Shown here one piece after another: positions 1 to 64,000 of a DNA stretch of 64,000 nt; the stretch's first letter is position 1, and every line of letters starts with the position of its first letter. The notes under the pieces are model-generated. The model had not been told where the DNA came from, did no database searches, and worked only from the letters and a program-made list of their open reading frames with translations. The stretch is taken from positions 132,341-196,340 of the forward strand of contig SCQP01000008.1 in assembly GCA_004299485.1 (NCBI GenBank), written 5' to 3'. Position numbers and translations under genes: made by a program. This stretch comes from Acidobacteriota bacterium. Its GTDB lineage: Bacteria > Acidobacteriota > Terriglobia > Terriglobales > SCQP01.

Positions 1-3073
<3,073 letters not shown>

Positions 3074-3089
3074 GAGGAGGTCTGTCGGT

Positions 3090-4202
3090 CTATCGGTCGG
3101 TCGGTCGGTCGGTCATTAGAGTCACGAAGTCGTGGAAGAGGTATTGGGAATCGTGGGGGCCGGGAGCGGCTTCGGGGTGGTATTGCACCGAAAACAGCGG
3201 CAGGGAGCGGTGGCGGAGACCTTCGAGGGTGCCGTCGTTGAGGTCGAAATGGGTGAGGTCGACGTCGCTGGCGCGGAGCGAGTCGGGATCGACGGCGAAG
3301 TTGTGGTTGTGGGCAGTGATTTCGATGCGGCCCGTGGGTTCATAGCGCACCGGATGGTTGCCACCATGATGACCGAACTTGAGCTTGTAGGTTTTGCCGC
3401 CGAGGGCGAGACCGATGAGCTGGTGGCCAAGACAGATTCCGAAGATGGGGACACGGCCCATCAAGCCACGGATGGTTTCGACGGCGTAAGTGCAGGGTTC
3501 GGGATCGCCGGGACCGTTGGAAAGGAAGACGCCATCGGGATGCAGCGCCAGTACGTCGGCGGCGGAGGTTTTCGCCGGAACGACGCGGACACGGCAGCCG
3601 TGCCCGGCAAGCTGGCGGGTGATGTTGCGCTTCATGCCATAGTCGAAGGCTACGACCAGGGGGGCGATCTCAAGAGACGACGGCGGAGGGCCGTCGTAGG
3701 GCGATTTGGTGCTGACCACCTGCGCCAGATCGGTGCCGGTCATCGGCGGGATGGCACGGGCGCGGGCCACGAGCGCATCGATCGATGCGCCGGCGGCGGG
3801 GGCGATGACGCCGCGCAGCACGCCTTGGGAACGCAAGTGACGGACCAGGGCGCGGGTATCGATACCGGCGAGCACCGGAATGCCGAAACGGTCGAGATAG
3901 TCCTGGCAGTCCTGCTGGCTGCGCCAGTTGCTGGTGATGGAAGAGAATTCGCGGACGATCAGGCCTTCGACGAAGGGGTGGTTGGCCTCGTCATCCTCGG
4001 CGGTGGTGCCGTAGTTGCCGATTTGTGGCGCGGTGAGGCAGACGATCTGGCCGGCGTAGGAGGGATCGGTGCAGATCTCCTGATAGCCGGTCATGGAGGT
4101 GTTGAAAACTACTTCGCCGGCGCCGGCTTTGGTTTTGGCGATTCCGCCGTGGCCAGTGCCCCGGAATACCCGGCCATCTTCTAGTGCCAGTAAGGCTTCC
4201 AT
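3090..4202 (-). CDS. carA: carbamoyl-phosphate synthase small (glutamine amidotransferase) subunit
   Basis: Track ORF 3090..4295. The conserved CarA N-terminus begins at the internal Met ([19 protein letters not shown].., ATG at 4202). GATase motifs are present ([18 protein letters not shown]). The upstream 31 codons read through a repeat element. Confidence 0.93.
3093..3112. repeat. (TCGG)5 tetranucleotide tandem repeat at the carA 3' end
   Basis: Five perfect TCGG units, read directly. On the coding strand this is (CCGA)5, encoding ..TDRPTDR*. Confidence 0.9.
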
Positions 4203-4215
4203 CGCCCGTCCTTCC

Positions 4216-4263
4216 CATTTGAATGGCGCGGGACCCCGCTCGGCTGCGCCGAGCGACCCGCTT
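4216..4263 (+). repeat. hairpin repeat family 2, copy C (REP-like)
   Basis: CATTTGAATGGCGCGGGACCC-CGCTCGGC-TGC-GCCGAGCG-ACCCGCTT. It shares flanks, loop and outer GCGGG/CCCGC pairing with the copies at 12792, 18521 and 60658. It lies in the carA/tricorn divergent intergenic region. Confidence 0.75.
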
Positions 4264-4397
4264 GCTCGCGGCAGAGCCGGGACCCGGTGGCCCATCCCTG
4301 CCGCTCGCGTGGATTATGATCCACCGGCGGTGTTTGCCCTTGGATCAAACCATTTTATCAGCTTTGGTTTAGAATTCTCGGGCCGGAGGAAATTTTC

Positions 4398-7300
4398 ATG
4401 CGCCTGTCACTACGATTTGCCGCTGTGCTCGCACTGGCCGCTTCGTTAGGCTTTTTTGCGAACGCGCAAGCGCCTGAACCGCTGTTGCTGCAAACGCCAA
4501 CCCTGAGCCGCACGCAAATTGCGTTTGCCTATGGCGGCGACATCTGGATCGTCGCGCGCTCGGGAGGTGTGGCGCATCGGCTGGTCACTGGCTTCGACAA
4601 GGAGAGCGGACCGATTTTCTCTCCCGACGGGAGCGAAGTGGCGTTCACAGGCGAGTACGACGGCAACGTGGATGTGTACGTGGCGCCGGCTGAGGGCGGG
4701 ACGCCGCGGCGGCTGACCTATCACCCGGCGCCCGATGTGGCGGTGGGCTGGACGCCAGACGGCAAGGCGGTGCTGTTCCGGTCGAACCGCGCCAGCTTCT
4801 CCGATCCCAACCAGTTGTGGACGGTACCGGTCACCGGCGGCTTCCCGACCGAGCTGCCGCTGTCGATGGCGCAGACGGGTTCGTTTTCACCCGACGGCTC
4901 GCACATCGCCTACATTCCGAACTCGAGGTGGGAGGATTTCTGGCAGCGGTACCGCGGCGGGCAGACAACGCCGATCTGGATTGCACGGCTTTCGGATTCG
5001 AGCGTAATCAAGATTCCGCGCACCAGTGCGCCCAATACAGCTTCGGAGGTTTGCCAGGCAGCGGATCCGGGAAACGGCGGCGTGGCAGGAAATCCGTGCC
5101 TTGAGGGCAGCGACCGCGACCCGATGTGGATTGGCAACGACATCTACTTTGTCTCGGACCGCAACGGGCCGTTTGGGCTATACGCGTACCACACCGCAAC
5201 CGGCAAGGTGCAGCAGCTCGTGAATACCGACGGGCAGTTTGACATTACCTCGGCGGGCGCTGGGCCGGATGCGATCGTGTACTCGCAGTTCGGGCAGATT
5301 CACATTTACGACATTGCGCGTCACCGGCAGCAGGTGGTGAACATTACGGTTCCTGGCGATATGCCGCAGGTGCGGCCGCGCTGGGAAAAGGCAGCCAAGC
5401 AGATACAGACGGCGGCGATTTCGCCGAGCGGCGAGCGGGCGCTGTTTGCCGCGCACGGGGAAATACTGACGGTGCCGGCCGAGCACGGCAGCATACGCAA
5501 TGTGACCAACTCACCCGGCGTGATGGACCGCGATCCGGCGTGGTCACCGGACGGAGAATGGATTGCATATTTCTCCGACCGAGCGGGCGCTTATGATTTG
5601 CGGATTGTGGACCAGAAGGGGCTGAAACCGGCGCGAACGATTCATCTGAGTGATCCGAACGCGTATTACGGCGACCTGAAATGGTCGCCCAACAGCCAGT
5701 CTCTGGTGTACAGCGACCAGGCGCTGCACTTGTGGGTGGTTAACGCTGCGGCGGGCAGTACGCCCGTGAAAGTGGATACCGACCTGTACGAGAACCCCAC
5801 GCACCAGTTCGATCCGGCGTGGTCGCCTGACAGCCGCTGGATTGCCTATACGCGCGAGCTGCCCAGCCATTTGCACGCGGTCTTTATTTATTCGCTCGCC
5901 GAGCGTAGCATTCATCAGGTAACGGACGGGATGAGCGACTGCCTGTACCCGCAGTTCGACCGCAGCGGGAAATATCTGTACTTTACCGCCAGCACGAATA
6001 CCGGCCTGACGCCGGGCTGGCTGGATATGACCAGCCTCGACCACCCGGTGACGCGCAGCGTCTACGTGGCAGTGCTGCGGAAAGATTTGCCCTCACCGCT
6101 GCCGCCGCAGTCGAGCGATGAGACGCCTCAGCAACAGCAAGCGAAGCCCAAGCCGGAACCGGGACCGGACACAGCGCCGGAGGTGCGCATCGACTTTCAG
6201 GGGATTTTGCAGCGGACGCTGGCGCTGCCGATTCCCGCGGCCGACTTTGTGGATCTCGCGGCGCGGCCGGATGGGGCGCTGTTCCTGATGTCGGCGCCGG
6301 AGATGGGGGGAGAGGGACCGCGGCGGATTTCGCTCCAGCGGTTCACGTTGAAAGACCGCAAGGCCAAGCCCATTGCCAGCGGGATTTCGCGGGTAGCGAT
6401 TTCGTATAACGGCAAGAAGATGCTGCTGGACCGCAACAAAAGCTGGTATATCACCGATGCCACCAAAGCGCCGGCGCCCGACGCGGGCAAGGTGGACGTC
6501 AGCGAATTGCAGGTTCACGTCGTGCCGCGCGAGGAGTGGGCGGAAATGTACCACGACGTGTGGCGGATTGAGCGGGCCTATTATTTTGATCCCGGTTTCC
6601 ACGGTCTGGACATGAAGGCCGCCGAAGCTGAGTTTGCCAATTACCTGCCCGGCATCGCCAGTCGCGACGACCTGAACCTGCTGTTCCGGGAAATGCTGAG
6701 CTATTTGTCGGTGGGCCACATGTTTGTGCGCGGCGGCGCGGAGCCGGAAACCGGTAACCCCGAGCACACCGGTCTGCTGGGCGCCGATTACCGCATCGCC
6801 AACGGCCATTATCAGATCGCCAAAATTTACAGCGGCGAAAACTGGAACCCGCGGCTGCATGCCCCGCTGACCGAACCGGGCGTGAATGTGCGGGCAGGTG
6901 ATTACCTGCTGGCGATGAACGGGCGTCCGTTGACGGCGAGCGACAACATTTACCAGTACTTCCAGCAGACGGCGGGCAAGCAGGCCACCCTTGACGTCGG
7001 ACCGAACCCGGATGGCAGCGGCGCGCACGAAGTGGTGGTGACGCCCACTGCCAACGAGCACGGGCTGCGCAACATGGACTGGATCGAAGGCAACCGGCGC
7101 GAGGTCGATAAGCTCAGCCACGGCAAGCTGGCCTATGTGTATCTGCCGGACACGGCCGGCGGTGGGTTCACCAACTTCAACCGCTACTACTTTTCGCAGG
7201 TGGGCAAGCAGGGCGCCATCATTGACGAACGCTTCAACCATGGCGGCGACCTGAGCGACTACATTATTGACTACCTGCGGCGCGTGCCCATGAGCCTCGA

Positions 7301-7766
7301 CATTACCAAACACGGGCACCGGACCATTGATCCGCAGGAGGCGATCTTTGGGCCCAAGGTGTTGGTCATCAACCAGTTCTCGGGATCGGGCGGCGACGCA
7401 CTGCCGTGGTACTTCCGCGAGGCGAAGGTTGGAACTATGGTGGGCGTGCGGACCTGGGGCGGACTGGTGGGCATTGGCGGCTATCCGGTGCTGATGGATG
7501 GCGGCACGGTGACCGCGCCGCGCTGGGCGATTACGGGGCTGCGCGGGCACTGGGTGGTCGAGGATCACGGCGTGGCGCCGGATGTGACCGTGTGGCAGGA
7601 CCCGGCCAAGATGCGCGAAGGACAGGATCCGCAACTGGATGCGGCGGTCACCATCGCCATGAAGCAGTTGGCGGCGCATCCGCGGCCGGCCTACGCCAAC
7701 CCCGCCTATCAGAACTACCATCCGGTGCTGCCACCGATTCCTCACGGCAACGGCGGAGGGCGGTAG
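4398..7766 (+). CDS. tricorn-type protease homolog (TolB-like beta-propellers + PDZ + S41 peptidase), secreted
   Basis: 1122-aa ORF with a signal peptide (MRLSLRFAAVLALAASLGFFANAQA). It has the IAFAYGGDIWIV opening typical of tricorn core proteases, repeated SPDG propeller motifs and a C-terminal S41-like region (FSGSGGD). GGAGGAAA lies upstream of the ATG. Confidence 0.85.
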   Translation: MRLSLRFAAVLALAASLGFFANAQAPEPLLLQTPTLSRTQIAFAYGGDIWIVARSGGVAHRLVTGFDKESGPIFSPDGSEVAFTGEYDGNVDVYVAPAEGGTPRRLTYHPAPDVAVGWTPDGKAVLFRSNRASFSDPNQLWTVPVTGGFPTELPLSMAQTGSFSPDGSHIAYIPNSRWEDFWQRYRGGQTTPIWIARLSDSSVIKIPRTSAPNTASEVCQAADPGNGGVAGNPCLEGSDRDPMWIGNDIYFVSDRNGPFGLYAYHTATGKVQQLVNTDGQFDITSAGAGPDAIVYSQFGQIHIYDIARHRQQVVNITVPGDMPQVRPRWEKAAKQIQTAAISPSGERALFAAHGEILTVPAEHGSIRNVTNSPGVMDRDPAWSPDGEWIAYFSDRAGAYDLRIVDQKGLKPARTIHLSDPNAYYGDLKWSPNSQSLVYSDQALHLWVVNAAAGSTPVKVDTDLYENPTHQFDPAWSPDSRWIAYTRELPSHLHAVFIYSLAERSIHQVTDGMSDCLYPQFDRSGKYLYFTASTNTGLTPGWLDMTSLDHPVTRSVYVAVLRKDLPSPLPPQSSDETPQQQQAKPKPEPGPDTAPEVRIDFQGILQRTLALPIPAADFVDLAARPDGALFLMSAPEMGGEGPRRISLQRFTLKDRKAKPIASGISRVAISYNGKKMLLDRNKSWYITDATKAPAPDAGKVDVSELQVHVVPREEWAEMYHDVWRIERAYYFDPGFHGLDMKAAEAEFANYLPGIASRDDLNLLFREMLSYLSVGHMFVRGGAEPETGNPEHTGLLGADYRIANGHYQIAKIYSGENWNPRLHAPLTEPGVNVRAGDYLLAMNGRPLTASDNIYQYFQQTAGKQATLDVGPNPDGSGAHEVVVTPTANEHGLRNMDWIEGNRREVDKLSHGKLAYVYLPDTAGGGFTNFNRYYFSQVGKQGAIIDERFNHGGDLSDYIIDYLRRVPMSLDITKHGHRTIDPQEAIFGPKVLVINQFSGSGGDALPWYFREAKVGTMVGVRTWGGLVGIGGYPVLMDGGTVTAPRWAITGLRGHWVVEDHGVAPDVTVWQDPAKMREGQDPQLDAAVTIAMKQLAAHPRPAYANPAYQNYHPVLPPIPHGNGGGR

Positions 7767-7770
7767 CGGC

Positions 7771-9630
7771 GTGCGGCGACGGCAGTTTCTGAAAGCCGGC
7801 GCGGGTGCGGCGGCAGCGCTGGCGCTGCCGCGCGCCTGGGCGAAAGGCGCGCCTCGGTTCGAGGCGGGTGAGAAGAGCTTTCTGCTCGACGGAAAGCCTT
7901 TTGTCATCCGCTCGGGGTCGATGCACTATCCTCGCGTACCGCGGCCGTACTGGCGCGACCGCATGCGCAAGCTGCGCGCGCTGGGACTGAACACCGTCTG
8001 CACCTACGTGTTCTGGAACCTGCACGAGCCGGAGCCGGGGCGGTTTGATTTCAGCGGCCAGCATGACCTCGCGGCCTATCTGCGGACGGCGCACGAGGAG
8101 GGGCTGTGGGTGATTCTGCGGCCCGGACCCTACGTGTGTACGGAGTGGGATTTCGGCGGCTGTCCGGCGTGGCTGCTCAAGCCGCCAAGCATGAACGTGA
8201 GAACCGCAGACCCGAAATTCTTGCAGGCTTCGCAGCGGTATTTGCGCGAAGTCGGGGCACAGGTGGCGCATCTGGAGGCGGCACGGGGCGGACCGATTCT
8301 GCTGGTGCAGGTGGAAAACGAGTACGGGTCGTTCGCGGGCGATCACGGCTATCTCGCCGCAATTCGAGACCAGATTCGTGAAGCTGGCTTTCGCGGGCCG
8401 CTGTACACCTCGAACGGGCCGGGGCAGAAAATGCTGGCCAATGGTTCCCTGCCCGATCTGACGAGCGTGATCAATTTCGGCGACGGCGATGATCCGGCGC
8501 AGGCGTTTGCGGAGCTGGAGAAATACCGGGCACAGGGGCCGCGCATGTGCGGCGAGTACTGGTGCGGATGGTTCGACCATTGGGGCGAAAAGCATCACAC
8601 CACACCGCCGGAAGATTCGGCGCGCGGGCTGGACTGGATGCTTTCGCGCGGGGTTTCGTGCAATTTGTACATGGCGCATGGCGGGACTTCGTTCGGTTTT
8701 ATGGCGGGCGCGAACCACGGCCGCAGCTATGAGCCCGATACCACCAGCTACGACTACGACGCGCCGATTGACGAAGCGGGGCGGCCAACGGCCAAGTTTC
8801 ATGCGCTGCGCGCGGTGATCGAAAAGCACCTGCCGGCCGGTGAACGGTTGCCGGAGCTGCCGGCGGCGTTGCCCGCGATCACGATTCCGGAATTCACATT
8901 GGGCGAGTATGCATCACTCGAACAACTGCTCCACGCGCCGCACAGCAGCCAGCGGCCGCTATCGATGGAGGCTCTGGGCCAGGCTTACGGTCTCGTCTGG
9001 TATCGGACCAGGATTAAACAGCCGGCCGCGGGCTCGCTGCAGCCGCTGGAGCTGCGCGACTATGCGCGCGTCTATGTGAACGGGCGCGAGATGGGCGAAC
9101 TGGAGCGGAGCCGGAAGCGGGTGACGCTACCGGTGCAACTTGCGGCCGGCGACACGCTCGACATTCTGGTGGAGAACATGGGCCGGATTAATTTCGGACC
9201 GAAGCTGCAGGATAACTTGCAAGGTATCACCGAGCGGGTGCTGGTGGGCGAGCAAGAGCTGACGGATTGGGAAATCTACCCGCTGCCGCTGGCGGAAGAG
9301 CTATCGGAATTGAGCTTTGTGGCGAAAGCGAGTGATAGGCCTGGGTTTCAGCGCGCCCGGTTCACGCTGGCGCAAACCGGCGATACGTTCCTCGACCTGC
9401 GGGGTTGCGGCAAGGGCTGCGTCTGGGTGAACGGACACAACCTCGGCCGCTACTGGGATCGTGGTCCGCAGCAAACGCTATTCCTGCCCGGCTGCTGGCT
9501 GCGGCGCGGCACGAACGAAGTGATCGTCTTCTGCTGGAGCGCCGCGAGCCCCTTCCGGCTACAAGGCCTCCGCGACCCGATCTACTCTCGCCCACGCTCC
9601 GCCAACCGAGAACTGACAACAGATAACTGA
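7771..9630 (+). CDS. glycoside hydrolase family 35 beta-galactosidase with Tat signal
   Basis: GTG start. Twin-arginine leader MRRRQFLKAGAGAAAALALPRAWA. GH35 signature region FVIRSGSMHYPRVPRPYWRDRMRKLRALGLNTVCTYVFWNLHEP and QVENEYG. Confidence 0.88.
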   Translation: MRRRQFLKAGAGAAAALALPRAWAKGAPRFEAGEKSFLLDGKPFVIRSGSMHYPRVPRPYWRDRMRKLRALGLNTVCTYVFWNLHEPEPGRFDFSGQHDLAAYLRTAHEEGLWVILRPGPYVCTEWDFGGCPAWLLKPPSMNVRTADPKFLQASQRYLREVGAQVAHLEAARGGPILLVQVENEYGSFAGDHGYLAAIRDQIREAGFRGPLYTSNGPGQKMLANGSLPDLTSVINFGDGDDPAQAFAELEKYRAQGPRMCGEYWCGWFDHWGEKHHTTPPEDSARGLDWMLSRGVSCNLYMAHGGTSFGFMAGANHGRSYEPDTTSYDYDAPIDEAGRPTAKFHALRAVIEKHLPAGERLPELPAALPAITIPEFTLGEYASLEQLLHAPHSSQRPLSMEALGQAYGLVWYRTRIKQPAAGSLQPLELRDYARVYVNGREMGELERSRKRVTLPVQLAAGDTLDILVENMGRINFGPKLQDNLQGITERVLVGEQELTDWEIYPLPLAEELSELSFVAKASDRPGFQRARFTLAQTGDTFLDLRGCGKGCVWVNGHNLGRYWDRGPQQTLFLPGCWLRRGTNEVIVFCWSAASPFRLQGLRDPIYSRPRSANRELTTDN

Positions 9631-9633
9631 CAA

Positions 9634-10809
9634 CTATTTCCCGTCCATGGCCATGGGGAACTCGAAGCGGCGTGCGCCACGGGCGGCGCCGCGGGCCATG
9701 GAGGCGGCCATAGGCGTAGGGGGGCTGGGCCGATACATGGTGGTCATGCCCTCGGCCTCGCGGACGAAAGTCATGGCCTGCTGTTCGGCGGAGTAGTCAA
9801 CGCGGACGACATCACCCAATCGGACTTGGCCGGTGGCGATGAGCTTGGCGAGGGGAAAAACGACGTGGCGCTCGATGGCGCGCTTGAGATGGCGGGCGCC
9901 GTAGCGCGGATCATAGCCTTCGTGAAGCAACCAATCCTTGGCTTCCTGGGTGCAGTTGAACAGGAAGGGATGGTTGCCGCTGGAGGCGAGAATGCGCTGT
10001 TGCACCATGCCCAGCTCGATGTCGAGGATAGCGCCGAGTTCTTCCGGCCGCAGGGTGTGGAAGACGACGGTGCGGTCGATACGGTTCATGAATTCGGGAG
10101 AAAATTTGTGCCGGGCGGCCGCCACGGCAACGCGATCGACCTGGGCGTCAAGGCGGGCGTCGAAGCGGGCGTCGTGACCGATCTGCGGGGGCATGAAACC
10201 GGTACCGCCCAGGGTGAGGGTATCCATCTCGGCCGCGCCCAGGTTGCTGGTCATGAAGATGATGGTCTGGGTGAAATCGACGCGGCGGTTATCGCCGAGG
10301 GTCAAGGTGGCTTTGTCGAGGATGCCGAGCAGCAGTTGCCAAAGGGCATCGGAGGCTTTTTCGATTTCGTCGAACAGCAGCAGCGAAAGCCGCAGGCGGT
10401 CGGTGTGCCATTGGCCCAGCGCTTCCTGGGTCAGCAGAGGGTGAGTTTCGCGGTGGCCGAGATAGCCGGGAGGGGAACCGATGAGTTTGGCGATTTCATG
10501 GCTATGCTGGAATTCAGCGCAATCCACTTTGATAACGGCGCGAGCATCGCCGAACAAGGTTTCGGCGATAGCCTCGACCACGCGGGTTTTACCGGAGCCA
10601 GTGGGCCCGAGCAGCAGCAGGTTGGCAATAGGACGGCCGGGCGGATGCAGTCCTGCGAGAAAGGTCTGGTAGAGGTCCACCACGCAGCCGACGGCCTGAT
10701 TTTGCCCAACAATTTTGCGCCGCAAAGCCGACTCAAACTGGCAGACGTCGTCGCAGCGTAAGGTTGGATCCAACAGTTCCTGGCAGCCTGTTTTCATATC
10801 GCCCTGCAT
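9634..10809 (-). CDS. stand-alone ClpA/ClpB D2-type AAA+ ATPase (single nucleotide-binding domain)
   Basis: Walker A LLLLGPTGSGKT, Walker B LLLFDEIEKA, sensor region FMTSNLG, and a ClpB_D2-small-like C-terminus (GARHLKRAIE). The start is set at an internal Met (10809, alternative 10797) because the longer ORF reads through a 16-bp perfect hairpin. Confidence 0.8.
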   Translation of the reverse strand: MQGDMKTGCQELLDPTLRCDDVCQFESALRRKIVGQNQAVGCVVDLYQTFLAGLHPPGRPIANLLLLGPTGSGKTRVVEAIAETLFGDARAVIKVDCAEFQHSHEIAKLIGSPPGYLGHRETHPLLTQEALGQWHTDRLRLSLLLFDEIEKASDALWQLLLGILDKATLTLGDNRRVDFTQTIIFMTSNLGAAEMDTLTLGGTGFMPPQIGHDARFDARLDAQVDRVAVAAARHKFSPEFMNRIDRTVVFHTLRPEELGAILDIELGMVQQRILASSGNHPFLFNCTQEAKDWLLHEGYDPRYGARHLKRAIERHVVFPLAKLIATGQVRLGDVVRVDYSAEQQAMTFVREAEGMTTMYRPSPPTPMAASMARGAARGARRFEFPMAMDGK

Positions 10810-10917
10810 GATGGGATGCAAGGGCGGAGGGCGGGGGATAATGCCACCCAGGCGCCAATAGGTGGGACTGAACCGTAATGGATTCGAGCGCGGGTCCTGC
10901 CGCTTTTGGCTCGACAA

Positions 10918-10954
10918 CCGCAGCGGATGCCGGGTACGCCGGCATCCGCTGCGG
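10918..10954. promoter_or_regulatory. perfect 16-bp inverted repeat (5-nt loop) between the 154-aa gene and the AAA+ gene
   Basis: CCGCAGCGGATGCCGG-GTACG-CCGGCATCCGCTGCGG. Checked base by base and perfectly complementary. Confidence 0.85.
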
Positions 10955-10961
10955 TTGCGGT

Positions 10962-11426
10962 TCAGTCGCCCAGGCCCTGATGCTCGCCCACCGAGGGCGC
11001 GGCGGCGGCGCCGGGCTGATGCTTCAATTTCAGGTCCAACTGGGTGCGGAGTTCCGCCATCTCGCGCAGGAGTTCGCGGACGCGGGGCTCCCCTTCGGCG
11101 ACCTGGCCACGCTCCTGCAAGTGGCGCTGCAGCAGGCCGAAATCAAGCTCGGCCAAGTCCTGGACGAGCGTGCGGATGGAACGAAGCAACAAATCCACGC
11201 CTTCCAGATCGGCAAACGGCGAAACGAAGGTTTCGGCCGCGCGGGCACGTACTGCGGCCCAGTCGATCTGCAATTGCGGATGGGAGGCGCGCACCTGATC
11301 GAGCACCTCATCGCTAACCCGAGGCCGGTTGCCGAGGCAAGCCAAGTGGACTTGCCGAACGTGGCCGTCCTCACGAACGTTATGTACCAAGTAGTACGAT
11401 TTGCCCTTTTTGCGAACGAACGCCAT
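10962..11426 (-). CDS. hypothetical protein, 154 aa (basic N-terminal beta-hairpin-like motif + helical C-terminus)
   Basis: ORF MAFVRKKGKSYYLVHNVREDGHVRQVHLACLGN.. preceded by GAGGAGG about 8 nt upstream. Protein-like composition. Co-directional with the AAA+ gene. No family recognised with certainty. Confidence 0.6.
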   Translation of the reverse strand: MAFVRKKGKSYYLVHNVREDGHVRQVHLACLGNRPRVSDEVLDQVRASHPQLQIDWAAVRARAAETFVSPFADLEGVDLLLRSIRTLVQDLAELDFGLLQRHLQERGQVAEGEPRVRELLREMAELRTQLDLKLKHQPGAAAAPSVGEHQGLGD

Positions 11427-11629
11427 CCCAACCTCCTCAGTTCTCCGCCCCAGGCTCCTGTCGTGGTGGTTCTACTCCCACCACGGGTAGGATGGGGCAG
11501 CAAGCGATTCGGGTTGTCCCTGCCGCAAGCACCGACTTGGACGCCCTTGGCCGCGCAAGCGTCGAAACGCACCCGGCTGGTAATCCCCTTACCGATAGTG
11601 TACATGTTACCTTCTTGTAGTTCCAGCGG

Positions 11630-12895
11630 ATGTCATTCTCTATGCACTTCCCCAAATATTGCTTCTCGCCTTTGCCTGTGGCGCTAGGTATTTTTCTGAT
11701 TGCGGCCAGTGCCCCGGCGGCCGGGCAGACGCCGAGGGCAAGCTCGCGCCATGCGGTTCCGGCGCGTGCGGAAATTCGTGCCATTTACCTAACCGGGCCA
11801 ACGGCGGGCCGAGCCCTGGGCCGGCGCCTGGCGGAGCAGTGGCGGAGTGAAGGCGGAAATGCGGTGGTCTTTGACATCAAAGACGACAGCAGCCCGGTGA
11901 GCTTCAATGCGCCACTGGCGCTGGCCAGCCATCTACGGCATCCGTACATTGCGAATTTGCCCGCGTGGGTGGATTGGCTGCACGCGCACGGTCTGTACGC
12001 GATCGCGCGCATTGACGTATTTCTGGATGCGCGGCTGGTGCAAGCCCATCCAGAGTTGGCGGTGCGTTCGCGCGCGACGGGCGGCGTGTGGCGCGAGCAT
12101 GGCGCGGCTACGTGGATGGATCCGTCGCAACCGGCGGTCGAGGACTACAATCTGGCGCTGGCGAAGATTGTGGCGGCCTCGGGCGTCGATGAAGTGCAGT
12201 TTGACGCGATCCGTTTTCCGGTGGACGGGCATCAGGCGGATGCGCGGTTTGCCTATCAGGCGGCGCACCCGGAGGAGGCGCGCGCGGACTTCATCACCAG
12301 CTTTCTGCGGCGCGCGCAGCAGGAGCTGAAGCCCAGCGGCGTGCGGATTTCGATTGACGTGTACGGCATCACCGGCTGGCAACATTCCGTAGATCTGAAG
12401 GCGACGGGGCAAAATATCGCGGTGCTGGCGCACTACTGCGACGTCATCTGCCCGATGATCTATCCATCGCATTTCTTCGGGCATTTCGACGGCTTCGCCG
12501 ATCCCTCAGCGCACCCGGTGCATTTCATCGAGGCGGGGATGCAGAAGTTTCAAAAGCTGACGCGGGGCGACGGGGTGGTGATCCGTCCGTGGCTGCAGGC
12601 GTTCCACTGGCGTACGAAATCGTACGGACCGGAATACGTGCAGGAGCAGGTGGCGACGGAGCACGCCGCGGGCGGCGGGGGCTTCATGCTCTGGAACGCG
12701 GGCAATATCTACACCGCGCCGAATGCGGCGATGCCGGCAATGCTGGCTGCCGGGAGCAAATATTTCAGCGGCGGCTATCCCTACCCCGTGACATTGATTG
12801 GCGCGGGGCCCCGCGTGGCTGCGCCACGCGACCCGCTTAGGCCGGGCCGGACTGGGGGCCCGGGGCCCCAGCCCGGCCCGGCCCGCCGGCCGTAG
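11630..12895 (+). CDS. putative glycoside hydrolase-like protein (DUF4015/GHL family), secreted
   Basis: Signal-like N-terminus. IRAIYLTG..., VVFDIKDD, QFDAIRFP and YPSHF motifs match my memory of the DUF4015 TIM-barrel family. The last ~35 codons read into repeat copy A, so the true C-terminus is uncertain. Confidence 0.6.
   Translation: MSFSMHFPKYCFSPLPVALGIFLIAASAPAAGQTPRASSRHAVPARAEIRAIYLTGPTAGRALGRRLAEQWRSEGGNAVVFDIKDDSSPVSFNAPLALASHLRHPYIANLPAWVDWLHAHGLYAIARIDVFLDARLVQAHPELAVRSRATGGVWREHGAATWMDPSQPAVEDYNLALAKIVAASGVDEVQFDAIRFPVDGHQADARFAYQAAHPEEARADFITSFLRRAQQELKPSGVRISIDVYGITGWQHSVDLKATGQNIAVLAHYCDVICPMIYPSHFFGHFDGFADPSAHPVHFIEAGMQKFQKLTRGDGVVIRPWLQAFHWRTKSYGPEYVQEQVATEHAAGGGGFMLWNAGNIYTAPNAAMPAMLAAGSKYFSGGYPYPVTLIGAGPRVAAPRDPLRPGRTGGPGPQPGPARRP
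12792..12838 (+). repeat. hairpin repeat family 2, copy A (REP-like)
   Basis: CATTGATTGGCGCGGGGCC-CGCGTGGC-TGC-GCCACGCG-ACCCGCTT, followed by a long GC hairpin GGCCGGGCCGG...CCGGCCCGGCC. It lies between two convergent genes. Confidence 0.8.
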
Positions 12896-14117
12896 GTTGG
12901 CGCCAGACGAGCACGGCGCCCACGAACATGAGGGCGGCGGCAGTGGCAAAGGCCAGGCTCGCGGAGATGACCCAAAGCCCGCCGACAAGCGCGCTGGCGA
13001 CGAAATCGCCCACACCGTTCACTGCGCCCAGCACGCCGTAACCGGTGGCACGGGAGGGCGCGGGCAGCAAGTCGGCGGGGATGGCGCCTTCGAGAGCATC
13101 CTGGAAGGCGACGTACGCGCCGGCGGCGGCAAAGACCAGCGCCAGCCAGGCAACCGGCGCCGCATGCCGCGCCATCAGGAGGGCGAGTCCGACCGCGCTG
13201 GCGGCGGCGAGGACATAGCCGCCCGCCAGTAATTTAGTTTTGGAAACGTGGTCGGCGAGCGCACCGGCAGGAAACGACACTGCAGCATACACGATGTTGT
13301 GCAGCACGTAGAGCAGGGCAGCAATTTGCGCGGCGCGGATGAGGCCGTGCGCAGGGGTGAGCAACTGGGTGGCGGCGAGGATGAAAAGGGTGTGGGAAAA
13401 ATCGCCCAGACCGAAAACGCCGGCGCCGCGCGCGAACTGGAAAAAGCTGCGCGGCAGCGAGCGCACCGCTTGATGCAGTTTGAGGCCGCGGCGCGCGCCG
13501 TGGCTGCGTTCGCGCACCAGGAACCAGAAGGCGGCCGCCGCTCCCAAGCCGGGAATGATGGCCAGCAGGAAAATCGTGCGGAACGGAGTCACGGGATTGA
13601 GATGCGGCAGATGCGCCAACAGCCAGATGCCGGCGAGCGGTCCCACGACGGCACCTAAAGTATCGGCGGCGCGGTGCAGGCCGAAAGCTTTACCGCGCAC
13701 GTCCGGCGGCGCGGCTTCCGAGAGCAGGGCGTCGCGCGCCGGTCCTTTGATGCCACGCGCCATCCAGGCCACCGCGCGGCCGGCAAGCACGACGGGCCAG
13801 CTTGCGGCGGCGGCGAGCACGCCCAGCGCCAGCGCCGTGAGGGCGTAGCCGCTGGCGACCAGGCCCTTGCGGTTACCGGCGCGGTCGGAGAGCCAGCCCG
13901 CGCTTAGCTTGACGAAGCTGGAGGAGGCATCGGCAGCGCCTTCGATCCAGCCCAGATCGCCGGCCGCGAGGCCGAGGGCGTGCAGGAAGCCGGGCAGCAT
14001 GACCGTGACCAACTCGTGGCCCGCATCGGACAGGAAGCTGGCAATGGCCATGCCGGCCACATCACGGTTGAGCCAACGATGCTGCGGCGGCGATTCTACA
14101 TGCGCGGGGAAAGACAC
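12837..14117 (-). CDS. MFS transporter
   Basis: 426 aa, about 12 hydrophobic segments, and an MFS-like loop (LSDRAGNRKG). The C-terminal tail reads into repeat copy A. Confidence 0.8.
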   Translation of the reverse strand: MSFPAHVESPPQHRWLNRDVAGMAIASFLSDAGHELVTVMLPGFLHALGLAAGDLGWIEGAADASSSFVKLSAGWLSDRAGNRKGLVASGYALTALALGVLAAAASWPVVLAGRAVAWMARGIKGPARDALLSEAAPPDVRGKAFGLHRAADTLGAVVGPLAGIWLLAHLPHLNPVTPFRTIFLLAIIPGLGAAAAFWFLVRERSHGARRGLKLHQAVRSLPRSFFQFARGAGVFGLGDFSHTLFILAATQLLTPAHGLIRAAQIAALLYVLHNIVYAAVSFPAGALADHVSKTKLLAGGYVLAAASAVGLALLMARHAAPVAWLALVFAAAGAYVAFQDALEGAIPADLLPAPSRATGYGVLGAVNGVGDFVASALVGGLWVISASLAFATAAALMFVGAVLVWRQPTAGGPGRAGAPGPQSGPA

Positions 14118-14154
14118 GGGAGCAGTGGGTTGATGCTAGCATGGAGTTGCTGTC

Positions 14155-14225
14155 GGGCGTTGGAGTTCGCCTTACCCAACCGCTCTAGCTCCTAAATGGG
14201 GCCGGAGCAGATGACTCCTACCAAA
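14155..14225 (+). ncRNA. fluoride riboswitch (crcB motif)
   Basis: GGCGUUGGAGUUCGCC...AACCGCU..GCUCC..GGAGC.AGAUGACUCCUACC. P1 is GGCG/CGCC. GGAGU pairs with the downstream ACUCC as a pseudoknot. The 3' GAUGACUCCUAC closely matches the Bacillus cereus crcB motif as I remember it. It sits directly upstream of crcB. Confidence 0.85.
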
Positions 14226-14247
14226 TCATTGGCAGGAGTTAAATTTT
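14215..14247 (+). terminator. riboswitch expression platform: terminator-like hairpin + U-tract that also covers the crcB SD
   Basis: CTCCTACCAA-ATCA-TTGGCAGGAG (10 bp, 1 mismatch) followed by TTAAATTTT. The 5' arm overlaps the pseudoknot strand. GGAG (14235-14238) is the likely SD for the TTG start at 14246. Confidence 0.7.
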
Positions 14248-14680
14248 GGCTACAACCGTTTCTGTGCCTGCTGAAGTGGTGCAGCATGCGCTTTCCGGGC
14301 GCACGCTGGCGCTGGGCATTGCCATCGCGGGGGCGCTGGGCGCGCTGAGCCGCTGGGGACTGGGGCAGTGGCTGGAGGTGTTAGGCGGAGGACACTTCCC
14401 CTACGACACGCTGGCCGCGAACCTGATCGGCTGCTTCCTGCTGGGCTTCGTGATGCACATCGGCGGCCACGCACGCTGGATCAGCGGCGAGATGCGCACC
14501 ATCATCGCGGTGGGATTTATCGGCGCCCTGACAACGTTTTCCACCTGGGAGTTCGAAACACTGCACATGGCGCGCGGCGGCGAAGTGCTGCTGGCGGCGG
14601 GCAACTTCGCGGTGAACGTATTTTTGGGGTTCCTGCTGATTTGGGCGGGCGGACGGCTCGCCACGGGGCTACTGCACTAA
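14246..14680 (+). CDS. crcB: fluoride ion channel CrcB/FluC
   Basis: GALGALSRW, NLIGCFLLGF and GFIGALTTFSTWEFE motifs. TTG start as in the track; the start is uncertain. Confidence 0.9.
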   Translation: MATTVSVPAEVVQHALSGRTLALGIAIAGALGALSRWGLGQWLEVLGGGHFPYDTLAANLIGCFLLGFVMHIGGHARWISGEMRTIIAVGFIGALTTFSTWEFETLHMARGGEVLLAAGNFAVNVFLGFLLIWAGGRLATGLLH

Positions 14681-14959
14681 CTAGAGCGAGACTATGGACT
14701 GCAGGCCGGTGATTTCGAAGGATTTGCGGCAGCGGGGGTTGGAGCAGGCGAGTTTGTCGTCACGGCGGACCATATAGCTGGAGAGTTTGGCGAACTTGGC
14801 GCGGTCGAGCGAGTCGGCGCGGGCGGGCGGCGCGGGTTTTTTGCGGCGCACCACCCAGGTGACGGCATATTCGGCCTCCGTGCGGCAATGGGGGCAAGTC
14901 AGCCGCGCCTTTTTGGGCTCGTTCGATTCGTTGAAAAATTCGCGCTCTTCCATAGGCAA
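14681..14959 (-). CDS. small zinc-ribbon protein, hypothetical
   Basis: 92 aa with CPHC...C..PRC cysteine pairs. It starts 3 nt after the mrp stop, suggesting co-transcription. Confidence 0.55.
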   Translation of the reverse strand: MPMEEREFFNESNEPKKARLTCPHCRTEAEYAVTWVVRRKKPAPPARADSLDRAKFAKLSSYMVRRDDKLACSNPRCRKSFEITGLQSIVSL

Positions 14960-14962
14960 TGG

Positions 14963-15802
14963 TCAGGCGCGGACGTGCAGCACATCGCCCTCGGCGCCCA
15001 ACTCTTCCACACTAGCACGCAGCCGCCGGGCCACTTCGAAAAATGGACCCGCGGCCTCGCTGGCTTCGCCAAGTGTGGCCACGGGGCAACCGCGATCCCC
15101 GCCCTGGCGGATATCGGCCATGAGCGGCAGGGCGCCGAGGAAGGGGACACCGAACTTTTCGGCCGTCACTTCCCCGCCGCCGTGGCTGAAGATGTCGACG
15201 CCTTTGTGGCAGTGCGGACAATTGAAGTAGCTCATGTTTTCGATCACGCCCAGCACCTGAATGCGCAGTTGCTGGAACATGTTCAGGGCCTTGCGGCCAT
15301 CCTGGAGAGAAACGTCGGAAGGCGTGGTGACGACGATGCCGCCGCTGAGGGGGACGCTTTGCGCCAGGCTGAGGGCAATGTCGCCGGTGCCGGGCGGCAG
15401 ATCGATCAGGAGGTAATCGAGATCGCCCCACTGCACCTGGCGCAGGAACTGCTGCATGGCGCTGTGGAGCAGCGGGCCGCGCCACATTACGGGCTTGTCG
15501 CCGGGATTGAGCAGGCCCATGGACATGAACTTGATGCCGAAATTCTCGAGCGGCTCGATGCGATTGCCTTCGAGGACGTGGGGCATTTCGCTTTTGCCCA
15601 TCATCAGTGGCACGTTCGGCCCATATACGTCGGAGTCGAGCAGGCCCACCAGTTGGCCCAACTCGGCCAGGGCGATGGCCAGATTGACGGCGACCGTGGT
15701 TTTTCCGACGCCGCCTTTGCCGCTGCCAACGGCGACGATGTGTTTGACTCCGGGAATTTGTTGGGTCGGTGCGGGCGGGTGAGACGGATGAGGAGCAGGC
15801 AT
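14963..15802 (-). CDS. apbC: Mrp/ApbC/NBP35-family Fe-S cluster carrier ATPase
   Basis: Deviant Walker A VGSGKGGVGKTT, CPHC motif, and DLPPGTGD. The start is moved to the internal ATG at 15802 (MPAPHPSHP..). Confidence 0.88.
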   Translation of the reverse strand: MPAPHPSHPPAPTQQIPGVKHIVAVGSGKGGVGKTTVAVNLAIALAELGQLVGLLDSDVYGPNVPLMMGKSEMPHVLEGNRIEPLENFGIKFMSMGLLNPGDKPVMWRGPLLHSAMQQFLRQVQWGDLDYLLIDLPPGTGDIALSLAQSVPLSGGIVVTTPSDVSLQDGRKALNMFQQLRIQVLGVIENMSYFNCPHCHKGVDIFSHGGGEVTAEKFGVPFLGALPLMADIRQGGDRGCPVATLGEASEAAGPFFEVARRLRASVEELGAEGDVLHVRA

Positions 15803-15829
15803 AACAGTACTCGATTTATTATAGACGGC

Positions 15830-16789
15830 ATGATATGCGCGGTATCGCTCAACCCCGCGGTGGACAAGTATTTGCGCTTGCAGCAGTTGCGACGCGGGGA
15901 GCATGTAGAAGTGGAAGAAGTGGTGACGTCAGCGGGCGGCAAGGGAATCAATGTAGCCGGAGTGCTGCGGGTGCTGGGCGAAGAAGTTGAGGTGATTGGA
16001 TTTTTTGGCGGTCACACGGGTGCGTACATTCTCGAAGAAGTGGCACGAGAAGGGATTCACGTCGACCCGGTGCGGATTCAGGCGACGACGCGGACGGCGT
16101 TCGTAGTTGTCGAAGCGGACGGATGTGAAACGGAAATTGTCGAGCCGGGCGGTGAGGTGAGCGCGGCGGAGATCGTGCAACTGCGCGCCCAGCTACGGCA
16201 GACCGCAGCGCGGGCGGCGGTGGTGGTGTTGTCGGGCAGCGTGCCGCCGGGATGTCCGGATGACATTTATGTGCAGTTGCTGCGCGATTGTGGCGGGCAC
16301 TGCCCGGTGATCGTGGATACGAGCCGGCGGTGGTTGCGGGCGGTATACGAGTCGCATCCGCGGCCGGCTCCGGCCATCGTAAAACCCAACCGGCGGGAAG
16401 CCGAGGCGCTGCTTGGCGAAACGCTGGCCGATGCGCCAGGCATTGGCCGTGCTCTGCAGCGGCTGGCACAGGCGGGCATTGGGATGCCGGTGATCTCGGA
16501 CGGAGCGGCGGGGCTCTACGCACTGGCGGGCGGACAGGTTCTGCGTGCCGTGATGCCCAAGCTGCAGCGGGTGAATTCTGTAGGATCGGGCGATGCCGCG
16601 GTAGCGGGACTGGCGGCAGGACTGGCGCGCGGCCTGAAGCCGGAAGCCATGCTGCAGCTCGCGGCAGCCTGCGGCGGCGCGAACGTGCTGACCAAGGAAT
16701 GCGCGCAGGTGCGGCGCGAGGATTTGGAGGGGCTGCTGCCTCAGATCGCGGTTCGCAGGGTCGAAGCTACAACTCCGTGCCCAGCGTGA
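15830..16789 (+). CDS. PfkB-family sugar-phosphate kinase (1-phosphofructokinase/tagatose-6-P kinase-like)
   Basis: This is the second half of track ORF 14888..16789. It starts at MICAVSLNPAVDKY.., with GGKGINVA and the C-terminal GSGDAAVAG motif. The first half of that ORF is antisense to apbC. Confidence 0.85.
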   Translation: MICAVSLNPAVDKYLRLQQLRRGEHVEVEEVVTSAGGKGINVAGVLRVLGEEVEVIGFFGGHTGAYILEEVAREGIHVDPVRIQATTRTAFVVVEADGCETEIVEPGGEVSAAEIVQLRAQLRQTAARAAVVVLSGSVPPGCPDDIYVQLLRDCGGHCPVIVDTSRRWLRAVYESHPRPAPAIVKPNRREAEALLGETLADAPGIGRALQRLAQAGIGMPVISDGAAGLYALAGGQVLRAVMPKLQRVNSVGSGDAAVAGLAAGLARGLKPEAMLQLAAACGGANVLTKECAQVRREDLEGLLPQIAVRRVEATTPCPA

Positions 16790-17945
16790 TGGGGATCTTG
16801 ATTTGCTTGCCGTGGCGCTGGATGGTGAGGGTGATGGTGCTGCCCGGTTTCTGCAGCAACAGGATGTTGCCTAACTGGCCCTGATCCTGCAGGGGTTCGC
16901 CGTCAACCGCCAGGATGATGTCGCCGCCAAAGTGGACCTGCGTATTGCCGATGTAGCCGGGTTCATTGCCGGCGCGCAGCCCGGCGTTAGCGGCCAGGCT
17001 GCCGCGGCGTACGCCCAGGACCAACAGACCGTGGCTGACGTTGAGGCCGAGCTGCTGGGCGACGCTGGGCGAAATGGGATAGGTCAGCATGCCGAGCGAA
17101 ACGGTCTGCACATGGCCGGTGGTGATGAGCTGATTCAGCACAGCCTTGACGCTATTAATAGGAATGGCGAAGCCAATGCCGACGTTAGAACCGGTCTGGG
17201 TGTAAATCATGGTGTCGATGCCGATCACCTCGCCCAGGGTATTGAGCAGCGGGCCACCGCTGTTGCCGGGGTTGATGGGGGCATCGGTCTGAATGGCATT
17301 TTCGATGTCGGCGCCGGGCGCGCCATTATCCTGCGGGCCTTCATGCACGGTGCGGATGGAGCTGATGATGCCGGAAGTCATAGTGCCCGGCAGCCCGTAG
17401 GGATTGCCGATGGCGAGCACATGCTGGCCCACCTGCAGATTGCCGCTGTCGCCCAGGGTCATGGCCGGCACGGACTGGCCGGCGTCAATCTTGATCACCG
17501 CCAGATCGAGCTGCGGGGCGGTGCCCACGACGGTGGCGGGGTATTGATGGGAGTCATCCTTTTTGGGCGTCCAAGTCACGGTCAGCTTTTGCGCATCGCG
17601 GATGACGTGATAATTCGTCAGGATGTAGCCTTTGCCGTTGATGAAAAAGCCGGAACCCTGGCCCGAGGCCGGAACCGGTCCCCAGAGCATGCTGTATTGG
17701 ATAATCTGCGAAGTGACGTTGACCACTGAGGGCTTGACGCGGTGGTAGATATTGATGTCGCGCAGCTCGTCGGGCTCGAATTGGGTCTGGGGCGGCGCCT
17801 CCGCCAGAGCCACCGTGTGACCGATAGCGCGTGGCGCCAGTGCGCTCCCAAAGTCCGGGTAAAATGGGCCGCCGTGAGTCGAGACATACAGGAAAAAGCC
17901 CCCAGCCAGAATTAGGGCGAGAGCCAGCACCGGTCTCCATTTCAT
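16767..17945 (-). CDS. HtrA/DegP-family serine protease (trypsin-like + PDZ)
   Basis: TNYHV, DLAVIK and GNSGGPL catalytic-triad contexts, with a C-terminal PDZ. The start is taken at MKWRPVLALAL (17945), right after the coaE stop. Confidence 0.88.
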   Translation of the reverse strand: MKWRPVLALALILAGGFFLYVSTHGGPFYPDFGSALAPRAIGHTVALAEAPPQTQFEPDELRDINIYHRVKPSVVNVTSQIIQYSMLWGPVPASGQGSGFFINGKGYILTNYHVIRDAQKLTVTWTPKKDDSHQYPATVVGTAPQLDLAVIKIDAGQSVPAMTLGDSGNLQVGQHVLAIGNPYGLPGTMTSGIISSIRTVHEGPQDNGAPGADIENAIQTDAPINPGNSGGPLLNTLGEVIGIDTMIYTQTGSNVGIGFAIPINSVKAVLNQLITTGHVQTVSLGMLTYPISPSVAQQLGLNVSHGLLVLGVRRGSLAANAGLRAGNEPGYIGNTQVHFGGDIILAVDGEPLQDQGQLGNILLLQKPGSTITLTIQRHGKQIKIPITLGTEL

Positions 17946-18523
17946 GCGTTTGCCTCGGCGAGAAAGCGATTCCAAAGGCGCCCCACCTCGGCGGCGAGGG
18001 CGGCAAGGGTTCCCTTATTTGAAATCACAATATCAGCTTGCGCTAGTTTGCGTTCCTCGGGCAACTGATGCGCCATGCGGGCCAGAGCCTGCTCGCGGCT
18101 GGCGCCGGCCTTGCGCATGAAGCGCTGGATGCGCACTTCCGGATCGGCGGCCACAAGGATTACGTGATCGAAGCCCGTCAGCAGCCCGGCTTCGATCAAC
18201 AACGTGGCTTCGATGCCGGCGACCTTAGTTCCCTGCTGCTGCCATTGGTGCAACTGATTCCAGGCGCGGGCCATGATCAGCGGATGCAGGATTTGGTTGA
18301 GCTCGCCTAGAGCACCGGTGGCGCCGGGAGCAAACACGATGGCCGCCAATTGTGCGGGTTCCACGGTGCCAAAGCGGGCGAGCACGGCGTCGTGGGCCTC
18401 CGTTTGGAGCAGCTCGTGGCCGAGACGGTCGGCATCGACCACGGGACAGCCACGCTCGCGCAGCAGGGCGGAGACGGTGCTCTTGCCGCTGGACAGGCCG
18501 CCGGTTATCGCCAGCTTAAGCAT
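17942..18523 (-). CDS. coaE: dephospho-CoA kinase
   Basis: The internal Met gives MLKLAITGGLSSGKSTVSALLRERGCPVVDAD. The upstream 86 codons are Arg/Pro-rich read-through of repeat copy D. Confidence 0.88.
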   Translation of the reverse strand: MLKLAITGGLSSGKSTVSALLRERGCPVVDADRLGHELLQTEAHDAVLARFGTVEPAQLAAIVFAPGATGALGELNQILHPLIMARAWNQLHQWQQQGTKVAGIEATLLIEAGLLTGFDHVILVAADPEVRIQRFMRKAGASREQALARMAHQLPEERKLAQADIVISNKGTLAALAAEVGRLWNRFLAEANA

Positions 18524-18569
18524 TCTATTGATCGCGGGCGCCCAGCGCGGCTGCGCCGCGCGGCCCGCT
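18521..18569 (+). repeat. hairpin repeat family 2, copy D (diverged)
   Basis: CATTCTATTGATCGCGGGCGCCCA-GCGCGGC-TGC-GCCGCGC-GGCCCGCTC. The loop TGC and the outer GCGGG/CCCGC pairing are conserved. It lies in the folD-coaE intergenic region. Confidence 0.6.
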
Positions 18570-18651
18570 CTCCAAGGCGGCCAGCCCGCTACGCCGGGGC
18601 CCCCTACTCCCCGGCTTCGCTGCGTTGCGTTTCGTCGAGCGCAGCATAGCG

Positions 18652-19584
18652 TCAGGAAGCTGGGGCGACGGCTACGCCGCGGCGGGCGGCGGCCAGATCG
18701 ACGGTGTTGCTCATAAGCATGGCGATGGTGAGGGGACCGACCCCGCCGGGCACCGGAGTAAAGGCGGAGGCCAGAGCGCAAGCGGCGCGGGGGTCGACGT
18801 CACCAATAAGAGTGCGACCACGGCGGTCGAATTCTTCCCGGCGTTTGCGGCTGCCGGGGAAATAGGTTTCGACATCCTCAGCACGGATGAGAGTATTGAC
18901 GCCGACATCGACGACGACGGCGCCACGGCGAATATGGCGCTCGCCCAGCATGGCGGCGCGGCCGATGGCGGCAAAGAGCAGCTCGCCGCGCTGGCAGACT
19001 TCGGGCAAGTTGCGGGTTTTCGAGTGGCACAGCGTCACCGTAGCGTTGGCGTGGAGCAGCAGCAGGGCCAGGGGCTTGCCGACGATGTCGCTGCGGCCGA
19101 CCACGACAGCCTCACGGCCGGCGACAGCGATCTGATTGCGGCGCAGCAGCTCCATGATGCCGGCAGGTGTGCAGGGGCGCGGGCCGGGGCGGCCGGTCAC
19201 CAGCTTGCCGAGGTTAACGGGATGGAAACCGTCAACGTCTTTTTCCGGCGCGACGGCGAGGAGCACGGCGGCGGCATCGACCTGAGGGGGGAGTGGGAGC
19301 TGGACGAGAATGCCGTCGATATCATCGCGGGCGTTGAGGCGGGCCACATCGTCGAGCAGCTCCGCGGTGGAGACACTGGCCGGGCGCAGAATCTGCTCGG
19401 AAAAGATGCCCAGCTCGTTGCAGGCGCGGATCTTGGCGCGGACGTAGACGGCGGAGGCGGCGTTGTCACCGGCCAGGATCACGGCCAAACCGGGCGGGTG
19501 GGCGCTGAAGGCGCGCACGCGCTCACCGACTTCACTGCGAATGGCCGCGCCGGCGGCCGTGCCATCCAGGACTTTGGCGCTCAC
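18652..19584 (-). CDS. folD: bifunctional methylenetetrahydrofolate dehydrogenase/methenyl-THF cyclohydrolase
   Basis: MSAKVLDGTA.., LAVILAGDNAASAVYVRAKIRAC, DGILVQLPLP, GVGPLTIAML. Confidence 0.93.
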   Translation of the reverse strand: MSAKVLDGTAAGAAIRSEVGERVRAFSAHPPGLAVILAGDNAASAVYVRAKIRACNELGIFSEQILRPASVSTAELLDDVARLNARDDIDGILVQLPLPPQVDAAAVLLAVAPEKDVDGFHPVNLGKLVTGRPGPRPCTPAGIMELLRRNQIAVAGREAVVVGRSDIVGKPLALLLLHANATVTLCHSKTRNLPEVCQRGELLFAAIGRAAMLGERHIRRGAVVVDVGVNTLIRAEDVETYFPGSRKRREEFDRRGRTLIGDVDPRAACALASAFTPVPGGVGPLTIAMLMSNTVDLAAARRGVAVAPAS

Positions 19585-19601
19585 TTTAAAAGTTTAGCGG
19601 A

Positions 19602-20021
19602 TCAGACGAGCTCGAACGGCAGCAAGCGGTGGCCGCGGCGGATGCGGTAAGCGCTGAAGTGCTTGCGATCCAAGGTGAAAATGCGGCTGGTCCGCAGCCG
19701 TTCGGCGGCGACCACGAGACTGGCATCCGCCAGATCCATAGGCTGGTCTGCGTATTGCTCCATCAGCGCGAAACATCGGGTCAGTGTAGCCGAGCTAAGA
19801 TACCAAATGGCAACCGCCCCACGCAGGACAAAATCGCGGAGCGCGCGGCCGCCCGGGGTGCTTGGCTGCAGCAGGTGAGCGGCCTCCACGAGCACGGGAA
19901 CCGTGGTGAACAGCCGGTCGGAGATAGTGGACAAGGTTGCGCGGGCAGCAACGTGCGGCGCTTCGGTCCGATCAAACAGGGCGATCAGTGGACCCGCATC
20001 GATCATCACAGGTGGCTTCAC
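19602..20021 (-). CDS. vapC: PIN-domain toxin (VapC-like)
   Basis: 139 aa. Acidic PIN residues are in the expected contexts (MIDAGPLIAL, VLVEAAHLL, DLADASLV, TLDRKHF). It overlaps the upstream antitoxin by 4 nt. Confidence 0.8.
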   Translation of the reverse strand: MKPPVMIDAGPLIALFDRTEAPHVAARATLSTISDRLFTTVPVLVEAAHLLQPSTPGGRALRDFVLRGAVAIWYLSSATLTRCFALMEQYADQPMDLADASLVVAAERLRTSRIFTLDRKHFSAYRIRRGHRLLPFELV

Positions 20022-20278
20022 AGGCCGTGTTTGCGGCGGATTGCATCCTTCATGCGCTTTTCGACCTCCAACGATGCACCCCTGGCATAGCCTCCCGGAC
20101 CGAGATCGAGGGTCTTGTAGATATCGAAGGCACGCGGGTGCTGTCTAACCGGCTGCCGCGGCTGCAGCGCGCGCAAACCGCGGCGCAGGATCGCCGAGAC
20201 CGGCTCGCAGGTCGTTCGCTGCAATTGCCGTAGAATGCGCTCGTCCTCGGCTCCGAGTCGAACGGTCCGAATCGCCAT
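20018..20278 (-). CDS. vapB: ribbon-helix-helix (CopG-like) antitoxin (VapB-like)
   Basis: MAIRTVRLGAEDERILRQLQRTT.. from the ATG at 20278, with GGAGGGAAG upstream. The 4-nt overlap with the PIN gene is typical type II TA architecture. Confidence 0.7.
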   Translation of the reverse strand: MAIRTVRLGAEDERILRQLQRTTCEPVSAILRRGLRALQPRQPVRQHPRAFDIYKTLDLGPGGYARGASLEVEKRMKDAIRRKHGL

Positions 20279-20316
20279 CTTCCCTCCGTAATACAAGTGT
20301 AATACACTACGCCGCA

Positions 20317-22170
20317 TCAGGCGGGATCGAGGGGGCCGGGGACAGCAGCGACGGCGTCGAAATCGGCGAACTGGAGGTCGTAGAGGCGGCGGTAGATGCC
20401 GTTGGCCGCGTGCAGCTCGTCATGGCTGCCCACCTCGACGATGGCGCCGGCGTCGAGCACCAGGATGCGGTCCGCATTGCGGACGGTGGAGAGGCGGTGG
20501 GCGATAACCACGACAGTGCGATGCTGCATGAGGTTGGCGAGCGCGCGCTGGACGAGCATTTCACTTTCGTTGTCGAGAGCGCTGGTGGCTTCGTCAAGGA
20601 TGAGGATGGGGGCGTTCTTCAGGAGGGCGCGGGCGATGGCGATGCGCTGGCGCTGACCGCCGGAGAGGCGGACACCGCGTTCGCCCAGCATGGTGTTGTA
20701 GCCCTGGGGCGTGGCGGCGATGAACTCATCGGCGAGAGCAGCCTGGGCAGCGGCACGGATGGCGGCGGGGGTGGCGGCGGGGCTGCCGTAGGCAATGTTG
20801 TTGGCGACGGTGTCGTTGAAGAGGATGGTCTCCTGGGTGACGTAGCCGATCTGCGAGCGTAGCGAGCGCAAGGTGCAGGCGCGTACGTCCACGCCATCGA
20901 CCAGGACGGCGCCGGCGGTGACGTCAAACAGGCGCGGAATGAGATTGGCGACGGTGGTTTTGCCGGCGCCGCTGGAGCCCACCAGGGCGACCACTTCGCC
21001 GCGGCGGATCTCGAAATCGAGATCGTGCAGCAGGGGTTCGTCGGGTTGATAAGCAAACGCCGCGCCGGCAAAGCGGATGGCGGTGCAGAAGGGCGCGAGC
21101 GGGCGGGCCCCGGGACGCTCGTGGATCTCCTCGTGCAGATCCATAAACTCGAAGACGCGCTGGGCACAGCCGGCCGCGGTCTGAAAATTGTTGTAAATAC
21201 CGGCCATACGCCGCAGGGGTTCATAGAGCTTGAACAGCGAGTAGATGAAGGCCACCACCATGCCGGTGGACATGATGCCGCGCCCGACGGCGCCGCGGGC
21301 GTAGAGCAGGAAGAGGATGATGGTCACCGCGCCCAGAATTTCCATCAGCGGGGAAGCGATGCTCTGCTGCAGGATGTAGCGCAGATTGGAGTGCAGCAGG
21401 CGGTGGGCGGCGGCGCGGAAGCGGGCGACTTCGCGGCCTTCCATGCTGAAGGTTTTGACGACGCGGTGGCCGGTGACGGTCTCGTGCAGGATGTGCTGCA
21501 CGTCGGCCATTTCGTCCTGGCCGCGGCGGGCGGTACGGCGGACGTGCTTGCCCAGCCAGGCGGTGGGCAGAATGACGGCGGGGGTAAGGACGGCGGCGTA
21601 GAGGGTCAGCTTCCAGTTCAGGAAGAGCAGCACGGCTGCGAAAAAGATGAAGCTGAAGGTCTGCTGCACGCTGTCGGCGAGGGAGTTGGACGCCGCCACC
21701 TGGATGCGCTCCAGATCATTGACGACGGTGGACATGAGCTTGCCGGTGGCCTGACGGGAAAAGAAGGCGGCAGATTGATGGATCAACTTTTCGTAGACCG
21801 CATTGCGCAGATCGGTGATGGCGCCATAGCCGACCCAGTTGATGAGGTAGGTGCCGCAGTACTCGCCGATGGCTTTGCCGACGACGAGCACAATCAGCGC
21901 CAGAGCGATGATGGACGCGGGGTTGTGGGAAAAGCCGTGGGGGATGAAGCTATTGAGGTAAATGTTATGGTCAAGCAGCGGCGGACGCGCTTTGAGCAGC
22001 AGAATCGCACCGCCGCCGCTCGCGGGCTTGAGGAATTTGTCAATGACCGGCGCCAGCATCAGGGCGACGGAGGCATCGAGAGCGCTGGCCACGGCCATGA
22101 GTCCCAGGGCCGCAAGGAACTGGATCCAATAGCGCGTGACGAAGCCGAGCAGGCGATAGAAAGGGCGCAT
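20317..22170 (-). CDS. ABC transporter, fused permease/ATPase (MsbA-like lipid exporter)
   Basis: Six-TM N-terminal half. Walker A GSSGAGKTT, signature LSGGQRQR, Walker B ILILDEATSALD. The start is moved to MRPFYRLLGFVTRYW (22170). Confidence 0.88.
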   Translation of the reverse strand: MRPFYRLLGFVTRYWIQFLAALGLMAVASALDASVALMLAPVIDKFLKPASGGGAILLLKARPPLLDHNIYLNSFIPHGFSHNPASIIALALIVLVVGKAIGEYCGTYLINWVGYGAITDLRNAVYEKLIHQSAAFFSRQATGKLMSTVVNDLERIQVAASNSLADSVQQTFSFIFFAAVLLFLNWKLTLYAAVLTPAVILPTAWLGKHVRRTARRGQDEMADVQHILHETVTGHRVVKTFSMEGREVARFRAAAHRLLHSNLRYILQQSIASPLMEILGAVTIILFLLYARGAVGRGIMSTGMVVAFIYSLFKLYEPLRRMAGIYNNFQTAAGCAQRVFEFMDLHEEIHERPGARPLAPFCTAIRFAGAAFAYQPDEPLLHDLDFEIRRGEVVALVGSSGAGKTTVANLIPRLFDVTAGAVLVDGVDVRACTLRSLRSQIGYVTQETILFNDTVANNIAYGSPAATPAAIRAAAQAALADEFIAATPQGYNTMLGERGVRLSGGQRQRIAIARALLKNAPILILDEATSALDNESEMLVQRALANLMQHRTVVVIAHRLSTVRNADRILVLDAGAIVEVGSHDELHAANGIYRRLYDLQFADFDAVAAVPGPLDPA

Positions 22171-22181
22171 CGCCGGGAGTC

Positions 22182-23279
22182 TCAGTGCCGCAGGTCGCGG
22201 TGCGCCAGGGTGGGGCGGTAGCCCAGCTTGCGCAGCTCGCGCCGCAAGGCCTCGGCGATATAGACGGAGCGGTGGCGTCCGCCGGTGCATCCGACGGCGA
22301 TATTCAGATAGCTCTTGCCCTCCTCGATGTAATGGGGGATGAGGTAGGCCAGCAGATCGCGGATGCGGGTGAGGAACTCGGCGGTCTGGGGAAAGGAGCG
22401 GATGTATTCGGCCACCTTGCGGTCGCGGCCGTCATGCGCCTGCAGGGCGGGGATGTAGTTGGGATTGGGCAGGAAGCGGACATCAAAGACCAGATCGGCA
22501 TCGCTGGGGACGCCGCTGCGGAAGCCGAAACTGGTGACCGCGATCTGCAGGCTGGGAGCGAGACCGGCTTCAATGACGTGCTCGCGCAGGAAGGCGCGCA
22601 GCTCGTGGACGTTGAAGCGGGAGGTATCGACCACGAGGTCGGCGGCGGCGCGGATTTTCGCCAGGGCCTTGCGTTCCGCCTCGATGCCACGGCGGAGCTC
22701 CGTTTCGCCTTTGCGGCGGTCGCGGCCGTGGCTGCCATCGCGCTCGGCGAGGGGGTGGGGGCGGCGGGTTTCGCTGAAACGGCGCAGAATGGCTTCGTCA
22801 CTGGCTTCCAAAAAGAGCAGCGTCAGCCGCAGAGGTGAGTCGCGCAAGGTTTGCAGCAGGGCGGGCAGCGCCTCGAGGCGCTGGCCTTCACGGATATCGA
22901 CGACGGCGGCGACACGCTTCACTTCGCCGGAGCCGTCAAACGAGGCCTGGCGGACCAAATCGACGAAGGGACCGATCAGGCCGACGGGCAGATTATCGAC
23001 ACAGTAGTAGCCGGAATCCTCAAAGACTTTTTCGGCCGAACCCTTGCCGCTGCCACTCAGACCGGTAATGACTACGACGTGCAGATCCGATGGCGTTCGG
23101 GTTCGGTTGTGCGGCGCGCGGCGCCGCGAGTGCGGCCGCCGGCCCACTCCCTGTGCCCGCGCAACCGCGTGGCTCGCCACTTTTTGCCCTGGTCGCTCCC
23201 GTTGGTCGCTGGGAGTGCGGGCTTCGATTCCCGGCAGGGTCCGCCCGCTGGCGCTCCGGACTCCCCGAGGCGTCTTCAT
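22182..23279 (-). CDS. rapZ: RNase adapter protein RapZ (start codon uncertain; the ATG-initiated ORF includes a repeat-derived N-terminal extension)
   Basis: VVITGLSGSGKGSAEKVFEDSGYYCVDNLP and the C-terminal GCTGGRHRSV motif. The Walker A begins near residue 72 of the ORF, versus near the N-terminus in typical RapZ as I recall. The only ATG (23279) overlaps the rpoN stop as ATGA. Confidence 0.85.
   Translation of the reverse strand: MKTPRGVRSASGRTLPGIEARTPSDQRERPGQKVASHAVARAQGVGRRPHSRRRAPHNRTRTPSDLHVVVITGLSGSGKGSAEKVFEDSGYYCVDNLPVGLIGPFVDLVRQASFDGSGEVKRVAAVVDIREGQRLEALPALLQTLRDSPLRLTLLFLEASDEAILRRFSETRRPHPLAERDGSHGRDRRKGETELRRGIEAERKALAKIRAAADLVVDTSRFNVHELRAFLREHVIEAGLAPSLQIAVTSFGFRSGVPSDADLVFDVRFLPNPNYIPALQAHDGRDRKVAEYIRSFPQTAEFLTRIRDLLAYLIPHYIEEGKSYLNIAVGCTGGRHRSVYIAEALRRELRKLGYRPTLAHRDLRH
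23169..23264 (+). repeat. 110-nt repeat family 1, copy 1 (right end diverged)
   Basis: GTGGCTCGCCACTTTTTGCCCTGGTCGCTCCCGTTGGTCGCTGGGAGTGCGGGCTTCGATTCCCGGCAGGGTCCGCCCGCTGGCGCTCCGGACTCC. It matches copies 2-4 over about 96 nt. Confidence 0.85.
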
Positions 23280-24838
23280 CGCACACGCCGCTGGTGCGTG
23301 GACGGGATGTGCATGTCCTCGCGGTATTTGGCGACGGTGCGGCGGGTGACGTCGATGCCCTGCTGCTTGAGCACCGCGGCAACCTGGTCGTCGGTGAGGG
23401 GGTGCTTGGGATCTTCCTCCGCGATCAGCTTTTTGACGCGGCGCTTGAGAATCAGCAGCGAGGTTTCGCCGCCGCGCACGCCCTGGACAGCCTCGGTGAA
23501 GAAGAAACGCAGTTCGAAGACGCCCTGGCTGGTATGGACGTACTTATTGGCGACGGCGCGGCTGACGGTGGAGGGGTGGACGCCGATCTCCTCGGCGACC
23601 TCCTTGATCATCATGGGTTTGAGGAAATCCATGCCGAAGTCGAGAAAGTCGCTCTGGCGCTCGACGATGGTGTGGCAGACGCGGGCGATGGTCTGCTTGC
23701 GCTGCTCCAGGTTGCGCAGGAACTGGATGGCGCTGGCGTAGCGCTCTTTGATGTAGCGGCTGGTGTCGCGCTGCTCGCGGCCGAACTTCATGTCGCGGTA
23801 CTGATAGTTCAGACGCAGGTTGGGCATGCCGTCATCGTTCATGATGATCTGATACGGATTGCGGCAGGACTCGGAGCCGCAGATGGGACAGCGCTCGGCG
23901 CGGCCCTTGACGAAAGCGACGTCGGGCTCGATGAGGCGGGTGTTGGCGGGATTGTAGCGGCGGCCGGGGAAGGGATCGAGCTTGCGGATCTCGGCGAGCG
24001 CCCCGGCAATCTCTTCCTCGCTGACATTGAGTGTGCGCGCCAGCTCCTGGCGGCGGGGATTCTGCAGGGCGGGCAGGTGCTCGCTCACCAGGGCGATCGC
24101 CAGAATCTGGACGCTGGGAAGCTGGAAGAGCTGGATGAGGAGGCATTCGCGCAGATCGCGGGCGCCCACGCCGGGCGGATCGAAGCGCTGCACCAGATTC
24201 AGGGCTTCGCGCATGAGGTCTTCGGCGATGCCCTCGCCGGTGGCGATTTCCTCGATGCGCAGCGGGCGTCGGCCCTTGTCGTCCTCGGCGGTGAGATAGC
24301 CGTCCTCGTCCAGATTGCCGATGATGGCTTCGGCGGCCTGGCGGAGGCCGTTATCGATAGGCTCGACGCTGAGTTGCCAGCGCAGGTGATCGGTGAGGGT
24401 GGTGGGGGCACTGAGGAAGTTGTCGAAGGAGGGGCGGTCGATCTCCTCGCGCTCGTGGGGCTGATAGCCGGGGTCGAGATAGTTCTTGAAGAAATCGCCG
24501 TAATCGATCTCCTCGAACGAATCCTTGGCGGGCGCCTCGGCGCCAGCTTCGGGCGTGCTGCCATCGGCAGGCGCAGGCGCGGCGGCGGCCGGCGCGGGGG
24601 TGCGCTCCATCTCGTTCTGGCGCTGCAGGTCCTGCTCGAGACGCGTCAACTCGTCCAGACCGGGAGCGTTGCCGTCCTCCTGGTTTTCGTCGAGCATGGG
24701 ATTTTCGAGCAGCTCGTGACTGATGGCTTCCTGCAACTCGAGCTTGTTCATGGCCAGGATATTGACCATTTGCACGAGCCCGGGCGTGAGCGTCTGCTTG
24801 AGGGCCGGCTTGGCGATCAGCTTGGGGCCAAGATTCAT
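23276..24838 (-). CDS. rpoN: RNA polymerase sigma-54 factor
   Basis: The internal Met gives MNLGPKLIAKPALKQTLTPGLVQMVNILAMNKLELQEAISHELLENPMLDE. The C-terminal RpoN box is present (ARRTVAKYRE). Confidence 0.93.
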   Translation of the reverse strand: MNLGPKLIAKPALKQTLTPGLVQMVNILAMNKLELQEAISHELLENPMLDENQEDGNAPGLDELTRLEQDLQRQNEMERTPAPAAAAPAPADGSTPEAGAEAPAKDSFEEIDYGDFFKNYLDPGYQPHEREEIDRPSFDNFLSAPTTLTDHLRWQLSVEPIDNGLRQAAEAIIGNLDEDGYLTAEDDKGRRPLRIEEIATGEGIAEDLMREALNLVQRFDPPGVGARDLRECLLIQLFQLPSVQILAIALVSEHLPALQNPRRQELARTLNVSEEEIAGALAEIRKLDPFPGRRYNPANTRLIEPDVAFVKGRAERCPICGSESCRNPYQIIMNDDGMPNLRLNYQYRDMKFGREQRDTSRYIKERYASAIQFLRNLEQRKQTIARVCHTIVERQSDFLDFGMDFLKPMMIKEVAEEIGVHPSTVSRAVANKYVHTSQGVFELRFFFTEAVQGVRGGETSLLILKRRVKKLIAEEDPKHPLTDDQVAAVLKQQGIDVTRRTVAKYREDMHIPSTHQRRVR

Positions 24839-24845
24839 AGGCAGC

Positions 24846-25586
<741 letters not shown>

Positions 25587-25642
25587 GGGAAGAGGGAAAG
25601 GGGCGGGGCGCGTTGGGGTGATTGTAAGCTAGTGAAAACGAA

Positions 25643-27943
25643 TTAGTTACGTCCCTTGGTTTTTCCCAAAACGCGGGTTCCGGACTTGCCACCCACCTGA
25701 ATTTCATCACTCGACAGAGAAAAAGTCAAGGGATCACCGGTGATTTTGCCGTGTTCGGCATCCAAAATGCTGGGGGGTCCGCCGTCCAGGCGGACCTGGT
25801 TGCTGGCAAAGTCATAGCTAAGCCGGGCAGCATGCGCGCTGCGTCCGGGCTGGCGGAGGGCGACGCCGCCGGTCGCTTGCGCACGCTCCAGAGATGGTGA
25901 ATTGCCTGAGGTGCTGAGATAGATGGTCAGTTGCGGAGCGGAGAGCGTTGCATCATCCACCGCGAGGCGAACGGCGCCGCTGTAGCGCGCCTGGTGAGCG
26001 GCTGCCGAATAAACCAATTGGCGCGCCCGCACCCGCACGGCACGCTCGTGGCCAGCCGCAGTGTGTGTGAGTTGCCGGTTGAGGCTCCCAACAGAGCTGC
26101 GGTTGGCGAGGAAATCGGTTTGCACATCACCGGTGGCAAGGAGCTGGGCGGGCATGCCATTGGCTCCGGCGGTGATGGTCAACCGACCGGCGCGCAGCAG
26201 ACTTGGGGCTTGCAGCAAGCGCACGGAGCCGGTGAAGACTGCGGTGCCGCGAAAGCTGGCCGCGGAGGTGGGTTTCGGGCCGGCAGGCTGGTCCCAATGG
26301 ACGCTCCCGGCGGTGATGACGACCGGTCGGTTGGCGGCGAGCATGGGGCCGACGTTGGAGGAACGGCCGGAAAGGCTGAGTTCGATGTTACCCGCAGGCG
26401 CGGCGTGGGCCGACAGACTGGCGCTGCCATCGGGATGACTGATCCAAGTGGCCGCCTCGGCGGAAAATGCGGCCTGGGGATCGGAGCCGTGGACGCTGCC
26501 TGTGAGGATGGCTTTGCCGTCGGCGGGGGTATAGGTGAGCTGCTGCGCCGAAAGCTCACGCTCGCCCGCGCGCAACTGAACGTCGCCGGTTTCGACGACT
26601 TTGCCCGGCTGAGCGCCGCGGCCGGCAGAGGGAGAAAATTCGATCTGCAGCGATTGGCTCTGCGAGGTGCGTTCGATGCCGTTGACGGTCTGATGAACCG
26701 CGACGTGGCCGCGGGCACGCAGAAGGCGCGGCTGCTGATTCCCCGCGAGCGTAAGCTGCAACTGGTCGGCGGCAGCGCGCAGAGGGCCGCGCACGATCTC
26801 TGTCCGCCCCTGGCTGGAAACGGCGATGAGGCTGGGAACTGGGCGGCCCGCGGCGGAGGGGCCAAAGGCAAAGTCGAGTTCGGGAGCGGCGAGGCGCTGG
26901 GGTACAGCGCCGGTTTCGGTAAGCACGGCGTTCTGGCGCGCGATCAGCATGTGCAGGATATTGGCGGGGGCGAAGCGCAGCGCAAGCTGGCCGGCGCGCA
27001 GGCGGCGGAGTAAATACTGACCGCGCAGGGTCTGGGTCTGCTCGGCGAGGACATGGCCGTCGAGTTCGAGGCGCTGCAACTTTTGTGTTGCCCGAGTAAA
27101 CTCCGCGTGGCCGGTATCGGCACGAACGCGTAAGGGTTCGCTCACGGTGGCGTTGGTGGCCAACACATGGCCGCTGGCATCGAGGCGCTGCAGGGCGTAG
27201 GTGGGGCTGACGGCAACCACGAAATGATCTGCCGCGAGCGACTGGACGCCCTGCCGCAGATAGGCATGGCCATCCAGATTGATGGTGACGGCGCCAGAGG
27301 ACAGTCGTTGCAGGCGGGCGGAGTCGCTCCTGAGATTGAGATCGGGCTGGCGCGCTCGCGGCCAGTCGAGTTGCACTCCACCGGCGAAACTGGCCTGGCC
27401 GCGGTGACTGTCCAACTCGACGGAAGCGGCGCGGCCGCGCGCGCCGCCCATGGCAAAAAGAACGCCATGGGCAATGGAGCCAGTACCCTGCTTGACGTTA
27501 TAACGCAGGCCGCGGGCGGTGAGGTCCACTTGGCGCTCGAGCTGAATATGCACCAGGCCGTCGGCTTGCAAATCGCCGCTCGCCTGATCGTAGCGGAAGG
27601 CGGCGCCGCTGATTTCGTCAGCATTGCGGCCCTGGCCATCGTAGACCAGGATGCGGACCTGGTGGAGCGCAACCACCCCGCCGGAGCGCAGCTTGTCGGC
27701 CCGGGAGGCATACACGCGGAACACCGGGCGGCCATTCACCGATTTAGAAATGTCCACGCCGGCAGCGCTTTGCTGCACCTGCAAACCGAGCAGCGGTGCA
27801 GTGGGTGCGGGATGGCGGCGGCGCTGGACGAAATAGGTCGCCGCCAGCGCGACCGCGCCGAGGACCAGAGCAGCGGCAATGCCGCGGCGGAGGCGCGTCA
27901 GGCGCTCGACGCGCCGGGTGTAGGGATTGGGCGCGCTGGGCAT
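25643..27943 (-). CDS. large LptC/LptA (OstA-like) repeat protein with N-terminal membrane anchor
   Basis: 766 aa. It has a single N-terminal TM (AAALVLGAVALAATYF). It has the beta-rich, low-hydrophobicity repeat texture of OstA-like jellyrolls, and sits immediately upstream of lptB. The assignment rests partly on context. Confidence 0.5.
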   Translation of the reverse strand: MPSAPNPYTRRVERLTRLRRGIAAALVLGAVALAATYFVQRRRHPAPTAPLLGLQVQQSAAGVDISKSVNGRPVFRVYASRADKLRSGGVVALHQVRILVYDGQGRNADEISGAAFRYDQASGDLQADGLVHIQLERQVDLTARGLRYNVKQGTGSIAHGVLFAMGGARGRAASVELDSHRGQASFAGGVQLDWPRARQPDLNLRSDSARLQRLSSGAVTINLDGHAYLRQGVQSLAADHFVVAVSPTYALQRLDASGHVLATNATVSEPLRVRADTGHAEFTRATQKLQRLELDGHVLAEQTQTLRGQYLLRRLRAGQLALRFAPANILHMLIARQNAVLTETGAVPQRLAAPELDFAFGPSAAGRPVPSLIAVSSQGRTEIVRGPLRAAADQLQLTLAGNQQPRLLRARGHVAVHQTVNGIERTSQSQSLQIEFSPSAGRGAQPGKVVETGDVQLRAGERELSAQQLTYTPADGKAILTGSVHGSDPQAAFSAEAATWISHPDGSASLSAHAAPAGNIELSLSGRSSNVGPMLAANRPVVITAGSVHWDQPAGPKPTSAASFRGTAVFTGSVRLLQAPSLLRAGRLTITAGANGMPAQLLATGDVQTDFLANRSSVGSLNRQLTHTAAGHERAVRVRARQLVYSAAAHQARYSGAVRLAVDDATLSAPQLTIYLSTSGNSPSLERAQATGGVALRQPGRSAHAARLSYDFASNQVRLDGGPPSILDAEHGKITGDPLTFSLSSDEIQVGGKSGTRVLGKTKGRN

Positions 27944-28030
27944 TCGCTATTAAGGATATGCCGGGCGGGTGATCCGCGTCACAGCCAAGGGATCGGCGGG
28001 GAGCCAGAGTAAACGTCGGGAGGGTAGGCC

Positions 28031-28840
28031 ATGGCAACCGATGCGGCGCTGGGGATCAAAGGGATACAAGAGGAACGGCAGCCGGGCCACTGGTTGCTGG
28101 CGAGCCTGGGCAAGCGGGTGCTGCGGCCGGGCGGACGCGAGCTGACGAACTGGATGCTGTCGCGGCTGGCGATTGGCGCCAACGACCGCGTGGTGGAGTT
28201 CGCGCCGGGGATGGGGGCGACGGCGCGGCAGACGCTCGCCGCCAAGCCGCGGGAGTACGTCGCGGTGGAACGCGACGCCGCGGCGGCGGCCCGCATGTGC
28301 CGCAAACTGGCAGCGATAGGTGGCGACGCGGTGCGCTGCGTAGAAAACAGCGCCGACGCCACCGGGCTGGCCTCGGCAAGCTACAGCGTGGTCTACGGCG
28401 AAGCCATGCTGAGCCTGCATACGGCGGAGCAGAAGCGCCGGATCATTGCCGAGGCCGCCCGGTTACTGGAGCCGGGCGGACGCTACGGGATCCACGAGTT
28501 GTGTCTGACGCCGGATGAGATCGATGCGGATTCGCGGCGCGAAATTTCCAGCGTGATGTCGCGTGAGATCCACGTGGGCGTGCAACCCATTACCAGTTCG
28601 GAATGGCGCGAGTTACTGGCCGAGGCCGGCCTGCGCGTCGTGGCGGAATCGCATGCCCCGATGCACTTGCTGGAGCCCCGCCGCCTGATCGCGGACGAAG
28701 GGCTGCTGGGGGTGGCGCGGATTGCCTGCAACCTGGCACGCAGGCCGGCCGCCCGGGCGCGGGTGAAGACCATGCGGCGGCTGTTCCGGAAGTATACGGA
28801 GCAGATGGGCGCGATCGCGTTCGTAGCGGTGAAGGCCTAG
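28031..28840 (+). CDS. class I SAM-dependent methyltransferase
   Basis: Motif I VVEFAPGMGATA and post-I/II LLEPGGRYGIHE. Confidence 0.75.
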   Translation: MATDAALGIKGIQEERQPGHWLLASLGKRVLRPGGRELTNWMLSRLAIGANDRVVEFAPGMGATARQTLAAKPREYVAVERDAAAAARMCRKLAAIGGDAVRCVENSADATGLASASYSVVYGEAMLSLHTAEQKRRIIAEAARLLEPGGRYGIHELCLTPDEIDADSRREISSVMSREIHVGVQPITSSEWRELLAEAGLRVVAESHAPMHLLEPRRLIADEGLLGVARIACNLARRPAARARVKTMRRLFRKYTEQMGAIAFVAVKA

Positions 28841-28845
28841 TCCGT

Positions 28846-31290
28846 CTATTCCTGGCGCAGGGCGCGGAGGGGGTCGGTGCGGGAGGCGCGGAGGGCCGGG
28901 ATCAGGCTGGCGAGGAGAGTGATGAGGGCCAGGAGGACTGCGGCGGCGATATAGCTGATGGGGTCGGCGGGGCTCATGCCATAGAGCAACGAGGTCATGA
29001 AGTGAGTGGCGAGGGCGGCCAGAATGACGCCGGCCAGAATGCCCCAGGCGGCGAGGCGCAGGCCCTGGCTCACGACCAGGCGCAGGAGATTCGGGGCGTC
29101 GGCTCCCAGTGCCATGCGGATGCCGTATTCACGGGCGCGGCGGGCGACGGTCGAGGCCATGACGCCGTAGAGGCCGACGAGGGCGAGCAGCAGGGCGAGA
29201 ATGCCAAAGCCGCTGAGCAGGACGCCGGACATCTTCGCTGTGAACAGCGGTGACTGCATGAACTGAGCGCCGGTTTCGACGTTGCTGCTGAGCATCTGCG
29301 GGTCGGCGTTTTGCAGAACGCGGCGGACCGGAGTGAGAAACGCCTGCGGGTTGCCGGCGACGTGGATCATCATCGTGGCGGGCATAGCGATGGTGGTGAG
29401 GGGATAAAAGTACGGACGGGGAGATTCGTCGAGGGAATTGTATTTGCCGTCGGCGGCGACGCCAACGATGGTCATGGGCGTGCCGCCCTGGCCGTTGCGC
29501 AAGAGCGTGTGGCCGACGGCATCACCGTGCGGCCAGAACTGCTGCGCCAAGGTCTGGTTGATGACGACGAGTTGGCGGCCGGAGGCCAAGTCGGCATCGG
29601 TAAAGCCGCGGCCGCTGACCAACGGCGTGCCGGACGCCTTGAAGAAATCCGGCGAAACTTGGGTGTACTCGGAGCGGAAGCCTTGCGCATGCGGCGGCGG
29701 CGCCATGCCCTCGGGCAGCACGAAAGTATCGGACTCGCCGACTTGCAGCGGCGGCTGCGTGGTGTAGCCGGCCGCGCTGACGCCGGGGACGGCGCTGACG
29801 CCAGCGCGCAGGTTTTTCAGAAACGTCTCCGCATCCTTTCCGGTGTGGCCGAGGGACTGCGGGTTAAGGGTGGTGACGACGATCAGGTGCTGGGTGTCGA
29901 AGCCAGGATTGATGGCGCGGGCACGGGCGAGCGAGCGCAGGCAAAGAGCCGCGCCCACCAGCACCATCATGCAGAGGGCGATCTGGGCCATGATGAAGCC
30001 GCTGCGGGTGCGGGAGCGAACGGCGCCGGAGCCGGGCGTGCCGTCTTTGATGTAATCGAGAATGCGCACACGCGCGGCTTGCAGTGCCGGCAGCAGGCCG
30101 AAGAGGATGCCTACCGCGAGAGCCAGGGCAAAAGTGAACCAAACGACGGTACTGCTCAGTGCTGGAGGCGCGGCAATGGGCGTATCGGCGGGTACGAGAT
30201 GCAGCAACAGTGGGTGCAAGCCTGCGGCGATCACCAGCGCGAGGCCGCCGGCGATGACGGCCAGCACCACGCTGTGGATCAGGCCCTGGCGGATGAGACG
30301 GCCGCGGCCGGCGCCCAGGGCGGCGCGCAAAGCCCACTCACGCTGGCGGCCGAGAGCTTGCGCCAGGAGCACGAGGGCGGCATTGGCGCAAGCAATGAGG
30401 AGGACGAGGCCGACGACAATTTCCAGCAGCAGAATGCCGCCGGTGGCGAAGCCGCGGAAGGGCAGCGGCACGGAGCCGAGAGGCGCGGCGAGACCGCCGA
30501 AGGTGGGCAGCTCGCCATTGGGGTATTCGCGGTCGAGGTGGTGCTGTACGGCATCAAGCTGGGCACTGGCGGCGGCGACGGTGACGCCAGGCTTGAGGCG
30601 GCCGACGGCGAACAGGCTGCGGTTGCCACGGCTTTCTAGAATCCCGGGCAAGCCCAGACGGTCGGACATGGTGACCGGCGCCCAGAAATTGCACTCGACA
30701 GCATGGAAGAGACCCTGGAAACCACGTGGGGCAACGCCAATAACCACGAAGGGCATGCCGTTCAGCGAAACCGTGCGGCCGAGTACGCTGCCGTCGCCAC
30801 CGAATTGCCGCTGCCAGGTGGCCCAGGAGAGCACGACCACGGGGCTGGATCCCTTGACGGCGGCTTCGTTTGGCAAAAACCAGCGGCCGAGAGCCGGGTG
30901 CAGACCGAGGACGTCGAAGTAATTACCCGAGACCAACTGGCCGGTCCAGGGCATGGGCGAAGCGCCGGGCGAAGGAATGACGTTGGGTTGGCTGACGGGA
31001 TTGTAGATAAGCAGGCCGGAGAGGCTGGTGGCTTGCTTTTCGTAGGCGAGATAGTCGAGGTAGCTGAGCGGGTAGTCGCCATTCAGCGCCGCGCGCGGCG
31101 AGGGATCGTGGGTGTAAACCTCGACCAGACGGTCGGGACTGGCGACGGCTGGTTTTTGCAGCAGCAGGCCGTTGGCGACGCTGAATATGGTGGCGTTGAC
31201 GCCGAGGCCCAGGGCGAGGGAGAGCACGGCGATGAGCGACAGCCAGGGGCTTTTGGCGATCAGACGAAGGGCATAGCGAAGATCACGCAT
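28846..31290 (-). CDS. ADOP-family duplicated FtsX/MacB-type permease
   Basis: 814 aa. It has the canonical MRDLRYALRLIAKSPWLSLIAVLSLALGLGVNATIF opening and two FtsX-like halves. Confidence 0.88.
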   Translation of the reverse strand: MRDLRYALRLIAKSPWLSLIAVLSLALGLGVNATIFSVANGLLLQKPAVASPDRLVEVYTHDPSPRAALNGDYPLSYLDYLAYEKQATSLSGLLIYNPVSQPNVIPSPGASPMPWTGQLVSGNYFDVLGLHPALGRWFLPNEAAVKGSSPVVVLSWATWQRQFGGDGSVLGRTVSLNGMPFVVIGVAPRGFQGLFHAVECNFWAPVTMSDRLGLPGILESRGNRSLFAVGRLKPGVTVAAASAQLDAVQHHLDREYPNGELPTFGGLAAPLGSVPLPFRGFATGGILLLEIVVGLVLLIACANAALVLLAQALGRQREWALRAALGAGRGRLIRQGLIHSVVLAVIAGGLALVIAAGLHPLLLHLVPADTPIAAPPALSSTVVWFTFALALAVGILFGLLPALQAARVRILDYIKDGTPGSGAVRSRTRSGFIMAQIALCMMVLVGAALCLRSLARARAINPGFDTQHLIVVTTLNPQSLGHTGKDAETFLKNLRAGVSAVPGVSAAGYTTQPPLQVGESDTFVLPEGMAPPPHAQGFRSEYTQVSPDFFKASGTPLVSGRGFTDADLASGRQLVVINQTLAQQFWPHGDAVGHTLLRNGQGGTPMTIVGVAADGKYNSLDESPRPYFYPLTTIAMPATMMIHVAGNPQAFLTPVRRVLQNADPQMLSSNVETGAQFMQSPLFTAKMSGVLLSGFGILALLLALVGLYGVMASTVARRAREYGIRMALGADAPNLLRLVVSQGLRLAAWGILAGVILAALATHFMTSLLYGMSPADPISYIAAAVLLALITLLASLIPALRASRTDPLRALRQE

Positions 31291-31296
31291 ATCCGA

Positions 31297-33744
31297 TTAC
31301 TCCTGACGCAGCGCAGGCAGGGGGTCGACGCGGGCGGCGCGCAAAGCGGGGATGAGGCTGGCGAGGAGGGTCACGGCGATGAGGAGCGCCACCGCAGCGA
31401 AGTAGCTGACCGGATCGGCCGGGCTCATGCCGTAAAGGAGTGAGGAGAGATAACGGGTGAGGAGCGCAGCCAGAACGACTCCGGCAAGGGTACCCCAGAG
31501 GGCGAGGCGGAGGCCCTGGCCGAGCACAAGGCGCAGCAAATTTCCAGAGCCGGCGCCCAGGGCCATGCGAATGCCGTATTCGCGGGTGCGGCGCGTGACC
31601 GTCGTGGCCATGACGCCATAAAGACCGACAATGGCGAGCAGCAGCGCCAAGATGCCGAAACTGCCGAGGAGCACGCTTGTCATACGCGCCGTGTAGAGCG
31701 GCAGTTCCATAAAGGCAGCGCCGGTCTGGATATTGGCGCTGAGCAAGTTGGGATCGAGCAATTGCAACTGCTTGCGGATGGCCGGCAAAAAGCTGGCCGG
31801 CGAGCCGGCGACGTGGATCATGAGCGAGCCGGGGGTGGCGATGGGAGTGAGCTCATACAGGTACGGGCGGGGGGATTCGTTCAGGTTGTGGTACTTGCCG
31901 TTGGCAGCGACGCCAACAATGGTCGCGGGCGGATGCGTGCTGTCGCCGGGGAAGGTGAACTCGTGCCCAACGGCGCCGCCCTGCGGCCAGAAATGGCGCG
32001 CGAGATTTTCGTTGATCACGATGAGGTGACGGCCGGCGGCGAGGTCGGCTTCGGTGAAGCCGCGGCCCGCCAGCAGCGGCGTACCGCTGGCGCGGAAATA
32101 ATTGGGCGAGACGCTGGTGACCTCGACGCGATAACCTTCGCCGTGAGTGCCAGGGGATGCGCCGGGGGGCAGGACCATGGCATCGGATTCGCCGGTCTGG
32201 AGCGGCACTTCGACGATCCAGGCGGCCGCGGTGACGCCGGGCACGCGATCGACCGCCTGACGAACCTGAAGCAGGAATTGATGCGCTGCGGGACCGTTAT
32301 GGCCGAGCGACTGCGGGCTGACATCATGGACGAGGACCAGGTGCTGGGTGTCAAAGCCGGGATTGATGGCGCGGGCGCGGGCGAGCGAGCGCAGGCACAG
32401 CGCCGCGCCGACCAGCACCACGACGCAGAGCGCCATCTGGGCGATGATGAAGCCGCTGCGCAGGCGCGAGCGCACGCCGCCGGAGCCGGGCGTACCGTCT
32501 TTGATGTAGTCGAGGACACGCAGGCGCGTGGCTTGCAGGGCAGGAGCGAGTCCAAACAGAATGCCGGCCACGAGCGCCAGAGCGAACGTAAAGGCGATGA
32601 GCGAGGCGCTCAAACCCGTGGGCGGCGCCAGCGGAAAGCCCGAGGGCCGCAGGCGGATCAAGAGCGGCCAGAGCAACTCGGCAATGCCGAGACCGAGGCC
32701 GCCGGCGATGAGGGCGAGAAGGACGCTGTGCACCAGGCCTTGGCGGAGAAGGCGGCGGCGGCTGGCGCCCAGCGCGGCGCGCAGCGCCCACTCGCGCTGA
32801 CGGCCGAGCGCCTGCGCCAGCAGCACCAGCGCGGTGTTGGTGCACGCGATCAGCAGCACCAGGCCGACAACGACTTCGAGCAGCAGAACAATGGAACTGG
32901 CCGAGCCGCGGAAGGGCTTGGGAATCGCCTCCAAGGGCACGGCGAGTCCGCCGAACGTTGCTAGTTCAGCCTTGGGGTATTGCTGATCGAGCTGGTGCTG
33001 GATCATGTCCAGCTCGGTCGAGGCCGCGGCGAGGGTCACGCCGGGGTTGAGACGGCCGACGGCGAGCAGCGCGCGGTGGGCACGCTGTTCGATGACGCCA
33101 GGTTCGCCGAGATGATCGGACATGGTGACCGGCGCCCAGAAATTGCACTCGACGCCGCCAAACAGGCCATGAAAACTCTCCGGGGCGACGCCAATGACGC
33201 TGTAGGGAGCGCCGTTCATTTGAACCGTGCGGCCCAGGATGCCGGGCAAACCGCCGAACTGGGTTTTCCAGATGGCGAAGGAGAGCACGACGACGGGGCT
33301 GGCGTCATTCACTGTATCTTCGGCGGAGACGAACCAGCGGCCGAGGGCCGGGTGGAGACCGAGGACATGGAAGTAGCCGTCAGTCACAAGCTCACCGGTC
33401 CAGGGCTGGGTTGACGCGCCGGGCGCGGTGACCACATTGACCTGGTTGAGCGGGCTGTAGGCGAGCAAGCCGGAAAGGCTGTGAGCGCGATGGAGGAAGC
33501 TGAGGTAGTCGGGATAGCTGAGTGGATAGTCGCCATTGAGCGCGGCGCGGGGGTCGGGGTCGTGGGTGTAGATTTCGACCAGACGCGAGGGATTGGCCAC
33601 CGGCGGCTTCTGCAGCAGCAGACGGTTGGCGAAGGCGAAGATGGTGGTGTTGGCGCCCAGGCCCAGCGCCAGCGAGAGCACCGCAACCAGCGACAGCCAG
33701 GGGCTTTTCGCGATCAGACGCAACGCATAGCGCAGGTCTCGCAT
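31297..33744 (-). CDS. ADOP-family duplicated FtsX/MacB-type permease (tandem paralog)
   Basis: 815 aa. It has the same N-terminal 20 residues as its neighbour and lies 6 nt upstream of it. Confidence 0.88.
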   Translation of the reverse strand: MRDLRYALRLIAKSPWLSLVAVLSLALGLGANTTIFAFANRLLLQKPPVANPSRLVEIYTHDPDPRAALNGDYPLSYPDYLSFLHRAHSLSGLLAYSPLNQVNVVTAPGASTQPWTGELVTDGYFHVLGLHPALGRWFVSAEDTVNDASPVVVLSFAIWKTQFGGLPGILGRTVQMNGAPYSVIGVAPESFHGLFGGVECNFWAPVTMSDHLGEPGVIEQRAHRALLAVGRLNPGVTLAAASTELDMIQHQLDQQYPKAELATFGGLAVPLEAIPKPFRGSASSIVLLLEVVVGLVLLIACTNTALVLLAQALGRQREWALRAALGASRRRLLRQGLVHSVLLALIAGGLGLGIAELLWPLLIRLRPSGFPLAPPTGLSASLIAFTFALALVAGILFGLAPALQATRLRVLDYIKDGTPGSGGVRSRLRSGFIIAQMALCVVVLVGAALCLRSLARARAINPGFDTQHLVLVHDVSPQSLGHNGPAAHQFLLQVRQAVDRVPGVTAAAWIVEVPLQTGESDAMVLPPGASPGTHGEGYRVEVTSVSPNYFRASGTPLLAGRGFTEADLAAGRHLIVINENLARHFWPQGGAVGHEFTFPGDSTHPPATIVGVAANGKYHNLNESPRPYLYELTPIATPGSLMIHVAGSPASFLPAIRKQLQLLDPNLLSANIQTGAAFMELPLYTARMTSVLLGSFGILALLLAIVGLYGVMATTVTRRTREYGIRMALGAGSGNLLRLVLGQGLRLALWGTLAGVVLAALLTRYLSSLLYGMSPADPVSYFAAVALLIAVTLLASLIPALRAARVDPLPALRQE

Positions 33745-33858
33745 GGCTCCTCAATTTTCGCAAGCGCGGCTGGGTTGGGGCGCCGGGCCCCCAGCCCAGA
33801 GAGCGGGCGGCTTTGCGAGGCGCGCAGCGCCGAGTGAAGCCGGGTGCCCGCGATTGAG

Positions 33859-33890
33859 CAAAGACGCAACGCATAGTGCAAGTCCCGCAT
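33859..33890 (-). pseudogene. orphan 5' fragment of an ADOP permease gene
   Basis: The minus strand reads ATGCGGGACTTGCACTATGCGTTGCGTCTTTG (MRDLHYALRL..). This is nearly identical to the first ~30 nt of the two intact paralogs, but no gene body follows. Confidence 0.6.
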
Positions 33891-33955
33891 GTTACCCAAA
33901 TATACGCGCAGTTCATGGCGCGGTTCCGACCGTTCGCGCCGAAAATAGTGACAAA

Positions 33956-35014
33956 ATGCGGCTTTACAGGCACACTGTGTGGGATCAGGGCATGGTCAAG
34001 GCACGCCACAAACCGATCTCCCGGCGCCTGCGCGAGTGGGCGGCAATCTGGCATGGGGTACGCTCGACCGAGCACCCGGTGCAGGTGCATATGGTGCCGA
34101 TGCGGCGCTGCAACCTGGCATGCGGCTACTGCAACGAGTACGACGATCACTCGAAGCCGGTGCCGATTGAGGAGATGCGGCGCCGGGTGGACCATCTGGC
34201 GCGGCTGGGCACGAGCCTGGTGACGATCAGCGGCGGCGAACCGTTGCTGCACCCGGAGTTGGACGACATCATCGCCCGCATCCGCGAGCGGGGCATGCTG
34301 GCAGGCTGCATTACCAACGGCTATCTGCTGGTCAAGGAGCGCATTGAGCGGCTGAACCGGGCCGGGCTCGACTACCTGCAGATCTCGATCGACAACGTGC
34401 AGCCGGATGACGTGTCGGTCAAGAGTCTCAAGGTACTGGACAAGAAGCTGGCGCTGCTGGCGGAATATGCCCGGTTCAACGTGAACATTAATAGTGTGCT
34501 GGGATCAGGCGTGCGGCATCCGGAAGATGCGCTGACCATTGCGAAACGGGCGGTGGAATGCGGCTTTGCCACCACGGTGGGCATTATTCACGATGGGCAT
34601 GGACAGCTTCGGCCGCTCGCGGAGCAGGAAATGGCGATCTACGAGCAGGTACGGCGGCTGGGCAAGCGCGAGTTTTTCCGGCTGAACAAGTTTCAGGACA
34701 ACATCGCGCGCGGCAAACCGAACGACTGGAAGTGCCGCGCCGGCAGCCGTTATCTGTATATCTGCGAAAACGGGCTGGTGCATTACTGCTCGCAGCAGCG
34801 CGGCACGCCGGGCATCCCACTGGCCGAATACACCATCGAAGACATCCGCCGCGAGTACGGGCTGAAGAAAGCCTGCGCACCCTATTGCACCGTGGCCTGC
34901 GCGCATTACACCTCGATCATGGACTTCTGGCGGGATGAGCAGAAGGCCCCGGAGGCCATGAGGGCGCGGAGCGCGGAGGCGGCCGAGGGGGCGGAGTTGG
35001 TGCAGATCAAATGA
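33956..35014 (+). CDS. radical SAM protein with C-terminal Cys-rich auxiliary-cluster-like region
   Basis: CNLACGYCNEY (CxxxCxxC) followed by ISGGEPLL. The C-terminus carries CRAG..YICENG..YC and CAPYCTVACAH cysteines. The start is uncertain (33956 or 33992). Confidence 0.75.
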   Translation: MRLYRHTVWDQGMVKARHKPISRRLREWAAIWHGVRSTEHPVQVHMVPMRRCNLACGYCNEYDDHSKPVPIEEMRRRVDHLARLGTSLVTISGGEPLLHPELDDIIARIRERGMLAGCITNGYLLVKERIERLNRAGLDYLQISIDNVQPDDVSVKSLKVLDKKLALLAEYARFNVNINSVLGSGVRHPEDALTIAKRAVECGFATTVGIIHDGHGQLRPLAEQEMAIYEQVRRLGKREFFRLNKFQDNIARGKPNDWKCRAGSRYLYICENGLVHYCSQQRGTPGIPLAEYTIEDIRREYGLKKACAPYCTVACAHYTSIMDFWRDEQKAPEAMRARSAEAAEGAELVQIK

Positions 35015-35015
35015 A

Positions 35016-35048
35016 CAGTGGTCAGTGGTTAGTGGTTAGTGGTCAGTG
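35016..35048. repeat. heptanucleotide tandem repeat (YAGTGGT x4.5) overlapping the recJ start codon
   Basis: CAGTGGT CAGTGGT TAGTGGT TAGTGGT CAGTG, read directly. The last GTG (35046) is the recJ start in the track. Confidence 0.9.
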
Positions 35049-36716
35049 AAGACGAACTCTGCCGACAGGATTCAGGTGGCGCTGGGGGTGTCGCCTCTTT
35101 TGGCGCGGCTGCTGGCCGAGCGCGGGTGGAGTGAAATTGAAGCCGTTACGGAGTTTTTGTATCCGCGACTGGAGCATACTCATTCGCCTTGGCTGATGCT
35201 GGGGATGGAGCCAGCCGTTGCGCGGACTTTGCGGGCCATCGCCGCCGGCGAGAGCATACGGATTCTCGGGGACTATGACGTCGATGGGACGATTGCGACC
35301 GTCATTTTGCGGCAGGCGCTGAAGACACTGGGGGCCGAAGTTAGCTATGAGCTGCCGGAGCGTCTGGGCAATGGGTATGGGTTGCGGGCGGAAACGTTCG
35401 AGCGCGCGGCAGCGGATGGCGTAAAGCTGGCGATTACGGTCGATAACGGCATCCGCGAGCAGGAGGCGCTGGAGCGGGCGCAGGCGCTGGGCATCGACGT
35501 AATCATCACCGATCACCATTTGCCGCCACAAACATTGCCGACGGTGGTGGCGATTGTGAATCCGCATCAGGCGGGTTGCGAATATCCGGATAAGAATTTA
35601 TGCGGGTCGGGGGTGGCGTTCAAGCTGGCGCAGGCGCTGCTGGAGCGCAGCGGCAAGCTGGAGGGCACGTGGCCGGCGGGGCTGCGGTCATATTTGAAGC
35701 TGGTGGCGATCGCGACGGTGGCGGATGCAGTGCCGCTGCTGGGAGAAAACCGGGTGTTTGCGCGGTTTGGGTTGGAGGGGCTGGAGCGGCCGGTGAATCC
35801 CGGGCTGCGGGCGCTGCTGGGATTTGCGATGGCGAAGGGAAAAACGCGCGTCACCAGCCGGGATGTGGCGTTTGGGCTGGCGCCGCGGCTCAATGCCGCG
35901 GGCAGGATGGGCGCGGCGGATCGGGTGGTCGAGCTATTCTCTGCCCCGGCGGCGGAGGCGGGTGGGATTGCGCAGGCGCTGGAGGGGCTGAACCAGGAGC
36001 GGCAGCAGTGCTGCGCGCGGATGCTGGCGGAAATTGAAGCGCGGGGGCTGGGCGAGGAGCCCGGGGTGCAGGTCATTTCCGGCGAGGGTTGGCACCGGGG
36101 CGTGCTGGGGATTGTGGCCAACAAGGTGGTGGAGAGGACACAGCGGCCGGTGGTGATCGTGAGCCTCGAGGAGGGACGGGCACATGGGTCGGGACGGGCG
36201 CCGGACGGGATGCATTTGCTACAGGTCATCGAAGGCTGCGGAGATCTGTTTGACCGCTTTGGCGGACATGCGCAGGCGGTGGGGTTTTCAATGGACGCGG
36301 GCAAGCTGGAGGCGCTGCGGACCTACCTGGCGCAGGCGGAGATGCCTACGCCGGCTCGCAAAAACGCGGAGTATTTCGAGGTCCGGCTGAGCGAGTTGAC
36401 GCCGCCGATTTGCAAAGAACTGGCGCGCCTGCAGCCGTTCGGGGAAGGCAACCCCGAGCCCGTCCTGCGGGTGCGGGGCGCGCGGCTGGCGGAGGCGCCG
36501 CAAGTCCTGAAAGAGCGTCATTTGAAGCTGGTGGTCGAAGAGGATGGGGTGCGGCATACGGCGCTGCTGTGGAATTCGACCGATTGCGCACGGCTGGCGC
36601 CGGGAGTGGAACTGGAGCTGATCGGGCGGCTGGAGACGACGATGCACGAGCGCTTTGGGGAGCAGACCCGGCTGATGCTGCGTGAGTTTTTCGTGACCTC
36701 GGCAGCAGTTCTGTGA
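35046..36716 (+). CDS. recJ: single-stranded-DNA-specific exonuclease RecJ
   Basis: DHH motifs GDYDVDGT, DNGI and ITDHH, plus the DHHA1 region GGHAQAVG. Confidence 0.92.
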   Translation: MKTNSADRIQVALGVSPLLARLLAERGWSEIEAVTEFLYPRLEHTHSPWLMLGMEPAVARTLRAIAAGESIRILGDYDVDGTIATVILRQALKTLGAEVSYELPERLGNGYGLRAETFERAAADGVKLAITVDNGIREQEALERAQALGIDVIITDHHLPPQTLPTVVAIVNPHQAGCEYPDKNLCGSGVAFKLAQALLERSGKLEGTWPAGLRSYLKLVAIATVADAVPLLGENRVFARFGLEGLERPVNPGLRALLGFAMAKGKTRVTSRDVAFGLAPRLNAAGRMGAADRVVELFSAPAAEAGGIAQALEGLNQERQQCCARMLAEIEARGLGEEPGVQVISGEGWHRGVLGIVANKVVERTQRPVVIVSLEEGRAHGSGRAPDGMHLLQVIEGCGDLFDRFGGHAQAVGFSMDAGKLEALRTYLAQAEMPTPARKNAEYFEVRLSELTPPICKELARLQPFGEGNPEPVLRVRGARLAEAPQVLKERHLKLVVEEDGVRHTALLWNSTDCARLAPGVELELIGRLETTMHERFGEQTRLMLREFFVTSAAVL

Positions 36717-36754
36717 TAGCGTAAGCGCGTTGGTGTCTCGGGAGGGAAACGCGG

Positions 36755-37051
36755 ATGGAAGCTTTGGGAATGATTGAAACCAGAGGCCTGGTGGGTTCGA
36801 TTGAAGCCGCCGACGCCATGGTGAAGGCCGCCAACGTGGTCCTGCTGGGCAAGGAATATATCGGCGCCGGCTATGTGACGGTAATGGTGCGCGGCGACGT
36901 GGGCGCGGTCAAGGCGGCCACGGACGCGGGCGCGGCAGCGGCGCGGCGAGTGGGCGAACTGGTGAGCGTTCACGTGATTCCGCGGCCGCACAGCGAAGTC
37001 GAAAAGATTCTGCCGAACAAGGGCGTCATCCCCGCCGACAGCAAGAAGTAA
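36755..37051 (+). CDS. bacterial microcompartment shell protein, BMC-H (PduA/EutM-like)
   Basis: [79 protein letters not shown]. This is near-colinear with PduA as I remember it. Confidence 0.93.
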
Positions 37052-37063
37052 GGCGGAGCCGGC

Positions 37064-38782
37064 GTGGCCAACGCGGCACAATCCGTAGCTGAGGCACGCG
37101 AGCTGATCGAGCGCGCGCACGCGGCCTGGCAGACCTACCGCGAATTTTCACAGGCCCAGGTGGACGCCATTGTGGGCGCCATGGCGGCAGCCGCAACTGC
37201 ACATGCGGAGCGGCTGGCGAAACTGGCGGTCGACGAGACCACCTACGGCAAGGTCGCCGACAAAATCCAGAAGAACCTGTTTGCCTCGGAGAAGGTCTAC
37301 AGCGCCATCCGGGACATGCGCACCGTGGGCCCGCTCAGCGAAGACCGAGAGCGCGGCATCATCGAGATGGGGGTTTCGATGGGGGTAGTGGCGGCGATAC
37401 TTCCCTGCACCAACCCTACGTCGACTGCCATTTACAAGATCCTGATTTCGCTCAAGGCGGGTAACGCGATTGTGCTGAGTCCGCATCCGGCGGCGATGCG
37501 CTGCATTTGCGAGACCGTGGGGCTGATGCATCAGGCGGCGGTGGCGCAGGGTGCGCCGGGCGATCTGATCGGCTGCTTTTCGACGCCGACGCGCGAAGGC
37601 ACGCAGGAGATGATGTCGCACCGGCGCACCAAGGTGATTCTGGCGACGGGCGGCATGGGCATCGTGAAGGCCGCCTATAGCTCGGGCAAGCCGGCGTTTG
37701 GGGTGGGACCAGGCAATGTGCCGGCGTACATCGACCGCTCGGCGGATGTGGCGCGGGCGGTGGGGCACGTAGTCGCGGGCAAGAGCTTTGACTGGGGCAC
37801 GATTTGCTCCTCCGAGCAGGCGCTGGTGGCGGAGACGGCGCTGCGCGAGCCGATTCTGGCGGAGCTGAAAAAGCAGAACGTCTATTTGATGTCGCCGGAA
37901 GAAGCGGACAAGATGGGCAAGACGCTGATCCATCCGGAGACGTTCACGGTCAACGCCAAATGTGTCGGCCAGGCGCCGCAAAAGCTGGCAGCGATGGCGG
38001 GGTTTGGCGAGAAGGTGGGGCCGGAAATTCGTGTGCTGGCCGCGGAACTGGCGGGCATGGGCAAGCAGTATCCGCTCTCGGCGGAAAAACTGTCGCCGGT
38101 GCTGGCGCTGTTTTTTCTCCCGGACCGGGTGCGCGCGATGGACCGCTGCCGCGACCTGCTGCACTTTGGCGGCCTGGGACATACGTGTGTGATTCACGCC
38201 CAGGATGAAGCCGTGATCCGCGATTACGGAGCGCGCATGCCGGCGTACCGCGTGGTGGTGAACAGCCCCTCGCCGCAGGGATCGATTGGCCTCACGACAA
38301 ACCTGTTTCCAGCCATGACGCTGGGCTGCGGAGCGATTGGCGGCAACATCACCAGCGACAATATTGGACCGCAGCACTTGATGAACATCAAGAGAATCGC
38401 GTGGGACAAAGGGGAGCGAGTCAGCGGGTCAGCGGATCAGCGGGTCAGCGGGGTGGGGGCGCCGGTGGGATCCACGTGTACCTGTCAGCACGCCGCGCCC
38501 AAGGATGAGCTGCGAGCGACGGTCGAGCGCATCCTGGCGGAACGCGGCATCCATCCTGCCCCCGAGGCAACCCCGCCGGCCCCTGACCCCAGGCCCCTGA
38601 CCCCTGCCTTCACGCCGCCGCCACTACCGCCGAAGCCCAAGCCGGTGGCGTTTGTGTGCGAAGCGGATGTGCGCGAGGCGGCGAACGCGGGCAGGAAAAT
38701 TGCGATTGGCCCAAAGACTATCGTGACGCCCGCAGCGCGGGATCTGGGGCGTGAGCGCGACATATTTTTGGTCACCACGTAG
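37064..38782 (+). CDS. acylating (CoA-dependent) aldehyde dehydrogenase, AdhE-N/EutE/PduP-like, with a ~125-aa C-terminal extension
   Basis: GTG start. [12 protein letters not shown], catalytic-Cys context [11 protein letters not shown], and [24 protein letters not shown] at the end of the ALDH fold (near residue 445). An extension follows, containing an amphipathic helix, a Pro-rich linker and a ~45-aa terminal module. Confidence 0.88.
38421..38452. repeat. octanucleotide tandem repeat (TCAGCGGR x4) inside the ALDH coding sequence
   Basis: TCAGCGGG TCAGCGGA TCAGCGGG TCAGCGGG, read directly. It encodes ..[11 protein letters not shown].. at the junction between the ALDH fold and the extension. 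Confidence 0.9.
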
Positions 38783-38807
38783 GCTGGGCACGAGCATCTA
38801 AAGACGC

Positions 38808-39935
38808 ATGCTCGACACGCGCGAGGTGCTTGCTCTGCCGCAAATTGGGGAGCCGGTTCTCACCGCCTATCTCGACACCGATCCTGCCAATCCCCGTAAC
38901 CAGGGCCGCAAGGGGCCGGCAACATGGCTGCGCTCGGAAGCCCGGCGGCTAGTGGCGGCGTGGGGACCGTCGGAGCGAGAAGCCTGCCTGGCGCAGGCGG
39001 AACGAGTCGCCGAGTATCTGATGGACCGGCGCGGCGGAGGATCGAAGGGGCTGGTGGTATTTGCGGGTCCCAGGACTTGGCGCTTGCTGCCGCTGCAGGT
39101 GCGCGTGGAGGAGGAAATCTACTGGGGCGAGCCGGCGTTGGGGCAACTGCTATGGCTGCTGGACGAACATCAGCCCTGTGGGATCGTGGTGGTCAGCCGG
39201 GGCGGAGCGCGGTTTTTCCGGTACCGGATGGGTGAGATCGAGGAGGATGCCGCACGGCCCCTGCAGCTTGACACGTCGCAGTGGCGTAAGATTACGCGGG
39301 TGATGGGGCCCGGCGACGAGAAGGACATTTTTGAGCGCCGGCTCGCGGCCAACCACCAGCGCTTCTACGAGAGCGTGGCTACGGAAACGCAGCGATGGAG
39401 CGAGCGCGAGCGGTTGGAGCCGGTGCTGCTGCTGGGAGACACGAAAGCCGTTGCGCAGGTGCAGGCAGCGCTGCCGGAAGCATTTGCGGCGCGGGTGCTC
39501 AGCTCGGAGCGGAATATCACCTGCGAACGCGCCAGCGAAATCGTGGCGGTCGCGGAGCCGCTGATCCAGCAGTGGAAGCGCGAGCGGGAGCGCGCGGATG
39601 TGCAGCGCCTGCTGGAACAGCGGACGCGACCGGATGTGGTCACCGGTTTCGAGGCGACGCTGAACGCGCTGCAGGAGGGTCGCGTGCGCGAACTCATCGC
39701 CATGCGCGACCTGCGCGGGCGTGTGCGCGCCTGCCCTTCGTGCGGCTGGGTGGAGCGGGGCGGGCCGGCGGAGTGTCCCCAGTGCGGCCATGAACGGCCA
39801 GTGCAGTCGCCGCGCGCGGTGCTGCCGCAATTGGCGCAGGCGCGGGGCGTGCCGGTGGAGATTGTGGCCGGCCCAGCGGCCGAGGAGCTGGAGCGTGGCG
39901 CGGGAGGCCTGGCCGCTTGGCTCAGGGCGGCGTAA
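38808..39935 (+). CDS. bacterial eRF1-like (baeRF1 / Vms1-VLRF1-like / host-attachment family) protein with C-terminal zinc ribbon
   Basis: The layout matches baeRF1 families as I remember them. N-terminal ..PVLTAYLDTDP.., then GLVVFAG, PxLxxLLWLLDEHQPCGIVVVSRGGARFF, then a helical RFYESVA region and LLLGDTKAVAQVQAALP. CPSCGW..CPQCG lies at residues ~309-330. Confidence 0.7.
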   Translation: MLDTREVLALPQIGEPVLTAYLDTDPANPRNQGRKGPATWLRSEARRLVAAWGPSEREACLAQAERVAEYLMDRRGGGSKGLVVFAGPRTWRLLPLQVRVEEEIYWGEPALGQLLWLLDEHQPCGIVVVSRGGARFFRYRMGEIEEDAARPLQLDTSQWRKITRVMGPGDEKDIFERRLAANHQRFYESVATETQRWSERERLEPVLLLGDTKAVAQVQAALPEAFAARVLSSERNITCERASEIVAVAEPLIQQWKRERERADVQRLLEQRTRPDVVTGFEATLNALQEGRVRELIAMRDLRGRVRACPSCGWVERGGPAECPQCGHERPVQSPRAVLPQLAQARGVPVEIVAGPAAEELERGAGGLAAWLRAA

Positions 39936-39960
39936 GCCCGTCTGGTATGCTGGGGCCAGA

Positions 39961-40197
39961 ATGGTGATTCACGTTCGTGCGTTTTGGGATTGCGAAGCTA
40001 AGGTTTGGGTCGCGGAATCGTCCGACGGGCCCGGGCTGGTCACCGAGGCTACTGGACCCGATGCGCTTCAGGCGAAGCTGCGGGTTCTGATACCCGAGTT
40101 ACTTGAAGCTAATGGTCTATCTGCGCCGGCTGAGCCCGATTTCACCGTGGAGTTGGTCGCGGCCTACGCTGAGCCTGTGGCGCCCGCTCGAGTGTAG
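39961..40197 (+). CDS. DUF1902 (HicB-like N-terminal fold) protein
   Basis: The internal ATG of track ORF 39721..40197 gives MVIHVRAFWDCEAKVWVAESSDGPGLVTEATGPDALQAKLRVLIPELLEANG, the DUF1902 pattern as I recall it. Confidence 0.65.
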   Translation: MVIHVRAFWDCEAKVWVAESSDGPGLVTEATGPDALQAKLRVLIPELLEANGLSAPAEPDFTVELVAAYAEPVAPARV

Positions 40198-40233
40198 ATA
40201 ACATTCACACCGCGAACGGCGTGCTGAAGCAGG

Positions 40234-41139
40234 CTACGCGGCGCGGCGGACGACGGGGAACATCGCGCGGAGGTCCTCGGGGAGCTGGTCGCGCACCTCC
40301 TCCATCTGGCCGTGCGAGACGAAATCGTGAAGCACGGAAAACAGGGAGATCAGGAAATCGTTGGCGGTGACCGAGTCGAGGCTGAGGGAACGGGAGATTT
40401 CCACCTGCATGGCAGCCGCTGTAACGGCGCGGTCGGGTCCGTCGGCGCAGGAGATCAGGCGCTCGTGCAGCTTGGAGGGGAGCTGAGCGATAGTGTGCTG
40501 CGCCTGCTCGGGCGTGAGGCGATGGCACAACATGCAAATGCCCAGCGCCATGCCGCGTTCGGCACGGTCATGGTCAAGACCTGTGGCCTGCATCACGGCC
40601 GTGATGAAGCGGTCGTTCACGTGCTGGGCGCGGGCTTCGGCGCGCATGCGGGAACGCATCCGGGTGCCGGCATCGGTGGCGCGGGCGGGATGCGGCACGC
40701 CCATGGGCTTGCCGGGCGCTTCGGATTCGACAAGCTGCTCGTGCACGACGGCGCGCAGATCGTCGAGGCGCACCTCGCCGGACAGGACCAGATCGTCGAA
40801 GGTAACTAAGCCGACCGGGCGGTCGGCTTCGAGCAGCGGCAGGTGGCGGACTCCGTAATCGCGCATCAGGCGCGCCACATCGGCGAGATTGGCGCTGATA
40901 GGACAGGTGAGTACACCTTCGGTCATGACTTCATCGAGGGATGTGATGACCGGATCGAGGCCTTCACCGACCACCGAAAGGGCGATGTCGCGGTCGGTGA
41001 GGATACCGGCGAGCCGGCCCTCGCGCGAGACGAGGACGGCTCCGACGTGGTTGTCGGCCATTGCACGCGCGGCCTGATAGACGGTCGAGCGCGCGGAAAG
41101 GATCACGAGTTTTTCGCGGCGGAAGGGTTCGAGGGACAT
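40234..41139 (-). CDS. CBS-pair domain protein fused to DUF2267
   Basis: The N-terminal half has two CBS repeats (VGAVLVSREGRLAGILTDRDI; VRHLPLLEADRPVGLVTFDDL). The C-terminal half has the helical DUF2267-like pattern (RFITAVMQATGLD...LPSKLHERL...EVRDQLPEDL). Confidence 0.75.
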   Translation of the reverse strand: MSLEPFRREKLVILSARSTVYQAARAMADNHVGAVLVSREGRLAGILTDRDIALSVVGEGLDPVITSLDEVMTEGVLTCPISANLADVARLMRDYGVRHLPLLEADRPVGLVTFDDLVLSGEVRLDDLRAVVHEQLVESEAPGKPMGVPHPARATDAGTRMRSRMRAEARAQHVNDRFITAVMQATGLDHDRAERGMALGICMLCHRLTPEQAQHTIAQLPSKLHERLISCADGPDRAVTAAAMQVEISRSLSLDSVTANDFLISLFSVLHDFVSHGQMEEVRDQLPEDLRAMFPVVRRAA

Positions 41140-41158
41140 GTTGAACGCTCCTCAATAT

Positions 41159-41443
41159 TCAGGCGGCCTTGGGTTGCGGAATCGGGTTGAGGTAGTCCTG
41201 ATCGACATAGCACCAGGCCCAATCAGTGCCGGCCCGGTAGGCACGCATGATGGGATGCTTCGTGGCATGGAAATGGGCGGTGGCATGTTTGTTTTTGGAG
41301 CTGTCGCAACAGCCGATGTGGCCGCAGGTGATGCACTTGCGCAGTTGCACCCAGGTGTCGCCGGACTGGAGGCATTCTTCGCAGCCGTTCGGGGTCCGGG
41401 GGGTAACGTGACGGACTTGATCGACGTGTGTGCAGGAGATCAT
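41159..41443 (-). CDS. UBP-type zinc-finger protein
   Basis: CEECL..WVQLRKCITCGHIGCCDSSKNKHATAHFHATKHP. This is the classic zf-UBP Cys/His spacing. Confidence 0.85.
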   Translation of the reverse strand: MISCTHVDQVRHVTPRTPNGCEECLQSGDTWVQLRKCITCGHIGCCDSSKNKHATAHFHATKHPIMRAYRAGTDWAWCYVDQDYLNPIPQPKAA

Positions 41444-41537
41444 AGGCGCAGTCTAGCCGGGATTGCGAGCGGGTGCGAGAAGGCGCGAGGGGACGCGGGG
41501 GAGCACATGGTAAACTGGCACTGCCTTCCTGTTCTGC

Positions 41538-41615
41538 GTCCCCGTCGTCTAGCCCGGCCCAGGACACCGCCCTTTCACGGCGATAACACGGGTTCGAATC
41601 CCGTCGGGGACGCCA
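41538..41615 (+). tRNA. tRNA-Glu (anticodon UUC), CCA encoded
   Basis: Folded by hand. Acceptor GTCCCCG/CGGGGAC, D-arm GTCT/GGAC, anticodon loop CTTTCAC, T-arm ACGGG-TTCGAAT-CCCGT, then GCCA. 78 nt. Confidence 0.92.
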
Positions 41616-41686
41616 GTTCTCAAATTTGGCCGTTTTTGCCTCGGGCTCTACGCCAACAACGGGGGAGTGCCGGTCCCCGGAACGGT

Positions 41687-42010
41687 TCAACCACATAGTA
41701 CCTTGACGCGCATGCGGTAGTTTTCGAAGTTGCGGAAGCCGTAAGCTTGGCGGCTGATCAGTTCCATTTTGTTGTGAAAGCCCTCGGTGATGCCCTTGCT
41801 GCGGCTGAAGCGCCACATGGTGGCGATTTTTTCTGACCAGGAGTAGTGAAGCGTTTCACGCAGTTGCACCAGTTGCGGCAGGCGCGCCTGCCGCAAACCG
41901 CGCGCAAAAAGCGGGCCGCGAGCTGGGCGCGCTGTCAGCGGGTGCGGTTTTTCTTGACCAGCAGATAGCGCAGCCGCTGCTTGAAGCCGTGCGCAACCGG
42001 CTTTGCGCCA
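41687..42010 (-). pseudogene. ISL3-family transposase C-terminal remnant
   Basis: Track ORF 41687..41896 ends ..ITEGFHNKMELISRQAYGFRNFENYRMRVKVLCG, the typical ISL3 C-terminus. Upstream, in another frame, I read ..GFKQRLRYLLVKKNRTR* (frameshifted). There is no N-terminal catalytic part and no inverted repeats were seen. Confidence 0.7.
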
Positions 42011-42226
42011 CCGAGATTCTAACCTTCGATAAAGCCTTCGCCCGCCAACCGCGTGTCCGCCGGTTGGGCTAACGCCCGGGTGCGAGGTATTGACGAACCA
42101 CTACCGGGAGAGCCCGTTGCGCTTCTCGATCAGCAGTCCACCCTGCGGCGGAGTCGAGGCGCCAGGCGGCCTACTAATGTTCAATCGGCGGCCAGGGCAG
42201 GATCACCAGCTCCGGTGGATGCATCC

Positions 42227-42490
42227 ATGCAATCCATGGCACAAAATGCACGGGAAGATCAGTTCACTCAACAAATCGAGCGCCAAACTGCGCGCATACC
42301 CTCAATAGGTTATCTGGGGATGGCGATTGCCTCCATGGGGATCTCGGCCGGCCTCAAGCTGGCCCGGCGGGACTCAGCGGCTCTCTTCGTAGGGCAGTGG
42401 GCCGCCCCTATTCTGCTGATGGGCGTCTACAACAAACTCGTGAAGCAGCTCGGTTCCCACGGAGAGAACATATCAGCGCGGGCGGCCTGA
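42227..42490 (+). CDS. small membrane protein, conserved hypothetical
   Basis: The internal ATG gives MQSMAQNAREDQ..IPSIGYLGMAIASMGISAGLKL..ALFVGQWAAPILLMGVYNKLVKQLG, with two hydrophobic helices. The upstream part of the track ORF looks non-coding. Confidence 0.5.
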   Translation: MQSMAQNAREDQFTQQIERQTARIPSIGYLGMAIASMGISAGLKLARRDSAALFVGQWAAPILLMGVYNKLVKQLGSHGENISARAA

Positions 42491-42537
42491 AGGCGAAGCC
42501 GGAATGGTGCAGCGGGCGCACACGGCGCCCTTCCGCG

Positions 42538-44562
42538 CTAGCGAGAGGCAAGGTAGCGGGCGAACCACTGCAGGGAGCGGCGGAGGATGTCTTTCTGGTC
42601 GGCGGGGTTGGAGATGCCGTGGCCCTGGTTGGCGTAGACGACGAGTGTCGTGGGCACGCCCATGGCGCGGAGCGCGTGCCAGTATTCAAATGACTGCGGC
42701 GCGGGGCATTCTTCGTCGCGCTCGCCGACGACGACCAGCGCCGGGGTGTGATCGTGGGTGATGAAGTTGATCGCTGAGCTTTTGGCGTAGGCGGTGGGGG
42801 CGACGTAGACAGAGGCGCCGAAGAAGGGGATCATCCACTTGTCGATCTGGTTCTCGCCGTAGTAGCTTTTCCAATCCGAAAGGCCGGCGCCGGCGACCAC
42901 GGCCTTGAAACGGTTGGTCTGGGTCGGGGCAAACATGCTCATGAAGCCGCCGTAGCTCCAGCCGGTCATGCCGAGGCGGTGGTTATCGACGGGCGCAATG
43001 GTTTCGACTTTGTCGATGCCTTTGAGGATGTCGTCGAGGTCGCCGTAGCCCATTTTGCCGGAGCCGCGATCCATCTGCGTGAAAGCTTCGCCTTCGCCGG
43101 TGCTGCCGCGCGGATTCGGGAGCAGGACGAAATAACCGAAATTGGAATAGACCGTCGCATTGCCGCCCCAAGAGGGGAGGTTGGCAAACGTCGGACCGCC
43201 ATGGACCGACACGATCATGGGGTAGGTCTTGTGGGGATCAAAATTCACCGGGTAGAGCAGCCAGCCTTGGACCAGAAGCGAACCATCGTGCCATTCGACC
43301 GAACGAGCCTGACCCCAGGAGGGCTTGAGAGCAGCGTTGACGGCGGTGACGGCAGGCGGGGCTTGATCGCCGAGCGGGCCGGCGTAAACCTCCGGGGCAT
43401 GCTCGAAGGAGCTGGCGGCAAAGGCGATGCGGCGGGGCGCCGTGGCCGAGATCGACACCTGACGGAAAGCGCCGGGCGCGGTGAACAGGACGTGCGTCTG
43501 GTGGGCGGCGTTGCCGGACAGGGTGTAATGGGCGAGCTGCACGTAGCCGAGTGACTCTTGCGTGATCACCAGATTGTGGGCGTCGAGGAAGGTGAACTGA
43601 TGGAGGGTGACGGGGATGCCGGGCGTGAGGTCGACGGGTGCTCCTCCGGCGGAGGCGACGCGATAGAGGTTGCCGGCATCGGCGCCGCGATCGCTCATGA
43701 GGCCGCCGACGAAGTAGATATTTTTACCGTCAAGCGAGAAGGTGGGCTGCTGCATTTGCATGTCATGCAGTTCGCCGGTAATGGTGGCAGGATCGACCAG
43801 CGCTTGCGGCGCGGCGCCGGGACGGGCGGATTGGGTATAGAGTTTGGCGATCCACCAGTTGTTGTCGCCCGGCGGCGGAGCAGCGGTGTAGGTGATGCGG
43901 TTACCGTGGGGCGAAAAGGCGAACTCATAGACGTAGAGGCTAGCGGGGGTGAGCTCGCGCAGTGATCCGTGGGCGATGGCCACGGTGGCGACGCGCTCCG
44001 GGCGGACGTCGTTGCCGCCGATGACGCCGACGCGGGGGTTGCTGGATGCAGTTGCGCGCGCCAGGCGCGTGGCGCCGCGCACGTAGAGGAACGCGACGTG
44101 GGCGCCGTCGGGAGCCCATTCGAGGTCGGTAGTGTAGCCGTCGAGGCTGGCAACTTTGTGCGGTGCGGTGGAGGAGTTAGCGCTGACGAGCCAGAGGGCG
44201 CCGGCGATCGGCTTGGTGTTGGATGCGGCGACGCGACAGCGGGTGAGGACGGCCAGGGAGCGGGAATCGGGCGCCCAGCTCAGGGCTGCGGTAGCGCAGC
44301 CGCCGGGGATGGCGACGCTGTGGGCCTCGCGGCCGTTCTCATCGCCGATCACAAGCGATCGGCCGCGGCTTGCGACGACCCAGGCGAGATGCTGGCCGTC
44401 GGGAGACATCGCGACATCGGAGATCCGCCTTACGGCGGCGCGTTGCGCCAGGACTTGGTCGATGCGGGCGTTTTCGGATGCGGGAGACTGGGCGCCAGCA
44501 ATCGGAACAACGGCGAAGGCGAGCAGGAACGCAAACAAGCAATGGAAGCGGCTGGGGTTCAT
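42538..44562 (-). CDS. S9-family serine peptidase (prolyl oligopeptidase/acylaminoacyl-peptidase type), secreted
   Basis: The start is moved to MNPSRFHCLFAFLLAFAVVPIAGAQ (44562). N-terminal propeller repeats, nucleophile GWSYGGFM, C-terminal ..GERDEECP and ..QGHGI. Confidence 0.88.
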   Translation of the reverse strand: MNPSRFHCLFAFLLAFAVVPIAGAQSPASENARIDQVLAQRAAVRRISDVAMSPDGQHLAWVVASRGRSLVIGDENGREAHSVAIPGGCATAALSWAPDSRSLAVLTRCRVAASNTKPIAGALWLVSANSSTAPHKVASLDGYTTDLEWAPDGAHVAFLYVRGATRLARATASSNPRVGVIGGNDVRPERVATVAIAHGSLRELTPASLYVYEFAFSPHGNRITYTAAPPPGDNNWWIAKLYTQSARPGAAPQALVDPATITGELHDMQMQQPTFSLDGKNIYFVGGLMSDRGADAGNLYRVASAGGAPVDLTPGIPVTLHQFTFLDAHNLVITQESLGYVQLAHYTLSGNAAHQTHVLFTAPGAFRQVSISATAPRRIAFAASSFEHAPEVYAGPLGDQAPPAVTAVNAALKPSWGQARSVEWHDGSLLVQGWLLYPVNFDPHKTYPMIVSVHGGPTFANLPSWGGNATVYSNFGYFVLLPNPRGSTGEGEAFTQMDRGSGKMGYGDLDDILKGIDKVETIAPVDNHRLGMTGWSYGGFMSMFAPTQTNRFKAVVAGAGLSDWKSYYGENQIDKWMIPFFGASVYVAPTAYAKSSAINFITHDHTPALVVVGERDEECPAPQSFEYWHALRAMGVPTTLVVYANQGHGISNPADQKDILRRSLQWFARYLASR

Positions 44563-44630
44563 AGGGTATCCGGATAGGTCACCCTGTAGCGTAATGCCAA
44601 ACCCCAGTGAACACAATGCTGAAACCTGGC

Positions 44631-45188
44631 TTATTCCTGAGGGATCTGGTGGACAGCGGAAGCCAACATCACCTCTGACCAACCGACGACAATCAGATCG
44701 ATACCAATGAATAAACCGATGATCCACAGGCTTGAACTCGGCCAGCGTACCCACACCAGAACGCCCAGGATAAAGGTGATGATGCCGTCGGCGAGAGCCC
44801 AGCCCCAGCGCGGCGGCCTTAGTGCCAACACACTCATAATGCGGAAAACCCCGGCGACCGTGAAGTAGACGGCGAGCAGCAGGGTGATCACCATCGCTGC
44901 CGCCACGGGGTGCCGGAGCAACAACAGGCCAACAACAATGCCAAGGACGGCGTTCATCCCATGGAGGAAGATGTGGCTCCCGTTGCGATGCCGGAACGCT
45001 TGCACCGCCTCAACAATGCCCGCGATCAACAGCACCCAGCCAAAAAACAGCATGGAAATGACGGTGGCAGTCACCGAATCGATGAGCGCGACCACGCCCA
45101 GGATAATCAAGAGTATGCCGAGTACAAACAGCCATATCCAATTGCGACGTAGTTCGCGGAATCCGGCAGGGAACAGAGCTGGTGTCAT
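44631..45188 (-). CDS. HdeD-family (DUF308) membrane protein
   Basis: 185 aa with six hydrophobic helices and the repeated GIxxIxxG pattern. AAGGAG lies upstream of the ATG. Confidence 0.75.
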   Translation of the reverse strand: MTPALFPAGFRELRRNWIWLFVLGILLIILGVVALIDSVTATVISMLFFGWVLLIAGIVEAVQAFRHRNGSHIFLHGMNAVLGIVVGLLLLRHPVAAAMVITLLLAVYFTVAGVFRIMSVLALRPPRWGWALADGIITFILGVLVWVRWPSSSLWIIGLFIGIDLIVVGWSEVMLASAVHQIPQE

Positions 45189-45273
45189 ATTGGCTCCTTG
45201 CCCTCATCCTAATGCGGATGAGCGAATCCAGTTCTGGAGATCGAGAGCCGCAGCCGAGTCCCATTTTGACCGG

Positions 45274-45663
45274 TCAGGCGACGGCGCCGATACGCTTGGC
45301 GCGGCGAATGCGAGCGTGCTCGCGCGGGCTATGCATCGCCTCCCAGAGGTCCAGGCGACGCTGGGCGTTGAGCCAAAAGTCCGGGCTGGTGCCGAATACG
45401 CGGGCGAGGATCAGGGCGGTGGGCGCGGTGACGGCCCGGCGGTCGTTGCAAAGCTGGTTCACGTGCTTGCGAGGCACGCCCATCGCTTCGGCCAGCGCGG
45501 CCTGGGTTGGCGATGTTCGATCACTCGCCAGCCCAACTGCCTGCTCATTTCCGGCAGGAGCCAAGACATTCTTGGCGCGATCAGCGATCTCTGTGCGGTT
45601 GGCATCCTTTCGCAGCACCCGCCATTTGTGCAGTAATGTACGAACCCGTCCGTCCCGCGGCAC
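45274..45663 (-). CDS. higA: HigA-family XRE helix-turn-helix antitoxin (N-terminal boundary uncertain)
   Basis: ..SPTQAALAEAMGVPRKHVNQLCNDRRAVTAPTALILARVFGTSPDFWLNAQRRLDLWEA matches the HigA/VapI HTH core. The first ~40 codons do not look like HigA. Confidence 0.65.
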   Translation of the reverse strand: MPRDGRVRTLLHKWRVLRKDANRTEIADRAKNVLAPAGNEQAVGLASDRTSPTQAALAEAMGVPRKHVNQLCNDRRAVTAPTALILARVFGTSPDFWLNAQRRLDLWEAMHSPREHARIRRAKRIGAVA

Positions 45664-45835
45664 CTATCGATGACGAGAATCATGCTAAACACAAAGCGCA
45701 AGCCGCCCACGGTGGGTGAAATCCTGGTGGGGACCTTGAGCCCATACCGGAAAGCTCTGCCTCCTCGACCCATGTCATACGGGAGAACCGCGGTCTGTTG
45801 TGAAACCGCGTCGGTGCAGGCGGTGACGATCACGC

Positions 45836-46390
45836 TTATGGTGTCGGCCAGGGCAGCTTCTGCCACTGAGGAATTGTCTGATCCTTTCCGCGTACGGGCC
45901 CAACTGCATCGGTGTGGCGCAGCTTCCGAATTCTACAGGCACTTTCCACCGCCGAATGGCAGAACGCCAGAGAAGGCTGAGAGCAAAGTAGCCACAATGG
46001 AAAGGAGTTGCTTCGGCGGTCGAAGCAGTGCTTCAGCGTGTATTGTTCCCCCTTAGTGCAGAACGCGGACTCGCAGTCTTCACACAGGACGTACTCCTTC
46101 AGTTGGCGGACCGTCGTGACTGCGCCTCTGGAGCCAAATACGACTAGCGCATGCTGATCGTTGCCCCACAGTCTGTGGCTCGCCACTTTTTGCCCTGGTC
46201 GCTCCCGTTGGTCGCTTGGAGTGCGGGCTTCGATTCCCGGCAGGGTCCGCCCGCTGGCGCTCAGGGCTCCTCCAAGCTGCCGCCACCTGTACGCGCCAGT
46301 CGGCAGAAAGTGGCTCAGGCAGAGCTTACGGTGCTGTCGGCAAAGCGGGCAGGTCCCCATCGTTGGTTTTTTGTATGGCTTTGCCGGCAT
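45836..46390 (-). pseudogene. Cys-rich (CxxC...CxxC) ORF carrying an internal copy of the 110-nt repeat; probably decayed
   Basis: MPAKPYKKPTMGTCPLCRQHRKLCLSHFLPTGAYR-[repeat-encoded 37 aa]-..NDQHALVVFGSRGAVTTVRQLKEYVLCEDCESAFCTKGEQY.. The C-terminal third is low-quality sequence. Confidence 0.45.
46175..46284 (+). repeat. 110-nt repeat family 1, copy 2
   Basis: Full-length copy GTGGCTCGCCAC...AAGCTGCCGCC. It differs at 1-2 positions from copies 3 and 4. Confidence 0.9.
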
Positions 46391-46483
46391 CGGCGCATTT
46401 TCTCACATAGCGGCACGACGGGGGGATCCTACTCCGGCCCTTTGCTTAGGCCGCTTTCAATGACGGCGGCGACACGCACCGAT

Positions 46484-46888
46484 TCAGCCCGAGGGCGCGA
46501 GAAAGACGTCGGCGGAGAGGCTGAAGCGGGTGCTCAGGCGGCGAAGCTGTTCCAGCGTGAGTTTGCGCTGGCCGGCAAGAAACATGGACACTGCGCTCTC
46601 GGACCCAAACTGAGGAATCAGATCGCGTTGCCTGAGGTGCTGCTGCGCCATGAGAAACCGCACGATCGATACGGGATCAGCCGCCGGGATGGGATAGTGA
46701 GCTCGCTCGTAGCGCTCCACGAGCAGGGTCAGCAGTTCGACTGCCTGTGCTTCCGCCCGAGACGGATGCTCCAGGGCGGTGAGCTGGAATAGTGCGTCCG
46801 TGTACGACTCGAGCTCTTGATCGTTATGAATGACACGCGGGGCGCCATGCGCGATCATCTCTGCGGGATTGGCAAGAACTGATTTCAT
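46484..46888 (-). CDS. higA: HigA-type antitoxin / HTH regulator (partner of the HigB-family toxin)
   Basis: 134 aa. The C-terminal HTH-like segment is LIPQFGSESAVSMFLAGQRKLTLEQLRRLSTRFSLSADVFL. It lies immediately downstream of the HigB-family gene. Confidence 0.7.
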   Translation of the reverse strand: MKSVLANPAEMIAHGAPRVIHNDQELESYTDALFQLTALEHPSRAEAQAVELLTLLVERYERAHYPIPAADPVSIVRFLMAQQHLRQRDLIPQFGSESAVSMFLAGQRKLTLEQLRRLSTRFSLSADVFLAPSG

Positions 46889-47361
46889 TGTGGCTCGCCA
46901 CTTTTTGCCCTGGTCGCTCCCGTTGGTCGCTTGGAGTGCGGGCTTCGATTCCCGGCAGGGCCCGCCCGCTGGCGCTCAGGGCTCCTCCAAGCTGCCGCCG
47001 GATGCGCAAACCTCCTGTCCCAATTCCCAGGGTTGTCATACTCCTTGTGCGTCAAGAACGAGCGAATGTACACGTGGCCCTCGGTCTGCCTCCCGTCGAT
47101 CGTCTTCGCGTAATGAATGACGGTGATCAGCCTGTACCGGTTGCGCCGGACATTGAAGATTACATAACCATTGACATAATCGACGTCCTTAAACATATCT
47201 CGCACTTCGGCAAAATTGCGCCAGCGGACCGCCTCAACGATGGTCGTCCAAGCTTCCACTTCACTCGCTGCATCGGGGTGCTGCTTCATGGCCTCGCGCA
47301 GATGCCTGCGGGTGACGAGATGCACTTCCTTACCGTACTTCACGAGTCGTGAAGTTGTCAA
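46885..47361 (-). CDS. higB: HigB-family mRNA interferase toxin (PF09907-like) with a repeat-derived C-terminal tail
   Basis: ..HLVTRRHLREAMKQHPDAASEVEAWTTIVEAVRWRNFAEVRDMFKDVDYVNGYVIFNVRRNRYRLITVIHYAKT..VYIRSFLTHKEYD. The last ~40 residues (..AAAWRSPERQRAGPAGNRSPHSKRPTGATRAKSGEPQ*) are encoded by the repeat. Confidence 0.75.
   Translation of the reverse strand: MTTSRLVKYGKEVHLVTRRHLREAMKQHPDAASEVEAWTTIVEAVRWRNFAEVRDMFKDVDYVNGYVIFNVRRNRYRLITVIHYAKTIDGRQTEGHVYIRSFLTHKEYDNPGNWDRRFAHPAAAWRSPERQRAGPAGNRSPHSKRPTGATRAKSGEPQ
46890..46999 (+). repeat. 110-nt repeat family 1, copy 3
   Basis: Full-length copy. It begins 1 nt from the higA ATG (CAT-T-GTGGCTCGCC on the + strand). Confidence 0.9.
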
Positions 47362-47714
47362 ACGGCGGTTGCGAATTCAGGAACCGAAGGCCTGGCCGAG
47401 GAAGCCGAGGACACCGAGGGCGGCGATGAGCCAGAGGACGCAGCCGAGCGGACTGAGGCGTGCTTTGGGGGCTGGCCGGCGGGGTTGGCGGCGTCGGCGA
47501 AGTGCGGGGCGGTGTGGGCGCCGGTGTGGCGGCCGGAGCGGTCGGTCCAGTAGACGCCGGTGCCGGGAATGCCGACCGTGCGCGTGAGGCCGCGGCGGCC
47601 GGCGGTGAGGTGGGCGCCGCGCACGCCGAAGCTGAGCGAGGGACCGGACTTGCTCAGATTCATAGTCACGCCCGGAGCCACGCGGACGCGGCGGAAGAGG
47701 CGGACGTAGGCCAT
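47358..47714 (-). CDS. DUF4236 domain protein
   Basis: The internal Met gives MAYVRLFRRVRVAPGVTMNLSKSGPSLSFGVRGAHLTAGRRGLTRTVGIPGTGVYW, the DUF4236 pattern, followed by a low-complexity Ser/Pro tail. Confidence 0.7.
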   Translation of the reverse strand: MAYVRLFRRVRVAPGVTMNLSKSGPSLSFGVRGAHLTAGRRGLTRTVGIPGTGVYWTDRSGRHTGAHTAPHFADAANPAGQPPKHASVRSAASSGSSPPSVSSASSARPSVPEFATAV

Positions 47715-47718
47715 CGGC

Positions 47719-50700
47719 TTAGTTGGCCGTAGCCACCTTGCCCGCGGTGAGGTCCGCTTGCAGGCGGGCGGCGCCGGCATCGGCCTGCTGGATATACATG
47801 TGGGCGACGCCGATCATGCCCGAGGTCAACGGGAGGTAATTGCGATCAATGCGGCTGTTGATGCGGAACAGCCACGAGCGCAGGTGATTGCGGAAAACCA
47901 GGCTGCCTTCGCCCGACTGAATGTGCAGATTCACCAGGTCGTTGATGTCGGTGGTGAGGCGGGCGATCTGAGGCTGGGCCGCAGCCGAGCCGGAGGAGCT
48001 GGTGCGCACGTCTTTTTGCAGCACGGCGCGGGCGTCGATGGCGCGGTTCAGCGCGGTGTCGAGTTTGTTGGCGGCGTTGCGCAGGCCCATGAGGAGATCG
48101 AAACGCGCCTGCAACTCAGCCTGCGTGGTGGGCAGGTTGGGGTTGAGGGTGACGGTAAGGGGCTGCGTCACGGTGCTGCTGCCGACCGTCAGTTTGACGT
48201 CGTAGGTTCCGGGAACGACCTCGGGGCCGGTGATGGGGCCGTTCTGCTGGGTGTAGTGGTAAATGCCTTTCACCTCGACCGCGTCCGCGTAGCGCAGGTT
48301 CCACTGAAAGCGGTTCATGCCGGGATGCAGCTTGACCACGCGGCTCATGCCGCCGAAGCGGGAGCGCACGGGTTTGAGCGGGAGGGTGTAGCTGTTGATG
48401 AGCTGCCCATCAGCGGTAGTAAAGGTAAGCTTGACCGGAGTCGAGCTGGTGTAATCGGAGGGCAGATAGAAGAAGACGGTCGCGCCCGAGGCACGGCGCT
48501 CGGGACCACCGCGTCCGCCGAAGCCGAAGCCGCCGCCGCCGGCAGCGCCCTCCCAGGATTGCTGCGGCTTGAATAGATAGGGCACGGACGCGGTGACAGA
48601 GGCAGTGTTGAGCTGTTCGAGGTATTGCAGGTCATCGAGGACCCAAAACGCGCGGCCAAACGTCGCGAGTACGACGGCGTGCTGCTGCGGTTGAATTTCA
48701 ATGTCGTCGACGCGGACGGCGGGAAGATTGAGGCTTAGTGGCTGCCATTGCGCGCCCCCGTTGAGGCTGAAATAGACGGTGCGGCTGGTGGCGGCGAACA
48801 GCAGATCGGGGTCGTTGGGATCCTGGCGGACGGACTCGACGTATTCATTGTCGGGAAGGCCAGTGGTGAGCGGCGTCCAGGTTTTGCCGTAGTCGGTCGT
48901 CTTGTAGATGTAGGGGTGGAAATCATCCCAGTCGAAGCGGCTCGCCGAGACGTAGGCAGTGCCGGGCTGGGTGTTGGAAGGTTCGACGCAGGTAATGGTC
49001 GACCACTCGGGTAGCTGCGGCGGGCGAACCTCGCTCCAGTGGGCGCCATGGTTGCGGGTGAGGTAGACGAGGCCGTCGTCGGAACCAGTCCAGATGACGC
49101 CATCGGTGAGCGGCGAGAAGGCGATAGACGAAATCGTGTCAAACATCTCTTCGCCGGTGACATCTTTGCTGATCGGGCCGCCGGGACGCAGTTGCTTGGT
49201 GCGGTCGTTGCGCGTGAGGTCGGGACTGATGGCTTTCCAATGAATGCCCTGATCGGTGGTGACGAGCAGCACCTGAGCACCGAGGACGAATTCACTGGGA
49301 TTATGCGGATTGAACACGGCAGCGTGATGATTCCAGCCGAAGCGGTACTTGAGCATGCGGCCGCCGTCGCCGAACTTGAAGGCAGGCCAGGGACTAACGA
49401 GCTGGGAGAAGCCGGTGCGGCGGTTGCCGCGGTACTCATCACTGTAGTAGCCGGAGGCATAAGTGATCCAGGGCTTGCCGGGCTGGGGGACGACCCAGCT
49501 CATTTCGCCGCCGCGAACGGTGGTCCAGACGGCGGCGGGCGTGGCGCTGGAGCCTTCATCCGAGCCGCGGTCCTGCTGCGCGCCGTAAATGTGGAAGGGG
49601 AATTGATCGTCCAGGTTGGCGTGATAGAACTGGCCGGTGGGCTGATTATCTTCCGAACTCCAGGTCTTGCCGCCATCGCGGGTGACGGTGGCGCCGCCGT
49701 CGTTGCCTTCGATGAAGATCTGAGTGTTGTCGGGGTTGACCCAGAAGGCGTGATTGTCGCCATGGGGCGGGCGGAGGGTGATCAGCTTTTTGCCGGCATC
49801 GTGGGAGATGTAAACGCCCACGTTGGGCAGGTAGACGGTGTTGGGATCTTTGGGATCGGCGTAGACGCGGCCGTAGTAGAAGGCGCGCTGGGTGATGTCC
49901 TGGCTGAGGCTGATGAGGTTCCAGGTCTGGCCGGCGTTGTCAGAGCGGAAGAGGCCGCCTGCCTGGCCTTTGTAATCCGCTTGGATGAGGGCGTAGACGA
50001 CGCTGGGATCGGACGGGGAGACCGCAAGGCCGACTTTGCCGAAAATGCCCGTGGGCAGGCCGGGATTGTGGGTGATGTTGGTCCAATGCGCGCCGCCGTC
50101 GGTGGTTTTGTAAATGCCGCTGCCCGGACCTCCGCTGGAAAAGCCCCAATGACGGCGGCGCATCTGCCACATGGCGGCATAGACCACCTGCGGTTTGGAC
50201 GGGTCCATAGCCATGGTGATGGCGCCGGTGTGGTCGTTGACGTAGAGAATCTTCTGCCAGGTCTGGCCGCCATCGGTGGACTTGAAGACGCCACGCTCGG
50301 GATTAGGGCCGAAGAGATGGCCCAGGGCGGCGGCGTAAACAATATTGGGGTTCTGCGGGTCGATCAGAATCCAACTGATGATGTGGGTGTTGCCGAGGCC
50401 GGTGAACTGCCAGGTTTTGCCGCCGTCGGTGGACTTGTACATGCCTTCGCCGGTGGTGACGGTATTGCGGGGCGCGGAGTCGCCGGTGCCGACATAGATG
50501 ATTTTGGGATTGGAAGGCGCGATGGCCATGGCGCCGATGCTACCGACCTTGAAGTATTTGTCGGAGATGTTCTCCCAGGTTGAGCCGTAGTTGGTGGTTT
50601 CCCAGACGCCACCGCCGGCGGTGCCCTCGAAAAAGACATTGGGCTGGGAGGGGATGCCCGCGAGCGTCGTCACGCGGCCGCCCGTGTAGGGACCGACGCT

Positions 50701-50811
50701 GCGCCAATGCAGGCCGGCGGTGAGCTGGCTCACCGGCACCTGCGCCGCGAGCGTCAGTGGCAGCGTCAGCAACAGACCAGAAGCAAGCAAGAACCATTTG
50801 GATTTGAACAT
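47719..50811 (-). CDS. BNR/Asp-box repeat, sortilin/VPS10-like beta-propeller protein, secreted
   Basis: Signal peptide MFKSKWFLLASGLLLTLPLTLAAQ. Multiple S-x-D-x-G-x-T-W Asp-boxes (STDGGKTW, STDGGQTW, TTDGGAHW, SDNAGQTW, TRDGGKTW). Confidence 0.85.
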   Translation of the reverse strand: MFKSKWFLLASGLLLTLPLTLAAQVPVSQLTAGLHWRSVGPYTGGRVTTLAGIPSQPNVFFEGTAGGGVWETTNYGSTWENISDKYFKVGSIGAMAIAPSNPKIIYVGTGDSAPRNTVTTGEGMYKSTDGGKTWQFTGLGNTHIISWILIDPQNPNIVYAAALGHLFGPNPERGVFKSTDGGQTWQKILYVNDHTGAITMAMDPSKPQVVYAAMWQMRRRHWGFSSGGPGSGIYKTTDGGAHWTNITHNPGLPTGIFGKVGLAVSPSDPSVVYALIQADYKGQAGGLFRSDNAGQTWNLISLSQDITQRAFYYGRVYADPKDPNTVYLPNVGVYISHDAGKKLITLRPPHGDNHAFWVNPDNTQIFIEGNDGGATVTRDGGKTWSSEDNQPTGQFYHANLDDQFPFHIYGAQQDRGSDEGSSATPAAVWTTVRGGEMSWVVPQPGKPWITYASGYYSDEYRGNRRTGFSQLVSPWPAFKFGDGGRMLKYRFGWNHHAAVFNPHNPSEFVLGAQVLLVTTDQGIHWKAISPDLTRNDRTKQLRPGGPISKDVTGEEMFDTISSIAFSPLTDGVIWTGSDDGLVYLTRNHGAHWSEVRPPQLPEWSTITCVEPSNTQPGTAYVSASRFDWDDFHPYIYKTTDYGKTWTPLTTGLPDNEYVESVRQDPNDPDLLFAATSRTVYFSLNGGAQWQPLSLNLPAVRVDDIEIQPQQHAVVLATFGRAFWVLDDLQYLEQLNTASVTASVPYLFKPQQSWEGAAGGGGFGFGGRGGPERRASGATVFFYLPSDYTSSTPVKLTFTTADGQLINSYTLPLKPVRSRFGGMSRVVKLHPGMNRFQWNLRYADAVEVKGIYHYTQQNGPITGPEVVPGTYDVKLTVGSSTVTQPLTVTLNPNLPTTQAELQARFDLLMGLRNAANKLDTALNRAIDARAVLQKDVRTSSSGSAAAQPQIARLTTDINDLVNLHIQSGEGSLVFRNHLRSWLFRINSRIDRNYLPLTSGMIGVAHMYIQQADAGAARLQADLTAGKVATAN

Positions 50812-50929
50812 GGCGGCAGATCCCCTCTCACAGGTCACAGAGTGACCGAGCCTAGGCCCAAAAAAGAGCTGGCGAAGGAACTATAGCGCAGAGGGGAGTG
50901 GCAGAGCTATAGATGCAGGAAATTTCATA

Positions 50930-51039
50930 GTGGCTCGCCACTTTTTGCCCTGGTCGCTCCCTTTGGTCGCTTGGAGTGCGGGCTTCGATTCCCGGCAGGG
51001 TCCGCCCGCTGGCGCTCCGGGCTCCTCCAAGCTGCCGCC
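50930..51039 (+). repeat. 110-nt repeat family 1, copy 4
   Basis: Full-length copy, intergenic between the bacilliredoxin stop and the BNR gene start. Confidence 0.9.
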
Positions 51040-51060
51040 ATAGGGGCGTCTGGGGCCGCG

Positions 51061-51483
51061 TCACACACCGCTGGCAACGCAAAAATGCCCAAACGCAGCG
51101 GCAAGATCGGCGGCGATGGCCTCAACCGGACGGCCGAGGATTTGATCGCGCTCCATCATGAAAATCAGCTTGCCGCCGGAAAATAGCGCAAAGGCAGGCG
51201 AGGACGGCTGATAGGGAGCGAGAAAAGCGCGGGCGCGGGCGGTCGGGGCCAGGTCCTGACCGGCAAACACGGTTACGAGATGATCCGGCCGCGGCGCGCT
51301 CTGGAGCGCCTGCGCGACGGCCGGACGCGCCAGGACGGCGTGAGGACAAAAGGTATTGACTACCAGCAGCGTCGTGCCCTCTGTGGCCAGGGCTGCGTCC
51401 ACGTCTGCTGGCGTGTGCAACTGAAGGAAGCCGATGCGCGTCAGTTCTTCCCGCATCGGTGTGACCCATATTTCTGGATACAT
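51061..51483 (-). CDS. BrxA/BrxB (YphP/YqiW, DUF1094) bacilliredoxin-family protein with a variant active site
   Basis: MYPEIWVTPMREELTRIGF..LLVVNTFCPHAVLARP..HLVTVFAGQD..SSPAFALF. It is colinear with bacilliredoxins, but the remembered CGC motif reads FCPH here. Confidence 0.75.
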   Translation of the reverse strand: MYPEIWVTPMREELTRIGFLQLHTPADVDAALATEGTTLLVVNTFCPHAVLARPAVAQALQSAPRPDHLVTVFAGQDLAPTARARAFLAPYQPSSPAFALFSGGKLIFMMERDQILGRPVEAIAADLAAAFGHFCVASGV

Positions 51484-51497
51484 TCGCGTGATCCCTC

Positions 51498-52487
51498 CTA
51501 CCGCATCGCCTGCGCTGCCGCCACTACCGCGCCCAGCTTGGCGATCGCCTCATTGGTGGTGCGCGTTTTCAGGCCGCAATCGGGGTCTACCCAGACGTTC
51601 TCGCGCGGCAGAACGGCCAGGCCTTGTTGCAGCCGTTGGGTAGCCGTGCCCGAGTCTTCGACAACGTGTGAATGCACGTCGACGACGCCGTAGCTGATGT
51701 CCTTGCGAAAGGCGTTTTTGCGGAAGAGATCAAGCATGTCGAGGCCGCTGTTCGACATTTCGAGGTCAAAGTTATCGACCGCCAGCTCCAGCATGGCGGG
51801 ATAAATGCGCTCGAAATCGCCGTAACAGATGTGGGTAAAGAAGTAGGCGTCGAGATCATGCGTCATGAGGCGCATGGCCTCAACCGCGAGCGGCAGCTCG
51901 GCCGGGCGGACTGAAACCGCGGGTTCGTCGAGTTGCACGAACTTGCAGCCTGCCTGGATCAGGGCTTCGACTTCCTTACGGATCTCGCGCGCCAGCGCCA
52001 GGCAGGCGTCGCGACGGGTGGGATAAAACTCGTTGAACGACCAGTCCATCATAGTGTAGGCGCCGGTGAGGATGGCCTTGACGGGCTTGCGGGTGAGCCC
52101 CTGGGCGTAACGCCACCAGTCGAGCGCGATCGGCCCCTTCCATGCGATGGCGCCGGTGATGATGGGCTTGTGATAGTAGCGGTTGCCGTAGGAGCGAACG
52201 AGGCCGCCTTGCGCAAAGCCGGCGAGGTTGTCGGCGAAGTAGGCGGTCATGTCGCCGCGGTACATCTCGCCGTCGACCAGCACATCGAGGCCGAGTTCTT
52301 CCTGCTTGCGAATCCAGAACTCGGTGGCCCGCTGCTCGGCGGCATGCAGGGCATCGGCCGCGATTTGTTTCTGCGCGAAATCGGCGCGGGCCTTCAGCAG
52401 ATAGTCCGGCTTGGGAAAGCTGCCGACCGAGGTAGTGGGCAGCGGCGGGAGCTCGATTCCGAGATGCTGCAACTTGGCCCGGCTCAT
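51498..52487 (-). CDS. metE: cobalamin-independent methionine synthase, catalytic (MetE C-terminal-like) subunit
   Basis: The internal Met gives MSRAKLQHLGIELPPLPTTSVGSFPKP.. Zn-ligand contexts THICYGDF and VDPDCGLKTR are present. There is a 4-nt ATGA overlap with the upstream gene. Confidence 0.82.
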   Translation of the reverse strand: MSRAKLQHLGIELPPLPTTSVGSFPKPDYLLKARADFAQKQIAADALHAAEQRATEFWIRKQEELGLDVLVDGEMYRGDMTAYFADNLAGFAQGGLVRSYGNRYYHKPIITGAIAWKGPIALDWWRYAQGLTRKPVKAILTGAYTMMDWSFNEFYPTRRDACLALAREIRKEVEALIQAGCKFVQLDEPAVSVRPAELPLAVEAMRLMTHDLDAYFFTHICYGDFERIYPAMLELAVDNFDLEMSNSGLDMLDLFRKNAFRKDISYGVVDVHSHVVEDSGTATQRLQQGLAVLPRENVWVDPDCGLKTRTTNEAIAKLGAVVAAAQAMR

Positions 52488-53470
52488 TGCATGCCTCCGG
52501 CAAATTCGCGTTTGAGCGCGCCCAGATGCTGCAATTTGGCGCGGGCGCGGTCGCGCGGCAAGTATTCCAGGCCGCAGGAAGTGGTGAGGTAGGCGCGCGG
52601 CGCCTGGCACTTGTGCAGCATGGCTTCGAGTTGGCGCAGAACCAGGGTGCGGTCCTCGAGGCGAGTATTGCGGCCATCCAATAAGCCAAAGCCGATCTGC
52701 CGGCCGCAGGCTTCGCCGGCGACCACCAGGGGCAGATCCGGACTATAGGTGAAATCCAGCAGGAGCACATCGGCGGGCCAGGCGAGCAGCGTCTTGTACA
52801 GTGGCACGGCATCGCCGAAATACAAGGCCAAGGCCAGCTCTGCCCGCCCTTTGTACGCGGCGATACGGCCGAAGGCCTCCGCCGCCATGCGTACGTCCCT
52901 GGGGTACTGCAGCAGCGCCGGCTCGTCGATCTGGATCAGGCGCGCGCCGGCCCCCGCCAGCGCAGCCACTTCGGCCGCCAGCGCATCGGCCATGGCTTCT
53001 ACGGTTGCCTCGAAGCTGGGCGCGCCGGGTTCACGCAGCGATAAGCGCGCCAGTGTGTAGGGTCCGGTCAGCACCGGCTTGACCGGCCGCACCGCTTTTT
53101 TCGCTGCCCACTGGTATTCGTCCAACACCAGTGGCTGGGTGCGCACGATTTTGCCTTCGACCACGGGCTGGCGGAAGTAGAAGTTGGTGTCGAAGAAGCG
53201 CAGCAAGCCGCCAATGCGCACGCCCGCCAGTTTGCCTGCCAAATGCGAGACCGGATCGTACCAGCGCACCAGGCCATCGGTGACGACGTCGATGTCGGCC
53301 GCGTCCTGCTCCGCCAAGGCTAGGGCGGCGACGCGGTCTTCGGCGGCATGTACGTCGGCTTCGGTCTTTTCCCCGCGATCAAGCTGGGCGATAGTCTTGC
53401 GCAGGATTTGCTCCTCCGGTGTGCTGCCAATGCGCGGATAGCTCCCGTGGGTCAGTGTGCGAAGTTCCAT
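52484..53470 (-). CDS. MetE N-terminal-domain-like protein (second half of a split MetE)
   Basis: 328 aa with a UROD/MetE barrel-like pattern (THGSYPRIG, LVRWYDPVSH, RFFDTNFYFRQP). Translationally coupled to the catalytic half. Confidence 0.7.
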   Translation of the reverse strand: MELRTLTHGSYPRIGSTPEEQILRKTIAQLDRGEKTEADVHAAEDRVAALALAEQDAADIDVVTDGLVRWYDPVSHLAGKLAGVRIGGLLRFFDTNFYFRQPVVEGKIVRTQPLVLDEYQWAAKKAVRPVKPVLTGPYTLARLSLREPGAPSFEATVEAMADALAAEVAALAGAGARLIQIDEPALLQYPRDVRMAAEAFGRIAAYKGRAELALALYFGDAVPLYKTLLAWPADVLLLDFTYSPDLPLVVAGEACGRQIGFGLLDGRNTRLEDRTLVLRQLEAMLHKCQAPRAYLTTSCGLEYLPRDRARAKLQHLGALKREFAGGMQ

Positions 53471-53482
53471 AGCGCGAACCTC

Positions 53483-53947
53483 CTAGGCGAGCGCACTGGC
53501 GCCGCCGGTGCGGAATTCCGGCGCCAGAGCGATGGTGGCTTTGACCGAGTTGGAGAGAATGCAGGCTTGCCGCGCCGCTTTGAATAACTCCGCTGCAAGC
53601 GCAGGATCGCCTTGCGGACCGAGCGTGATGACGGGCTTCACGGTAATGCGTGTCACTTCGTAATGGCCGTCTACGCTTTCGACGGTGCCATCCACCTGGC
53701 TGTCTATCGCGGCCACGTTCAGACCGCGGCGCTGCGAGAGGCCGACAAAGGTGAGCATCAGGCAACTGTTGACGCTGCCCAGCAGCAGCTCCTCGGGGCA
53801 CCACACGTCGGGCGTGCCGCGAAACTCCGGCGGGCTGCCGATGGCGACCTCGGCATGTTGCGGCAGACGCATTACGCCTCTTTTGGCGGTTTGCAGCACT
53901 ACAGTGTTGTGGAACTGGAAGGTCTTAAGCGCTTTTTGGGGCTCCAT
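53483..53947 (-). CDS. OsmC/Ohr-family peroxiredoxin-like protein
   Basis: 154 aa. PEELLLGSVNSCLMLTF and ACILSNS cysteine contexts, typical of OsmC. Confidence 0.8.
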   Translation of the reverse strand: MEPQKALKTFQFHNTVVLQTAKRGVMRLPQHAEVAIGSPPEFRGTPDVWCPEELLLGSVNSCLMLTFVGLSQRRGLNVAAIDSQVDGTVESVDGHYEVTRITVKPVITLGPQGDPALAAELFKAARQACILSNSVKATIALAPEFRTGGASALA

Positions 53948-55325
53948 GGTGGACTCCTTTCACGCTGGCCAGCAGGTTCATCAGGTCGGCGATTTTCCGG
54001 TTCTCGAGATCCTCGACCGCTTCTGCGATTTTCTGGCGCAAGGGTGCAGGCGCGTACGGCTCGCTCAGACGGTTGAATTTATCGAGCGCGGTCTTCCAGG
54101 TAAACGGATGGGTATGGAAGCCTTCGTAGTCGCGGCCCTCCTCTGTCAGCGTGCGGCCATCGGTCAAATGAATCGTCACTTTGCAGGGCATCTCCTCCGG
54201 GAAGCGGGCGCTGTAGGCGGCGTTCGGCTTCACGCTGACATTGCGCAGCAGGGTTTGGACTTGCGGCCGCTGGATGCGCTCAGGCAGATACTGCTCGGGC
54301 GTAACTTCGCCATCCACAATCGCAGTGGCGACCATGTAGTTCAGGCTATGGTCGGCTTCTTCTTTCGTCCGCACCAGCGTTTTGGCGCCTTCCTCGCCGC
54401 CGCCGATGATGTTGAAGGCGACGTCGAAAACCTCCAGCTCGAGGCGGCTGACAGCGGCCGCCTGGAAACCGTATTGGCGCTTCATAGCCAGCACCGTCTC
54501 CAGCACCGACTGTGAGTGCACCTCAGCGTTGTACTTCTTGACGATGGTGCGGGTGACGCACTCCAGGTCTTCGCGCGCCCAGTCGATCTCGAAATGTCCG
54601 GAGATGGCGTCCATGAAGCCCTTGTTGCCCTCAAACACCTCCGGCGGGCCAGTGATGCCGCGCATCGCCAGAAAGGCGGCGTGGGTGCCGCAGAAATCGG
54701 TGTTCGGGTACGCCAGGCCTTTCCAGTTGGACAGGGCGCCGGTGCGGGTCACGCGCAGGGCGTTAAAGGCGGTGCCACTGATGGCGATCGCGTTGGTGGT
54801 TTGCGCCACGTTCAGTCCCAGCGCGCGCGCTACGCCGGCAGCGACGGCAAACGAACCCAGCGTGGTGTGGTCGAAGCCTTTGGCGCGCACCGGCGCCACG
54901 TCGCACAGACGGCACAGCACCTGATAGGCCAGCGCCACGGCGGCCAGGAATTCCTTGCCGTCGCGGCCGGCGTACTCCGACGCGGTGAGGACGGCGCCAA
55001 TGTTGTCGCTGGGATGGCAGGTTTCGCCCTTGGCGAGGTAGCTGTCATTGAAGTCGAGGTAGCGGACGAGCGCGCTGTTGTAAAAGGCAGCGCGGTCGGG
55101 CGCCGTCCTGCCGCCGCCGATGAGCGTGGCCATGGGCCGGCCGCCAAAGTCATCGGTGTGCTGACGCAGCAGCAGCACGGGAGGACCGTCCAGCGCGCCG
55201 ATGGCGCACCCCAGGGCATCGAGCACCCGGATTTTGGCCTGCAGGCGGGCAGCCTCCGACAGGCTGCGGTACGAGGCCCCCACTGCGAATTCCGCAAGCG
55301 CTGCGGCATAGGTCATCGCACCCAC
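53925..55325 (-). CDS. MmgE/PrpD-family dehydratase
   Basis: 466 aa. The N-terminal ..RVLDALGCAIGAL.. and the overall length and pattern match the PrpD family. Confidence 0.8.
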   Translation of the reverse strand: MGAMTYAAALAEFAVGASYRSLSEAARLQAKIRVLDALGCAIGALDGPPVLLLRQHTDDFGGRPMATLIGGGRTAPDRAAFYNSALVRYLDFNDSYLAKGETCHPSDNIGAVLTASEYAGRDGKEFLAAVALAYQVLCRLCDVAPVRAKGFDHTTLGSFAVAAGVARALGLNVAQTTNAIAISGTAFNALRVTRTGALSNWKGLAYPNTDFCGTHAAFLAMRGITGPPEVFEGNKGFMDAISGHFEIDWAREDLECVTRTIVKKYNAEVHSQSVLETVLAMKRQYGFQAAAVSRLELEVFDVAFNIIGGGEEGAKTLVRTKEEADHSLNYMVATAIVDGEVTPEQYLPERIQRPQVQTLLRNVSVKPNAAYSARFPEEMPCKVTIHLTDGRTLTEEGRDYEGFHTHPFTWKTALDKFNRLSEPYAPAPLRQKIAEAVEDLENRKIADLMNLLASVKGVHHGAPKSA

Positions 55326-55415
55326 CTCCTTCTTCAGTTTACCCGACAGCGTGATGTGTGGAACACAGCATGGGTGTGATACAAGTCACGTGAGTAGAAC
55401 CGCGCTACTATCGAA

Positions 55416-56819
55416 ATGCGCGTATTCGTTATGCCGATTGCTCCCAGCCGCCTCAGCCTGCTGACGGATCTTTACGAGCTCACCATGGCCGCGGGTTATT
55501 TCGAGCGCCGGCTGGAGGCACGCGCCACGTTTGCACTGTTTGTGCGCTCGCTGCCGCCCCGCCGCGGGTTTCTGCTCGCTTGCGGGATCGAGGCCGCACT
55601 GGATTACATCGAGCAGCTCTCATTTTCGGGTGAGGAGATCGGTTACCTGCGTCAGCTTCCAGCCTTCCGTACGGTGTCGAGCCGGTTTTTCGACTTTCTT
55701 GGCCGGCTCCGATTCGAGGGTGATGTGGCCGCCGTAGCGGAAGGCACCGCCGTCTTCGCCGGCGAACCCATTCTTCAGATTTCCGCGCCCATCATTCAGG
55801 CGCAAATTGTGGAAACCTATCTGCTCTCGGTCGTCAACTTCGAAACCCTCATCGCCACCAAGGCGGCGCGGGTGGTGGAAGCCGCGGCCGGCCGCGACGT
55901 CGTCGAGTTTGGCACACGCCGCGCACAGGGGCCCGAGGCCGGGCTGCGCGCGGCGCGCGCCGCCTACCTCGGCGGCTGCGCCGGGACCTCGAACGTGCTG
56001 GCCGGCTTCCGCTGGGGCATTCCTATCGCCGGCACGGCGGCACACTCCTGGACGCAGGCGTTCCCCAGTGAACGCGAGAGTTTTGAGGCGCTGCTCAAGA
56101 CGTTTCCGCAATCCGCCTACTTGCTGCTGGACACCTACGACACGCTGGCTGCGGCCCGCATGGCGGCAGAATTCGATGTGCCGATTCCCGGGGTCCGGCT
56201 GGATAGCGGTGATCTGGCGGCGCTGAGCCGCGAAGTCCGCAAGATTCTGGACCGGGGCGGTCACCGCGAAACCAAAATCATGGCCAGCGGCAATCTGAAC
56301 GAGGACAAAGTCGCGGCGCTGGTGGCGGCGGGCACGCCGATCGACTCCTTTGGCGTGGGCACCGAGCTGGCCACCTCGCACGACGCCCCCGCTCTGAACG
56401 CCATCTACAAGCTGGTGGAAATCGAGGCGCAGGGCCGCATCCGCCCGATTACCAAGACGGAAGAAGGCAAGGGCTATTTTCCCGGCAAGAAGCAGGTATT
56501 CCGGTTCAGCCGCAGCGGCCGCTTCGATCACGACGTTCTGGCTCGCAGCGACGAACCGATCACCGGCGCAAGGCCGCTGCTGCAGCCGGTGATGCGGTCG
56601 GGGAAGCGATTGCAGGCAGCGGCGGCGGCGCAGACGATCCGGGCGCATGCGCGCGAACAGGTGCAGAGCCTGCCAGAGGGCGTCAGGGCGCTCAGGAACG
56701 CGACTGCCTATCGCGTTGAGCCCAGCGCCGCGTTACAGGAACTCGACGCCGGAGTACGCAAGGCACTCGGCGAGCCAAAGAATCATGAGCGAAGCGCAGC
56801 TGGTATTTCTCGACATTGA
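55416..56819 (+). CDS. pncB: nicotinate phosphoribosyltransferase
   Basis: LLTDLYELTMAAGYF opening, then GTAAHSW, LLDTYDT and VRLDSGDL. Confidence 0.9.
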   Translation: MRVFVMPIAPSRLSLLTDLYELTMAAGYFERRLEARATFALFVRSLPPRRGFLLACGIEAALDYIEQLSFSGEEIGYLRQLPAFRTVSSRFFDFLGRLRFEGDVAAVAEGTAVFAGEPILQISAPIIQAQIVETYLLSVVNFETLIATKAARVVEAAAGRDVVEFGTRRAQGPEAGLRAARAAYLGGCAGTSNVLAGFRWGIPIAGTAAHSWTQAFPSERESFEALLKTFPQSAYLLLDTYDTLAAARMAAEFDVPIPGVRLDSGDLAALSREVRKILDRGGHRETKIMASGNLNEDKVAALVAAGTPIDSFGVGTELATSHDAPALNAIYKLVEIEAQGRIRPITKTEEGKGYFPGKKQVFRFSRSGRFDHDVLARSDEPITGARPLLQPVMRSGKRLQAAAAAQTIRAHAREQVQSLPEGVRALRNATAYRVEPSAALQELDAGVRKALGEPKNHERSAAGISRH

Positions 56820-57396
56820 CACGCAGGTGGACTTCATGCTGCCCGCGGGCGCGCTTTACGTGCCCGGCGCGGAAACCATCATTCCCAACCTGCAACGGTT
56901 GATGACCTTCGCCGCCGCGCAGCGGCTGCTGGTGCTGTCTTCGGCCGACGCCCACGCACCCGACGACCCCAGCTTCGCGCAATGGCCACCGCACTGCGTC
57001 GCCGGCACGCCCGGACAGCAAAGGATTGCCGAGACGCGAATGCCCGCGCCGCTCCTTCTCCTCAACCGGCCGGGGGCATTCCGGCCGCCGGCGCCGGCTG
57101 CGGGCCAGGTGATTCTGGAAAAGATCGACTACGACGTCTCCTCGAATCCGAATTTCGATCCGTTGCTGCGCGCACTGGGCGACAGCCGCTTCGTCGTTTT
57201 TGGCGTCGCTACCGGCTACTGCGTCCAGGCTTCGGCGCTGGCGCTCCGGCGCCGCGGCTATGCCGTCATCGTCGTGACCGACGCCATTCGCGGCATCACC
57301 GAGGAGGGCCACCAAACGGCTTTGCGCACGCTCGCTGAGGCTGGTGTCCGTTTTGCAAGCACCGATGACGTGCTTGCCCTGTCGGCCACGGGCTGA
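56785..57396 (+). CDS. pncA: isochorismatase-family hydrolase (nicotinamidase-like)
   Basis: The internal ATG gives MSEAQLVFLDIDTQVDFM..WPPHCVAGTPG..VVFGVATGYCV. It overlaps the pncB 3' end. Confidence 0.8.
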   Translation: MSEAQLVFLDIDTQVDFMLPAGALYVPGAETIIPNLQRLMTFAAAQRLLVLSSADAHAPDDPSFAQWPPHCVAGTPGQQRIAETRMPAPLLLLNRPGAFRPPAPAAGQVILEKIDYDVSSNPNFDPLLRALGDSRFVVFGVATGYCVQASALALRRRGYAVIVVTDAIRGITEEGHQTALRTLAEAGVRFASTDDVLALSATG

Positions 57397-57465
57397 TTGA
57401 GGTGCAATCCGTCGACCGCTTGCAGGGCCTCGTCCGGCTGCTGCGCGAGGTGGCAGAATGACAAC

Positions 57466-58167
57466 ATGACGGTTGTTGAGCGTGAGCAGGCGTTCCAGCG
57501 GCTGCAGCAGAAGATTATCGGCTCGCGCGCCTGCCCGCGGCTGGCCGTCTATTGCCGCCGGGTGGCGAAGACCAAGCGGCTGATGTTCCGCGATCAGCCC
57601 TACTGGGGCAAGGCGCTGCCCAGCTTCGGCGACCAGAGCGCGGAACTGCTCATCATCGGCCTGGCGCCGGCCGCGCACGGCGGCAACCGCACCGGCCGCA
57701 TGTTTACCGGCGACCGTTCGGGCGACTTTCTCTTCCGGGCGCTATATGAAGCCGGTTTCGCCAATCAACCGACCTCCGTACACGCCGCCGACGGCCTGGC
57801 GCTGCGCAACTGCTACATCTCGACGGTGGTGCGCTGGGCGCCGCCGCAGAACAAGCCCACGCCGGAGGAAATCCGCCGCTGTCTGCCCTTTCTGCAACGC
57901 GAGCTGGAGCTGCTGGACCGCGTGCGCGCGGTGCTGCCGCTGGGCCGGCTTGCCTATGACGCCTATCTCCGTCTCGCACGCGAGCAGGCCAAGCTGCCGC
58001 CAAAAAACCAGATGCCCTTCGCGCACGGCGCGGTCTTCGATCTGCCGCGACCGCTGCCGCGCCTGTATTGCTCCTACCACCCCAGCCAGCACAACACCCA
58101 GACCGGGCGGCTGACGCCGGCCATGTTCGGCCAGGTGCTGCACGATATCCAGGAGTATCTGTCGTGA
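57466..58167 (+). CDS. uracil-DNA glycosylase superfamily protein (family 4/5, UdgB-like)
   Basis: MTVVEREQAF..C.RL...C.., GLAPAAHGGNRTGRMFTGDRSG, and the C-terminal HPSQHN. Confidence 0.8.
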   Translation: MTVVEREQAFQRLQQKIIGSRACPRLAVYCRRVAKTKRLMFRDQPYWGKALPSFGDQSAELLIIGLAPAAHGGNRTGRMFTGDRSGDFLFRALYEAGFANQPTSVHAADGLALRNCYISTVVRWAPPQNKPTPEEIRRCLPFLQRELELLDRVRAVLPLGRLAYDAYLRLAREQAKLPPKNQMPFAHGAVFDLPRPLPRLYCSYHPSQHNTQTGRLTPAMFGQVLHDIQEYLS

Positions 58168-58844
58168 ACAATCGCACGCCTGCCATCGAGGCGCTGGGCG
58201 GTTACACCGGGCCCCGGCGCGTCAAGCAAATTCTCAAAGAACTGGCGGGACTGTATCCCAACGCCGCCTGTCTGCTGCATTACGGCAACGCCTTCGAGCT
58301 GCTGGTCGCCACCATTCTCTCCGCGCAATGCACCGATGCGCGCGTCAATCAGGTGACGCCCGGGCTGTTTCGTAAATATCCCACGCCGCAGGCGTTCGCC
58401 GCGCTGCGGCCGGAGCAGTTGGAGCCCGAGATTCACTCCACCGGCTTTTTCCGGAATAAAGCCAAAAGCATCGTGGGCACGTCGCAGCAGTTGGTGGCGC
58501 GTTTTGACGGGCAGGTTCCCAAGACCATGGACGAGCTGCTGACGCTGCCCGGGGTGGCGCGCAAGACAGCGAACGTCGTTCTGGGCAGCGCGTATCACGT
58601 GGCGAGCGGCATCGTGGTCGACACCCACGTGTTCCGCGTGGCTACCCGCCGCCTGCGACTGTCCAGCGCGACCACGGCCGCCGGCGTCGAGCAGGACCTG
58701 ATCACCCTGGTGCCGCGCGACCGCTGGATTTCGTTCAGCTATCAGACCACCCTCTTCGGCCGCGAGCTGTGCCTGGCGCGCAAACCCCGCTGCGCGCAAT
58801 GCCCACTCGAGCCCATCTGCGACTCACCGGAAAAAACCGTCTAA
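58164..58844 (+). CDS. nth: endonuclease III
   Basis: GTG start overlapping the udg stop (GTGA). FELLVATILSAQCTDARVN, HhH LPGVARKTANVV, and the FeS cluster C..ARKPRCAQCPLEPIC. Confidence 0.9.
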   Translation: MNNRTPAIEALGGYTGPRRVKQILKELAGLYPNAACLLHYGNAFELLVATILSAQCTDARVNQVTPGLFRKYPTPQAFAALRPEQLEPEIHSTGFFRNKAKSIVGTSQQLVARFDGQVPKTMDELLTLPGVARKTANVVLGSAYHVASGIVVDTHVFRVATRRLRLSSATTAAGVEQDLITLVPRDRWISFSYQTTLFGRELCLARKPRCAQCPLEPICDSPEKTV

Positions 58845-58963
58845 GCTACACCGCGCCGCCGGCGCCACTGCCCGGCCGGTGTCCGTCCCAGGGAGGCTGA
58901 AGCCCGAAGTTCACGCAACCATTCCACGGCGCCCGGAATCATCCGGCGAATGCGGAGGACGCC

Positions 58964-59743
58964 ATGAAGGTCGTGGTGGTGGGCGGCACCGGAAAAATCG
59001 GTTCCAGAACTGTCAACAACCTGCGCCGGCAGGGGCACGAGACGGTGGCCGCCGCACCCGAAACCGGCGTGAATACGATTACCGGCGAGGGGCTGGCCGC
59101 GGCGCTGCGGGGAGCATCGGTGGTGGTAGATGTTTCCGACTCGCCCGCCTGGGATGACGCGGCGGTGCTGAAGTTCTTTGAGACTTCCACCCGCAACCAG
59201 CTTGCCCAGGAAGCGGCGGCGGGCGTGGGTCATCATGTGGCGCTTTCGGTGGTGGGCACCGACCGGCTGAGCGAGAGCGGCTACTTCCGCGGCAAGATCG
59301 TGCAGGAGAAGCTGATTCGCGAGTCACGCAACCCCTACACCATCGTGCATGCCACCCAGTTTTTTGAATTTCTCAAGAAGCTGGCTGACCTCTCGGCCAG
59401 CAACGGCGAAATCCGCATGCCCCATGTGCGCTTCCAGCCGATGGCGGCCGACGATGTGGGCCGCGCCGTGGCCGGCATCGCGCTCCGCGCCCCCGCCAAC
59501 CGCGTGGTCGAAATTGCCGGGCCGGAGCCATTCTGGCTGGATGAGCTAGTGCAGCGCCGCCTGCGCGCACTCGGCGACCCACGCCGGGTGGTCGCCGATC
59601 CCGAGGCGCGCTACTCGGGAGCGAAGCTGGCCGAGAACACGCTGCTTCCGGGCAAGGACGCAGAAACGGGAACCATCCGTTTCGAAACCTGGCTGGCCCG
59701 GGCTGGAGCACCGAGACCGGATGCGCAGGCGCCGGCCGCATGA
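58964..59743 (+). CDS. NmrA-like / atypical SDR NAD(P)-binding protein
   Basis: [17 protein letters not shown] Rossmann opening; 259 aa. Confidence 0.75.
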
Positions 59744-59802
59744 ATCCACTCGCGGAAAGCGGGCCGCGCGGCGGTGCGAAGGTCGCAGTCAAAGGAGACA
59801 TT

Positions 59803-60648
59803 ATGAGCACCCTTACCGTCAGCGACGGCACTTCGATTTATTACAAGGATTGGGGCCAGGGGCCGACGGTGGTGCTGGCGCACGGCTGGCCGTTGCAGGC
59901 CGATTCGTGGGATGGCCAGATGCTTTTCCTGGCGCAGCACGGCTACCGCGCGGTGGCCCACGACCGGCGCGGCCACGGACGGTCGAGCCAGCCCTGGCGG
60001 GGCAACGACATGGACCACTACGCTGACGATCTCGCCACTCTGATAGAAGCGCTGGATCTCAACGACGTGACCCTGGTGGGACACTCCACCGGCGGTGGCG
60101 AGGTGACCCGCTATATCGGGCGCCATGGCACCGGGCGGGTAGCGGCCACTGTGTTGATTGGGGCGGTGCCGCCCCTCCTGCTGCGCAGCGACTCCAACCC
60201 GGAAGGCATCCCCATCGCGGTCTTCGACGAGCTGCGTCGCCGCCTGGCGGCCGACCGCTCGCAGTTCTACAAAGAATTCGCGCTCGCCTTCTATGGCGCC
60301 AACCGCGCCGGCGCAAAGGTCTCACAGGGACTCTTGGACCAGTTCTGGCGGTGGAGCATGCAGGCGGGCCTGCTCAATATTTACGAGTGCATCCGGGCGT
60401 TTTCCGAGACCGACTTCACCGCCGATTTGCGCAAATTCGACCGGCCGACGCTGATCATGCACGGCGAGGACGATCAGATCGTGCCGATCGGGGATTCCGC
60501 CAAGAAGTCCGCCCGCCTGATCCCGAGCGCCCGCACAATCTACTACCCCGGCCGCTCGCATGGCCTGACCGCCACTCATCAGGATGAAGTCAACGCCGAC
60601 CTGCTGCAGTTCCTCAACTCGGTACACCAGGCGCGCAAAGCGGCTTAA
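59803..60648 (+). CDS. alpha/beta hydrolase (non-haem haloperoxidase/arylesterase-like)
   Basis: AAAGGAGA SD plus [23 protein letters not shown].., HGWP, nucleophile elbow GHSTGGG, C-terminal GRSHGL. Confidence 0.85.
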
Positions 60649-60657
60649 CTAGAGCCA

Positions 60658-60704
60658 CATTGACTGGCGCGGGGCCTGGCGTGGCTGCGCCACGCCACCC
60701 GCTT
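60658..60704 (+). repeat. hairpin repeat family 2, copy B (REP-like)
   Basis: CATTGACTGGCGCGGGGCCT-GGCGTGGC-TGC-GCCACGCC-ACCCGCTT, followed by the GC hairpin GGGGGCC..GGCCCCC. Confidence 0.8.
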
Positions 60705-60804
60705 GACGCTCGGCCGGGCCGGGGGCCCACGGTGCCAACGGCGCGGCCCCCACGTGACGCGAGCGCGCTGCCAGGCCTTGAACCGCCGCGCAGGGCGTCG
60801 CCAT

Positions 60805-60849
60805 CCCTATACCTCCTCGGTGTGATATTACTCACACTCTATACCTCGG
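60805..60849. promoter_or_regulatory. candidate operator upstream of nrdJ: direct repeat CTATACCTC(N)CGG x2 (32-bp period) flanking an 18-bp palindrome
   Basis: CCCTATACCTCCTCGG (60805-60820), GTGTGA-TATTAC-TCACAC (60820-60837), CTCTATACCTCGG (60837-60849). It lies in the only AT-rich patch of the intergenic region. Confidence 0.35.
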
Positions 60850-60886
60850 CGTTAAAGCGCAGGATAATAAACGGAGAAGGTGTTGG

Positions 60887-63334
60887 GTGAGCGCAGTGCT
60901 GCAGGCGAATACGCTCGATATTCTGCGGAAGCGCTACTTCCGGAAGGACGAGGCGGGACGCATCCTGGAGGATTTCCCGGGCCTGTGCCGCCGCGTCGCG
61001 CGCTATGTGGCGCAGGCGGAGCCGGACGAGCCGCACGGCCGGCGCGCGGAAGTGGAAGAGACATTCTACCGGCTGATGGAAAGCCGGACGTTTCTACCCA
61101 ACTCGCCGACGCTGTTTAACGCGGGCACGGCGCAACCGATGCTCTCGGCCTGCTTCATTCTGCCGGTCGAGGATTCCATCCGTGGTATTTACAAATCCAT
61201 CGCTGACGGCGCGGTGATCGAAAAGTTGGGCGGCGGCATTGGCATGGACTTCTCGCAGCTTCGCCCGCAGGGGGCGCGCACGGCCCTCGGCGGCGTCGCT
61301 TCGGGCCCGCTGTCGTTCATGACCTCGTTTCAGACCATGTCGGAAACCATCCGTCAGGGCGGCCGGCGGCGGGGCGCCATGATGGCCATGCTCGACGTGC
61401 AGCACCCCGATATTCTGGCTTTCCTCGACGCCAAGCGCGCCACGCCGCCCGGGCGCGCGCGGCAATTGGCCGTGGAGCACAACCTGCCGGAGTCACTTGC
61501 CCAGGAACTGCTGACTGACTTAGGCTGGCAAGCGCCCTATTCCGGCTTTAACCTGACCGTAAAGCTCACCGACACCTTCATGGCCGCGGTCGAAACCGAT
61601 GGCCTCTTTCCCCTGCGTGACCCGCAGGGCGGCGTCTGGAATGGCGGCATCACCGATCCGCGCGGGGCACTGCGCGCCACGCCGCTGCCGGAAGGCGGCT
61701 TGGGCTTGCCCGCGCGCGCCGTCTGGCAGCGCATCATCGCCAACGCCTGGCAGGCGGCCGAGCCCGGCATCGCCTTCATTGACCGGATCAACCGTGACAA
61801 CCCGGTACGCTCGCTGGGCGAGATCCGGAGCAGCAATCCCTGCGGCGAGTACTGGCAGGTGGGCTACAACTCCTGCAATCTGGGCTCGCTCAACCTGACG
61901 CGATTCCTGCGGTCGAACCGATCAATTGACTGGGCGCGGCTGGCACGCGCGGCGCGCACCGCGGCACGCTTTCTCGATCATGTGATTACGGTCAGTCAGT
62001 ATCCGATTCCGGAAATCGCCAGCGTCACGCGGCAGACGCGACCCACCGGGCTGGGCGTGATGGGCTATGCCGATCTGTTGCTGGCACTCGGCATCCGCTA
62101 CGGCAGTCCCGAATCCATTGCGTTGGCGGGGCGCCTGATGCAGTGGATCCAGTACTGGGCGTGGGTGGAATCGACCCAGTTGGCGCGGGAGTTCGGGTCG
62201 TTCCCCGAGCTCGACCGCAACCGCGGCTACTTCGACGCCAAGATGCGGCAATTGACCGAGCGCTTCGGTCAGACCTTCACCGGTCCGGAATTCGTTGCAC
62301 TGGGCGGCGAAGCGCCCTCGCGTCTGGACGAGCTCTATGGCCAGTGGGGCGTGCGCAACTGCCAGGTCACGGTCGAGGCGCCCACCGGCTCGCTCAGCCT
62401 GATCGCAGAATGCAGCTCGGGCATCGAGCCCGTGTTTGCCTTTGCCTACGAGCGTCAGGACTCGCTGGGCACGCGCGCCTACCAGCACCCCGCGGCTGCC
62501 GCCTGGGCGCAGGCGAGCCCCGGGCAGCCGCTGCCGGACTATTTCGTCGATGCCGCCGCCATCACGCCGGAGCAGCACATCCTGGTTCAGGCGGCGTTTC
62601 AGCAGCACATCGACAACGCCGTCAGCAAGACGGTGAACCTGCCCGCCGGCGCCAGCGAGCGCGACGTGGAGCAAGCCTATCGGCTGGCCTACGAGCACGG
62701 CCTGAAGTCGGTCACGGTGTACGTAGAAGGCAGCCGCGAGGGCGTGCTGCGGCGCAGCGCACCCCGGTCTGACACCGCGACCGCCGTTGTGGCTCCGGTG
62801 GCCGCCCCGGTCCACGCTGTCGCGCCGGCGGGTGCAATCGTCCGGCCCGAGTACCTGCGCGGCCTGACGCGCAAGATCCGCACACCTGCCGGCACCGTCT
62901 ACGTGACCGTCAACTACGACACGGAAGCGCGCCAGATTACCGAGGTTTTCGTGCGCGAGAGCAGCGGCAACGAGGCCTGGGAGCTGATCGGCCGCCTGCT
63001 CAGCCTGCTGCTGCGGGCGCGCGTGCCGCTACAGAAAATCCTGCCGCAGCTTTACCGCACGCGCGGGCAGAACACCATCGTGCTCGACCAACGCATCCTG
63101 ACCTCGACGGCGCAGGCCATTGCCCACACCCTCGAGAGCGCGGAAGAGATCTTCCGCTCCCCGGATGCCGGCACGGCCGCGCTGCCAGTTACATCGCCGG
63201 CGGCACCGCCAGCGCCCACGCCCGCCCGCGCCCGCGAGTGTCCGGAGTGCGGCCGCGAGGCGCTGTACCCCTCCGGCGGCTGCCTCACCTGCGTCCGCTG
63301 CGGCTATTCCACCTGCGGAGGGTCTATCAACTAA
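60887..63334 (+). CDS. nrdJ: class II (adenosylcobalamin-dependent) ribonucleotide reductase
   Basis: GTG start with GGAGAAGG SD. LDILRKRYF.., SNPCGEYW active-site loop, AVSKTVNLP, and a C-terminal Zn-ribbon CPECG..CLTCVRCG. Confidence 0.9.
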   Translation: MSAVLQANTLDILRKRYFRKDEAGRILEDFPGLCRRVARYVAQAEPDEPHGRRAEVEETFYRLMESRTFLPNSPTLFNAGTAQPMLSACFILPVEDSIRGIYKSIADGAVIEKLGGGIGMDFSQLRPQGARTALGGVASGPLSFMTSFQTMSETIRQGGRRRGAMMAMLDVQHPDILAFLDAKRATPPGRARQLAVEHNLPESLAQELLTDLGWQAPYSGFNLTVKLTDTFMAAVETDGLFPLRDPQGGVWNGGITDPRGALRATPLPEGGLGLPARAVWQRIIANAWQAAEPGIAFIDRINRDNPVRSLGEIRSSNPCGEYWQVGYNSCNLGSLNLTRFLRSNRSIDWARLARAARTAARFLDHVITVSQYPIPEIASVTRQTRPTGLGVMGYADLLLALGIRYGSPESIALAGRLMQWIQYWAWVESTQLAREFGSFPELDRNRGYFDAKMRQLTERFGQTFTGPEFVALGGEAPSRLDELYGQWGVRNCQVTVEAPTGSLSLIAECSSGIEPVFAFAYERQDSLGTRAYQHPAAAAWAQASPGQPLPDYFVDAAAITPEQHILVQAAFQQHIDNAVSKTVNLPAGASERDVEQAYRLAYEHGLKSVTVYVEGSREGVLRRSAPRSDTATAVVAPVAAPVHAVAPAGAIVRPEYLRGLTRKIRTPAGTVYVTVNYDTEARQITEVFVRESSGNEAWELIGRLLSLLLRARVPLQKILPQLYRTRGQNTIVLDQRILTSTAQAIAHTLESAEEIFRSPDAGTAALPVTSPAAPPAPTPARARECPECGREALYPSGGCLTCVRCGYSTCGGSIN

Positions 63335-63392
63335 TAGAATCTGCGGCAACGCATCATGGCGTGTCGCATCTAACTGAGTGTGAAAGGAACGA

Positions 63393-64000
63393 ATGGCAAT
63401 GCCCAAATCCCCTGCTGCTGCTCCTGATCGCGCGTTTCCCTTTCTCCGCCTGAACGACCGCCCCGCCAAGCCGCGTACTGTCGGGCTGACAGAAATTCGC
63501 GGTCCTTACTACTCGCCCATGGGAACCCGCTATCTCACTGACGTGCTCGAGACCATGGGGTGGTATGTGGATTCGGTGAAGTATGCTGGCGGCTCGTTCA
63601 GCCTCATGCCGCGCAAGGCCGTCAAAGACCTCAACGATCTCTGCCACAGCCATAACGTGCTGGTCTCCACCGGCGGTTTCCTCGAACATGTCCTCACGCA
63701 GGGGCCGGAAGCCGTAAGCCAATACATCAACGAATGCAAGGCGCTGGGCTTTGACATCATCGAGATCTCCAGCGGCTTCATCACCATTCCCGGCGACGAT
63801 TGGATGCGCCTGATTGAAAAAGTGCAGAAGGCCGGGCTCAAGGCCAAGCCCGAAGTCGGCATCCAGTTCGGCGCCGGCGGCGCAACTTCGTCCGAAGAGC
63901 TGGCCGCCGAGGGTACGCGCGACCCGGAGGGCGCCATCGCACTGGCCAAACGCTTTATCGATGCTGGAGCCTACCTCATCATGATCGAGTCGGAAGGCAT
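63393..64000 (+). CDS. phosphosulfolactate synthase (ComA-family) homolog, 3' end outside the window
   Basis: My own translation: MAMPKSPAAAPDRAFPFLRLNDRPAKPRTVGLTEIRGPYYSPMGTRYLTDVLETMGWYVDSVKYAGGSFSLMP..FDIIEISSGF.., the ComA (PF02679) pattern. It is absent from the track because no stop lies in the window. Confidence 0.7.
   Translation, partial: MAMPKSPAAAPDRAFPFLRLNDRPAKPRTVGLTEIRGPYYSPMGTRYLTDVLETMGWYVDSVKYAGGSFSLMPRKAVKDLNDLCHSHNVLVSTGGFLEHVLTQGPEAVSQYINECKALGFDIIEISSGFITIPGDDWMRLIEKVQKAGLKAKPEVGIQFGAGGATSSEELAAEGTRDPEGAIALAKRFIDAGAYLIMIESEG

Follow-up and report, generated by a model that had tools for sequence, protein, structure and literature searches.

Modular hairpin repeats of Terriglobales that resemble REP/BIME elements and follow replication-linked strand asymmetry

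Introduction

What are the four similar hairpins of about 47 nt that lie on the same strand of the 64-kb stretch of DNA analysed here (the window)? The initial annotation, made from the letters of the window, offered two answers, a REP-like repeat or a small structured RNA. The host group, Acidobacteria, ranks among the most abundant bacteria of soil; its genomes are known mostly through MAGs, and to our knowledge its repeats are almost unstudied. Two lines of earlier work are relevant. In IS200/IS605 elements, only the top strand is used, and these elements act at the lagging-strand template (PMC3333891, PMC5027513). Acidobacteria themselves have Y1 transposases that are flanked by atypical hairpin repeats (PMC6006769, PMC3733652).

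Results

The four copies in the window

A covariance model of the hairpin, run on the window with the filters off, recovered the four annotated copies, all on the + strand, at E ≤ 3e-9; these were the only hairpin copies within the 64 kb, the next match having E = 0.6. With nhmmer --max, the four copies were found at E ≤ 3e-4, and the next match had E = 0.78. The hairpin is referred to as module A hereafter. The previous coordinates of copy 1 stood, while those of the other three copies were shifted by 1–3 nt. The copies and the modules adjoining them are as follows.

4216..4263, + strand: copy 1, module A (covariance model 69.1 bits, E = 9e-17; ssDNA fold −13.7 kcal/mol)
4264..4309, + strand: copy 1, module B, a diverged hairpin GCGGCAG...CTGCCGC (4219-4300 aligns with HMM positions 2-86)
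12791..12838, + strand: copy 2, module A (73.6 bits, E = 5e-18), within the 3′ end of the DUF4015 ORF
12839..12883, + strand: copy 2, module B, GGCCGGGCCGG..CCGGCCCGGCC, a long hairpin whose apex is GGGGGCCC..GCCCCA; the family HMM aligns through this module
18524..18570, + strand: copy 3, module A (41.6 bits, E = 3e-9), of a distinct subfamily, ..TTGATC GCGGGCGCCC..GGCCCGCT CTC
18571..18651, + strand: copy 3, modules downstream of A, namely the B-like hairpin GCCGGGG..CCCCGGC and then a hairpin GCTGCG..CGCAGC
60657..60704, + strand: copy 4, module A (69.2 bits, E = 8e-17)
60705..60755, + strand: copy 4, 5′ half of module B joined to the 3′ half of the terminal module F (..GCCCACGGTGCCAACGGCGCGGCCCCCACG)

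Module A of copy 1 consists of a foot, CATTTGAATGGC, an outer stem, GCGGG/CCCGC, a 4:1 internal loop, an inner stem of 8 bp and a TGC loop. The gene contexts described previously were borne out at all four copies. Copy 1 lies in the spacer between the divergent genes for carA (− strand) and a tricorn-type protease (+ strand), about 20 nt upstream of the carA gene's true ATG (about 4196, − strand). Copy 2 lies between the convergent genes for DUF4015 (+ strand) and MFS (− strand). Copy 3 occupies the spacer between folD and coaE, both on the − strand; the CAT directly 5′ of it, at 18521-18523, serves as the start codon of coaE (− strand). Copy 4 begins 9 nt past the stop codon of an alpha/beta hydrolase gene and is followed by nrdJ, both on the + strand.

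Architecture and distribution of the family

The GC-rich hairpin that follows each copy had been regarded as unrelated in sequence from copy to copy. It is instead a homologous module (B), and in all four copies the alignment to the family HMM continues across it. The 47-nt hairpin is in fact the 5′ terminus of a longer, mosaic element. The initial annotation had named, as an outcome that would speak against it, a motif that proves to be the end of a larger known IS or MITE, and this applies in part: the repeat is indeed larger, but it is an undescribed element and no known IS or MITE. In its complete form, the element measures about 190–245 nt and has four hairpin modules in the order A-B-C-F. 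At its 5′ end stands a short foot, ATTGAY (in other subfamilies AATGT/ATTGC) and then nGGC, followed by hairpin A, hairpin B, module C and the terminal hairpin F, which ends in ..GGCGCGaCCCCCGCG(A). Similarity between copies begins at the foot and is collinear over about 200 nt between loci.

Most copies are partial, consisting of A or A+B or carrying internal deletions that retain both ends. The module classes assigned by nhmmer were ABCF (42), AB (48), A (35), CF (14) and F (11). Besides the full form, there are truncated, internally deleted, tandem and nested copies, the last with inserts in the loop of hairpin A; the tandem arrays are head-to-tail (L011, L057, L077, L080), and the subfamilies vary from MAG to MAG. 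In comparison with the full elements in L029 and L041, copy 4 of the window, which extends to about 60755, was judged to be an internal-deletion form with both element ends.

A genome scan gave at least 108 further copies, in 97 loci among the 120 matches listed and in 18 assemblies; this sample is a biased one, drawn from MAG data and from the matches listed. All copy-bearing loci listed belong to Terriglobales/Acidobacteria MAGs, except for L033, a 3.4-kb contig binned as Acetobacteraceae. The pattern gave no matches in viral contigs, and our literature search found no published description of such a repeat. The family appears to be previously undescribed and, among the loci listed, confined to one soil Acidobacteria group, Terriglobales.

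The remaining 23 listed loci bear on the idea that GC-rich palindromes arising by chance in a genome of 65% G+C account for the whole family. They lie in unrelated high-GC phyla, and a loose pattern evidently finds matches there; however, these matches have neither foot nor hairpin and look like chance, whereas the true loci share their long collinear similarity. The degenerate pattern matched three times in the window against 0.01 expected, and the covariance-model E values reach down to 1e-17. The probability of chance is thus practically negligible.

Compensatory changes in the stems

The initial annotation counted at least four compensatory pair changes among the window copies. This number was too high: the changes involve three stem positions, one of them common to two copies. 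The claim of a covarying inner stem nevertheless holds in the wider family. Among 51 distinct hairpins, double changes were found at 6 of the 9 inner-stem pairs (49 cells), and the covariation score was 0.202 as compared with 0.066 for shuffles (0 of 500 reached it) and at most 0.072 for slid controls. The outer stem and the asymmetric internal loop of hairpin A are conserved. The hairpins are maintained by compensatory change. Covariation may not mean selection, since template-switch repair of quasi-palindromes could also yield compensatory changes. Single-change intermediates were G-T in 13 cases and A-C in 10, and these about equal numbers do not allow the folding strand to be read from the intermediates.

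A full element was also found to fold well. As ssDNA, it reaches −74.7 kcal/mol (z = −4.7), better than its shuffles. The complete element has two closed domains and long-range helices, and some double changes occur in these helices. When the window copies with their flanks were folded as RNA, the z-scores ranged from −0.1 to −3.3.

Orientation of the copies

The strand occupied by a copy had been said to be independent of the flanking genes, and the wider family agrees with this: in tandem-gene contexts, 15 copies are sense and 15 antisense. A bias is seen with respect to strand composition. The top strand of the element lies on the G-rich strand at 60 of 84 loci (p = 1e-4) by a first GC-skew estimator, and at 44 of 61 loci (p = 7e-4) by an estimator without the coding-strand term, rising to 34 of 42 where the skew is strong. 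Neighbouring copies or clusters share a strand in 32 cases and are opposed in 11 (p = 0.002). In the window, where all four copies are on the + strand, the skew of that strand is +0.105. The bias, about 72–81%, is not absolute. Spacers of convergent genes hold 31% of the copies as compared with a background of 16%, and those of divergent genes hold 10 copies (17%), equal to the background. The orientation of the element thus follows a replication-linked strand asymmetry and not transcription. By the general rule, the G-rich strand would be the lagging-strand template; gene orientation does not confirm this here, the G-rich strand of these loci carrying 46% of the coding sequence.

These data weigh on the second of the two original answers, according to which the family is a structured RNA, either a small RNA gene present in many copies or an RNA element that acts in cis, for example as a terminator, mRNA stabiliser or leader, with the covariation arising from folding of the transcript. 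The covarying stem, the long-range helices, the folding of a full copy as ssDNA and of the window copies as RNA, and the enrichment between convergent genes would all suit such a role, and replication co-orientation is also typical of highly expressed genes. Nevertheless, there is no conserved promoter 5′ of the unit and no U-run after the hairpins, sense and antisense copies are equally frequent between tandem genes, and divergent spacers are at the background level. Half of the copies are devoid of the 3′ modules, and many are internally deleted or interrupted in the loop of hairpin A. Two of the window sites are empty in relatives. Rfam 15 gave no relevant match for the window at gathering scores or for four copy-rich loci at E ≤ 1; the scan yielded only tRNA, fluoride riboswitch and spurious miRNA matches. 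We therefore regard a structured RNA as very unlikely. The REP-like part of the original proposal, with a hairpin under constraint, is the part that stands, on the evidence that the repeat is multi-copy, intergenic, restricted to one clade and covarying in its stem.

An intrinsic terminator was considered separately and rejected: what follows hairpin A is TT or TA, with GC-rich sequence thereafter, half of the tandem-gene copies are antisense, and 10 copies lie between divergent genes.

Insertion sites and element ends

At two of the four window positions, related genomes show an empty site. The folD-coaE spacer, 128 nt long here, measures 55, 1 and 5 nt in relatives whose coaE proteins are 88%, 85% and 66% identical, respectively, and the DUF4015/MFS gene pair overlaps without an element in L211 and L213. 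The element has thus been inserted into intergenic spacers and gene ends. An all-against-all search of the flanks of the fetched loci gave no further clean case of an empty site; one site was shared (L081/L026), with arrays of unequal length. TTGAY is conserved 5′ of the element, recurs between tandem copies and is absent from the empty folD-coaE site.

No target-site duplication was detected at 30 complete copies, the longest string shared by the two flanks having a mean of 3.63 nt as compared with 3.53 nt for shuffled pairs. The ends of the full element are complementary only over a GC-rich sequence of about 7 nt, CGCGGGG...CCCCGCG. These two results bear directly on the possibility of a classical MITE, that is, double-stranded DNA whose terminal inverted repeats are recognised by the DDE transposase that moves it. 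The short complementary ends, the internal-deletion derivatives that retain both ends, and the size of about 200 nt, typical of MITEs, would fit. Against this are the lack of duplications, the shortness and GC-richness of the complementary ends, the absence of the 3′ end from half of the copies (A, A+B), and the lack of an autonomous partner in the approximately 900 kb searched; in addition, a model with symmetric terminal repeats does not predict an orientation bias linked to skew. A DDE-type MITE is accordingly held to be highly improbable.

The empty sites are also relevant to the view that the repeat is maintained by the host for a chromosomal role, such as a gyrase or nucleoid-protein site as in E. 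coli BIMEs or a polar signal for replication or segregation, with mobility secondary or extinct. Replichore-linked orientation, the persistence of the family and of shared subfamilies across many diverged MAGs, and the conserved outer stem and asymmetric internal loop speak for it. However, occupancy of orthologous sites differs between relatives, the copies are heterogeneous and often damaged, gene ends are disrupted, and the polarity, about 75%, is far from near-absolute. We consider a chromosomal role as the main explanation rather unlikely. The chromosomal-role and mobile-element readings are compatible, the REPs of E. coli being both.

Search for a transposase

No Y1 transposase was found in the window or within the approximately 900 kb that surround 108 copies. 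The 9339 ORFs were searched with phmmer and hmmsearch, the queries being 14 RAYT/TIRYT sequences reconstructed from the PMC3733652 supplement; a regular expression for the HUH/Y motifs also found nothing there. Conversely, 83 Terriglobales loci with TIRYT-type Y1 genes (80 from metagenomes and 3 from NCBI/ENA) held no copy of the element, and the TIRYT genes examined are flanked by a different hairpin repeat (..CCCATCCTTTC..GAAAGGGTGGGG..). An autonomous version, in which an A end and an F end enclose a transposase gene, was not found either, which is weak evidence given that MAG assemblies often lose IS copies. Only two pairs of A and F ends lie 0.4–6 kb apart: one encloses an ammonium transporter gene, and the other encloses a gene for a DUF4238 protein and four ORFs without a Pfam match. 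Neither was accepted as an autonomous element, as the enclosed genes are ordinary.

Discussion

We lean towards the interpretation that the repeat is probably a REP/BIME-like, non-autonomous mosaic element that moves in single-stranded form on the template of the lagging strand, in the manner of IS200/IS605 and REP-RAYT systems. Under this interpretation, the element would spread as single-stranded DNA, its top (G-rich) strand being the lagging-strand template at the fork. This strand would fold into foot-plus-hairpin structures, which an HUH/Y1 transposase supplied in trans would recognise, cut and rejoin. Alternative cleavage sites, slippage and recombination could then produce the tandem arrays and the shuffling of modules. 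The transposase step is postulated, the loci searched having contained no such enzyme.

The element shares much with the REP/BIME-RAYT systems of Proteobacteria. Both have a short, imperfect, GC-rich palindrome after a conserved short 5′ foot; both are intergenic, with enrichment between convergent genes, and the copy number is likely to be high here as well, as judged from the 4 copies in the 64-kb window. Several subfamilies per genome, mosaic arrays, and compensated stems with a conserved mismatch or internal loop are further common features. The element is not a canonical REP, however. Its foot is TTGAY, AATGT or TTGC and not GTAG or CGTC, its units are directional and head-to-tail and form no inverted doublets (REPINs), the complete unit comprises four hairpins over about 200 nt, the orientation is biased to the skew, and no RAYT was found beside any copy.

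Regarding IS200/IS605 elements and their PATE-type derivatives, the likeness lies in the hairpins at both ends of the top strand (A on the 5′ side, F on the 3′ side), the lack of notable terminal inverted repeats and of target-site duplications, the internal deletions that retain the ends, and the preference of the top strand for the presumed lagging-strand template. TTGAT or TTGAC stands directly 5′ of the left end, and TTGAT is the target of ISDra2. In contrast, the left and right hairpins of the present element differ, many copies are without the right end, and there is no known tnpA or tnpB partner. The foot motif, moreover, seems to move with the element, as suggested by its presence between tandem copies and its absence from the empty folD-coaE site.

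The class 3 TnpA-Y1/TIRYT systems, described from Acidobacteria and Planctomycetes (Quentin 2018; Di Nocera 2013), are from the same phylum and likewise have hairpin repeats without the canonical GT[AG]G foot. Those repeats have been reported at up to about 600 copies in Solibacter and have been called intermediate between IS and REPtron (PMC6006769, PMC3733652). The published foot is CnGA, and the comparison made here is one of descriptions; the TIRYT genes that we examined are flanked by another repeat. The BOX, Correia, ERIC and RUP elements resemble the present one as modular, non-coding, intergenic hairpin repeats with variable modules and effects on neighbouring genes, but they are unrelated in sequence. 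They have terminal inverted repeats, several have insertion-site duplications (TA for Correia), and we know of no replication-linked polarity in them.

A bolder proposal is that the element of about 200 nt is the functional core of a hitherto undescribed single-strand mobile system of Terriglobales. It would then be either the substrate of a new class of HUH transposases with a TTGAY-type foot or a transposase-less carrier of a guide-RNA-like scaffold that a nuclease uses in trans. The right ends of IS200/IS605 elements carry guide-RNA-like scaffolds. We think this quite unlikely.

Being directional and following strand asymmetry, the element would be a test case for the spread of REP-like repeats as lagging-strand ssDNA outside Proteobacteria, and it offers a starting point in the search for the enzyme responsible. 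It is a clade marker as well, and at a density of 4 copies per 64 kb, such a family could break assemblies at its repeats. Even if it proves ordinary, it would be a new counterpart of REP/BIME elements, in a phylum-level setting that is itself new.

The subfamily of copy 3 also occurs in L021, L053, L088, L093 and L109. It was considered as a conserved regulatory site before coaE, and this was rejected, as its other members do not adjoin coaE or folD.

Finally, the gene calls in the window are distorted by the copies, as the initial annotation had stated: four ORFs are lengthened or have acquired new tails. The longest carA and coaE ORFs start beyond the copies, and the DUF4015 and MFS ORFs end inside one, module B of copy 2 being the source of C-terminal codons for both DUF4015 (+ strand) and MFS (− strand). 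The new C-terminal tails of these two proteins would be side-effects of the element, as would the length of the folD-coaE spacer, which the downstream modules of copy 3 together occupy.

Copies of the element in the window

The hairpin of about 47 nt noticed in the initial annotation was found to be module A of a directional, REP/BIME-like mosaic repeat of a Terriglobales lineage, whose full form comprises four hairpin modules (A-B-C-F). Four same-strand copies had been described, and all were recovered by the HMM and the covariance model, with gene contexts assigned by Pfam:

4216-4263, + strand, copy 1: about 20 nt upstream of the true carA start (carA on the - strand), within the spacer that separates carA from a divergent gene for a tricorn-type protease
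12791-12838, + strand, copy 2: where the convergent DUF4015 and MFS genes overlap at their 3′ ends
18524-18570, + strand, copy 3: fills the folD-coaE spacer (both genes on the - strand); coaE starts at the CAT directly 5′ of the element
60657-60704, + strand, copy 4: begins 9 nt past an alpha/beta hydrolase stop codon and lies upstream of nrdJ

A degenerate pattern matched three times in the window, as compared with 0.01 matches by chance. With all filters off, the whole-element HMM gave copies 1-4 at E ≤ 3e-4 (the following match in the window, E = 0.78), and a covariance model trained on the 49-nt unit in 61 members of the family gave them at 41.6-73.6 bits and E ≤ 3e-9 (the following match, E = 0.6). 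Since both models give copies 1-4 alone, the window count and the single-strand arrangement are exact. The module A unit has four parts: a foot (ATTGAY plus nGGC in the window copies), an outer stem of 5 bp (GCGGG/CCCGC), an asymmetric internal loop (5′ side, about 4 nt; 3′ side, 1 nt), and a 7-9 bp inner stem capped by a TGC loop. As ssDNA, the window units have folding energies of -13.7 to -17.3 kcal/mol. Neighbouring ORFs do read into the copies, as had been proposed: the longest carA and coaE ORFs start beyond them (coaE is 193 aa in the NCBI annotation, as compared with a 279-aa ORF), and DUF4015 and MFS read into copy 2.

Full-length element and its distribution

The element is larger and more extensive than first described. 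The flank alignment clarified that the second hairpin, earlier regarded as unrelated in sequence from copy to copy, is homologous among the copies (module B) and forms a long hairpin whose apex reads GGGGNCCC..GCCCCA. Beyond B, many copies run on through module C to the terminal hairpin F, which ends in ..GGCGCGaCCCCCGCG(A), and past this end no similarity is common to the loci. For the family HMM, 27 full elements were extracted, with lengths of 191-244 nt. By nhmmer, the loci were grouped into the module classes ABCF (42), AB (48), A (35), CF (14) and F (11). In many short forms, copy 4 among them, a 5′ fragment of A is joined directly to C or F, so that both ends are kept.

Head-to-tail arrays also occur, with a period of 91-95 nt for A+B and 46 nt for A only. 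At one orthologous site in two related MAGs, the array spans about 214 nt (locus L081, 546-759) in one and about 880 nt (locus L026, 2757-3640) in the other; thus, the arrays grow or shrink in place. A small unrelated hairpin (TTCGCCCTGCTGGAGCTGCGCAGGGCGAA) is nested in the TGC loop of A or the stem of B (loci L042 (second copy), L043 and L026; L036, L063, L072 and L115), a case of repeats inserting into repeats. The variants differ from MAG to MAG. Two or more subfamilies are present side by side, and copy 3 is a member of a minor one that also occurs at L021, L053, L088, L093 and L109.

A scan of 185,579 species genomes, using a pattern in which the outer stem and the bases closing the loop are the sole fixed positions, matched at least 120 loci. 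Among the matches listed, at least 108 true copies (same foot and hairpin) in at least 97 loci were found in 18 assemblies, 17 of which are Terriglobales/Acidobacteria MAGs. The remaining one is represented by a contig of 3.4 kb with an Acetobacteraceae bin label (L033, JBOHMN010000013.1), which carries a full element copy. Its sample is also the source of several Terriglobales MAGs, and the label is therefore most likely a binning error rather than a sign of transfer. The other 23 loci among the matches listed (Streptomyces, Rhodopseudomonas and others) lack the foot and look like chance matches.

Occupied and empty sites

Sequence comparison of corresponding sites indicates that the element is inserted DNA. 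The window has 128 nt between folD and coaE; elsewhere this spacer measures 55 nt in contigs with 88% coaE protein identity, where only the distal part of the element is kept, 1 nt at 85% identity, and 5 nt at 66% identity, the last group including the MAG JBOGKK, in which the family is present elsewhere. Without the element, the DUF4015 and MFS genes overlap by 20 nt and 65 nt in loci L211 (JBOGKL) and L213. The native DUF4015 end lies about 20 codons past the conserved GGYPY, while in the window 34 element codons follow GGYPYPV and the MFS gene has gained about 17 codons from the element. The same insertion is seen in a 99% identical strain (L212). No target-site duplication was found at the flanks of 30 complete copies, the longest shared string averaging 3.63 nt as compared with 3.53 nt for shuffled pairs.

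Covariation and folding

Compensation in the inner stem was correctly recognized in the initial annotation, but the number of at least four changes among the window copies was slightly too high: both-side changes affect three stem positions. In a set of 51 distinct hairpins of 36 nt, the outer five pairs are invariant, which is partly imposed by the search pattern, and both-side changes occur at 6 of the 9 inner-helix pairs (49 cells). The inner-helix covariation score was 0.202, as compared with 0.066 in shuffles (none of 500 reached 0.202) and at most 0.072 when the partners were slid by 1-3 columns. Copies found by the HMM, and hence free of the search pattern, show compensated changes even in the loop-closing pairs (e.g., GCC TGC GGC). 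Double changes, few in number, are also found in the F hairpin and in a long-range helix (CCGGGGG with CCCCCGG) among 17 full elements. As ssDNA, the full element folds at -74.7 kcal/mol (z = -4.7).

Such compensation could also arise from quasi-palindrome repair by template switching; however, conservation of the asymmetric internal loop speaks against a structure that is simply becoming a perfect palindrome. G-T intermediates are as common as A-C intermediates (13 and 10), and thus the data do not tell which strand folds.

Orientation

Neighbouring genes are clear for 58 copies or clusters: they are convergent around 18 and divergent around 10 (background, 16% each), and the remaining 30 lie between co-directional genes, 15 in the sense and 15 in the antisense direction. 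The coding lengths on the same strand as the element and on the opposite strand are equal (244 kb and 254 kb). The even split, together with these lengths, shows that orientation is independent of transcription.

Orientation is, however, linked to strand composition. The top strand, which carries the element in the foot-to-F direction, is the G-rich strand in 60 of 84 loci at gene-strand-corrected third codon positions (p = 1e-4), and in 44 of 61 loci with a correction-free estimator (p = 7e-4; 34 of 42 at strong skew). Neighbouring non-tandem copies lie on the same strand in 32 cases and on opposite strands in 11 (p = 0.002). In the window, the GC skew of the + strand is +0.105 and stays positive for genes of either strand, and the third-codon-position skew is +0.22 with the coding-strand effect removed; yet about 60% of the coding sequence is on the - strand. 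Genes of the clade do not favour the G-rich strand. The lagging-strand template is usually the G-rich strand, and by this rule the top strand would lie on that template; the coding bias in the element loci (46% on the G-rich strand) is too weak to confirm this step.

Possible mechanism and relation to known repeats

Of the two natures suggested initially, a REP-like repeat or a small structured RNA, the former holds in spirit (a hairpin with a foot, multi-copy and mosaic), while an Rfam search with no match to the element and an orientation that ignores transcription speak against the latter. A dispersed, insertion-derived DNA repeat, not an RNA gene, is quite probable. The element may be non-autonomous and move as single-stranded DNA. 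This would fit the hairpins with a short 5′ foot, the lack of end duplication, the retention of both ends in deletion forms, the mosaic structure and arrays, the insertion polymorphism, and the replichore-linked polarity; for the single-strand/HUH route specifically, the chances are slightly short of even.

RAYTs handle REPs in a way similar to IS200/IS605. In IS200/IS605, the top strand alone is recognised, via subterminal hairpins and a short guide sequence (PMC3333891, PMC5027513). In its workings the element resembles REP/BIME and IS200/IS605-derived elements, yet it lacks defining features of each. Unlike REP/REPIN, it has neither a GTAG or CGTC foot nor an inverted doublet, and no copy was found to have a RAYT beside it. 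Unlike IS200/IS605 derivatives, it has no known tnpA or tnpB partner, and its foot seems to be its own rather than the target's, because tandem copies have the foot between them and an empty site lacks it. Unlike classical MITEs, it has no target-site duplication. No match was found in viral contigs, and a literature search found no paper describing the element.

Acidobacteria encode unusual Y1 transposases flanked by atypical hairpin repeats (PMC6006769, PMC3733652); the class 3 Y1 repeats have the foot CnGA and number about 600 in Solibacter (PMC6006769), and TIRYTs are present in Terriglobus, Koribacter, Acidobacterium and Granulicella (PMC3733652). No Y1 gene was found in the window or in the approximately 900 kb around the copies, which is absence of evidence, as MAGs under-represent IS copies. 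The loci around the copies also contained no long element with A and F ends. None of 83 loci examined around Terriglobales Y1 genes carries an element copy near the gene; a different repeat is found there. The TIRYT-type Y1 (PF01797) genes have a hairpin repeat of their own on either side (..GGTGCCCCATCCTTTC...GAAAGGGTGGGGTATCG..), unrelated to the A-B-C-F element:

L208, 1462-1703: region of a Y1 gene with its flanking repeat
L209, 2251-2501 and 2974-3299: region of a Y1 gene with its flanking repeat
L210, 2200-2501 and 2965-3070: region of a Y1 gene with its flanking repeat

Another hairpin repeat family would not astonish specialists; what makes the element a good lead in a little-studied phylum is its polarity, together with its modular full-length form and the missing enzyme.

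Other features of the window

A fluoride riboswitch (Rfam RF01734, 38 bits) lies at 14147-14227 (+), just upstream of a small + strand ORF, and the syntenic locus L211 has a CRCB (PF02537) gene at the position matching this ORF. Adjacent paralogous genes of about 815 aa each (28846-31290 and 31297-33744, - strand) are 70-83% identical in DNA over most of their length and represent a tandem gene duplication. A second dispersed repeat of about 115 nt, unrelated to the element (GTGGCTCGCCACTTTTTGCCCTGG...GGGCTTCGATTCCCGGCAGGG...), occurs four times in the window:

23161-23278, + strand: ~115-nt repeat
46167-46284, + strand: ~115-nt repeat
46882-46999, + strand: ~115-nt repeat
50922-51039, + strand: ~115-nt repeat

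These four copies are 84-97% identical, and Rfam gave no match at E ≤ 1. The repeat is also found elsewhere in Terriglobales (loci L016, L044, L046, L075, L078, L206 and L207), and two copies start at the possible ATG of a minus-strand gene (..TTTCAT).

Follow-up and report, generated by a model that had tools for sequence, protein, structure and literature searches.

The 3.4-kb stretch at positions 36755–40197 of the window, by which we mean the whole 64-kb stretch of DNA analysed, is probably a juxtaposition of two independent modules: a shell protein/aldehyde dehydrogenase satellite pair of the ACI microcompartment type (module A), and a gene of the Balon ribosome hibernation type together with its partners (module B). 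Window ORFs and Pfam/NCBIfam matches place four co-directional genes on the plus strand, encoding a microcompartment hexamer protein (BMC-H), a CoA-acylating aldehyde dehydrogenase (ALDH), an eRF1-like protein (baeRF) and a DUF1902 protein. According to the coordinates, recJ and BMC-H are separated by 38 nt, BMC-H and ALDH by 12 nt, ALDH and baeRF by 25 nt, and baeRF and DUF1902 by 25 nt. An earlier note on this DNA had described this arrangement, directly after recJ and with spacers of 12–38 nt, and had named the same four products, including the zinc ribbon of the eRF1-like protein; the coordinates bear out the former, and the Pfam, NCBIfam and structure matches the latter.

Table 1. Features of the two modules and their surroundings (window coordinates).
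Feature	Position	Strand	Details
RecJ	35046..36716	+	DHH, DHHA1, RecJ_OB domains; upstream co-directional neighbour, outside both modules
BMC-H hexamer shell protein, module A	36755..37051	+	98 aa; PF00936 E 5e-29
CoA-acylating aldehyde dehydrogenase with C-terminal targeting tail, module A	37064..38782	+	572 aa; PF00171; TIGR02518 566 bits
Encapsulation-peptide-like amphipathic helix of ALDH	38501..38551	+	aa 480-496
Conserved ~45-aa C-terminal domain of ALDH	38642..38779	+	aa 527-572, FVCEADVR...TPAARDLG
Balon-like aeRF1-fold protein, baeRF family 10, module B	38808..39935	+	375 aa; PF18854 baeRF_family10 E 9e-23
CxxC...CxxC zinc ribbon inserted in C-terminal domain of Balon-like protein	39732..39785	+	residues 309-326
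DUF1902 / TTHA1013-like small protein	39961..40197	+	78 aa; PF08972 E 1e-17; 1wv8 E 7e-15
CBS-pair + DUF2267 protein, module B	40234..41139	-	PF00571 + PF10025; convergent with Balon-like gene
zf-UBP protein	41159..41443	-	PF02148
tRNA-Glu(UUC), bounds variable zone	41538..41615	+	ARAGORN + Rfam
ISL3-family transposase C-terminal fragment	41687..41896	-	PF01610 E 2e-15, profile positions 179-240 of 240 only

The shell protein of module A has a single BMC domain (PF00936, 100.5 bits against a Pfam gathering score of 24.5), reaches 135 bits with the NCBIfam EutM model (cutoff of 133), and the canonical PRPH hexamer-interface motif can be read directly in its sequence (IPRPHSEV). The dehydrogenase belongs to the acetylating acetaldehyde dehydrogenase family TIGR02518; its best solved structures, 5j78 and 3k9d, are both acetylating ALDHs, and the N-terminal domain of AdhE was matched as well. 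Its active-site cysteine motif, which we take to be that of AdhE/EutE, is intact. The tail of the enzyme starts with an amphipathic helix, which a flexible Pro/Ala linker joins to a domain of about 45 aa; the encapsulation-peptide-like helix reported in the earlier note is thus present near the C-terminus (aa ~480–496), followed by the Pro-rich linker and the terminal domain. Most of the 77 aligned ALDH orthologues have an equivalent helix at the corresponding position (none in loci L049 and L064), and the terminal domain is kept in all 77. This domain had no Pfam or PDB sequence match; it gave a weak NCBIfam hit (E 0.006) to the C-terminal end of TIGR02536, a hypothetical protein of ethanolamine utilisation.

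Conservation of the pair was assessed in the 80 best ALDH loci among GTDB species representatives, 78 of which were assessable. BMC-H lies directly upstream of ALDH in 77 of the 80 (77/78 assessable); of the remaining three loci, two are truncated by the end of a contig and one is genuinely without BMC-H. The tight coupling holds across Acidobacteriota. All 80 relatives come from Acidobacteriota metagenome-assembled genomes (MAGs) except five filed under other phyla, and the closest among them are Terriglobales with 70–86% identity. In total, the GTDB species representatives yielded 251 relatives, with Terriglobales, Acidiferrales and Solibacteraceae among them. The exact window protein was otherwise seen only on one 8.4-kb Logan contig. 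The genes flanking the pair are housekeeping genes that vary by clade (lptA/lptB/rpoN/rapZ, comM, pilM/pilC, an M23 peptidase, VTT/RuvC). The radical SAM–RecJ arrangement upstream of the pair is found mainly in the Terriglobales clade: RecJ is also upstream in L003–L006, L008, L011 and L012, elsewhere RecJ or radical SAM is downstream, and in several relatives an AhpC/TSA gene separates RecJ from BMC-H.

The earlier note had reported no further microcompartment gene, signature enzyme, phosphotransacylase or alcohol dehydrogenase in the window, and the searches bore this out. A Pfam scan of the ORFs passing the GC3/GC2 coding filter, which leaves out a few short ORFs, revealed no BMC-P, BMC-T, aldolase, lyase, PTAC or alcohol dehydrogenase in the 64 kb; tblastn found no second shell gene there, and a BMC-P search with an HMM made from three validated seeds was negative. 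Likewise, across ~90 loci, neither BMC-P (PF03319) nor a second BMC-H comes closer than ~10 kb to the pair.

Such surroundings are expected of the Acidobacteria-specific microcompartment ACI, because its aldehyde dehydrogenase (AldDh) is always encoded at a separate, satellite locus rather than within the main one (Sutter et al. 2021, PMC8217296). The satellite AldDh carries an encapsulation peptide (EP) near its C-terminal end, with a ~50-aa domain of unknown function after it (PMC8217296, Supplementary Data 2), while the main locus encodes a class II aldolase with a C-terminal EP, a 2-hydroxyacid dehydrogenase, a BMC-P triplet and BMC-H (PMC8217296). In the published trees, ACI AldDh falls into the ACI/MIC3 clade of BMC AldDh, and the accompanying BMC-H is of type H_fuchsia or H_royalpurple (PMC8217296). 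As judged from its sequence features, the window pair matches this description and would be a known satellite pair of the Acidobacteria microcompartment; the first of the three readings offered by the earlier note, a satellite shell/ALDH locus, is therefore a close fit. Against this part of the interpretation, the main ACI locus (BMC-P triplet, EP aldolase and 2-hydroxyacid dehydrogenase) is at most predicted for this genome and for other Terriglobales, and the published catalogue has ACI mainly in subdivisions other than theirs (PMC8217296). If the pair works as in ACI, the helix would dock the enzyme on the luminal face of the shell, where an aldehyde would be converted to acyl-CoA using NAD+ and CoA; the adjacent BMC-H hexamer would be made in step with its ALDH cargo, and the shell pentamers, further hexamers and the aldehyde-producing aldolase would be encoded elsewhere.

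The eRF1-like protein scored 71.9 bits against the NCBIfam MSMEG_1130 ribosome-hibernation-factor family (NF052288), far below the equivalog cutoff of 480, which makes it a distantly related protein (Pfam baeRF_family10) rather than an MSMEG_1130 orthologue. Its sole PDB sequence match was nonetheless Msmeg1130 Balon (E 1e-5, ~21% identity). An AF2 model (pLDDT 89) predicted a compact three-domain Balon-like fold, for which Foldseek returned M. smegmatis Balon as the best match (8v9l_z, E 1.7e-24, TM 0.80), followed by P. urativorans Balon (TM 0.70) and eRF1/aRF1 (~0.5). Neither GGQ nor NIKS occurs in the sequence. The equivalent loop reads GDE in the window protein and GSQ, GSM or GTL in distant homologues, no Gln is conserved there across a 37-sequence homologue alignment, and nothing in the alignment points to a catalytic role in release or on peptidyl-tRNA. 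Structurally, too, the best match is Balon rather than a release or rescue factor. In the same alignment, C309, C312, C323 and C326 are nearly invariant, and the stretch of M. smegmatis Balon aligned with this zinc ribbon is free of cysteines.

The Balon family includes P. urativorans Balon, M. smegmatis Msmeg1130 and M. tuberculosis Rv2629; these factors lack GGQ and NIKS, bind the ribosomal A site with EF-Tu and protect idle ribosomes, and one mycobacterial copy adjoins Hrp1, a hypoxia-response factor (Helena-Bueno et al. 2024, PMC10901736). The window protein is best read as a homologue of such Balon-type hibernation factors, on the grounds of predicted fold and family rather than of orthology or experiment, and would then, under stress, sit in the A site of idle ribosomes.

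Its subfamily has its own recurrent neighbours. The commonest is a CBS-domain gene (CBS or CBS plus DUF2267), present at 13–20 of 89 loci, where it is either convergent or co-directional, so that the CBS-DUF2267 gene is a recurrent partner of the eRF1-like gene. Module B would accordingly comprise the Balon-like gene and the CBS-pair/DUF2267 gene convergent with it, joined in some strains by the DUF1902 gene, and the CBS protein may couple hibernation to adenine-nucleotide or energy status. The window, L174 and L175 carry the DUF1902 gene, but it is missing from L002 and from L173, whose ALDH is 93% identical; the GC3 of the DUF1902 gene is 0.62 compared with 0.76–0.81 in its neighbours, and it is thus a strain-variable, compositionally foreign accessory.

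We further compared the distribution of the two modules. The baeRF gene follows ALDH only in the window/L001, L002, L004, L005, L087/L088, L173, L174 and L175. Together with L003, which has no baeRF, these loci form one Terriglobales subclade in the ALDH tree, suggesting one gain and one loss of the adjacency. It is absent from ~70 other pair-carrying genomes; conversely, among 85 further loci with baeRF homologues, only two carry the pair. In one MAG (GCA_016201285.1), the pair (L035) and baeRF (L086) are on different contigs. The earlier note had proposed a four-gene minimal operon linking compartmentalised aldehyde oxidation with a ribosome-directed factor, a proposal that depended on the adjacency being conserved in relatives; outside this one narrow subclade it is not kept, and the proposal is not supported. 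Within the subclade, the ALDH–baeRF spacing ranges from 25 nt to 1.06 kb, and in L004 the two are separated by DUF1801 and DUF2249 genes. A zf-UBP gene stands directly after ALDH in L003 and shortly downstream in L006 and L008, both without baeRF; it is the ancestral right-hand neighbour of ALDH in the window's clade. The same tRNA-Glu is found at this position in L005, L006, L008 and L011. Module B would have been inserted once, at the base of the Terriglobales subclade, a small group of soil Acidobacteria, in the variable zone between ALDH and zf-UBP/tRNA-Glu.

The junction itself raises the question of whether the neighbours do more than share a site. The four closest loci have an identical 25-nt ALDH–baeRF spacer, no terminator-like site was detected between the two genes, and the baeRF start codon is preceded by a weak Shine-Dalgarno sequence; such a tight, stable junction makes co-transcription, and hence co-regulation, plausible in the subclade. 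In the strongest version, the co-directional genes would be a true functional operon, in which the Balon-like protein, perhaps together with DUF1902, acts as a part or a client of the microcompartment and might tie translation arrest or peptidyl-tRNA processing to compartmentalised aldehyde oxidation. In its favour are the 25-nt junction with no terminator detected, its identity in the four closest strains and the retention of the adjacency by most members of the subclade. However, a history of one gain and one loss, the ~70 pair-carrying genomes without the adjacency, the 83 other baeRF loci without the pair, the separate contigs in one MAG, the unrelated genes interposed in L004, and the strain-variable, foreign DUF1902 gene all speak against it, and no encapsulation-peptide-like extension was noticed on baeRF, which is modelled as a compact Balon-like fold; we consider this version highly improbable. 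A milder alternative is that only regulation is shared: read-through from the BMC-H/ALDH promoter may co-express the hibernation factor in the subclade, entry into a fermentative or low-energy state switching on both. Acetylating ALDHs are typical of fermentative, redox-balancing metabolism, which agrees with this idea, as do the tight spacing, the lack of a detected terminator and the weak Shine-Dalgarno sequence. Hypoxia also induces the mycobacterial Balon homologues (PMC10901736). Nevertheless, the 200–1060 nt gaps in some relatives could hold a separate promoter, and pattern scans are uninformative for Acidobacteria promoters; we regard shared regulation alone as unlikely.

Module A may alternatively be an orphan, a minimal assembly of Terriglobales with neither a closed shell nor a main locus, in which hexamer sheets or tubes scaffold the EP-tagged dehydrogenase. 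No BMC-P, BMC-T or signature enzyme was found in the 64 kb or within ~10 kb of the pair at ~90 loci, and the pair occurs in far more lineages (251 relatives) than the two subdivisions with most reported ACI main loci. A nearby BMC-P is, however, not expected where the AldDh is always satellite-encoded, as in ACI (PMC8217296), and the simplest reason for keeping an encapsulation-type helix in most orthologues is a shell to target; an orphan assembly is thus unlikely. The combination of both ideas, an orphan pair without pentamers or a main ACI locus that is transcriptionally fused, in a Terriglobales subclade, to a dormancy module combining a Balon-like factor that bears a zinc ribbon with a CBS-DUF2267 sensor, we regard as very unlikely; if it were true, a shell-scaffolded acyl-CoA-forming step would be switched on together with ribosome hibernation at low energy or oxygen.

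Overall, two independent modules remain the probable explanation, and each can be set beside known systems. Module A shares with the PDU, EUT and GRM main loci a BMC-H hexamer and a CoA-acylating ALDH with a targeting helix. Unlike these, the window has no pentamer, trimer, signature enzyme, phosphotransacylase or alcohol dehydrogenase, so its 64 kb hold no canonical metabolosome main locus; moreover, the ALDH is nearer the TIGR02518/AdhE-N type than the PduP/EutE type (566 vs. 246 bits), and its targeting helix is C-terminal. The likeness to the ACI satellite, drawn from the published description and from these 64 kb, covers the host phylum, a pfam00171 AldDh encoded apart from pentamer genes, and a tail whose helix (aa 480–496), Pro-rich linker and terminal domain (aa 527–572) match the one described. 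ACI satellites pair BMC-H with standard PRPH interface motifs and AldDh only occasionally (PMC8217296), whereas the pairing is near-universal here (77/78 loci), and ACI was catalogued mainly from Acidobacteria subdivisions 4 and 6, not subdivision 1 (PMC8217296), to which the window host, as a member of the Terriglobales, belongs.

For the DUF1902 protein, HicB-like antitoxins of the DUF1902/TTHA1013 fold offer a comparison: they are recognised by an adjacent HicA toxin gene and a DNA-binding C-terminal domain. The window protein has 78 aa and covers DUF1902 only, and the intergenic DNA flanking its gene measures 25 nt and 36 nt. The Balon-like protein shares the aeRF1 superfamily fold with the VLRF1-type aeRF1 proteins of Vms1/ANKZF1, the name that NCBI gives its homologues, and differs in that the catalytic-loop glutamine is not conserved in its family. 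From Balon it is set apart by its CxxC...CxxC zinc ribbon in the C-terminal domain, which Msmeg1130 lacks, by a shortened middle-domain loop in its clade, and by its place in Pfam baeRF family 10, far below the NCBIfam equivalog cutoff. What it has in common with Balon is the predicted aeRF1-like fold of three domains, to which Msmeg1130 comes closest in structure, a sequence free of GGQ and NIKS, and stress-type neighbours that include a CBS-pair protein, comparable to Hrp1, itself a CBS-pair protein, beside the mycobacterial copy.

Open reading frames and domain matches bear out the four plus-strand genes that the earlier note had read from the sequence: a microcompartment shell gene (BMC-H), a CoA-acylating aldehyde dehydrogenase gene (ALDH), an eRF1-like gene (baeRF) and a DUF1902 gene. 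recJ adjoins BMC-H upstream, and the spacers from recJ through BMC-H, ALDH and baeRF to DUF1902 measure 38, 12, 25 and 25 nt in order. Besides its listed NCBIfam match, ALDH reached 518 bits with the AdhE model and only 246 with that of the PduP/EutE-type subfamily. The closest solved structures are acetylating aldehyde dehydrogenases (5j78, 3k9d), and the sequence retains intact the motif FD-x-G-x-x-C-x-SEQ, which we take to be the ALDH active-site motif.

Features of the window, with positions on its forward strand and the matches that identify them
Feature	Position	Strand	Details
Fluoride riboswitch	14147-14227	+	RF01734, 38 bits
crcB	14243-14680
lptA-like and rpoN genes	23276-27946	-
BMC-H	36755-37051	+	98 aa; PF00936 E 5e-29; NCBIfam EutM 135 bits vs cutoff 133
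ALDH	37064-38782	+	572 aa; PF00171; TIGR02518 (acetylating acetaldehyde dehydrogenase) 566 bits
ALDH C-terminal ~45-aa domain	38642-38779		aa 527-572; alignment conservation
baeRF	38808-39935	+	375 aa; PF18854 baeRF_family10 E 9e-23
DUF1902	39961-40197	+	78 aa; PF08972 E 1e-17; TTHA1013 (1wv8) E 7e-15
CBS-pair/DUF2267 gene	40234-41139	-
tRNA-Glu(UUC)	41538-41615	+
ISL3 transposase fragment	41687-41896	-	C-terminal part
Two overlapping ORFs	51498-53482	-	both match cobalamin-independent methionine synthase domains

The claim that the window holds no other microcompartment genes or signature enzymes also stood. No second shell gene, aldolase, lyase, phosphotransacylase or alcohol dehydrogenase was detected in the 64 kb, either by a Pfam scan of ORFs passing a GC3/GC2 coding filter, which omits a few short ORFs, or by shell-gene searches with the BMC-H protein and three BMC-P seeds (confirmed as PF03319). 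A scan of positions 36400-41600 returned no promoter-like sites and terminator-like sites only at chance level, the sole useful one being a hairpin in the gap that separates DUF1902 from the CBS gene. Around BMC-H, in the window and in ten relatives, Rfam gave no match to a riboswitch or any other regulatory RNA. Elsewhere in the window, a fluoride riboswitch lies directly 5' of crcB, and the two overlapping methionine synthase ORFs may represent a frameshifted or split metE.

GTDB species representatives contain 251 relatives of the ALDH, and counts of the BMC-H/ALDH pair rest on the best 80 of these, all from Acidobacteriota metagenome-assembled genomes (MAGs) except five filed under other phyla. 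Within this set, Terriglobales sequences are closest (70-86% identity), followed by Acidiferrales, Solibacteraceae, Vicinamibacterales and others (47-60%); the exact window ALDH was found otherwise only on an 8.4-kb Logan contig. BMC-H lies directly 5' of ALDH in 77 of the 80 loci, and two of the remaining three end at contig ends, leaving one locus, L020, truly without it. In L020 (positions 1-3528), the only assessable locus with a tailed ALDH and no upstream BMC-H, a large ORF, GAF-GGDEF-like by eye, abuts ALDH in its place. Neither BMC-P nor a second BMC-H was found within ~10 kb of the pair in any locus searched. The best 120 matches of a BMC-H homologue search spanned only 84-98% identity, a range in which copies from main and satellite loci are indistinguishable; the one match inspected (P0102) was again an isolated pair only.

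Nearly all of 77 aligned ALDH orthologues carry, after the catalytic core, a variable linker, an amphipathic helix (for example LARRIDQFLASRGY in another orthologue; not recognisable in L049 or L064), a Pro/Ala-rich linker and a ~45-aa domain whose consensus reads [DA]FV[CS]E.[DE]VR.A...G.KI.IG..TI[VI]TP[SA]ARDLG. For this domain Pfam and PDB gave no sequence match; a weak similarity (E 0.006) links it to the C-terminal end of TIGR02536, a hypothetical protein of ethanolamine utilisation. The pair with its helix-linker-domain tail is very stable over many Acidobacteriota orders, a wider range than the 2021 catalogue conveys with its emphasis on two subdivisions.

A third gene conserved alongside the pair was rejected, as clustering of neighbouring ORFs returned only clade-specific housekeeping genes (lptA-like, lptB, rpoN, rapZ; comM; pilM/pilC; M23 peptidase; VTT/RuvC) and spurious overlapping high-GC ORFs. 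In several other Acidobacteriota clades (L019, L022, L024 and others), lptA-like, lptB, rpoN and rapZ directly follow the pair. In the window, lptA-like and rpoN genes lie ~9 kb upstream of it on the opposite strand, which suggests that genes once linked were separated by a rearrangement.

The eRF1-like protein, by sequence and predicted fold, is a relative of the ribosome hibernation factor Balon. Its best NCBIfam match is the MSMEG_1130 ribosome hibernation factor family, at 72 bits and far under the equivalog cutoff of 480, and its sole PDB sequence match is Msmeg1130 Balon (residues 66-373). An AlphaFold2 model built with 37 homologues (pLDDT 89, pTM 0.82) matched M. smegmatis Balon best (8v9l_z, E 1.7e-24, TM 0.80), followed by P. 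urativorans Balon (TM 0.70), with eRF1 and aRF1 reaching only ~0.5. Neither GGQ nor NIKS occurs in the sequence; the window clade has a shorter version of the loop that holds GGQ in eRF1, and in the family as a whole no glutamine is conserved in this loop. Helena-Bueno et al. 2024 (PMC10901736) tell Balon apart from release factors by traits of this kind. A CxxC...CxxC zinc ribbon (residues 309-326) is nearly invariant in the baeRF subfamily and missing from Msmeg1130. For want of a conserved glutamine in the loop, a VLRF1-type catalytic role was rejected; a literature search found no papers on baeRF1. Between the window and L173, a related locus, identity is 93% for ALDH, 89% for CBS-DUF2267 and 79% for baeRF; this much faster divergence of the Balon-like gene points to selection that is relaxed or diversifying, or else to recombination.

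The earlier note had raised a novel functional link between a microcompartment and a translation-factor homologue. Of the 80 ALDH loci, only L002, L004 and L005 have a baeRF homologue after ALDH, and look-ups added L087/L088, L173, L174 and L175. A neighbour-joining tree of the ALDH core placed the full-length baeRF-adjacent members (the window, L002, L004, L005 and L088) in one Terriglobales subclade together with L003, in which the baeRF gene is missing and zf-UBP lies directly 3' of ALDH; one gain and one loss would be the simplest reading of this distribution. The ALDH-baeRF gap is 25 nt in the four closest strains, ~200-330 nt in L002, L005 and L088, and 1.06 kb in L004, where it holds DUF1801 and DUF2249 genes. 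Reciprocally, only two of 85 further baeRF-homologue loci, collected by a metagenome scan with alignment A1 and three look-ups, contain the pair (L087, L088), and MAG GCA_016201285.1 carries the pair on JACQDE010000034 (L035) and a baeRF homologue on JACQDE010000043 (L086). The adjacency is restricted to a single subclade, with 83 of the 85 other baeRF loci lacking the pair, and the comparative evidence gives no support to the proposed link; our literature search found no paper tying Balon to a microcompartment. Given the 25-nt spacer and no terminator-like site between ALDH and baeRF, read-through co-transcription is plausible in the window strain. The two modules are each of an already known kind, and a tempting false lead is removed: the apparent microcompartment/translation-factor link is a single lineage-restricted juxtaposition of genes.

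A different partner recurs beside baeRF. A CBS-domain gene, often a CBS-pair/DUF2267 fusion, occurs in convergent and co-directional arrangements at 13-20 of 89 baeRF loci; other recurrent neighbours, in L085, L086, L098 and further baeRF loci, are an IF-2B-family gene directly upstream (11 loci), a YbaK-like tRNA_edit gene (8), HSP20 (6) and an Rce1-like protease gene (6). The zinc-ribbon Balon-like gene neighbours CBS-pair/DUF2267 in the window, L089, L117, L125, L126, L128, L136, L173 and L002, among homologues only 33-79% identical. No papers were found on DUF2267 with CBS. We take Hrp1 to be a CBS-pair protein. One mycobacterial Balon copy adjoins Hrp1, a hypoxia-response factor (PMC10901736). 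On the strength of the recurring CBS neighbours and this precedent, we assign the right half of the reported "operon" to the CBS-DUF2267 gene as a predicted stress/dormancy module, in which the zinc-ribbon Balon-like protein and CBS-DUF2267 may form a hibernation-factor/energy-sensor pair. Repeated pairing of this Balon branch with CBS-DUF2267 suggests a possible route for coupling hibernation to energy status in soil bacteria.

Members of the window's clade differ in the zone that runs from ALDH to the conserved zf-UBP/tRNA-Glu pair. DUF1902 is present in the window, L174 and L175 and missing from L002 and from L173, despite the 93% identical ALDH of the latter; its GC3 is 0.62 versus 0.76-0.81 in its neighbours. 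With this GC3 and its presence or absence among strains with ~90% identical ALDH, DUF1902 looks recently acquired, and we class it as an accessory gene. The tRNA-Glu(UUC) gene, followed in the window by the ISL3 fragment, is kept at the same spot in related Terriglobales, with gene content varying on both sides. The left flank of the pair is fluid too: an AhpC/TSA peroxiredoxin gene lies between recJ and BMC-H in L005, L006, L008, L011 and L088, and the gap without it is 38-76 nt in the window, L003 and L004.

For the BMC-H/ALDH module we propose the standard metabolosome step: the C-terminal helix would direct the dehydrogenase into the interior of a shell whose genes lie elsewhere, where the enzyme would convert aldehyde to acyl-CoA, with the adjoining BMC-H hexamer co-produced with it. 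The aldehyde would presumably come from the aldolase of ACI, the Acidobacteria-specific microcompartment type. In the other module, the Balon-like protein would fill the A site of idle ribosomes during stress, with the CBS protein as a candidate nucleotide sensor.

Our literature search on microcompartments in Acidobacteriota found nothing relevant. In the catalogue of Sutter et al. 2021 (PMC8217296), the ACI type comprises 125 loci exclusive to Acidobacteria, with a main locus of a class II aldolase bearing a C-terminal encapsulation peptide, a 2-hydroxyacid dehydrogenase, a BMC-P triplet and BMC-H; the aldehyde dehydrogenase (AldDh) lies on a satellite locus, bears an encapsulation peptide near its C-terminus with a ~50-aa domain of unknown function after it, and is sometimes accompanied by BMC-H (PMC8217296). 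The reading of the window genes as a satellite shell/ALDH locus, one of those offered in the earlier note, fits this description: compared by description and from the pair genes alone, the window pair agrees with each point of the published ACI AldDh satellite.

Follow-up and report, generated by a model that had tools for sequence, protein, structure and literature searches.

The locus described here raises the question of why an aldehyde dehydrogenase (ALDH) encoded beside a microcompartment (BMC) shell protein should continue for 125 residues past its catalytic fold. How the core of a BMC is attached to its shell is only now becoming known, system by system, through CcmN, CsoS2, the N-terminus of PduB and EutQ (2025). 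The two genes lie in a 64-kb stretch of acidobacterial DNA (the window; GC 64.7 %) and form a two-gene cassette. The first (36755..37051, + strand), with a GGGAGGG ribosome-binding site ahead of it, encodes a 98-aa, EutM-like BMC-H shell protein with a PRPH motif (Pfam BMC, 5e-29; NCBIfam EutM, 7e-40). The second (37064..38782, + strand) encodes a CoA-acylating ALDH of 572 aa, with a GTG start 12 nt 3' of the BMC-H stop codon and its own stop codon at 38780-38782. The BMC setting proposed for the ALDH in a preliminary description of this DNA is borne out by the neighborhood, as BMC-H is directly upstream at 77 of 80 related loci. These loci and the best homologues are nearly all from Terriglobales, Acidiferrales, Vicinamibacterales, Solibacteraceae or Acidobacteriota MAGs.

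The catalytic ALDH fold spans residues 1-447 (37064..38404, + strand), ends in the letters NIKRIAW and forms a confident core in the AlphaFold2 (AF2) model. Pfam Aldedh covers residues 6-311. NCBIfam TIGR02518 (acetaldehyde dehydrogenase, acetylating) covers residues 6-493 (E 5e-170), and thus already includes a helix that lies beyond the fold proper. The score of 566.5 bits is below the curated equivalog cut-off of 620.1, so the enzyme is a close relative of TIGR02518 and no equivalog.

The tail letters quoted in the preliminary description are exactly the translation of 38405-38782, the C-terminal 125 residues of the 572-aa ORF. A full-length AF2 model, built on a 38-sequence alignment, divides what follows W447 into four parts: a loose linker with a Cys pair, a helix predicted at 480-493, a linker that is Pro-rich and disordered, and a compact module (528-570). 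Three of the four parts described earlier (helix, Pro-rich linker and terminal module) are thereby recovered, and the supposed Ser/Gly repeat is merely a non-conserved linker of low complexity. This first linker (residues 448-479; 38405..38500, + strand) is variable and predicted to be disordered, with pLDDT <50 for 455-479. The Pro-rich, flexible linker (residues 494-527; 38543..38644, + strand) is likewise of low confidence in the model, in which both 455-479 and 494-527 are uncoiled. It ends in a conserved KP(K/R)P motif directly before the module; KPxP occurs in 78/119 homologues and PPP[LVI][PA] in 23/119.

A survey of ALDH orthologues, as proposed in the preliminary description, found the extension almost throughout. 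Of the 120 best homologues, which are 55-93 % identical, 119 keep helix, linker and module, the sole exception being a truncated fragment, and the module is kept at 76 of 80 Acidobacteriota genome loci, the remaining four being interrupted by contig ends. The layout of the tail is therefore conserved far beyond chance. The remark that it is unusual for a further domain to come after an internal encapsulation peptide (EP) is true, yet the arrangement had already been published for the AldDh of the ACI compartment: Sutter et al. 2021 (Nat Commun 12:3809, Supplementary Data 2) record an EP near the C-terminus and then a domain of ~50 aa, which their catalogue lists without relatives or function. 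What is new here is the identity of that terminal domain.

The EP-like helix (residues 480-493; 38501..38542, + strand) lies inside the TIGR02518 alignment and occupies the C-terminal EP position of type I BMC aldehyde dehydrogenases (IPR013357/TIGR02518). The EUT2 ALDHs of C. difficile and Brevibacillus terminate in a comparable helix (e.g. ..KEELINLLVQKLVKELA*), whereas here the helix is followed by 79 further residues. In line with the alpha-helix of ~15-20 residues that characterises EPs, AF2 predicts it with pLDDT of about 70-78 in the full-length model, R489 and L491 are at least 90 % conserved, and L483, V487, I490 and L491 share one helix face (resultant 0.79; equalled by 4.4 % of shuffles). 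The Eisenberg hydrophobic moment is an unremarkable 0.21, exceeded by 76 % of shuffles; known EPs, including that of E. coli EutE, also score poorly, so that the moment discriminates neither this helix nor known EPs. The earlier proposal of an amphipathic, EP-like helix is supported by the one-sided hydrophobic residues, the AF2 helix and the EP position of the family; the moment, which is not above random, does not set the helix apart. The linker that joins enzyme and helix (448-479) is poorly conserved and flexible, as expected for EPs. From its position, predicted helicity and residue pattern, the helix would act as an encapsulation peptide.

The terminal mini-domain (residues 528-572; 38645..38779, + strand), a putative shell-binding module, makes up the last 45 residues of the protein whose gene adjoins BMC-H. 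In the full-length model it is beta-alpha-beta-beta-alpha-beta (strand 528-531, helix 533-542, strand 546-554, helix 556-564, strand 568-570) with pLDDT of 88-97, and folded alone from 46 sequences it reaches a mean pLDDT of 97.2. F530, A539, T552, T555, P556, A558 and L561 are invariant. A profile of the module retrieved 720 clusters at E<=1e-3 from 1.84 billion representatives; matches among the 150 clusters listed are essentially all ALDH C-termini, which makes this search uninformative about other architectures. A search of one module variant against plasmids with tblastn gave only noise, Pfam has no family on the module of the window and none covering EutQ 1-84 or EutT 1-94, and a PDB fold search with the pLDDT-97 model of the module found no match at E<=0.001. 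The best fold look-alikes in the PDB, subdomains of IF2/eIF5B (TM about 0.67), were set aside as generic beta-alpha-beta units.

Profile-profile comparison identifies the module as homologous to the N-terminal ends of EutQ (residues 3-43) and EutT and to the C-terminal end of TIGR02536 proteins, which belong to eut operons of Firmicutes and Fusobacteria; the C-terminus of PduM appears to resemble it more weakly and more distantly. In hhalign, the module profile matches seven non-ALDH copies from four organisms with 97.5 % probability (E 5.8e-12, 39 columns) and a joint EutQ and EutT profile with 95.5 % (E 1.3e-8), and EutQ (residues 5-42; E 8.9e-5) and EutT (3-42; E 7.4e-5) are each matched singly. 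The domain is very small, and no more than about 39 columns are aligned in support of the homology. When 46 module variants were compared with 18,950 NCBIfam models, the families matched were BMC-associated only, bar one stray RNase Z: TIGR02536 by 27/46 (best 1.5e-4), PduM by 12 and 6, EutQ by 7 and EutT by 3. The matched segments are always terminal (TIGR02536 164-204/207, PduM 120-159/162, EutQ 8-47/233), and E. coli EutQ 1-50 and two EutT-like N-termini match the same TIGR02536 segment as the module does. Shuffled controls reached the real score in 0/20000 cases for EutQ, 1/20000 for EutT and 0/20000 for Salmonella PduM; the score of E. coli PduM was reached by 449/20000, and the PduM similarity is weak in some members.

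The same relatives emerge from whole loci. Five eut-gene loci, of which four have BMC eut operons, yield 1149 six-frame ORFs; among these, the three top matches of the module were the TIGR02536 C-terminus of C. difficile (E 1.4e-4), the EutQ N-terminus of E. coli and the EutT-like N-terminus of Cetobacterium. The module also matches the TIGR02536 C-terminus and the N-terminus of EutT-type adenosyltransferases in C. difficile, Brevibacillus and Cetobacterium, as well as the EutT N-terminus of E. coli. The short Eut/Pdu-associated domain of Firmicutes that the preliminary description had named with low confidence was thus the right one, namely the TIGR02536 C-terminus and the EutT N-terminus. 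EUT2 and PDU loci were retrieved from PLSDB by tblastn with EutB and PduM. A synthetic low-GC probe for TIGR02536 proteins shared too few words with an index of 5.8 billion proteins, and a search with full-length E. coli EutQ gave solely proteins >86 % identical, which add no diversity. In phmmer searches of 19,839 acidobacterial ORFs, single EutQ and EutT N-termini gave sub-significant matches (E 0.1-10), mostly on ALDH modules; two others (L037 6426-7421 and L023 1416-2399) were rejected as helical-repeat proteins.

Of these relatives, EutQ is the only one for which attachment to the shell has been shown in vivo. Salmonella EutQ that lacks residues 9-41 stays with the cargo while the shell is detached, residues 62-99 bind the EPs of cargo proteins, and EPs induce no NMR shifts in the N-terminal region H1/H2 (PMC12487888). 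The link of H1/H2 to the shell comes from in vivo deletions and from MST on the full-length protein (PMC12487888), and pull-down of EutM requires the EutQ N-terminus (PMC4827028). PduM carries its EP at the N-terminus, and its loss causes core and shell to come partly apart (PMC12108088). For a TIGR02536 protein, stacking on EutL and trimerisation are predicted (PMC13181095). Gram-positive EutQ is without the H1/H2 helices (PMC12487888), and in Gram-positive eut operons we find the module carried by TIGR02536 and EutT instead.

Because EutQ 9-41 attaches cargo to the shell and the module is homologous to it, the tail of the ALDH is most likely a core-to-shell tether. With the anatomy of the tail, its conservation, the gene pairing and the homology of the module established above, we consider it on balance probable that the gene encodes the ALDH of an ACI-type BMC, in the usual two-gene satellite cassette with BMC-H, and that its tail is a tether built into the enzyme. 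The tail would consist of two functional elements spaced by the flexible Pro-rich linker. Helix 480-493, the normal C-terminal EP of the family, would target the ALDH to the enzyme core by associating with its EPs or cargo, and the 45-residue domain would attach to shell hexamers as EutQ 9-41 does, most plausibly by binding the co-transcribed BMC-H. If ALDHs of this kind are oligomeric, as is assumed, each enzyme may present several tethers and be able to cross-link core and shell. The distances of BMC-H and module remain correlated once the ALDH core is accounted for (partial Mantel r 0.22, 0/2000 permutations), a result to which we give little weight; the test is permissive for related sequences. 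Some observations run against a tether: the site of EutQ was placed by the authors at an EutM-EutL interface (PMC12487888), whereas ACI shells are mostly without BMC-T, and the hydrophobic moment of the helix is not above random.

The same data could be read as a module that binds encapsulated proteins, their EPs or itself, that is, a second element that condenses or oligomerises the core. The module is terminal, as EPs are, and is found on proteins thought to be internal to BMCs (EutT, EutQ, TIGR02536 and PduM); a beta-alpha-beta-beta-alpha-beta unit of 45 residues may be able to bury its core only with a partner, and the predicted trimer of TIGR02536 would fit as well. The behavior of EutQ argues otherwise, since the protein without 9-41 keeps its co-localisation with cargo and loses the shell, and since its H1/H2 region shows no shifts with EPs (PMC12487888); in the ALDH, moreover, a helix for core association is already present. 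We regard such a cargo-cargo role as unlikely, though it survives better than the alternatives that follow.

The surroundings of the pair bear on whether a closed compartment exists at all. The 64-kb window contains no main BMC locus, no second BMC-H by tblastn and no EutN-, EutL-, EutS- or EutD-like ORF, and no BMC-P, BMC-T or PTAC gene was found in it, nor up to 10 kb away from any of the 80 related loci. It could be imagined, then, that the Terriglobales BMC-H and ALDH are a stand-alone, two-component assembly, in which the enzyme is tethered to sheets or tubes of shell protein and there is neither a closed compartment nor a main locus, the more so as the catalogue has ACI mainly in subdivisions 4 and 6 and not in subdivision 1 (Sutter et al. 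2021). The published norm for ACI, however, is precisely that the AldDh sits on a satellite locus, often with a BMC-H, and that the main loci (a class II aldolase with an EP, a hydroxyacid dehydrogenase and a BMC-P triplet) are elsewhere in the genome; the shells consist of BMC-H and three BMC-P, with BMC-T only occasional (Sutter et al. 2021). A stand-alone assembly is, in our judgment, improbable.

A further possibility is that the module has nothing to do with the shell and is an adaptor like the peripheral subunit-binding domain (PSBD) of 2-oxoacid dehydrogenase E2, or a small ligand-binding or regulatory domain, which would sense a metabolite or recruit a partner enzyme, for example a phosphotransacylase or a dehydrogenase. 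Its best PDB sequence match is in fact the E3/E1-binding domain of branched-chain E2 (GRKTLATPAVRNLAMENNI, E 0.014), Pfam E3_binding is weakly matched by 8/46 variants (best 0.049), and the two share a 'T-P-x-A/V-R-x-L-A/G-x-E' helix-start motif. The match is only 19 residues long, though, the module of the window itself has no Pfam match, and its AF2 fold has four strands whereas the PSBD is all-helical; there is no PDB fold match at E 0.001, and the matches to BMC proteins are much stronger and consistent. We therefore reject PSBD (E3_binding, PF02817) as the identity of the module, a 19-residue look-alike with a differing predicted fold and context, and think a role of this wider kind very improbable.

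The Cys pair C472-T-C474-Q-H476 (38477..38491, + strand) is the conserved element of the otherwise unconserved first linker: CxC occurs in 97/119 homologues, often as CxCQH, CxCxH in 37/119, and several of the remainder have CxxC. That the tail is mainly a metal or redox appendage, in which this pair and Cys532 of the module coordinate a metal or form disulfides through which the enzyme or its packaging is regulated, nevertheless has scant likelihood, as the module Cys is replaced by Ser or Gly in 74/119 homologues, CxC is absent from about a fifth of them, and the module is conserved independently of the pair and present in proteins without a CxC motif.

A broader reading than the built-in tether is that the module represents an unrecognised, widespread class of BMC shell-adaptor domain, a second kind of signal, for targeting or anchoring, beside the EP, common to EutQ, EutT, TIGR02536, PduM and the ACI ALDH and fused to a core enzyme in Acidobacteria, where ALDH and BMC-H would form the hub between core and shell without an adaptor. 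We put this forward tentatively. If the tail domain, the shell-binding region of EutQ, the EutT N-terminus and the TIGR02536 C-terminus are one unit, as they look to be, the attachment of core to shell in EUT and ACI organelles, and perhaps in those of PDU, would rest on a single small, portable domain, and the domain left as 'unknown' in the 2021 catalogue would gain a function. The uncharacterised TIGR02536 would also have a possible job in Gram-positive eut operons, whose EutQ is without the region, and helix, linker and domain would make a compact tag with which to engineer cargo loading. Acidobacteria are abundant soil bacteria, and to our knowledge their ACI compartment has never been studied experimentally; the cassette offers a concrete and cheaply testable hypothesis about it.

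Among known systems, the ACI AldDh is the nearest in context, with the same host phylum, satellite position and BMC-H pairing and with an EP followed by a domain of ~50 aa; Vicinamibacterales and Solibacteraceae, groups in which ACI has been described, are present among the related loci. As compared over the 64-kb window, the difference is that this ALDH and its closest relatives are from Terriglobales (subdivision 1), whereas ACI is reported mainly from subdivisions 4 and 6 (Sutter et al. 2021). Type I BMC ALDHs (IPR013357/TIGR02518, mainly EUT2) agree with this ALDH in catalytic domain and helix position; the helix is the protein end in the EUT2 enzymes and here precedes 79 residues.

As for the tail, the unnamed module family would comprise the EutQ and EutT N-termini, the TIGR02536 C-terminus and, more distantly, the PduM C-terminus. 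TIGR02536 ('ethanolamine utilization protein', from non-proteobacterial EUT2 operons) is the closest single-family match, through its C-terminal ~45 residues; it also has an EP-like N-terminal helix, and so pairs EP and module as the ALDH does. Unlike the ALDH, these are stand-alone proteins of ~200-270 aa with a central domain and no enzyme. PduM has the motif at its terminus (120-159/162) and an N-terminal EP, although it resembles the module less closely and has no TP helix cap; in both TIGR02536 and PduM, the N-terminal EP and the C-terminal module are separated by a central domain or the protein body. EutT-type adenosyltransferases have the motif at the N-terminus (EutT 3-42). EutQ of Salmonella and E. 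coli offers the fullest parallel. Module residues 5-43 align to EutQ 3-43, which includes the H1/H2 region (9-41) described by Held et al. 2016 (Sci Rep) and Yang et al. 2025 (Sci Adv), and two helices are predicted in each (PMC12487888 for EutQ). In both proteins a flexible linker joins the domain to helical segments, amphipathic in EutQ, that deal with cargo or, in the ALDH, would do so, and the ALDH tail may be seen as EutQ 1-99 (shell-binding domain, flexible linker, cargo-associating amphipathic helices) in reverse. In EutQ, however, the domain is N-terminal and what follows is a cupin acetate kinase that serves as an adaptor in its own right, whereas here the cargo enzyme itself bears the domain.

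The C-terminal tail (residues 448-572) of the CoA-acylating aldehyde dehydrogenase (ALDH; 37064-38782, + strand, 572 aa) combines a helix and a Pro-rich linker with a terminal module (residues 528-572). The protein sequence previously given for 38405-38782 is the exact translation of that stretch. Pfam Aldedh covers the first ~447 residues, and NCBIfam TIGR02518 (acetaldehyde dehydrogenase, acetylating) matches residues 6-493 (E 5e-170), thus extending through the tail helix; its score of 566 bits falls short of the equivalog cut-off of 620 bits. In an AlphaFold2 model of the full-length protein (38-sequence alignment) the ALDH core is confident, residues 455-479 are unstructured, a helix is predicted at 480-493 and Pro-rich residues 494-527 are of low confidence. 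The module is predicted as strand 528-531, helix 533-542, strand 546-554, helix 556-564 and strand 568-570 (pLDDT 88-97; 97.2 when modeled by itself with 46 sequences). The helix had been described as amphipathic; L483, V487, I490 and L491 do share one face (4.4 % of shuffles match), but its Eisenberg moment is ordinary, as is that of the encapsulation peptide (EP) of E. coli EutE.

The preliminary description had proposed an ortholog survey for this extension. Among the 120 highest-ranking homologues, which come from Terriglobales and other Acidobacteriota MAGs and are 55-93 % identical, 119 (542-681 aa) keep helix, Pro/Ala linker and module; the exception is a truncated fragment of 423 aa. 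The module also occurs in 76 of 80 related genome loci, and the remaining four end at a contig end. A module profile searched against 1.84 billion representatives matched 720 clusters at E<=1e-3, and the larger clusters among the matches listed are ALDH C-termini. Tail variants (homologues P0146, P0147, P0204, P0221, P0256 and P0034-P0047) include ALDHs with two tandem amphipathic helices ahead of the module, and 660-681-aa ALDHs with long linkers of repeated PSRLSEP/AVGWPSRL units. Locus L020 has, 4.8 kb downstream of its ALDH, a 51-aa ORF (16733-16888) in which the final ~32 residues of the module recur (E 1.2e-11); similar short sequences border both copies, and the ORF has the appearance of a duplicated fragment from the 3' end of the gene.

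The module has no Pfam family and no significant PDB fold match. When 46 module variants were scanned against NCBIfam, all matches save one stray were to microcompartment proteins, always at a protein terminus: TIGR02536 (profile positions 164-204 of 207; 27 of 46 variants, best 1.5e-4), PduM (positions 120-159 of 162; 12 and 6 variants), EutQ (positions 8-47 of 233; 7 variants) and EutT (3 variants). Profile-profile comparison of the ALDH module gave E 8.9e-5 with E. coli EutQ, 7.4e-5 with E. coli EutT, 1.3e-8 (95.5 %) with a combined EutQ and EutT profile, and 5.8e-12 (97.5 %) with seven non-ALDH copies from four organisms, where module residues 5-43 correspond to EutQ 3-43. The real score was never reached by composition-preserving shuffles for EutQ or Salmonella PduM (0/20000 each) and only once for EutT (1/20000); the similarity of two further PduMs was weaker in this control. 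The N-terminal units of E. coli EutQ and EutT (K-12 eut operon, L081 20503-22004) are themselves 32 % identical over 50 residues without gaps, with I5, T6, R11, H14, T31-P32 and A34-R35-E36 invariant. EutQ 1-84 and EutT 1-94 lie outside any Pfam model, and we found no mention of this common unit in the cited literature.

In the eut operons of C. difficile, Brevibacillus and Cetobacterium, the module forms the C-terminus of TIGR02536 proteins (L082 15261-15986, L084 20226-21029 and L085 21100-21696), which carry an EP-like N-terminal helix (for example, NLVDLITEEIYKKI). In C. difficile and Cetobacterium it also lies at the N-terminus of EutT-like adenosyltransferases. Among 1149 six-frame ORFs from five eut-gene loci (four of them BMC-type eut operons), a module HMM ranked the C. 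difficile TIGR02536 C-terminus highest, followed by the E. coli EutQ and Cetobacterium EutT-like N-termini. Homology of the module to the EutQ, EutT and TIGR02536 units is well supported at the sequence level, and homology to the PduM unit is probable. The earlier low-confidence assignment of the module to a short domain of Eut/Pdu-associated proteins in Firmicutes was therefore right, and the overall interpretation of the tail is supported.

Functional evidence is available for several of these relatives. EutQ lacking residues 9-41 (H1/H2) remains with the cargo and loses shell association, EutQ 62-99 (H3/H4) is the part that binds the EutC and EutE EPs, and EutQ 1-99 is sufficient to target GFP (Yang et al. 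2025); pull-down of EutM requires the EutQ N-terminus (Held et al. 2016). PduM has an N-terminal EP, and its loss leads to partial separation of core and shell (PMC12108088). For one TIGR02536 protein, stacking on EutL has been predicted (PMC13181095). From this evidence and the layout of the tail, we propose that the tail is most likely a built-in core-shell tether, in which the helix would join the cargo core formed through EPs and BMC-H, probably the co-transcribed one, would be bound by the module; we lean slightly towards this reading. A partial Mantel test lends the tether weak support: BMC-H and module distances correlate at r 0.22 once the ALDH core is accounted for (0/2000 permutations). 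Alternatively, though less probably, the module could act in cargo-cargo contacts or oligomerization, or as a PSBD-like adaptor for a partner.

A Ser/Gly repeat had been noted ahead of the helix; the stretch is present but not conserved. The sole conserved feature of the variable linker between ALDH fold and helix is a Cys pair, C472-T-C474-Q-H476 (38477-38491). CxC occurs in 97 of the 119 untruncated homologues, often as CxCQH, and CxxC in several others; in ALDHs with two tail helices the pair follows the second. A metal or redox role of this pair is another, less likely alternative to the tether. The pair could also be connected with the small Cys/His-rich proteins that have been reported from the main loci of ACI-type microcompartments.

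The ALDH gene starts 12 nt after a gene encoding a EutM-like BMC-H (36755-37051, 98 aa; Pfam BMC 5e-29), both genes are preceded by plausible ribosome-binding sites, and recJ lies upstream of the pair (window G+C, 64.7 %). BMC-H is directly upstream of the ALDH in 77 of the 80 loci; one locus (L019, 1-1730) is a real exception, with a module-bearing ALDH lacking the upstream BMC-H. The 372-aa ORF in that position resembles, by eye, a GGDEF diguanylate cyclase. Acidobacterial-type pairs in MAGs labeled Bacillota, Bifidobacterium, Kiloniellales or Acidimicrobiia (L042, L062, L064, L077, L078) probably reflect binning error, with transfer as the alternative. No second shell hexamer gene was found in the 64 kb by tblastn with the window BMC-H, nor any EutN-, EutL-, EutS- or EutD-like ORF by phmmer with E. 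coli Eut queries. Within 10 kb of the ALDH, none of the 80 loci has a further shell gene or a EutD-type phosphotransacetylase (Pfam 01515, the family queried, as distinct from the BMC-type PTAC, pfam06130). A stand-alone assembly of BMC-H and ALDH is a further, less likely alternative to the tether.

Beginning 25 nt downstream of the ALDH (38808-39935) is a gene resembling baeRF family 10/MSMEG_1130-type ribosome hibernation factors, whose product has a C-terminal CxxC...CxxC zinc ribbon; a gene of this kind comes next after the ALDH in L001, L003 and L004, three loci from among the closest, and in no more distant one. Elsewhere in the window, two tandem paralogous ORFs on the - strand (28846-31290 and 31297-33744; 814/815 aa) with near-identical N-termini (MRDLRYALRLIAKSPWLSL...) resemble the duplicated orphan FtsX-type permeases that are common in Acidobacteria. 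Two adjoining - strand ORFs of 134 and 158 aa with a 4-nt overlap (46484-47361) resemble, by eye, a putative HigA-type antitoxin and HigB-type toxin.

Type I BMC aldehyde dehydrogenases (IPR013357) are defined by a C-terminal EP, and the helix-plus-terminal-domain architecture is already published, without a function for the domain (Sutter et al. 2021); we found no later literature on this domain. The window ALDH is a further (Terriglobales) member of that class and therefore of low novelty as a feature. What is added is the link from the 'unknown' ALDH domain to the EutQ shell-binding region, EutT, TIGR02536 and PduM, which yields a mechanism that is specific and can be tested, with a hint that the domain may be a general shell adaptor. 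The three parts of the ALDH tail (helix, flexible linker, module) recur in EutQ 1-99 in reversed order. Gram-positive EutQ lacks helices of the H1-H4 type found in the Salmonella/E. coli EutQ N-terminus, and this fits with TIGR02536 and EutT supplying the module there. TIGR02536 proteins and PduM pair an EP at one end with the module at the other, like the tail; since their end-to-end layout (N-terminal EP-like helix, C-terminal module) is that of PduM, TIGR02536 proteins may take the place, in Gram-positive bacteria, of EutQ and PduM as core-shell linkers.

Follow-up and report, generated by a model that had tools for sequence, protein, structure and literature searches.

What is the sequence of about 110 nt that recurs four times on one strand of this 64,000-nt stretch (the window) of an Acidobacteriota genome, and how did one copy come to lie inside the gene at 45836-46390? 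The evidence presented here makes it very probable that it is a non-autonomous mobile repeat of one Acidobacteriota lineage (Terriglobales). The element resembles the Rickettsia palindromic elements (RPE) and is tolerated within proteins, and it is non-palindromic and strand-oriented.

Copies in the window

The earlier note had reported four nearly identical copies in a single orientation, and this observation is confirmed, with identities of 97-100%. A 41-nt core pattern allowing at most 3 mismatches matches the + strand exactly four times (at 23208, 46214, 46929 and 50969), and 100 shuffles of the window predict none by chance. Alignment and a repeat finder place the copies at 23169-23264/8, 46175-46284, 46890-46999 and 50930-51039. 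Copies 2-4 are as close as originally described, with copy 3 differing from copy 2 at one position and copy 4 at two. Copy 1 is ~97-99% identical across its first 88-96 nt and divergent after that. Two further candidates, an inverted partial copy at 40467-40507 and a 13-mer at 57989-58001 within the UDG gene, were rejected as chance-level similarities.

Comparison with empty sites (see below) defines the inserted unit as 111 nt, or exactly 37 codons, which is one purine (R) more at the 3' end than 110. Counting this extra purine, the 3' ends of copies 2, 3 and 4 are corrected to 46285, 47000 and 51040. The copies and the genes that they affect are as follows.

23169-23264, + strand: copy 1, covering element positions 1-96, with a diverged or truncated 3' end; intergenic
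46175-46285, + strand: copy 2 (the focal copy), full 111-nt element; its minus-strand reading gives 37 codons (WRQLGGALSASGRTLPGIEARTPSDQRERPGQKVASH)
45836-46390, - strand: host gene of copy 2, from a widespread ~265-aa family of unknown function with motifs CxLC...SHxxP...LLCxxCE
46890-47000, + strand: copy 3, full 111-nt element, in frame within the second-to-last higB codon (C|AA)
46885-47361, - strand: higB toxin gene, lengthened by copy 3 (Pfam PF09907, E=7.6e-22)
46484-46888, - strand: putative higA antitoxin gene, without a Pfam match; also called in locus L018
50930-51040, + strand: copy 4, full 111-nt element, intergenic, TGA-free variant (CTCCGGG)

Copy 1 does occupy the rpoN/rapZ junction: the rpoN stop (23276-23278) lies on one side of it and the true rapZ start (~23085) on the other. 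That start was placed from the Pfam match to the RapZ N-terminal domain beginning at residue 67 of the long ORF. The Cys-rich ORF that holds copy 2 in frame is a real gene, with homologues that lack exactly that stretch. Its protein has 184 aa here versus ~265 aa in the family, and this shortening suggests that the host gene may therefore be decaying.

Copy 3 gives HigB 37 extra residues (..PAAAWRSPERQRAGPAGNRSPHSKRPTGATRAKSGEP..) ahead of its original Q-stop, and the HigB_toxin domain stops at residue 110 of the 158-aa protein. This copy was first thought to replace the higB stop, which is wrong: the original stop and its ATGA stop/start overlap with higA are retained, and deleting the 111 nt in silico restores ...FAHQ* with the TGA overlapping the higA ATG. 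The distance of 1 nt between the higA ATG and the 5' end of copy 3 was given correctly. Copy 4 is indeed intergenic, lying 21 nt past the stop of a disulphide-isomerase-family gene (51061-51483) and 91 nt ahead of the start of a BNR/sortilin gene (47719-50838).

Ends and internal features of the element

The element has the layout 5'-GTGGCTCGCCAC TTTTTG ... AAGCTGCCGCC-R-3' (in short form GTGGCTCGCCAC...GCTGCCGCC+R) and codes for no protein of its own. All of the complementary segments reported earlier are present (GTGGC/GCCAC, GCTTGGAG/CTCCAAGC and GCGGGC/GCCCGC), as is the direct duplication, which consists of TGGTCGCT at element positions 22-29 and 35-42. The sole compact hairpin lies at the 5' end and is given here for copy 2.

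46175-46192, + strand: small hairpin GTGGC-TC-GCCAC, then TTTTTG

This helix is paired in 98% of cells, without covariation, and a terminator scan does not call it. The reported lack of terminal inverted repeats (TIRs) stands, since the ends GTGGCTCGCCAC... and ...GCTGCCGCCR are not mutual inverses. At most, an offset 4-nt match (TGGC/GCCA) links the two ends, and the 5' third is unpaired with the 3' end. One variant of the element carries an internal 21-nt insertion and is 132 nt long, with the frame kept.

Empty sites and target preference

The position of the element differs between orthologous yjbQ genes, and each therefore serves as an empty site for the other; what has been inserted measures exactly 111 nt and has left no duplication. 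In locus L004, one member of a VOC-family paralogue pair has a 37-codon insert that the other lacks. All three filled/empty comparisons (yjbQ, VOC) thus show a plain 111-nt insertion without target duplication, which agrees with the earlier note. The existence of empty sites in relatives also shows that the element is not ancestral conserved coding sequence.

Protein alignments give the same picture. For ThiE and a NirA/SirA-type reductase, alignments to solved structures split around the inserts, which fall between conserved blocks, and the host reading frame is correct on both flanks in these two genes and in the host gene of copy 2. In an M24 peptidase, the domain exceeds the length of its Pfam profile by 36 residues. 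A single-sequence AlphaFold model of a ThiE with the insert (P0006) has a mean pLDDT of 36, too low for use.

The DNA-level set comprises 23 independent full-length insertions, besides copy 1 of the window and partial copies. At position +5, which lies four bases past the insert's 3' end, 22 of these 23 have G (binomial P=2e-9), and all 23 have a purine at +1. Weaker preferences exist for A at +3, G at +4 and A or C at +6. The target G is already found in empty sites, and the 5' flanks of the 23 insertions contain no target motif. In the window the conserved base has the following positions.

46289 (copy 2), 47004 (copy 3) and 51044 (copy 4), + strand: conserved target G, the fourth base downstream of the insert's 3' end

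Microhomology between the element and its flanks averages 2.7 matches on the left (control 3.25) and 4.3 on the right (control 3.35; z ~2.6). A model in which a flank shares microhomology with the opposite element end, through a circle junction (written ...GCCGCCR|GTGGCTCG...), was rejected after two anecdotal cases and an unconvincing systematic test.

Reading frames and coding

The two reverse-complement frames originally described as open are open, and that description was incomplete, as all three + frames are open too. The sixth frame is interrupted by a single TGA that is absent from copies with ...GCTCCGGG... (copies 1 and 4 in the window). Five or more open frames occur in ~14% of random 111-nt windows of this genome, and stop-codon depletion as a designed feature is not significant (P about 0.09-0.14). 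These frames do not establish that the element is built to be translated, because stop-poor frames are common in a GC-rich genome.

Not all open frames are used. Among 26 protein clusters, frame -b has 13 matches (12 full-length), -c has 9 (8 full-length), +1 has 6 and -a has 2; frames +2 and +3 are unused, and -a is used only in the TGA-free form. All eight sense-strand insertions are in frame +1. This restricted usage is consistent with translation followed by selection on the peptide. With a length of 37 codons and nearly no stops, genic insertions therefore retain the frame and add 37 residues.

Distribution and carrier genes

A genome scan finds copies in Terriglobales assemblies only, and a protein search finds carriers only in Acidobacteria/Terriglobales assemblies and metagenomes. 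There are at least 45 separate insertions, many within conserved enzymes, and ~34 carrier protein clusters, which include ThiE, RibA, UppS, sulfite/nitrite reductase, HycI, M24 peptidase, YjbQ and Ham1. N-terminal and C-terminal fusions also occur among the carrier ORFs. The element can be dense, with 4 copies in the 64-kb window, 5 copies in 5.3 kb of locus L023 and 3 copies in 6 kb of locus L004. Two scan hits were discarded as chance matches, one from the genome scan (L001) and one from a metagenome scan with the 3' 21-mer (L008).

Together these insertions at unrelated sites support the view that this is a recently spread dispersed repeat without TIRs or target duplication. The parallel drawn with in-frame survival of RPE also holds, both from insert-free homologues and from the number of carrier clusters. 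Nor are the copies pieces of a larger insertion sequence (IS) or prophage, a possibility that had been raised: their edges are sharp, their flanks are unrelated, and searches of phages, plasmids and viral contigs yield no element matches. Descent from an integron attC or prophage att repeat was likewise rejected, as the ends lack long-range pairing, copy 1 sits between core genes and no integrase is nearby.

A strain 99.3% identical to the window has all three of the 45-51 kb copies, with ordinary SNP density inside them, and this comparison gives no sign of present-day element activity. A separate REP-like repeat family co-occurs in the carrier genomes.

Orientation and strand skew

All copies in the window are antisense to the surrounding genes, as the earlier note stated. 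This does not extend to relatives, where the sense direction occurs too. Orientation instead tracks strand GC skew, not transcription direction. The + strand of the element lies on the G-rich strand in ~24 of 27 insertions (11 of 14 loci), a count in which GC skew is a proxy for replication direction and same-locus copies are not independent. Three insertions have the opposite orientation, and in 12 of 13 neighbouring pairs the two copies share an orientation. The GC skew of the carrier genomes is very strong, independent of gene direction and very large at third codon positions. No dif-like site is found near the skew change at ~56 kb of the window.

Alternative explanations

The element could in principle be a structured non-coding or cis-regulatory RNA (a tRNA-like RNA, an Acidobacteria motif, a terminator or an attenuator) that is kept for its fold. 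Complementary segments of 8, 6 and 5 bp, a T-run, a TTCGATT motif and the single strand common to all four window copies speak for this idea, which the earlier note had entertained; the tests of it are negative throughout. At gathering score, an Rfam 15 scan of the window, its tRNA and Acidobacteria models included, returns a tRNA-Glu and a fluoride riboswitch only. At E<=10 across 46100-47100 there is only noise, the best match over the element (E=1.3) having 15 bits against a 100-bit cut-off. The supposed tRNA T-arm is a 4-bp stem with an 8-nt loop, then 45 nt, and ARAGORN finds only the genuine tRNA-Glu in the window and nothing on the element, so the likeness and a tRNA-derived origin were both dropped. 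On neither strand does the folding energy differ from that of shuffles (z=0.02 and -0.32). Across 21 copies, 0 of 19 base pairs show two-sided (compensatory) change, no better than shuffles, a result with power limited by low divergence, and in 8 of the 21 a particular stem pair is disrupted. Promoter and terminator scans leave the element unflagged, and it occurs in both orientations relative to genes and in four coding frames. We regard a conserved RNA as highly unlikely.

The other explanations differ in what they take the insert to be. A classical MITE, which arises from a DDE-transposase IS by internal deletion and moves by TIR-mediated cut-and-paste, would account for the size of ~110 bp, the number of copies and the absence of coding capacity, and an IS110-family transposase gene does lie 1.2 kb from one copy in locus L013. 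This description, suggested at the outset, fails in its classical sense on the two features that define the ends, since TIRs beyond the offset 4-nt match and target duplications are both absent; in the window and ~300 kb of loci, no IS with the element's ends was seen. The IS110 beside yjbQ in L013 was rejected as mobiliser, given that it is missing from the orthologous locus L009, where the copies are still present, and that the region is unalignable. IS110 elements have long specific targets, unlike the diverse targets seen here. We therefore judge a classical MITE very unlikely. Much the same low probability attaches to an intron-like, bypassed or intein-like insert, one removed once the gene has been transcribed or translated, which would leave its hosts unaffected. 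The essential-looking carriers ThiE, RibA, UppS and sulfite reductase would suit such removal. However, every length found, that of the 132-nt variant included, is divisible by three, the stop-bearing frame is seen only as the stop-free variant, and two frames are never used. These limits on frame and length count against removal because they are expected only if the insert is translated and retained. In addition, an intein would need far more than 37 residues, and the element matches no ribozyme family.

If the unit were instead a functional 37-residue protein module spread between genes by recombination, the peptide AAAWRSPERQRADPAGNRSPHSKRPTGATRAKSGEP in ~12 unrelated proteins would be explained. 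Against this, one DNA sequence is read in four frames on both strands to give unrelated peptides, which are of low complexity and without a Pfam match. It is the DNA sequence that is conserved, third codon positions included, and intergenic copies are as well conserved as genic ones. Such a module is extremely improbable. Chimeric joins at the repeat during metagenome assembly deserve mention because all sources are metagenome-assembled genomes, some contigs end within the repeat (L007) and one copy is near the end of L004. Yet identical insertions with identical flanks recur in independent ENA, JGI and NCBI assemblies (8 contigs for P0024 and 5 for P0001), the window insertions are present in GCA_040961365.1 as well, and reading frames run correctly across both sides of the inserts. 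The chance that the element is an assembly artefact is close to negligible.

Mode of movement

A mobile repeat thus remains the preferred explanation. With no mobilising enzyme or full-length parent found, we infer its mobility from its distribution and from empty sites; movement itself is not directly observed. The window contains no transposase, and across the window and ~300 kb of loci no transposase adjoins any examined copy and no parent IS shares the element's ends. The element most likely has no function for the cell and persists as selfish DNA at sites that can accommodate an added loop or an intergenic insert.

The element might be moved by an enzyme whose gene lies elsewhere in the genome and which uses one particular strand, either at the replication fork or in step with it. 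Candidate routes would be the single-strand HUH/Y1 transposases (of IS200/IS605 and their short derivatives) or other replication-coupled pathways. The orientation bias makes this fork-coupled, strand-specific movement plausible enough to propose, although we would put its probability below even. A broader proposal is no more probable: the element could represent a new kind of mobile DNA, a 37-codon, non-palindromic, fork-oriented and duplication-free repeat with G-marked sites that is moved by an HUH-like or other fork-coupled enzyme and adds loops to housekeeping enzymes, in a lineage whose genome is also exceptionally asymmetric between its strands. If this proposal is true, the element might offer an entry point to how RPE-like "protein-coding" repeats move. 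To our knowledge, the movement mechanism of RPE-type repeats has never been established.

Comparison with known repeats

RPE (Ogata et al. 2000 and 2002, summarised in PMC2229807 and PMC10969869) are dispersed gene-less repeats, in ten Rickettsia families, found between genes and in frame within housekeeping genes; a palindromic sequence, long stem-loops and terminal inverted repeats of ~12 bp are described for them (PMC2229807, Table 1). The present element is similar in its size (100-150 bp), lack of genes, presence both between genes and in frame within conserved genes, and survival of the interrupted ORF. By these descriptions it is set apart from RPE in having no palindrome, long stem-loop or TIR, and also in its length of exactly 37 codons, its skew-following orientation and its one-sided target preference. 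The hosts differ as well, being AT-rich obligate intracellular alphaproteobacteria for RPE and a free-living, GC-rich Acidobacterium here.

In-frame ORF fusions are also described for the betaproteobacterial BRE, ERIC/IRU, the 107-bp Correia element and pneumococcal BOX/RUP (PMC3184786, PMC2229807). Like copies 2 and 3, these short open-frame repeats extend or interrupt genes at 5', 3' or internal positions. They are, however, mostly MITE-like, with TIRs, TA ends, target duplications and long hairpins, none of which the present element has.

IS200/IS605 and palindrome-associated transposable elements are single-strand transposons with short derivatives (PMC5027513, PMC6006769, PMC7290912). The likenesses are the absence of TIRs and target duplication, asymmetric ends, a one-sided target and a replication-tied orientation bias, seen here through the GC-skew proxy. 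The details fit poorly. In those transposons an imperfect hairpin stands near each end, at some distance from the cleavage site, and a defined 4-5-nt target lies 5' of the left end; the present element has a single 5-bp hairpin at its extreme 5' end, no compact hairpin near its 3' end and a more degenerate target. The window and the loci covered yielded no Y1 transposase. Its one strong target base also falls on the side opposite to expectation if the G-rich-strand copy is the active "top" strand. The resemblance may therefore serve as a lead to how the element works, and we claim no membership of that family.

REP/REPIN sequences, moved by RAYT transposases (PMC3733652, PMC6006769), are a further parallel. 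They too are short, abundant, gene-less repeats that are mobilised in trans without target duplication. Unlike the 111-nt, non-palindromic and often genic element, REPs are 20-40-nt palindromes tagged GTAG or CGTC that are nearly all extragenic.

Implications

The best-known cases of in-frame selfish repeats in conserved genes come from the reduced intracellular bacteria of the genus Rickettsia. The same phenomenon now appears in free-living, GC-rich soil and peat Acidobacteria, where it adds 37 residues to thiamine-phosphate synthase, GTP cyclohydrolase II, sulfite/nitrite reductase and undecaprenyl-diphosphate synthase. The phenomenon is therefore wider than the textbook example and independent of palindromic structure. 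The papers cited here describe only a few other families of in-frame genic repeats (PMC3184786, PMC2229807). The clean 111-nt insertion, the one-sided target base and the replication-associated strand tie are testable leads on movement.

The element also has consequences for annotation. It inflates or fuses ORF calls, as in the 365-aa "RapZ" ORF and the 158-aa HigB, it breaks assemblies, and its common peptide creates false "homology" among unrelated proteins.

Copies and boundaries of the element

The element is a mobile repeat of 111 nt (37 codons). Its sequence at 46175-46284 agrees with the transcription made in the earlier note, and a window search with a 41-nt core (up to three mismatches) returned four matches, all on the + strand (23208, 46214, 46929 and 50969), where shuffled sequence is expected to give 0. 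Alignment and a repeat finder delimit the same copies, which confirms the original description of four near-identical repeats on one strand.

Copies of the element in the window
23169-23264, + strand, copy 1
46175-46284, + strand, copy 2
46890-46999, + strand, copy 3
50930-51039, + strand, copy 4

Copies 2-4 are identical except at one or two positions, and copy 1 matches over ~96 nt and is divergent beyond. The edges of the repeat are sharp, since all four copies have unrelated flanks.

The proposed comparison of filled and empty sites in relatives could be made at yjbQ, which lies in a syntenic block (SDR-yjbQ-glycosyltransferase) in two related genomes. One yjbQ (P0001) carries the element at two places and the other (P0024) at a third, so that each gene supplies empty sites to compare with its counterpart. 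The two informative junctions agree: the filled site equals the empty site plus GTGGC...GCCGCC and one purine, a clean insertion of 111 nt, and no bases are duplicated at either junction. A pair of VOC-family paralogues at locus L004 shows the same 37-codon difference. The ends of the element are not inverted copies of one another.

Insertion within genes

Copy 2 lies in an ORF at 45836-46390 (minus strand) with ~200 homologues, which belong to one family, roughly 265 residues long and marked by the motifs CxLC...SHxxP...LLCxxCE. In the homologues the N-terminal and following blocks are joined directly, and the window protein has WRQLGG...KVASH between them, which bears out the view that this copy sits in frame inside a gene. 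A premature stop also limits the gene product to 184 residues, and the gene may be decaying. Copy 3 falls within the second-to-last codon of higB. When its 111 nt are taken out, the ending ...F-A-H-Q-stop is regained, with a TGA that overlaps the higA ATG; the copy therefore adds 37 residues to HigB and does not, as the earlier note supposed, replace its stop. Copy 1 is placed between the rpoN stop and the true rapZ start, and the 365-aa "RapZ" ORF is a read-through artefact of the element because the RapZ domain begins only at residue 67. Copy 4 is within a 222-bp spacer.

Two gene calls in the window are affected by read-through of the element: the "RapZ" ORF at 22182-23279 (-) is enlarged by ~62 spurious N-terminal residues, and HigB at 46885-47361 (-) has 158 aa rather than ~121. 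Proteins extended or fused in a similar way also appear where related assemblies have been publicly annotated. A small islet of low third-position GC (45200-47400) resembles accessory DNA and contains two of the four copies; it also carries an HTH antitoxin-like gene (45274-45663), the truncated CxLC...SH-family gene and higB/higA.

As most frames of the element are open, its six translations were concatenated and used to search the protein collection. The 26 clusters obtained all come from Acidobacteria/Terriglobales assemblies or metagenomes, and many of them contain known domains, including YjbQ, thiamine-phosphate synthase, HycI, ArsR, VOC, HigB, alpha/beta hydrolase, UppS, GTP cyclohydrolase II, PIN, SDR, RHH, FkbM and NarJ-like. 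An exhaustive search with the window host protein added eight carriers, among them Ham1, MarR, PMT and a 1658-aa NHL-repeat protein. Alignments to known structures place the insert between conserved blocks in two enzymes. The match of the thiamine-phosphate synthase carrier to B. subtilis ThiE breaks into two blocks, with 42 residues between them in the query versus 6 in the structure, and the sulfite/nitrite reductase of L004 likewise aligns to M. tuberculosis NirA in two blocks, 48 residues apart versus 9. In addition, an M24 peptidase domain runs 36 residues beyond the length of its Pfam profile.

Frame use is uneven. In the 26 clusters the reverse complement is read in -b in 13 cases (12 full-length), in -c in 9 (8 full-length) and in -a in 2; the + strand is read in +1 in six cases and never in +2 or +3. 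All 8 sense-strand insertions that could be placed are in +1, both -a cases are a variant with GGA in place of that frame's sole TGA, and the internal length variant is longer by 21 nt. As these constraints on frame, stops and length make sense only if the insert stays in the mRNA and is translated, the sequences give evidence that it would be translated and filtered by selection. We do not claim that the element is shaped for coding, because at least five open frames are likewise present in about 14% of 111-nt windows drawn at random from this genome. Its few stops are unremarkable, and its length and GC-rich background are enough to explain its tolerance.

Distribution

A scan of one genome per species with the exact core 21-mer found, besides one chance match, only Terriglobales metagenome-assembled genomes (JBOGKK and JBOGKQ). 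JBOGKK has at least six copies within the fetched loci, and JBOGKQ has one internally deleted variant. This short form (L003, 3297-3385) is without positions ~22-48 (TGGTCGCTCCCGTTGGTCGCTTGGAGT), and its deletion is bounded by an internal direct repeat region. A second 21-mer yielded only a chance match in JGI metagenome contigs, and viral contigs, phage records and plasmid records gave no match.

All carriers are metagenome-assembled genomes, and independent assemblies repeat identical insertions. DNA of some carriers provided 23 independent full-length insertions, not counting window copy 1 or a number of partial copies. The Ga03073xx/ERZ272568xx samples contain a second subfamily with about 86-90% sequence identity, and a further variant, 132 nt long, has an internal insertion of 21 nt. 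Between the window (41.7-51.3 kb) and a contig of GCA_040961365.1 identity is 99.28%; all three copies are shared, with the SNP density of their flanks.

In a related contig (L023, 1000-3298), five copies in a single orientation occupy 2.3 kb of mostly non-coding DNA. Three are full-length and two partial or diverged, one is of the 132-nt type, and in one a 1-nt indel causes a frameshift. Because their flanks differ, this is a local pile-up of insertions and not a tandem duplication.

Possible RNA structure

The suggestion that the repeat might be a structured RNA found no support in any test applied. At the gathering score, Rfam matches in the whole window are confined to tRNA-Glu and a fluoride riboswitch; a permissive scan of 46100-47100 returned only noise (best E=1.3, 15 bits against a 100-bit cut-off), and ARAGORN found no tRNA-like gene at the element. 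Folding of either strand is no better than that of dinucleotide shuffles (z=0.02 and -0.32). The three stems originally proposed were tested against 21 aligned copies, drawn from several genomes, in which no pair has two-sided changes, variation breaks pairs (one pair of the 8-bp stem in 8/21) and the stems score no better than column shuffles. A simple promoter/terminator scan did not flag the element. Little divergence among the copies limits the power of these comparisons; a structure is improbable, and nothing supports one.

The fluoride riboswitch (Rfam RF01734, 38 bits) is at 14147-14227 (+), just upstream of the ORF at 14246-14680.

Relation to known repeats and mode of movement

Repeats that fuse in frame with genes include Rickettsia palindromic elements (RPEs), BRE, ERIC and the 107-bp Correia element (PMC2229807, PMC3184786, PMC10969869), and the present element behaves like them. 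The initial RPE/MITE-like label thus holds for RPE-type in-frame behavior but not for structure: the element lacks the palindrome and ~12-bp terminal inverted repeats that define RPEs, as well as the terminal inverted repeats and target duplication of classical MITEs. No paper that connects Acidobacteria with such elements turned up in a full-text literature search. We class it as an RPE-like, protein-tolerated mobile repeat, non-palindromic and strand-oriented, in a new phylum.

No transposase or recombinase gene adjoins any copy examined. The 44 window ORFs picked out are mostly ordinary chromosomal genes, and those scanned against Pfam include no transposase. An IS110 gene near one copy was considered as the mobilizer and rejected, as it is missing from the orthologous locus. 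Insertions share no motif in the 5' flank. On the other side, the first base after GCCGCC is a purine in 23/23 and, judging by the empty sites, is part of the insert; four positions past it there is a G in 22/23 (P=2e-9), which is also present in empty sites and is surrounded by weaker A, G and A/C preferences.

Orientation is also biased. Neighboring pairs point in the same direction in 12/13 cases, and for about 24/27 insertions (11/14 loci, with two opposite and one mixed) the G-rich strand carries the + strand of the element. GC skew in these genomes is very strong and independent of gene direction: it is +0.06 to +0.19 on the window + strand over the first 50 kb, and -0.18 to -0.39 over 20 kb of the related contig L013, where third-codon-position skew is as low as -0.77. 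At locus L025 a + strand gene carries the element in antisense and a - strand gene ~1 kb away carries it in sense; its absolute orientation is the same in both, so transcription does not explain it.

Single-strand HUH transposition of IS200/IS605 targets the lagging-strand template (PMC5027513, PMC6006769), and replication-linked orientation is also seen in other IS families (PMC3971601). Like IS200/IS605, the element has asymmetric ends, inserts without duplication or inverted repeats, and has a one-sided target preference and replication-linked orientation. The details do not fit well, however, because IS200/IS605 has two hairpins set back from its ends whereas the element has one terminal 5-bp hairpin, and its single strongly conserved target base is on the unexpected side. 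Given this misfit and the similar orientation of other IS families, we name no enzyme, and movement in trans by a fork-coupled, strand-specific enzyme is proposed only tentatively, at somewhat below even chances.

Other features

Third-position skew in the window is +0.1 to +0.5 in genes of either strand and ~0 or slightly negative from 55.4 kb; the change near 55000-57000 could mark a replichore boundary or a rearrangement. The IS110 gene in L013 (1-20651) has much weaker skew (-0.19), as expected of a recent arrival.

A second, unrelated repeat is a GC-rich REP-like hairpin, GCGGG..GCGTGGC-TGC-GCCACGC..CCCGC, whose copies are sited at gene ends and show compensatory changes between them.

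Copies of the REP-like repeat
4216-4263, 12791-12838 and 60657-60704, window
12849-12878 and 33768-33797, window
about 10590-10640 and 13195-13335, L013

A ~126-nt relative lies in frame within the yjbQ gene of L013, so more than one repeat family is tolerated inside genes in this lineage. The window also contains tandem paralogous MacB/FtsX-type ABC permease genes (28846-31290 and 31297-33744, -; 72-83% DNA identity, offset 2451-2454 nt) and, at 38808-39935 (+), a gene that encodes a bacterial archaeo-eukaryotic release-factor-like (baeRF) family 10 protein.
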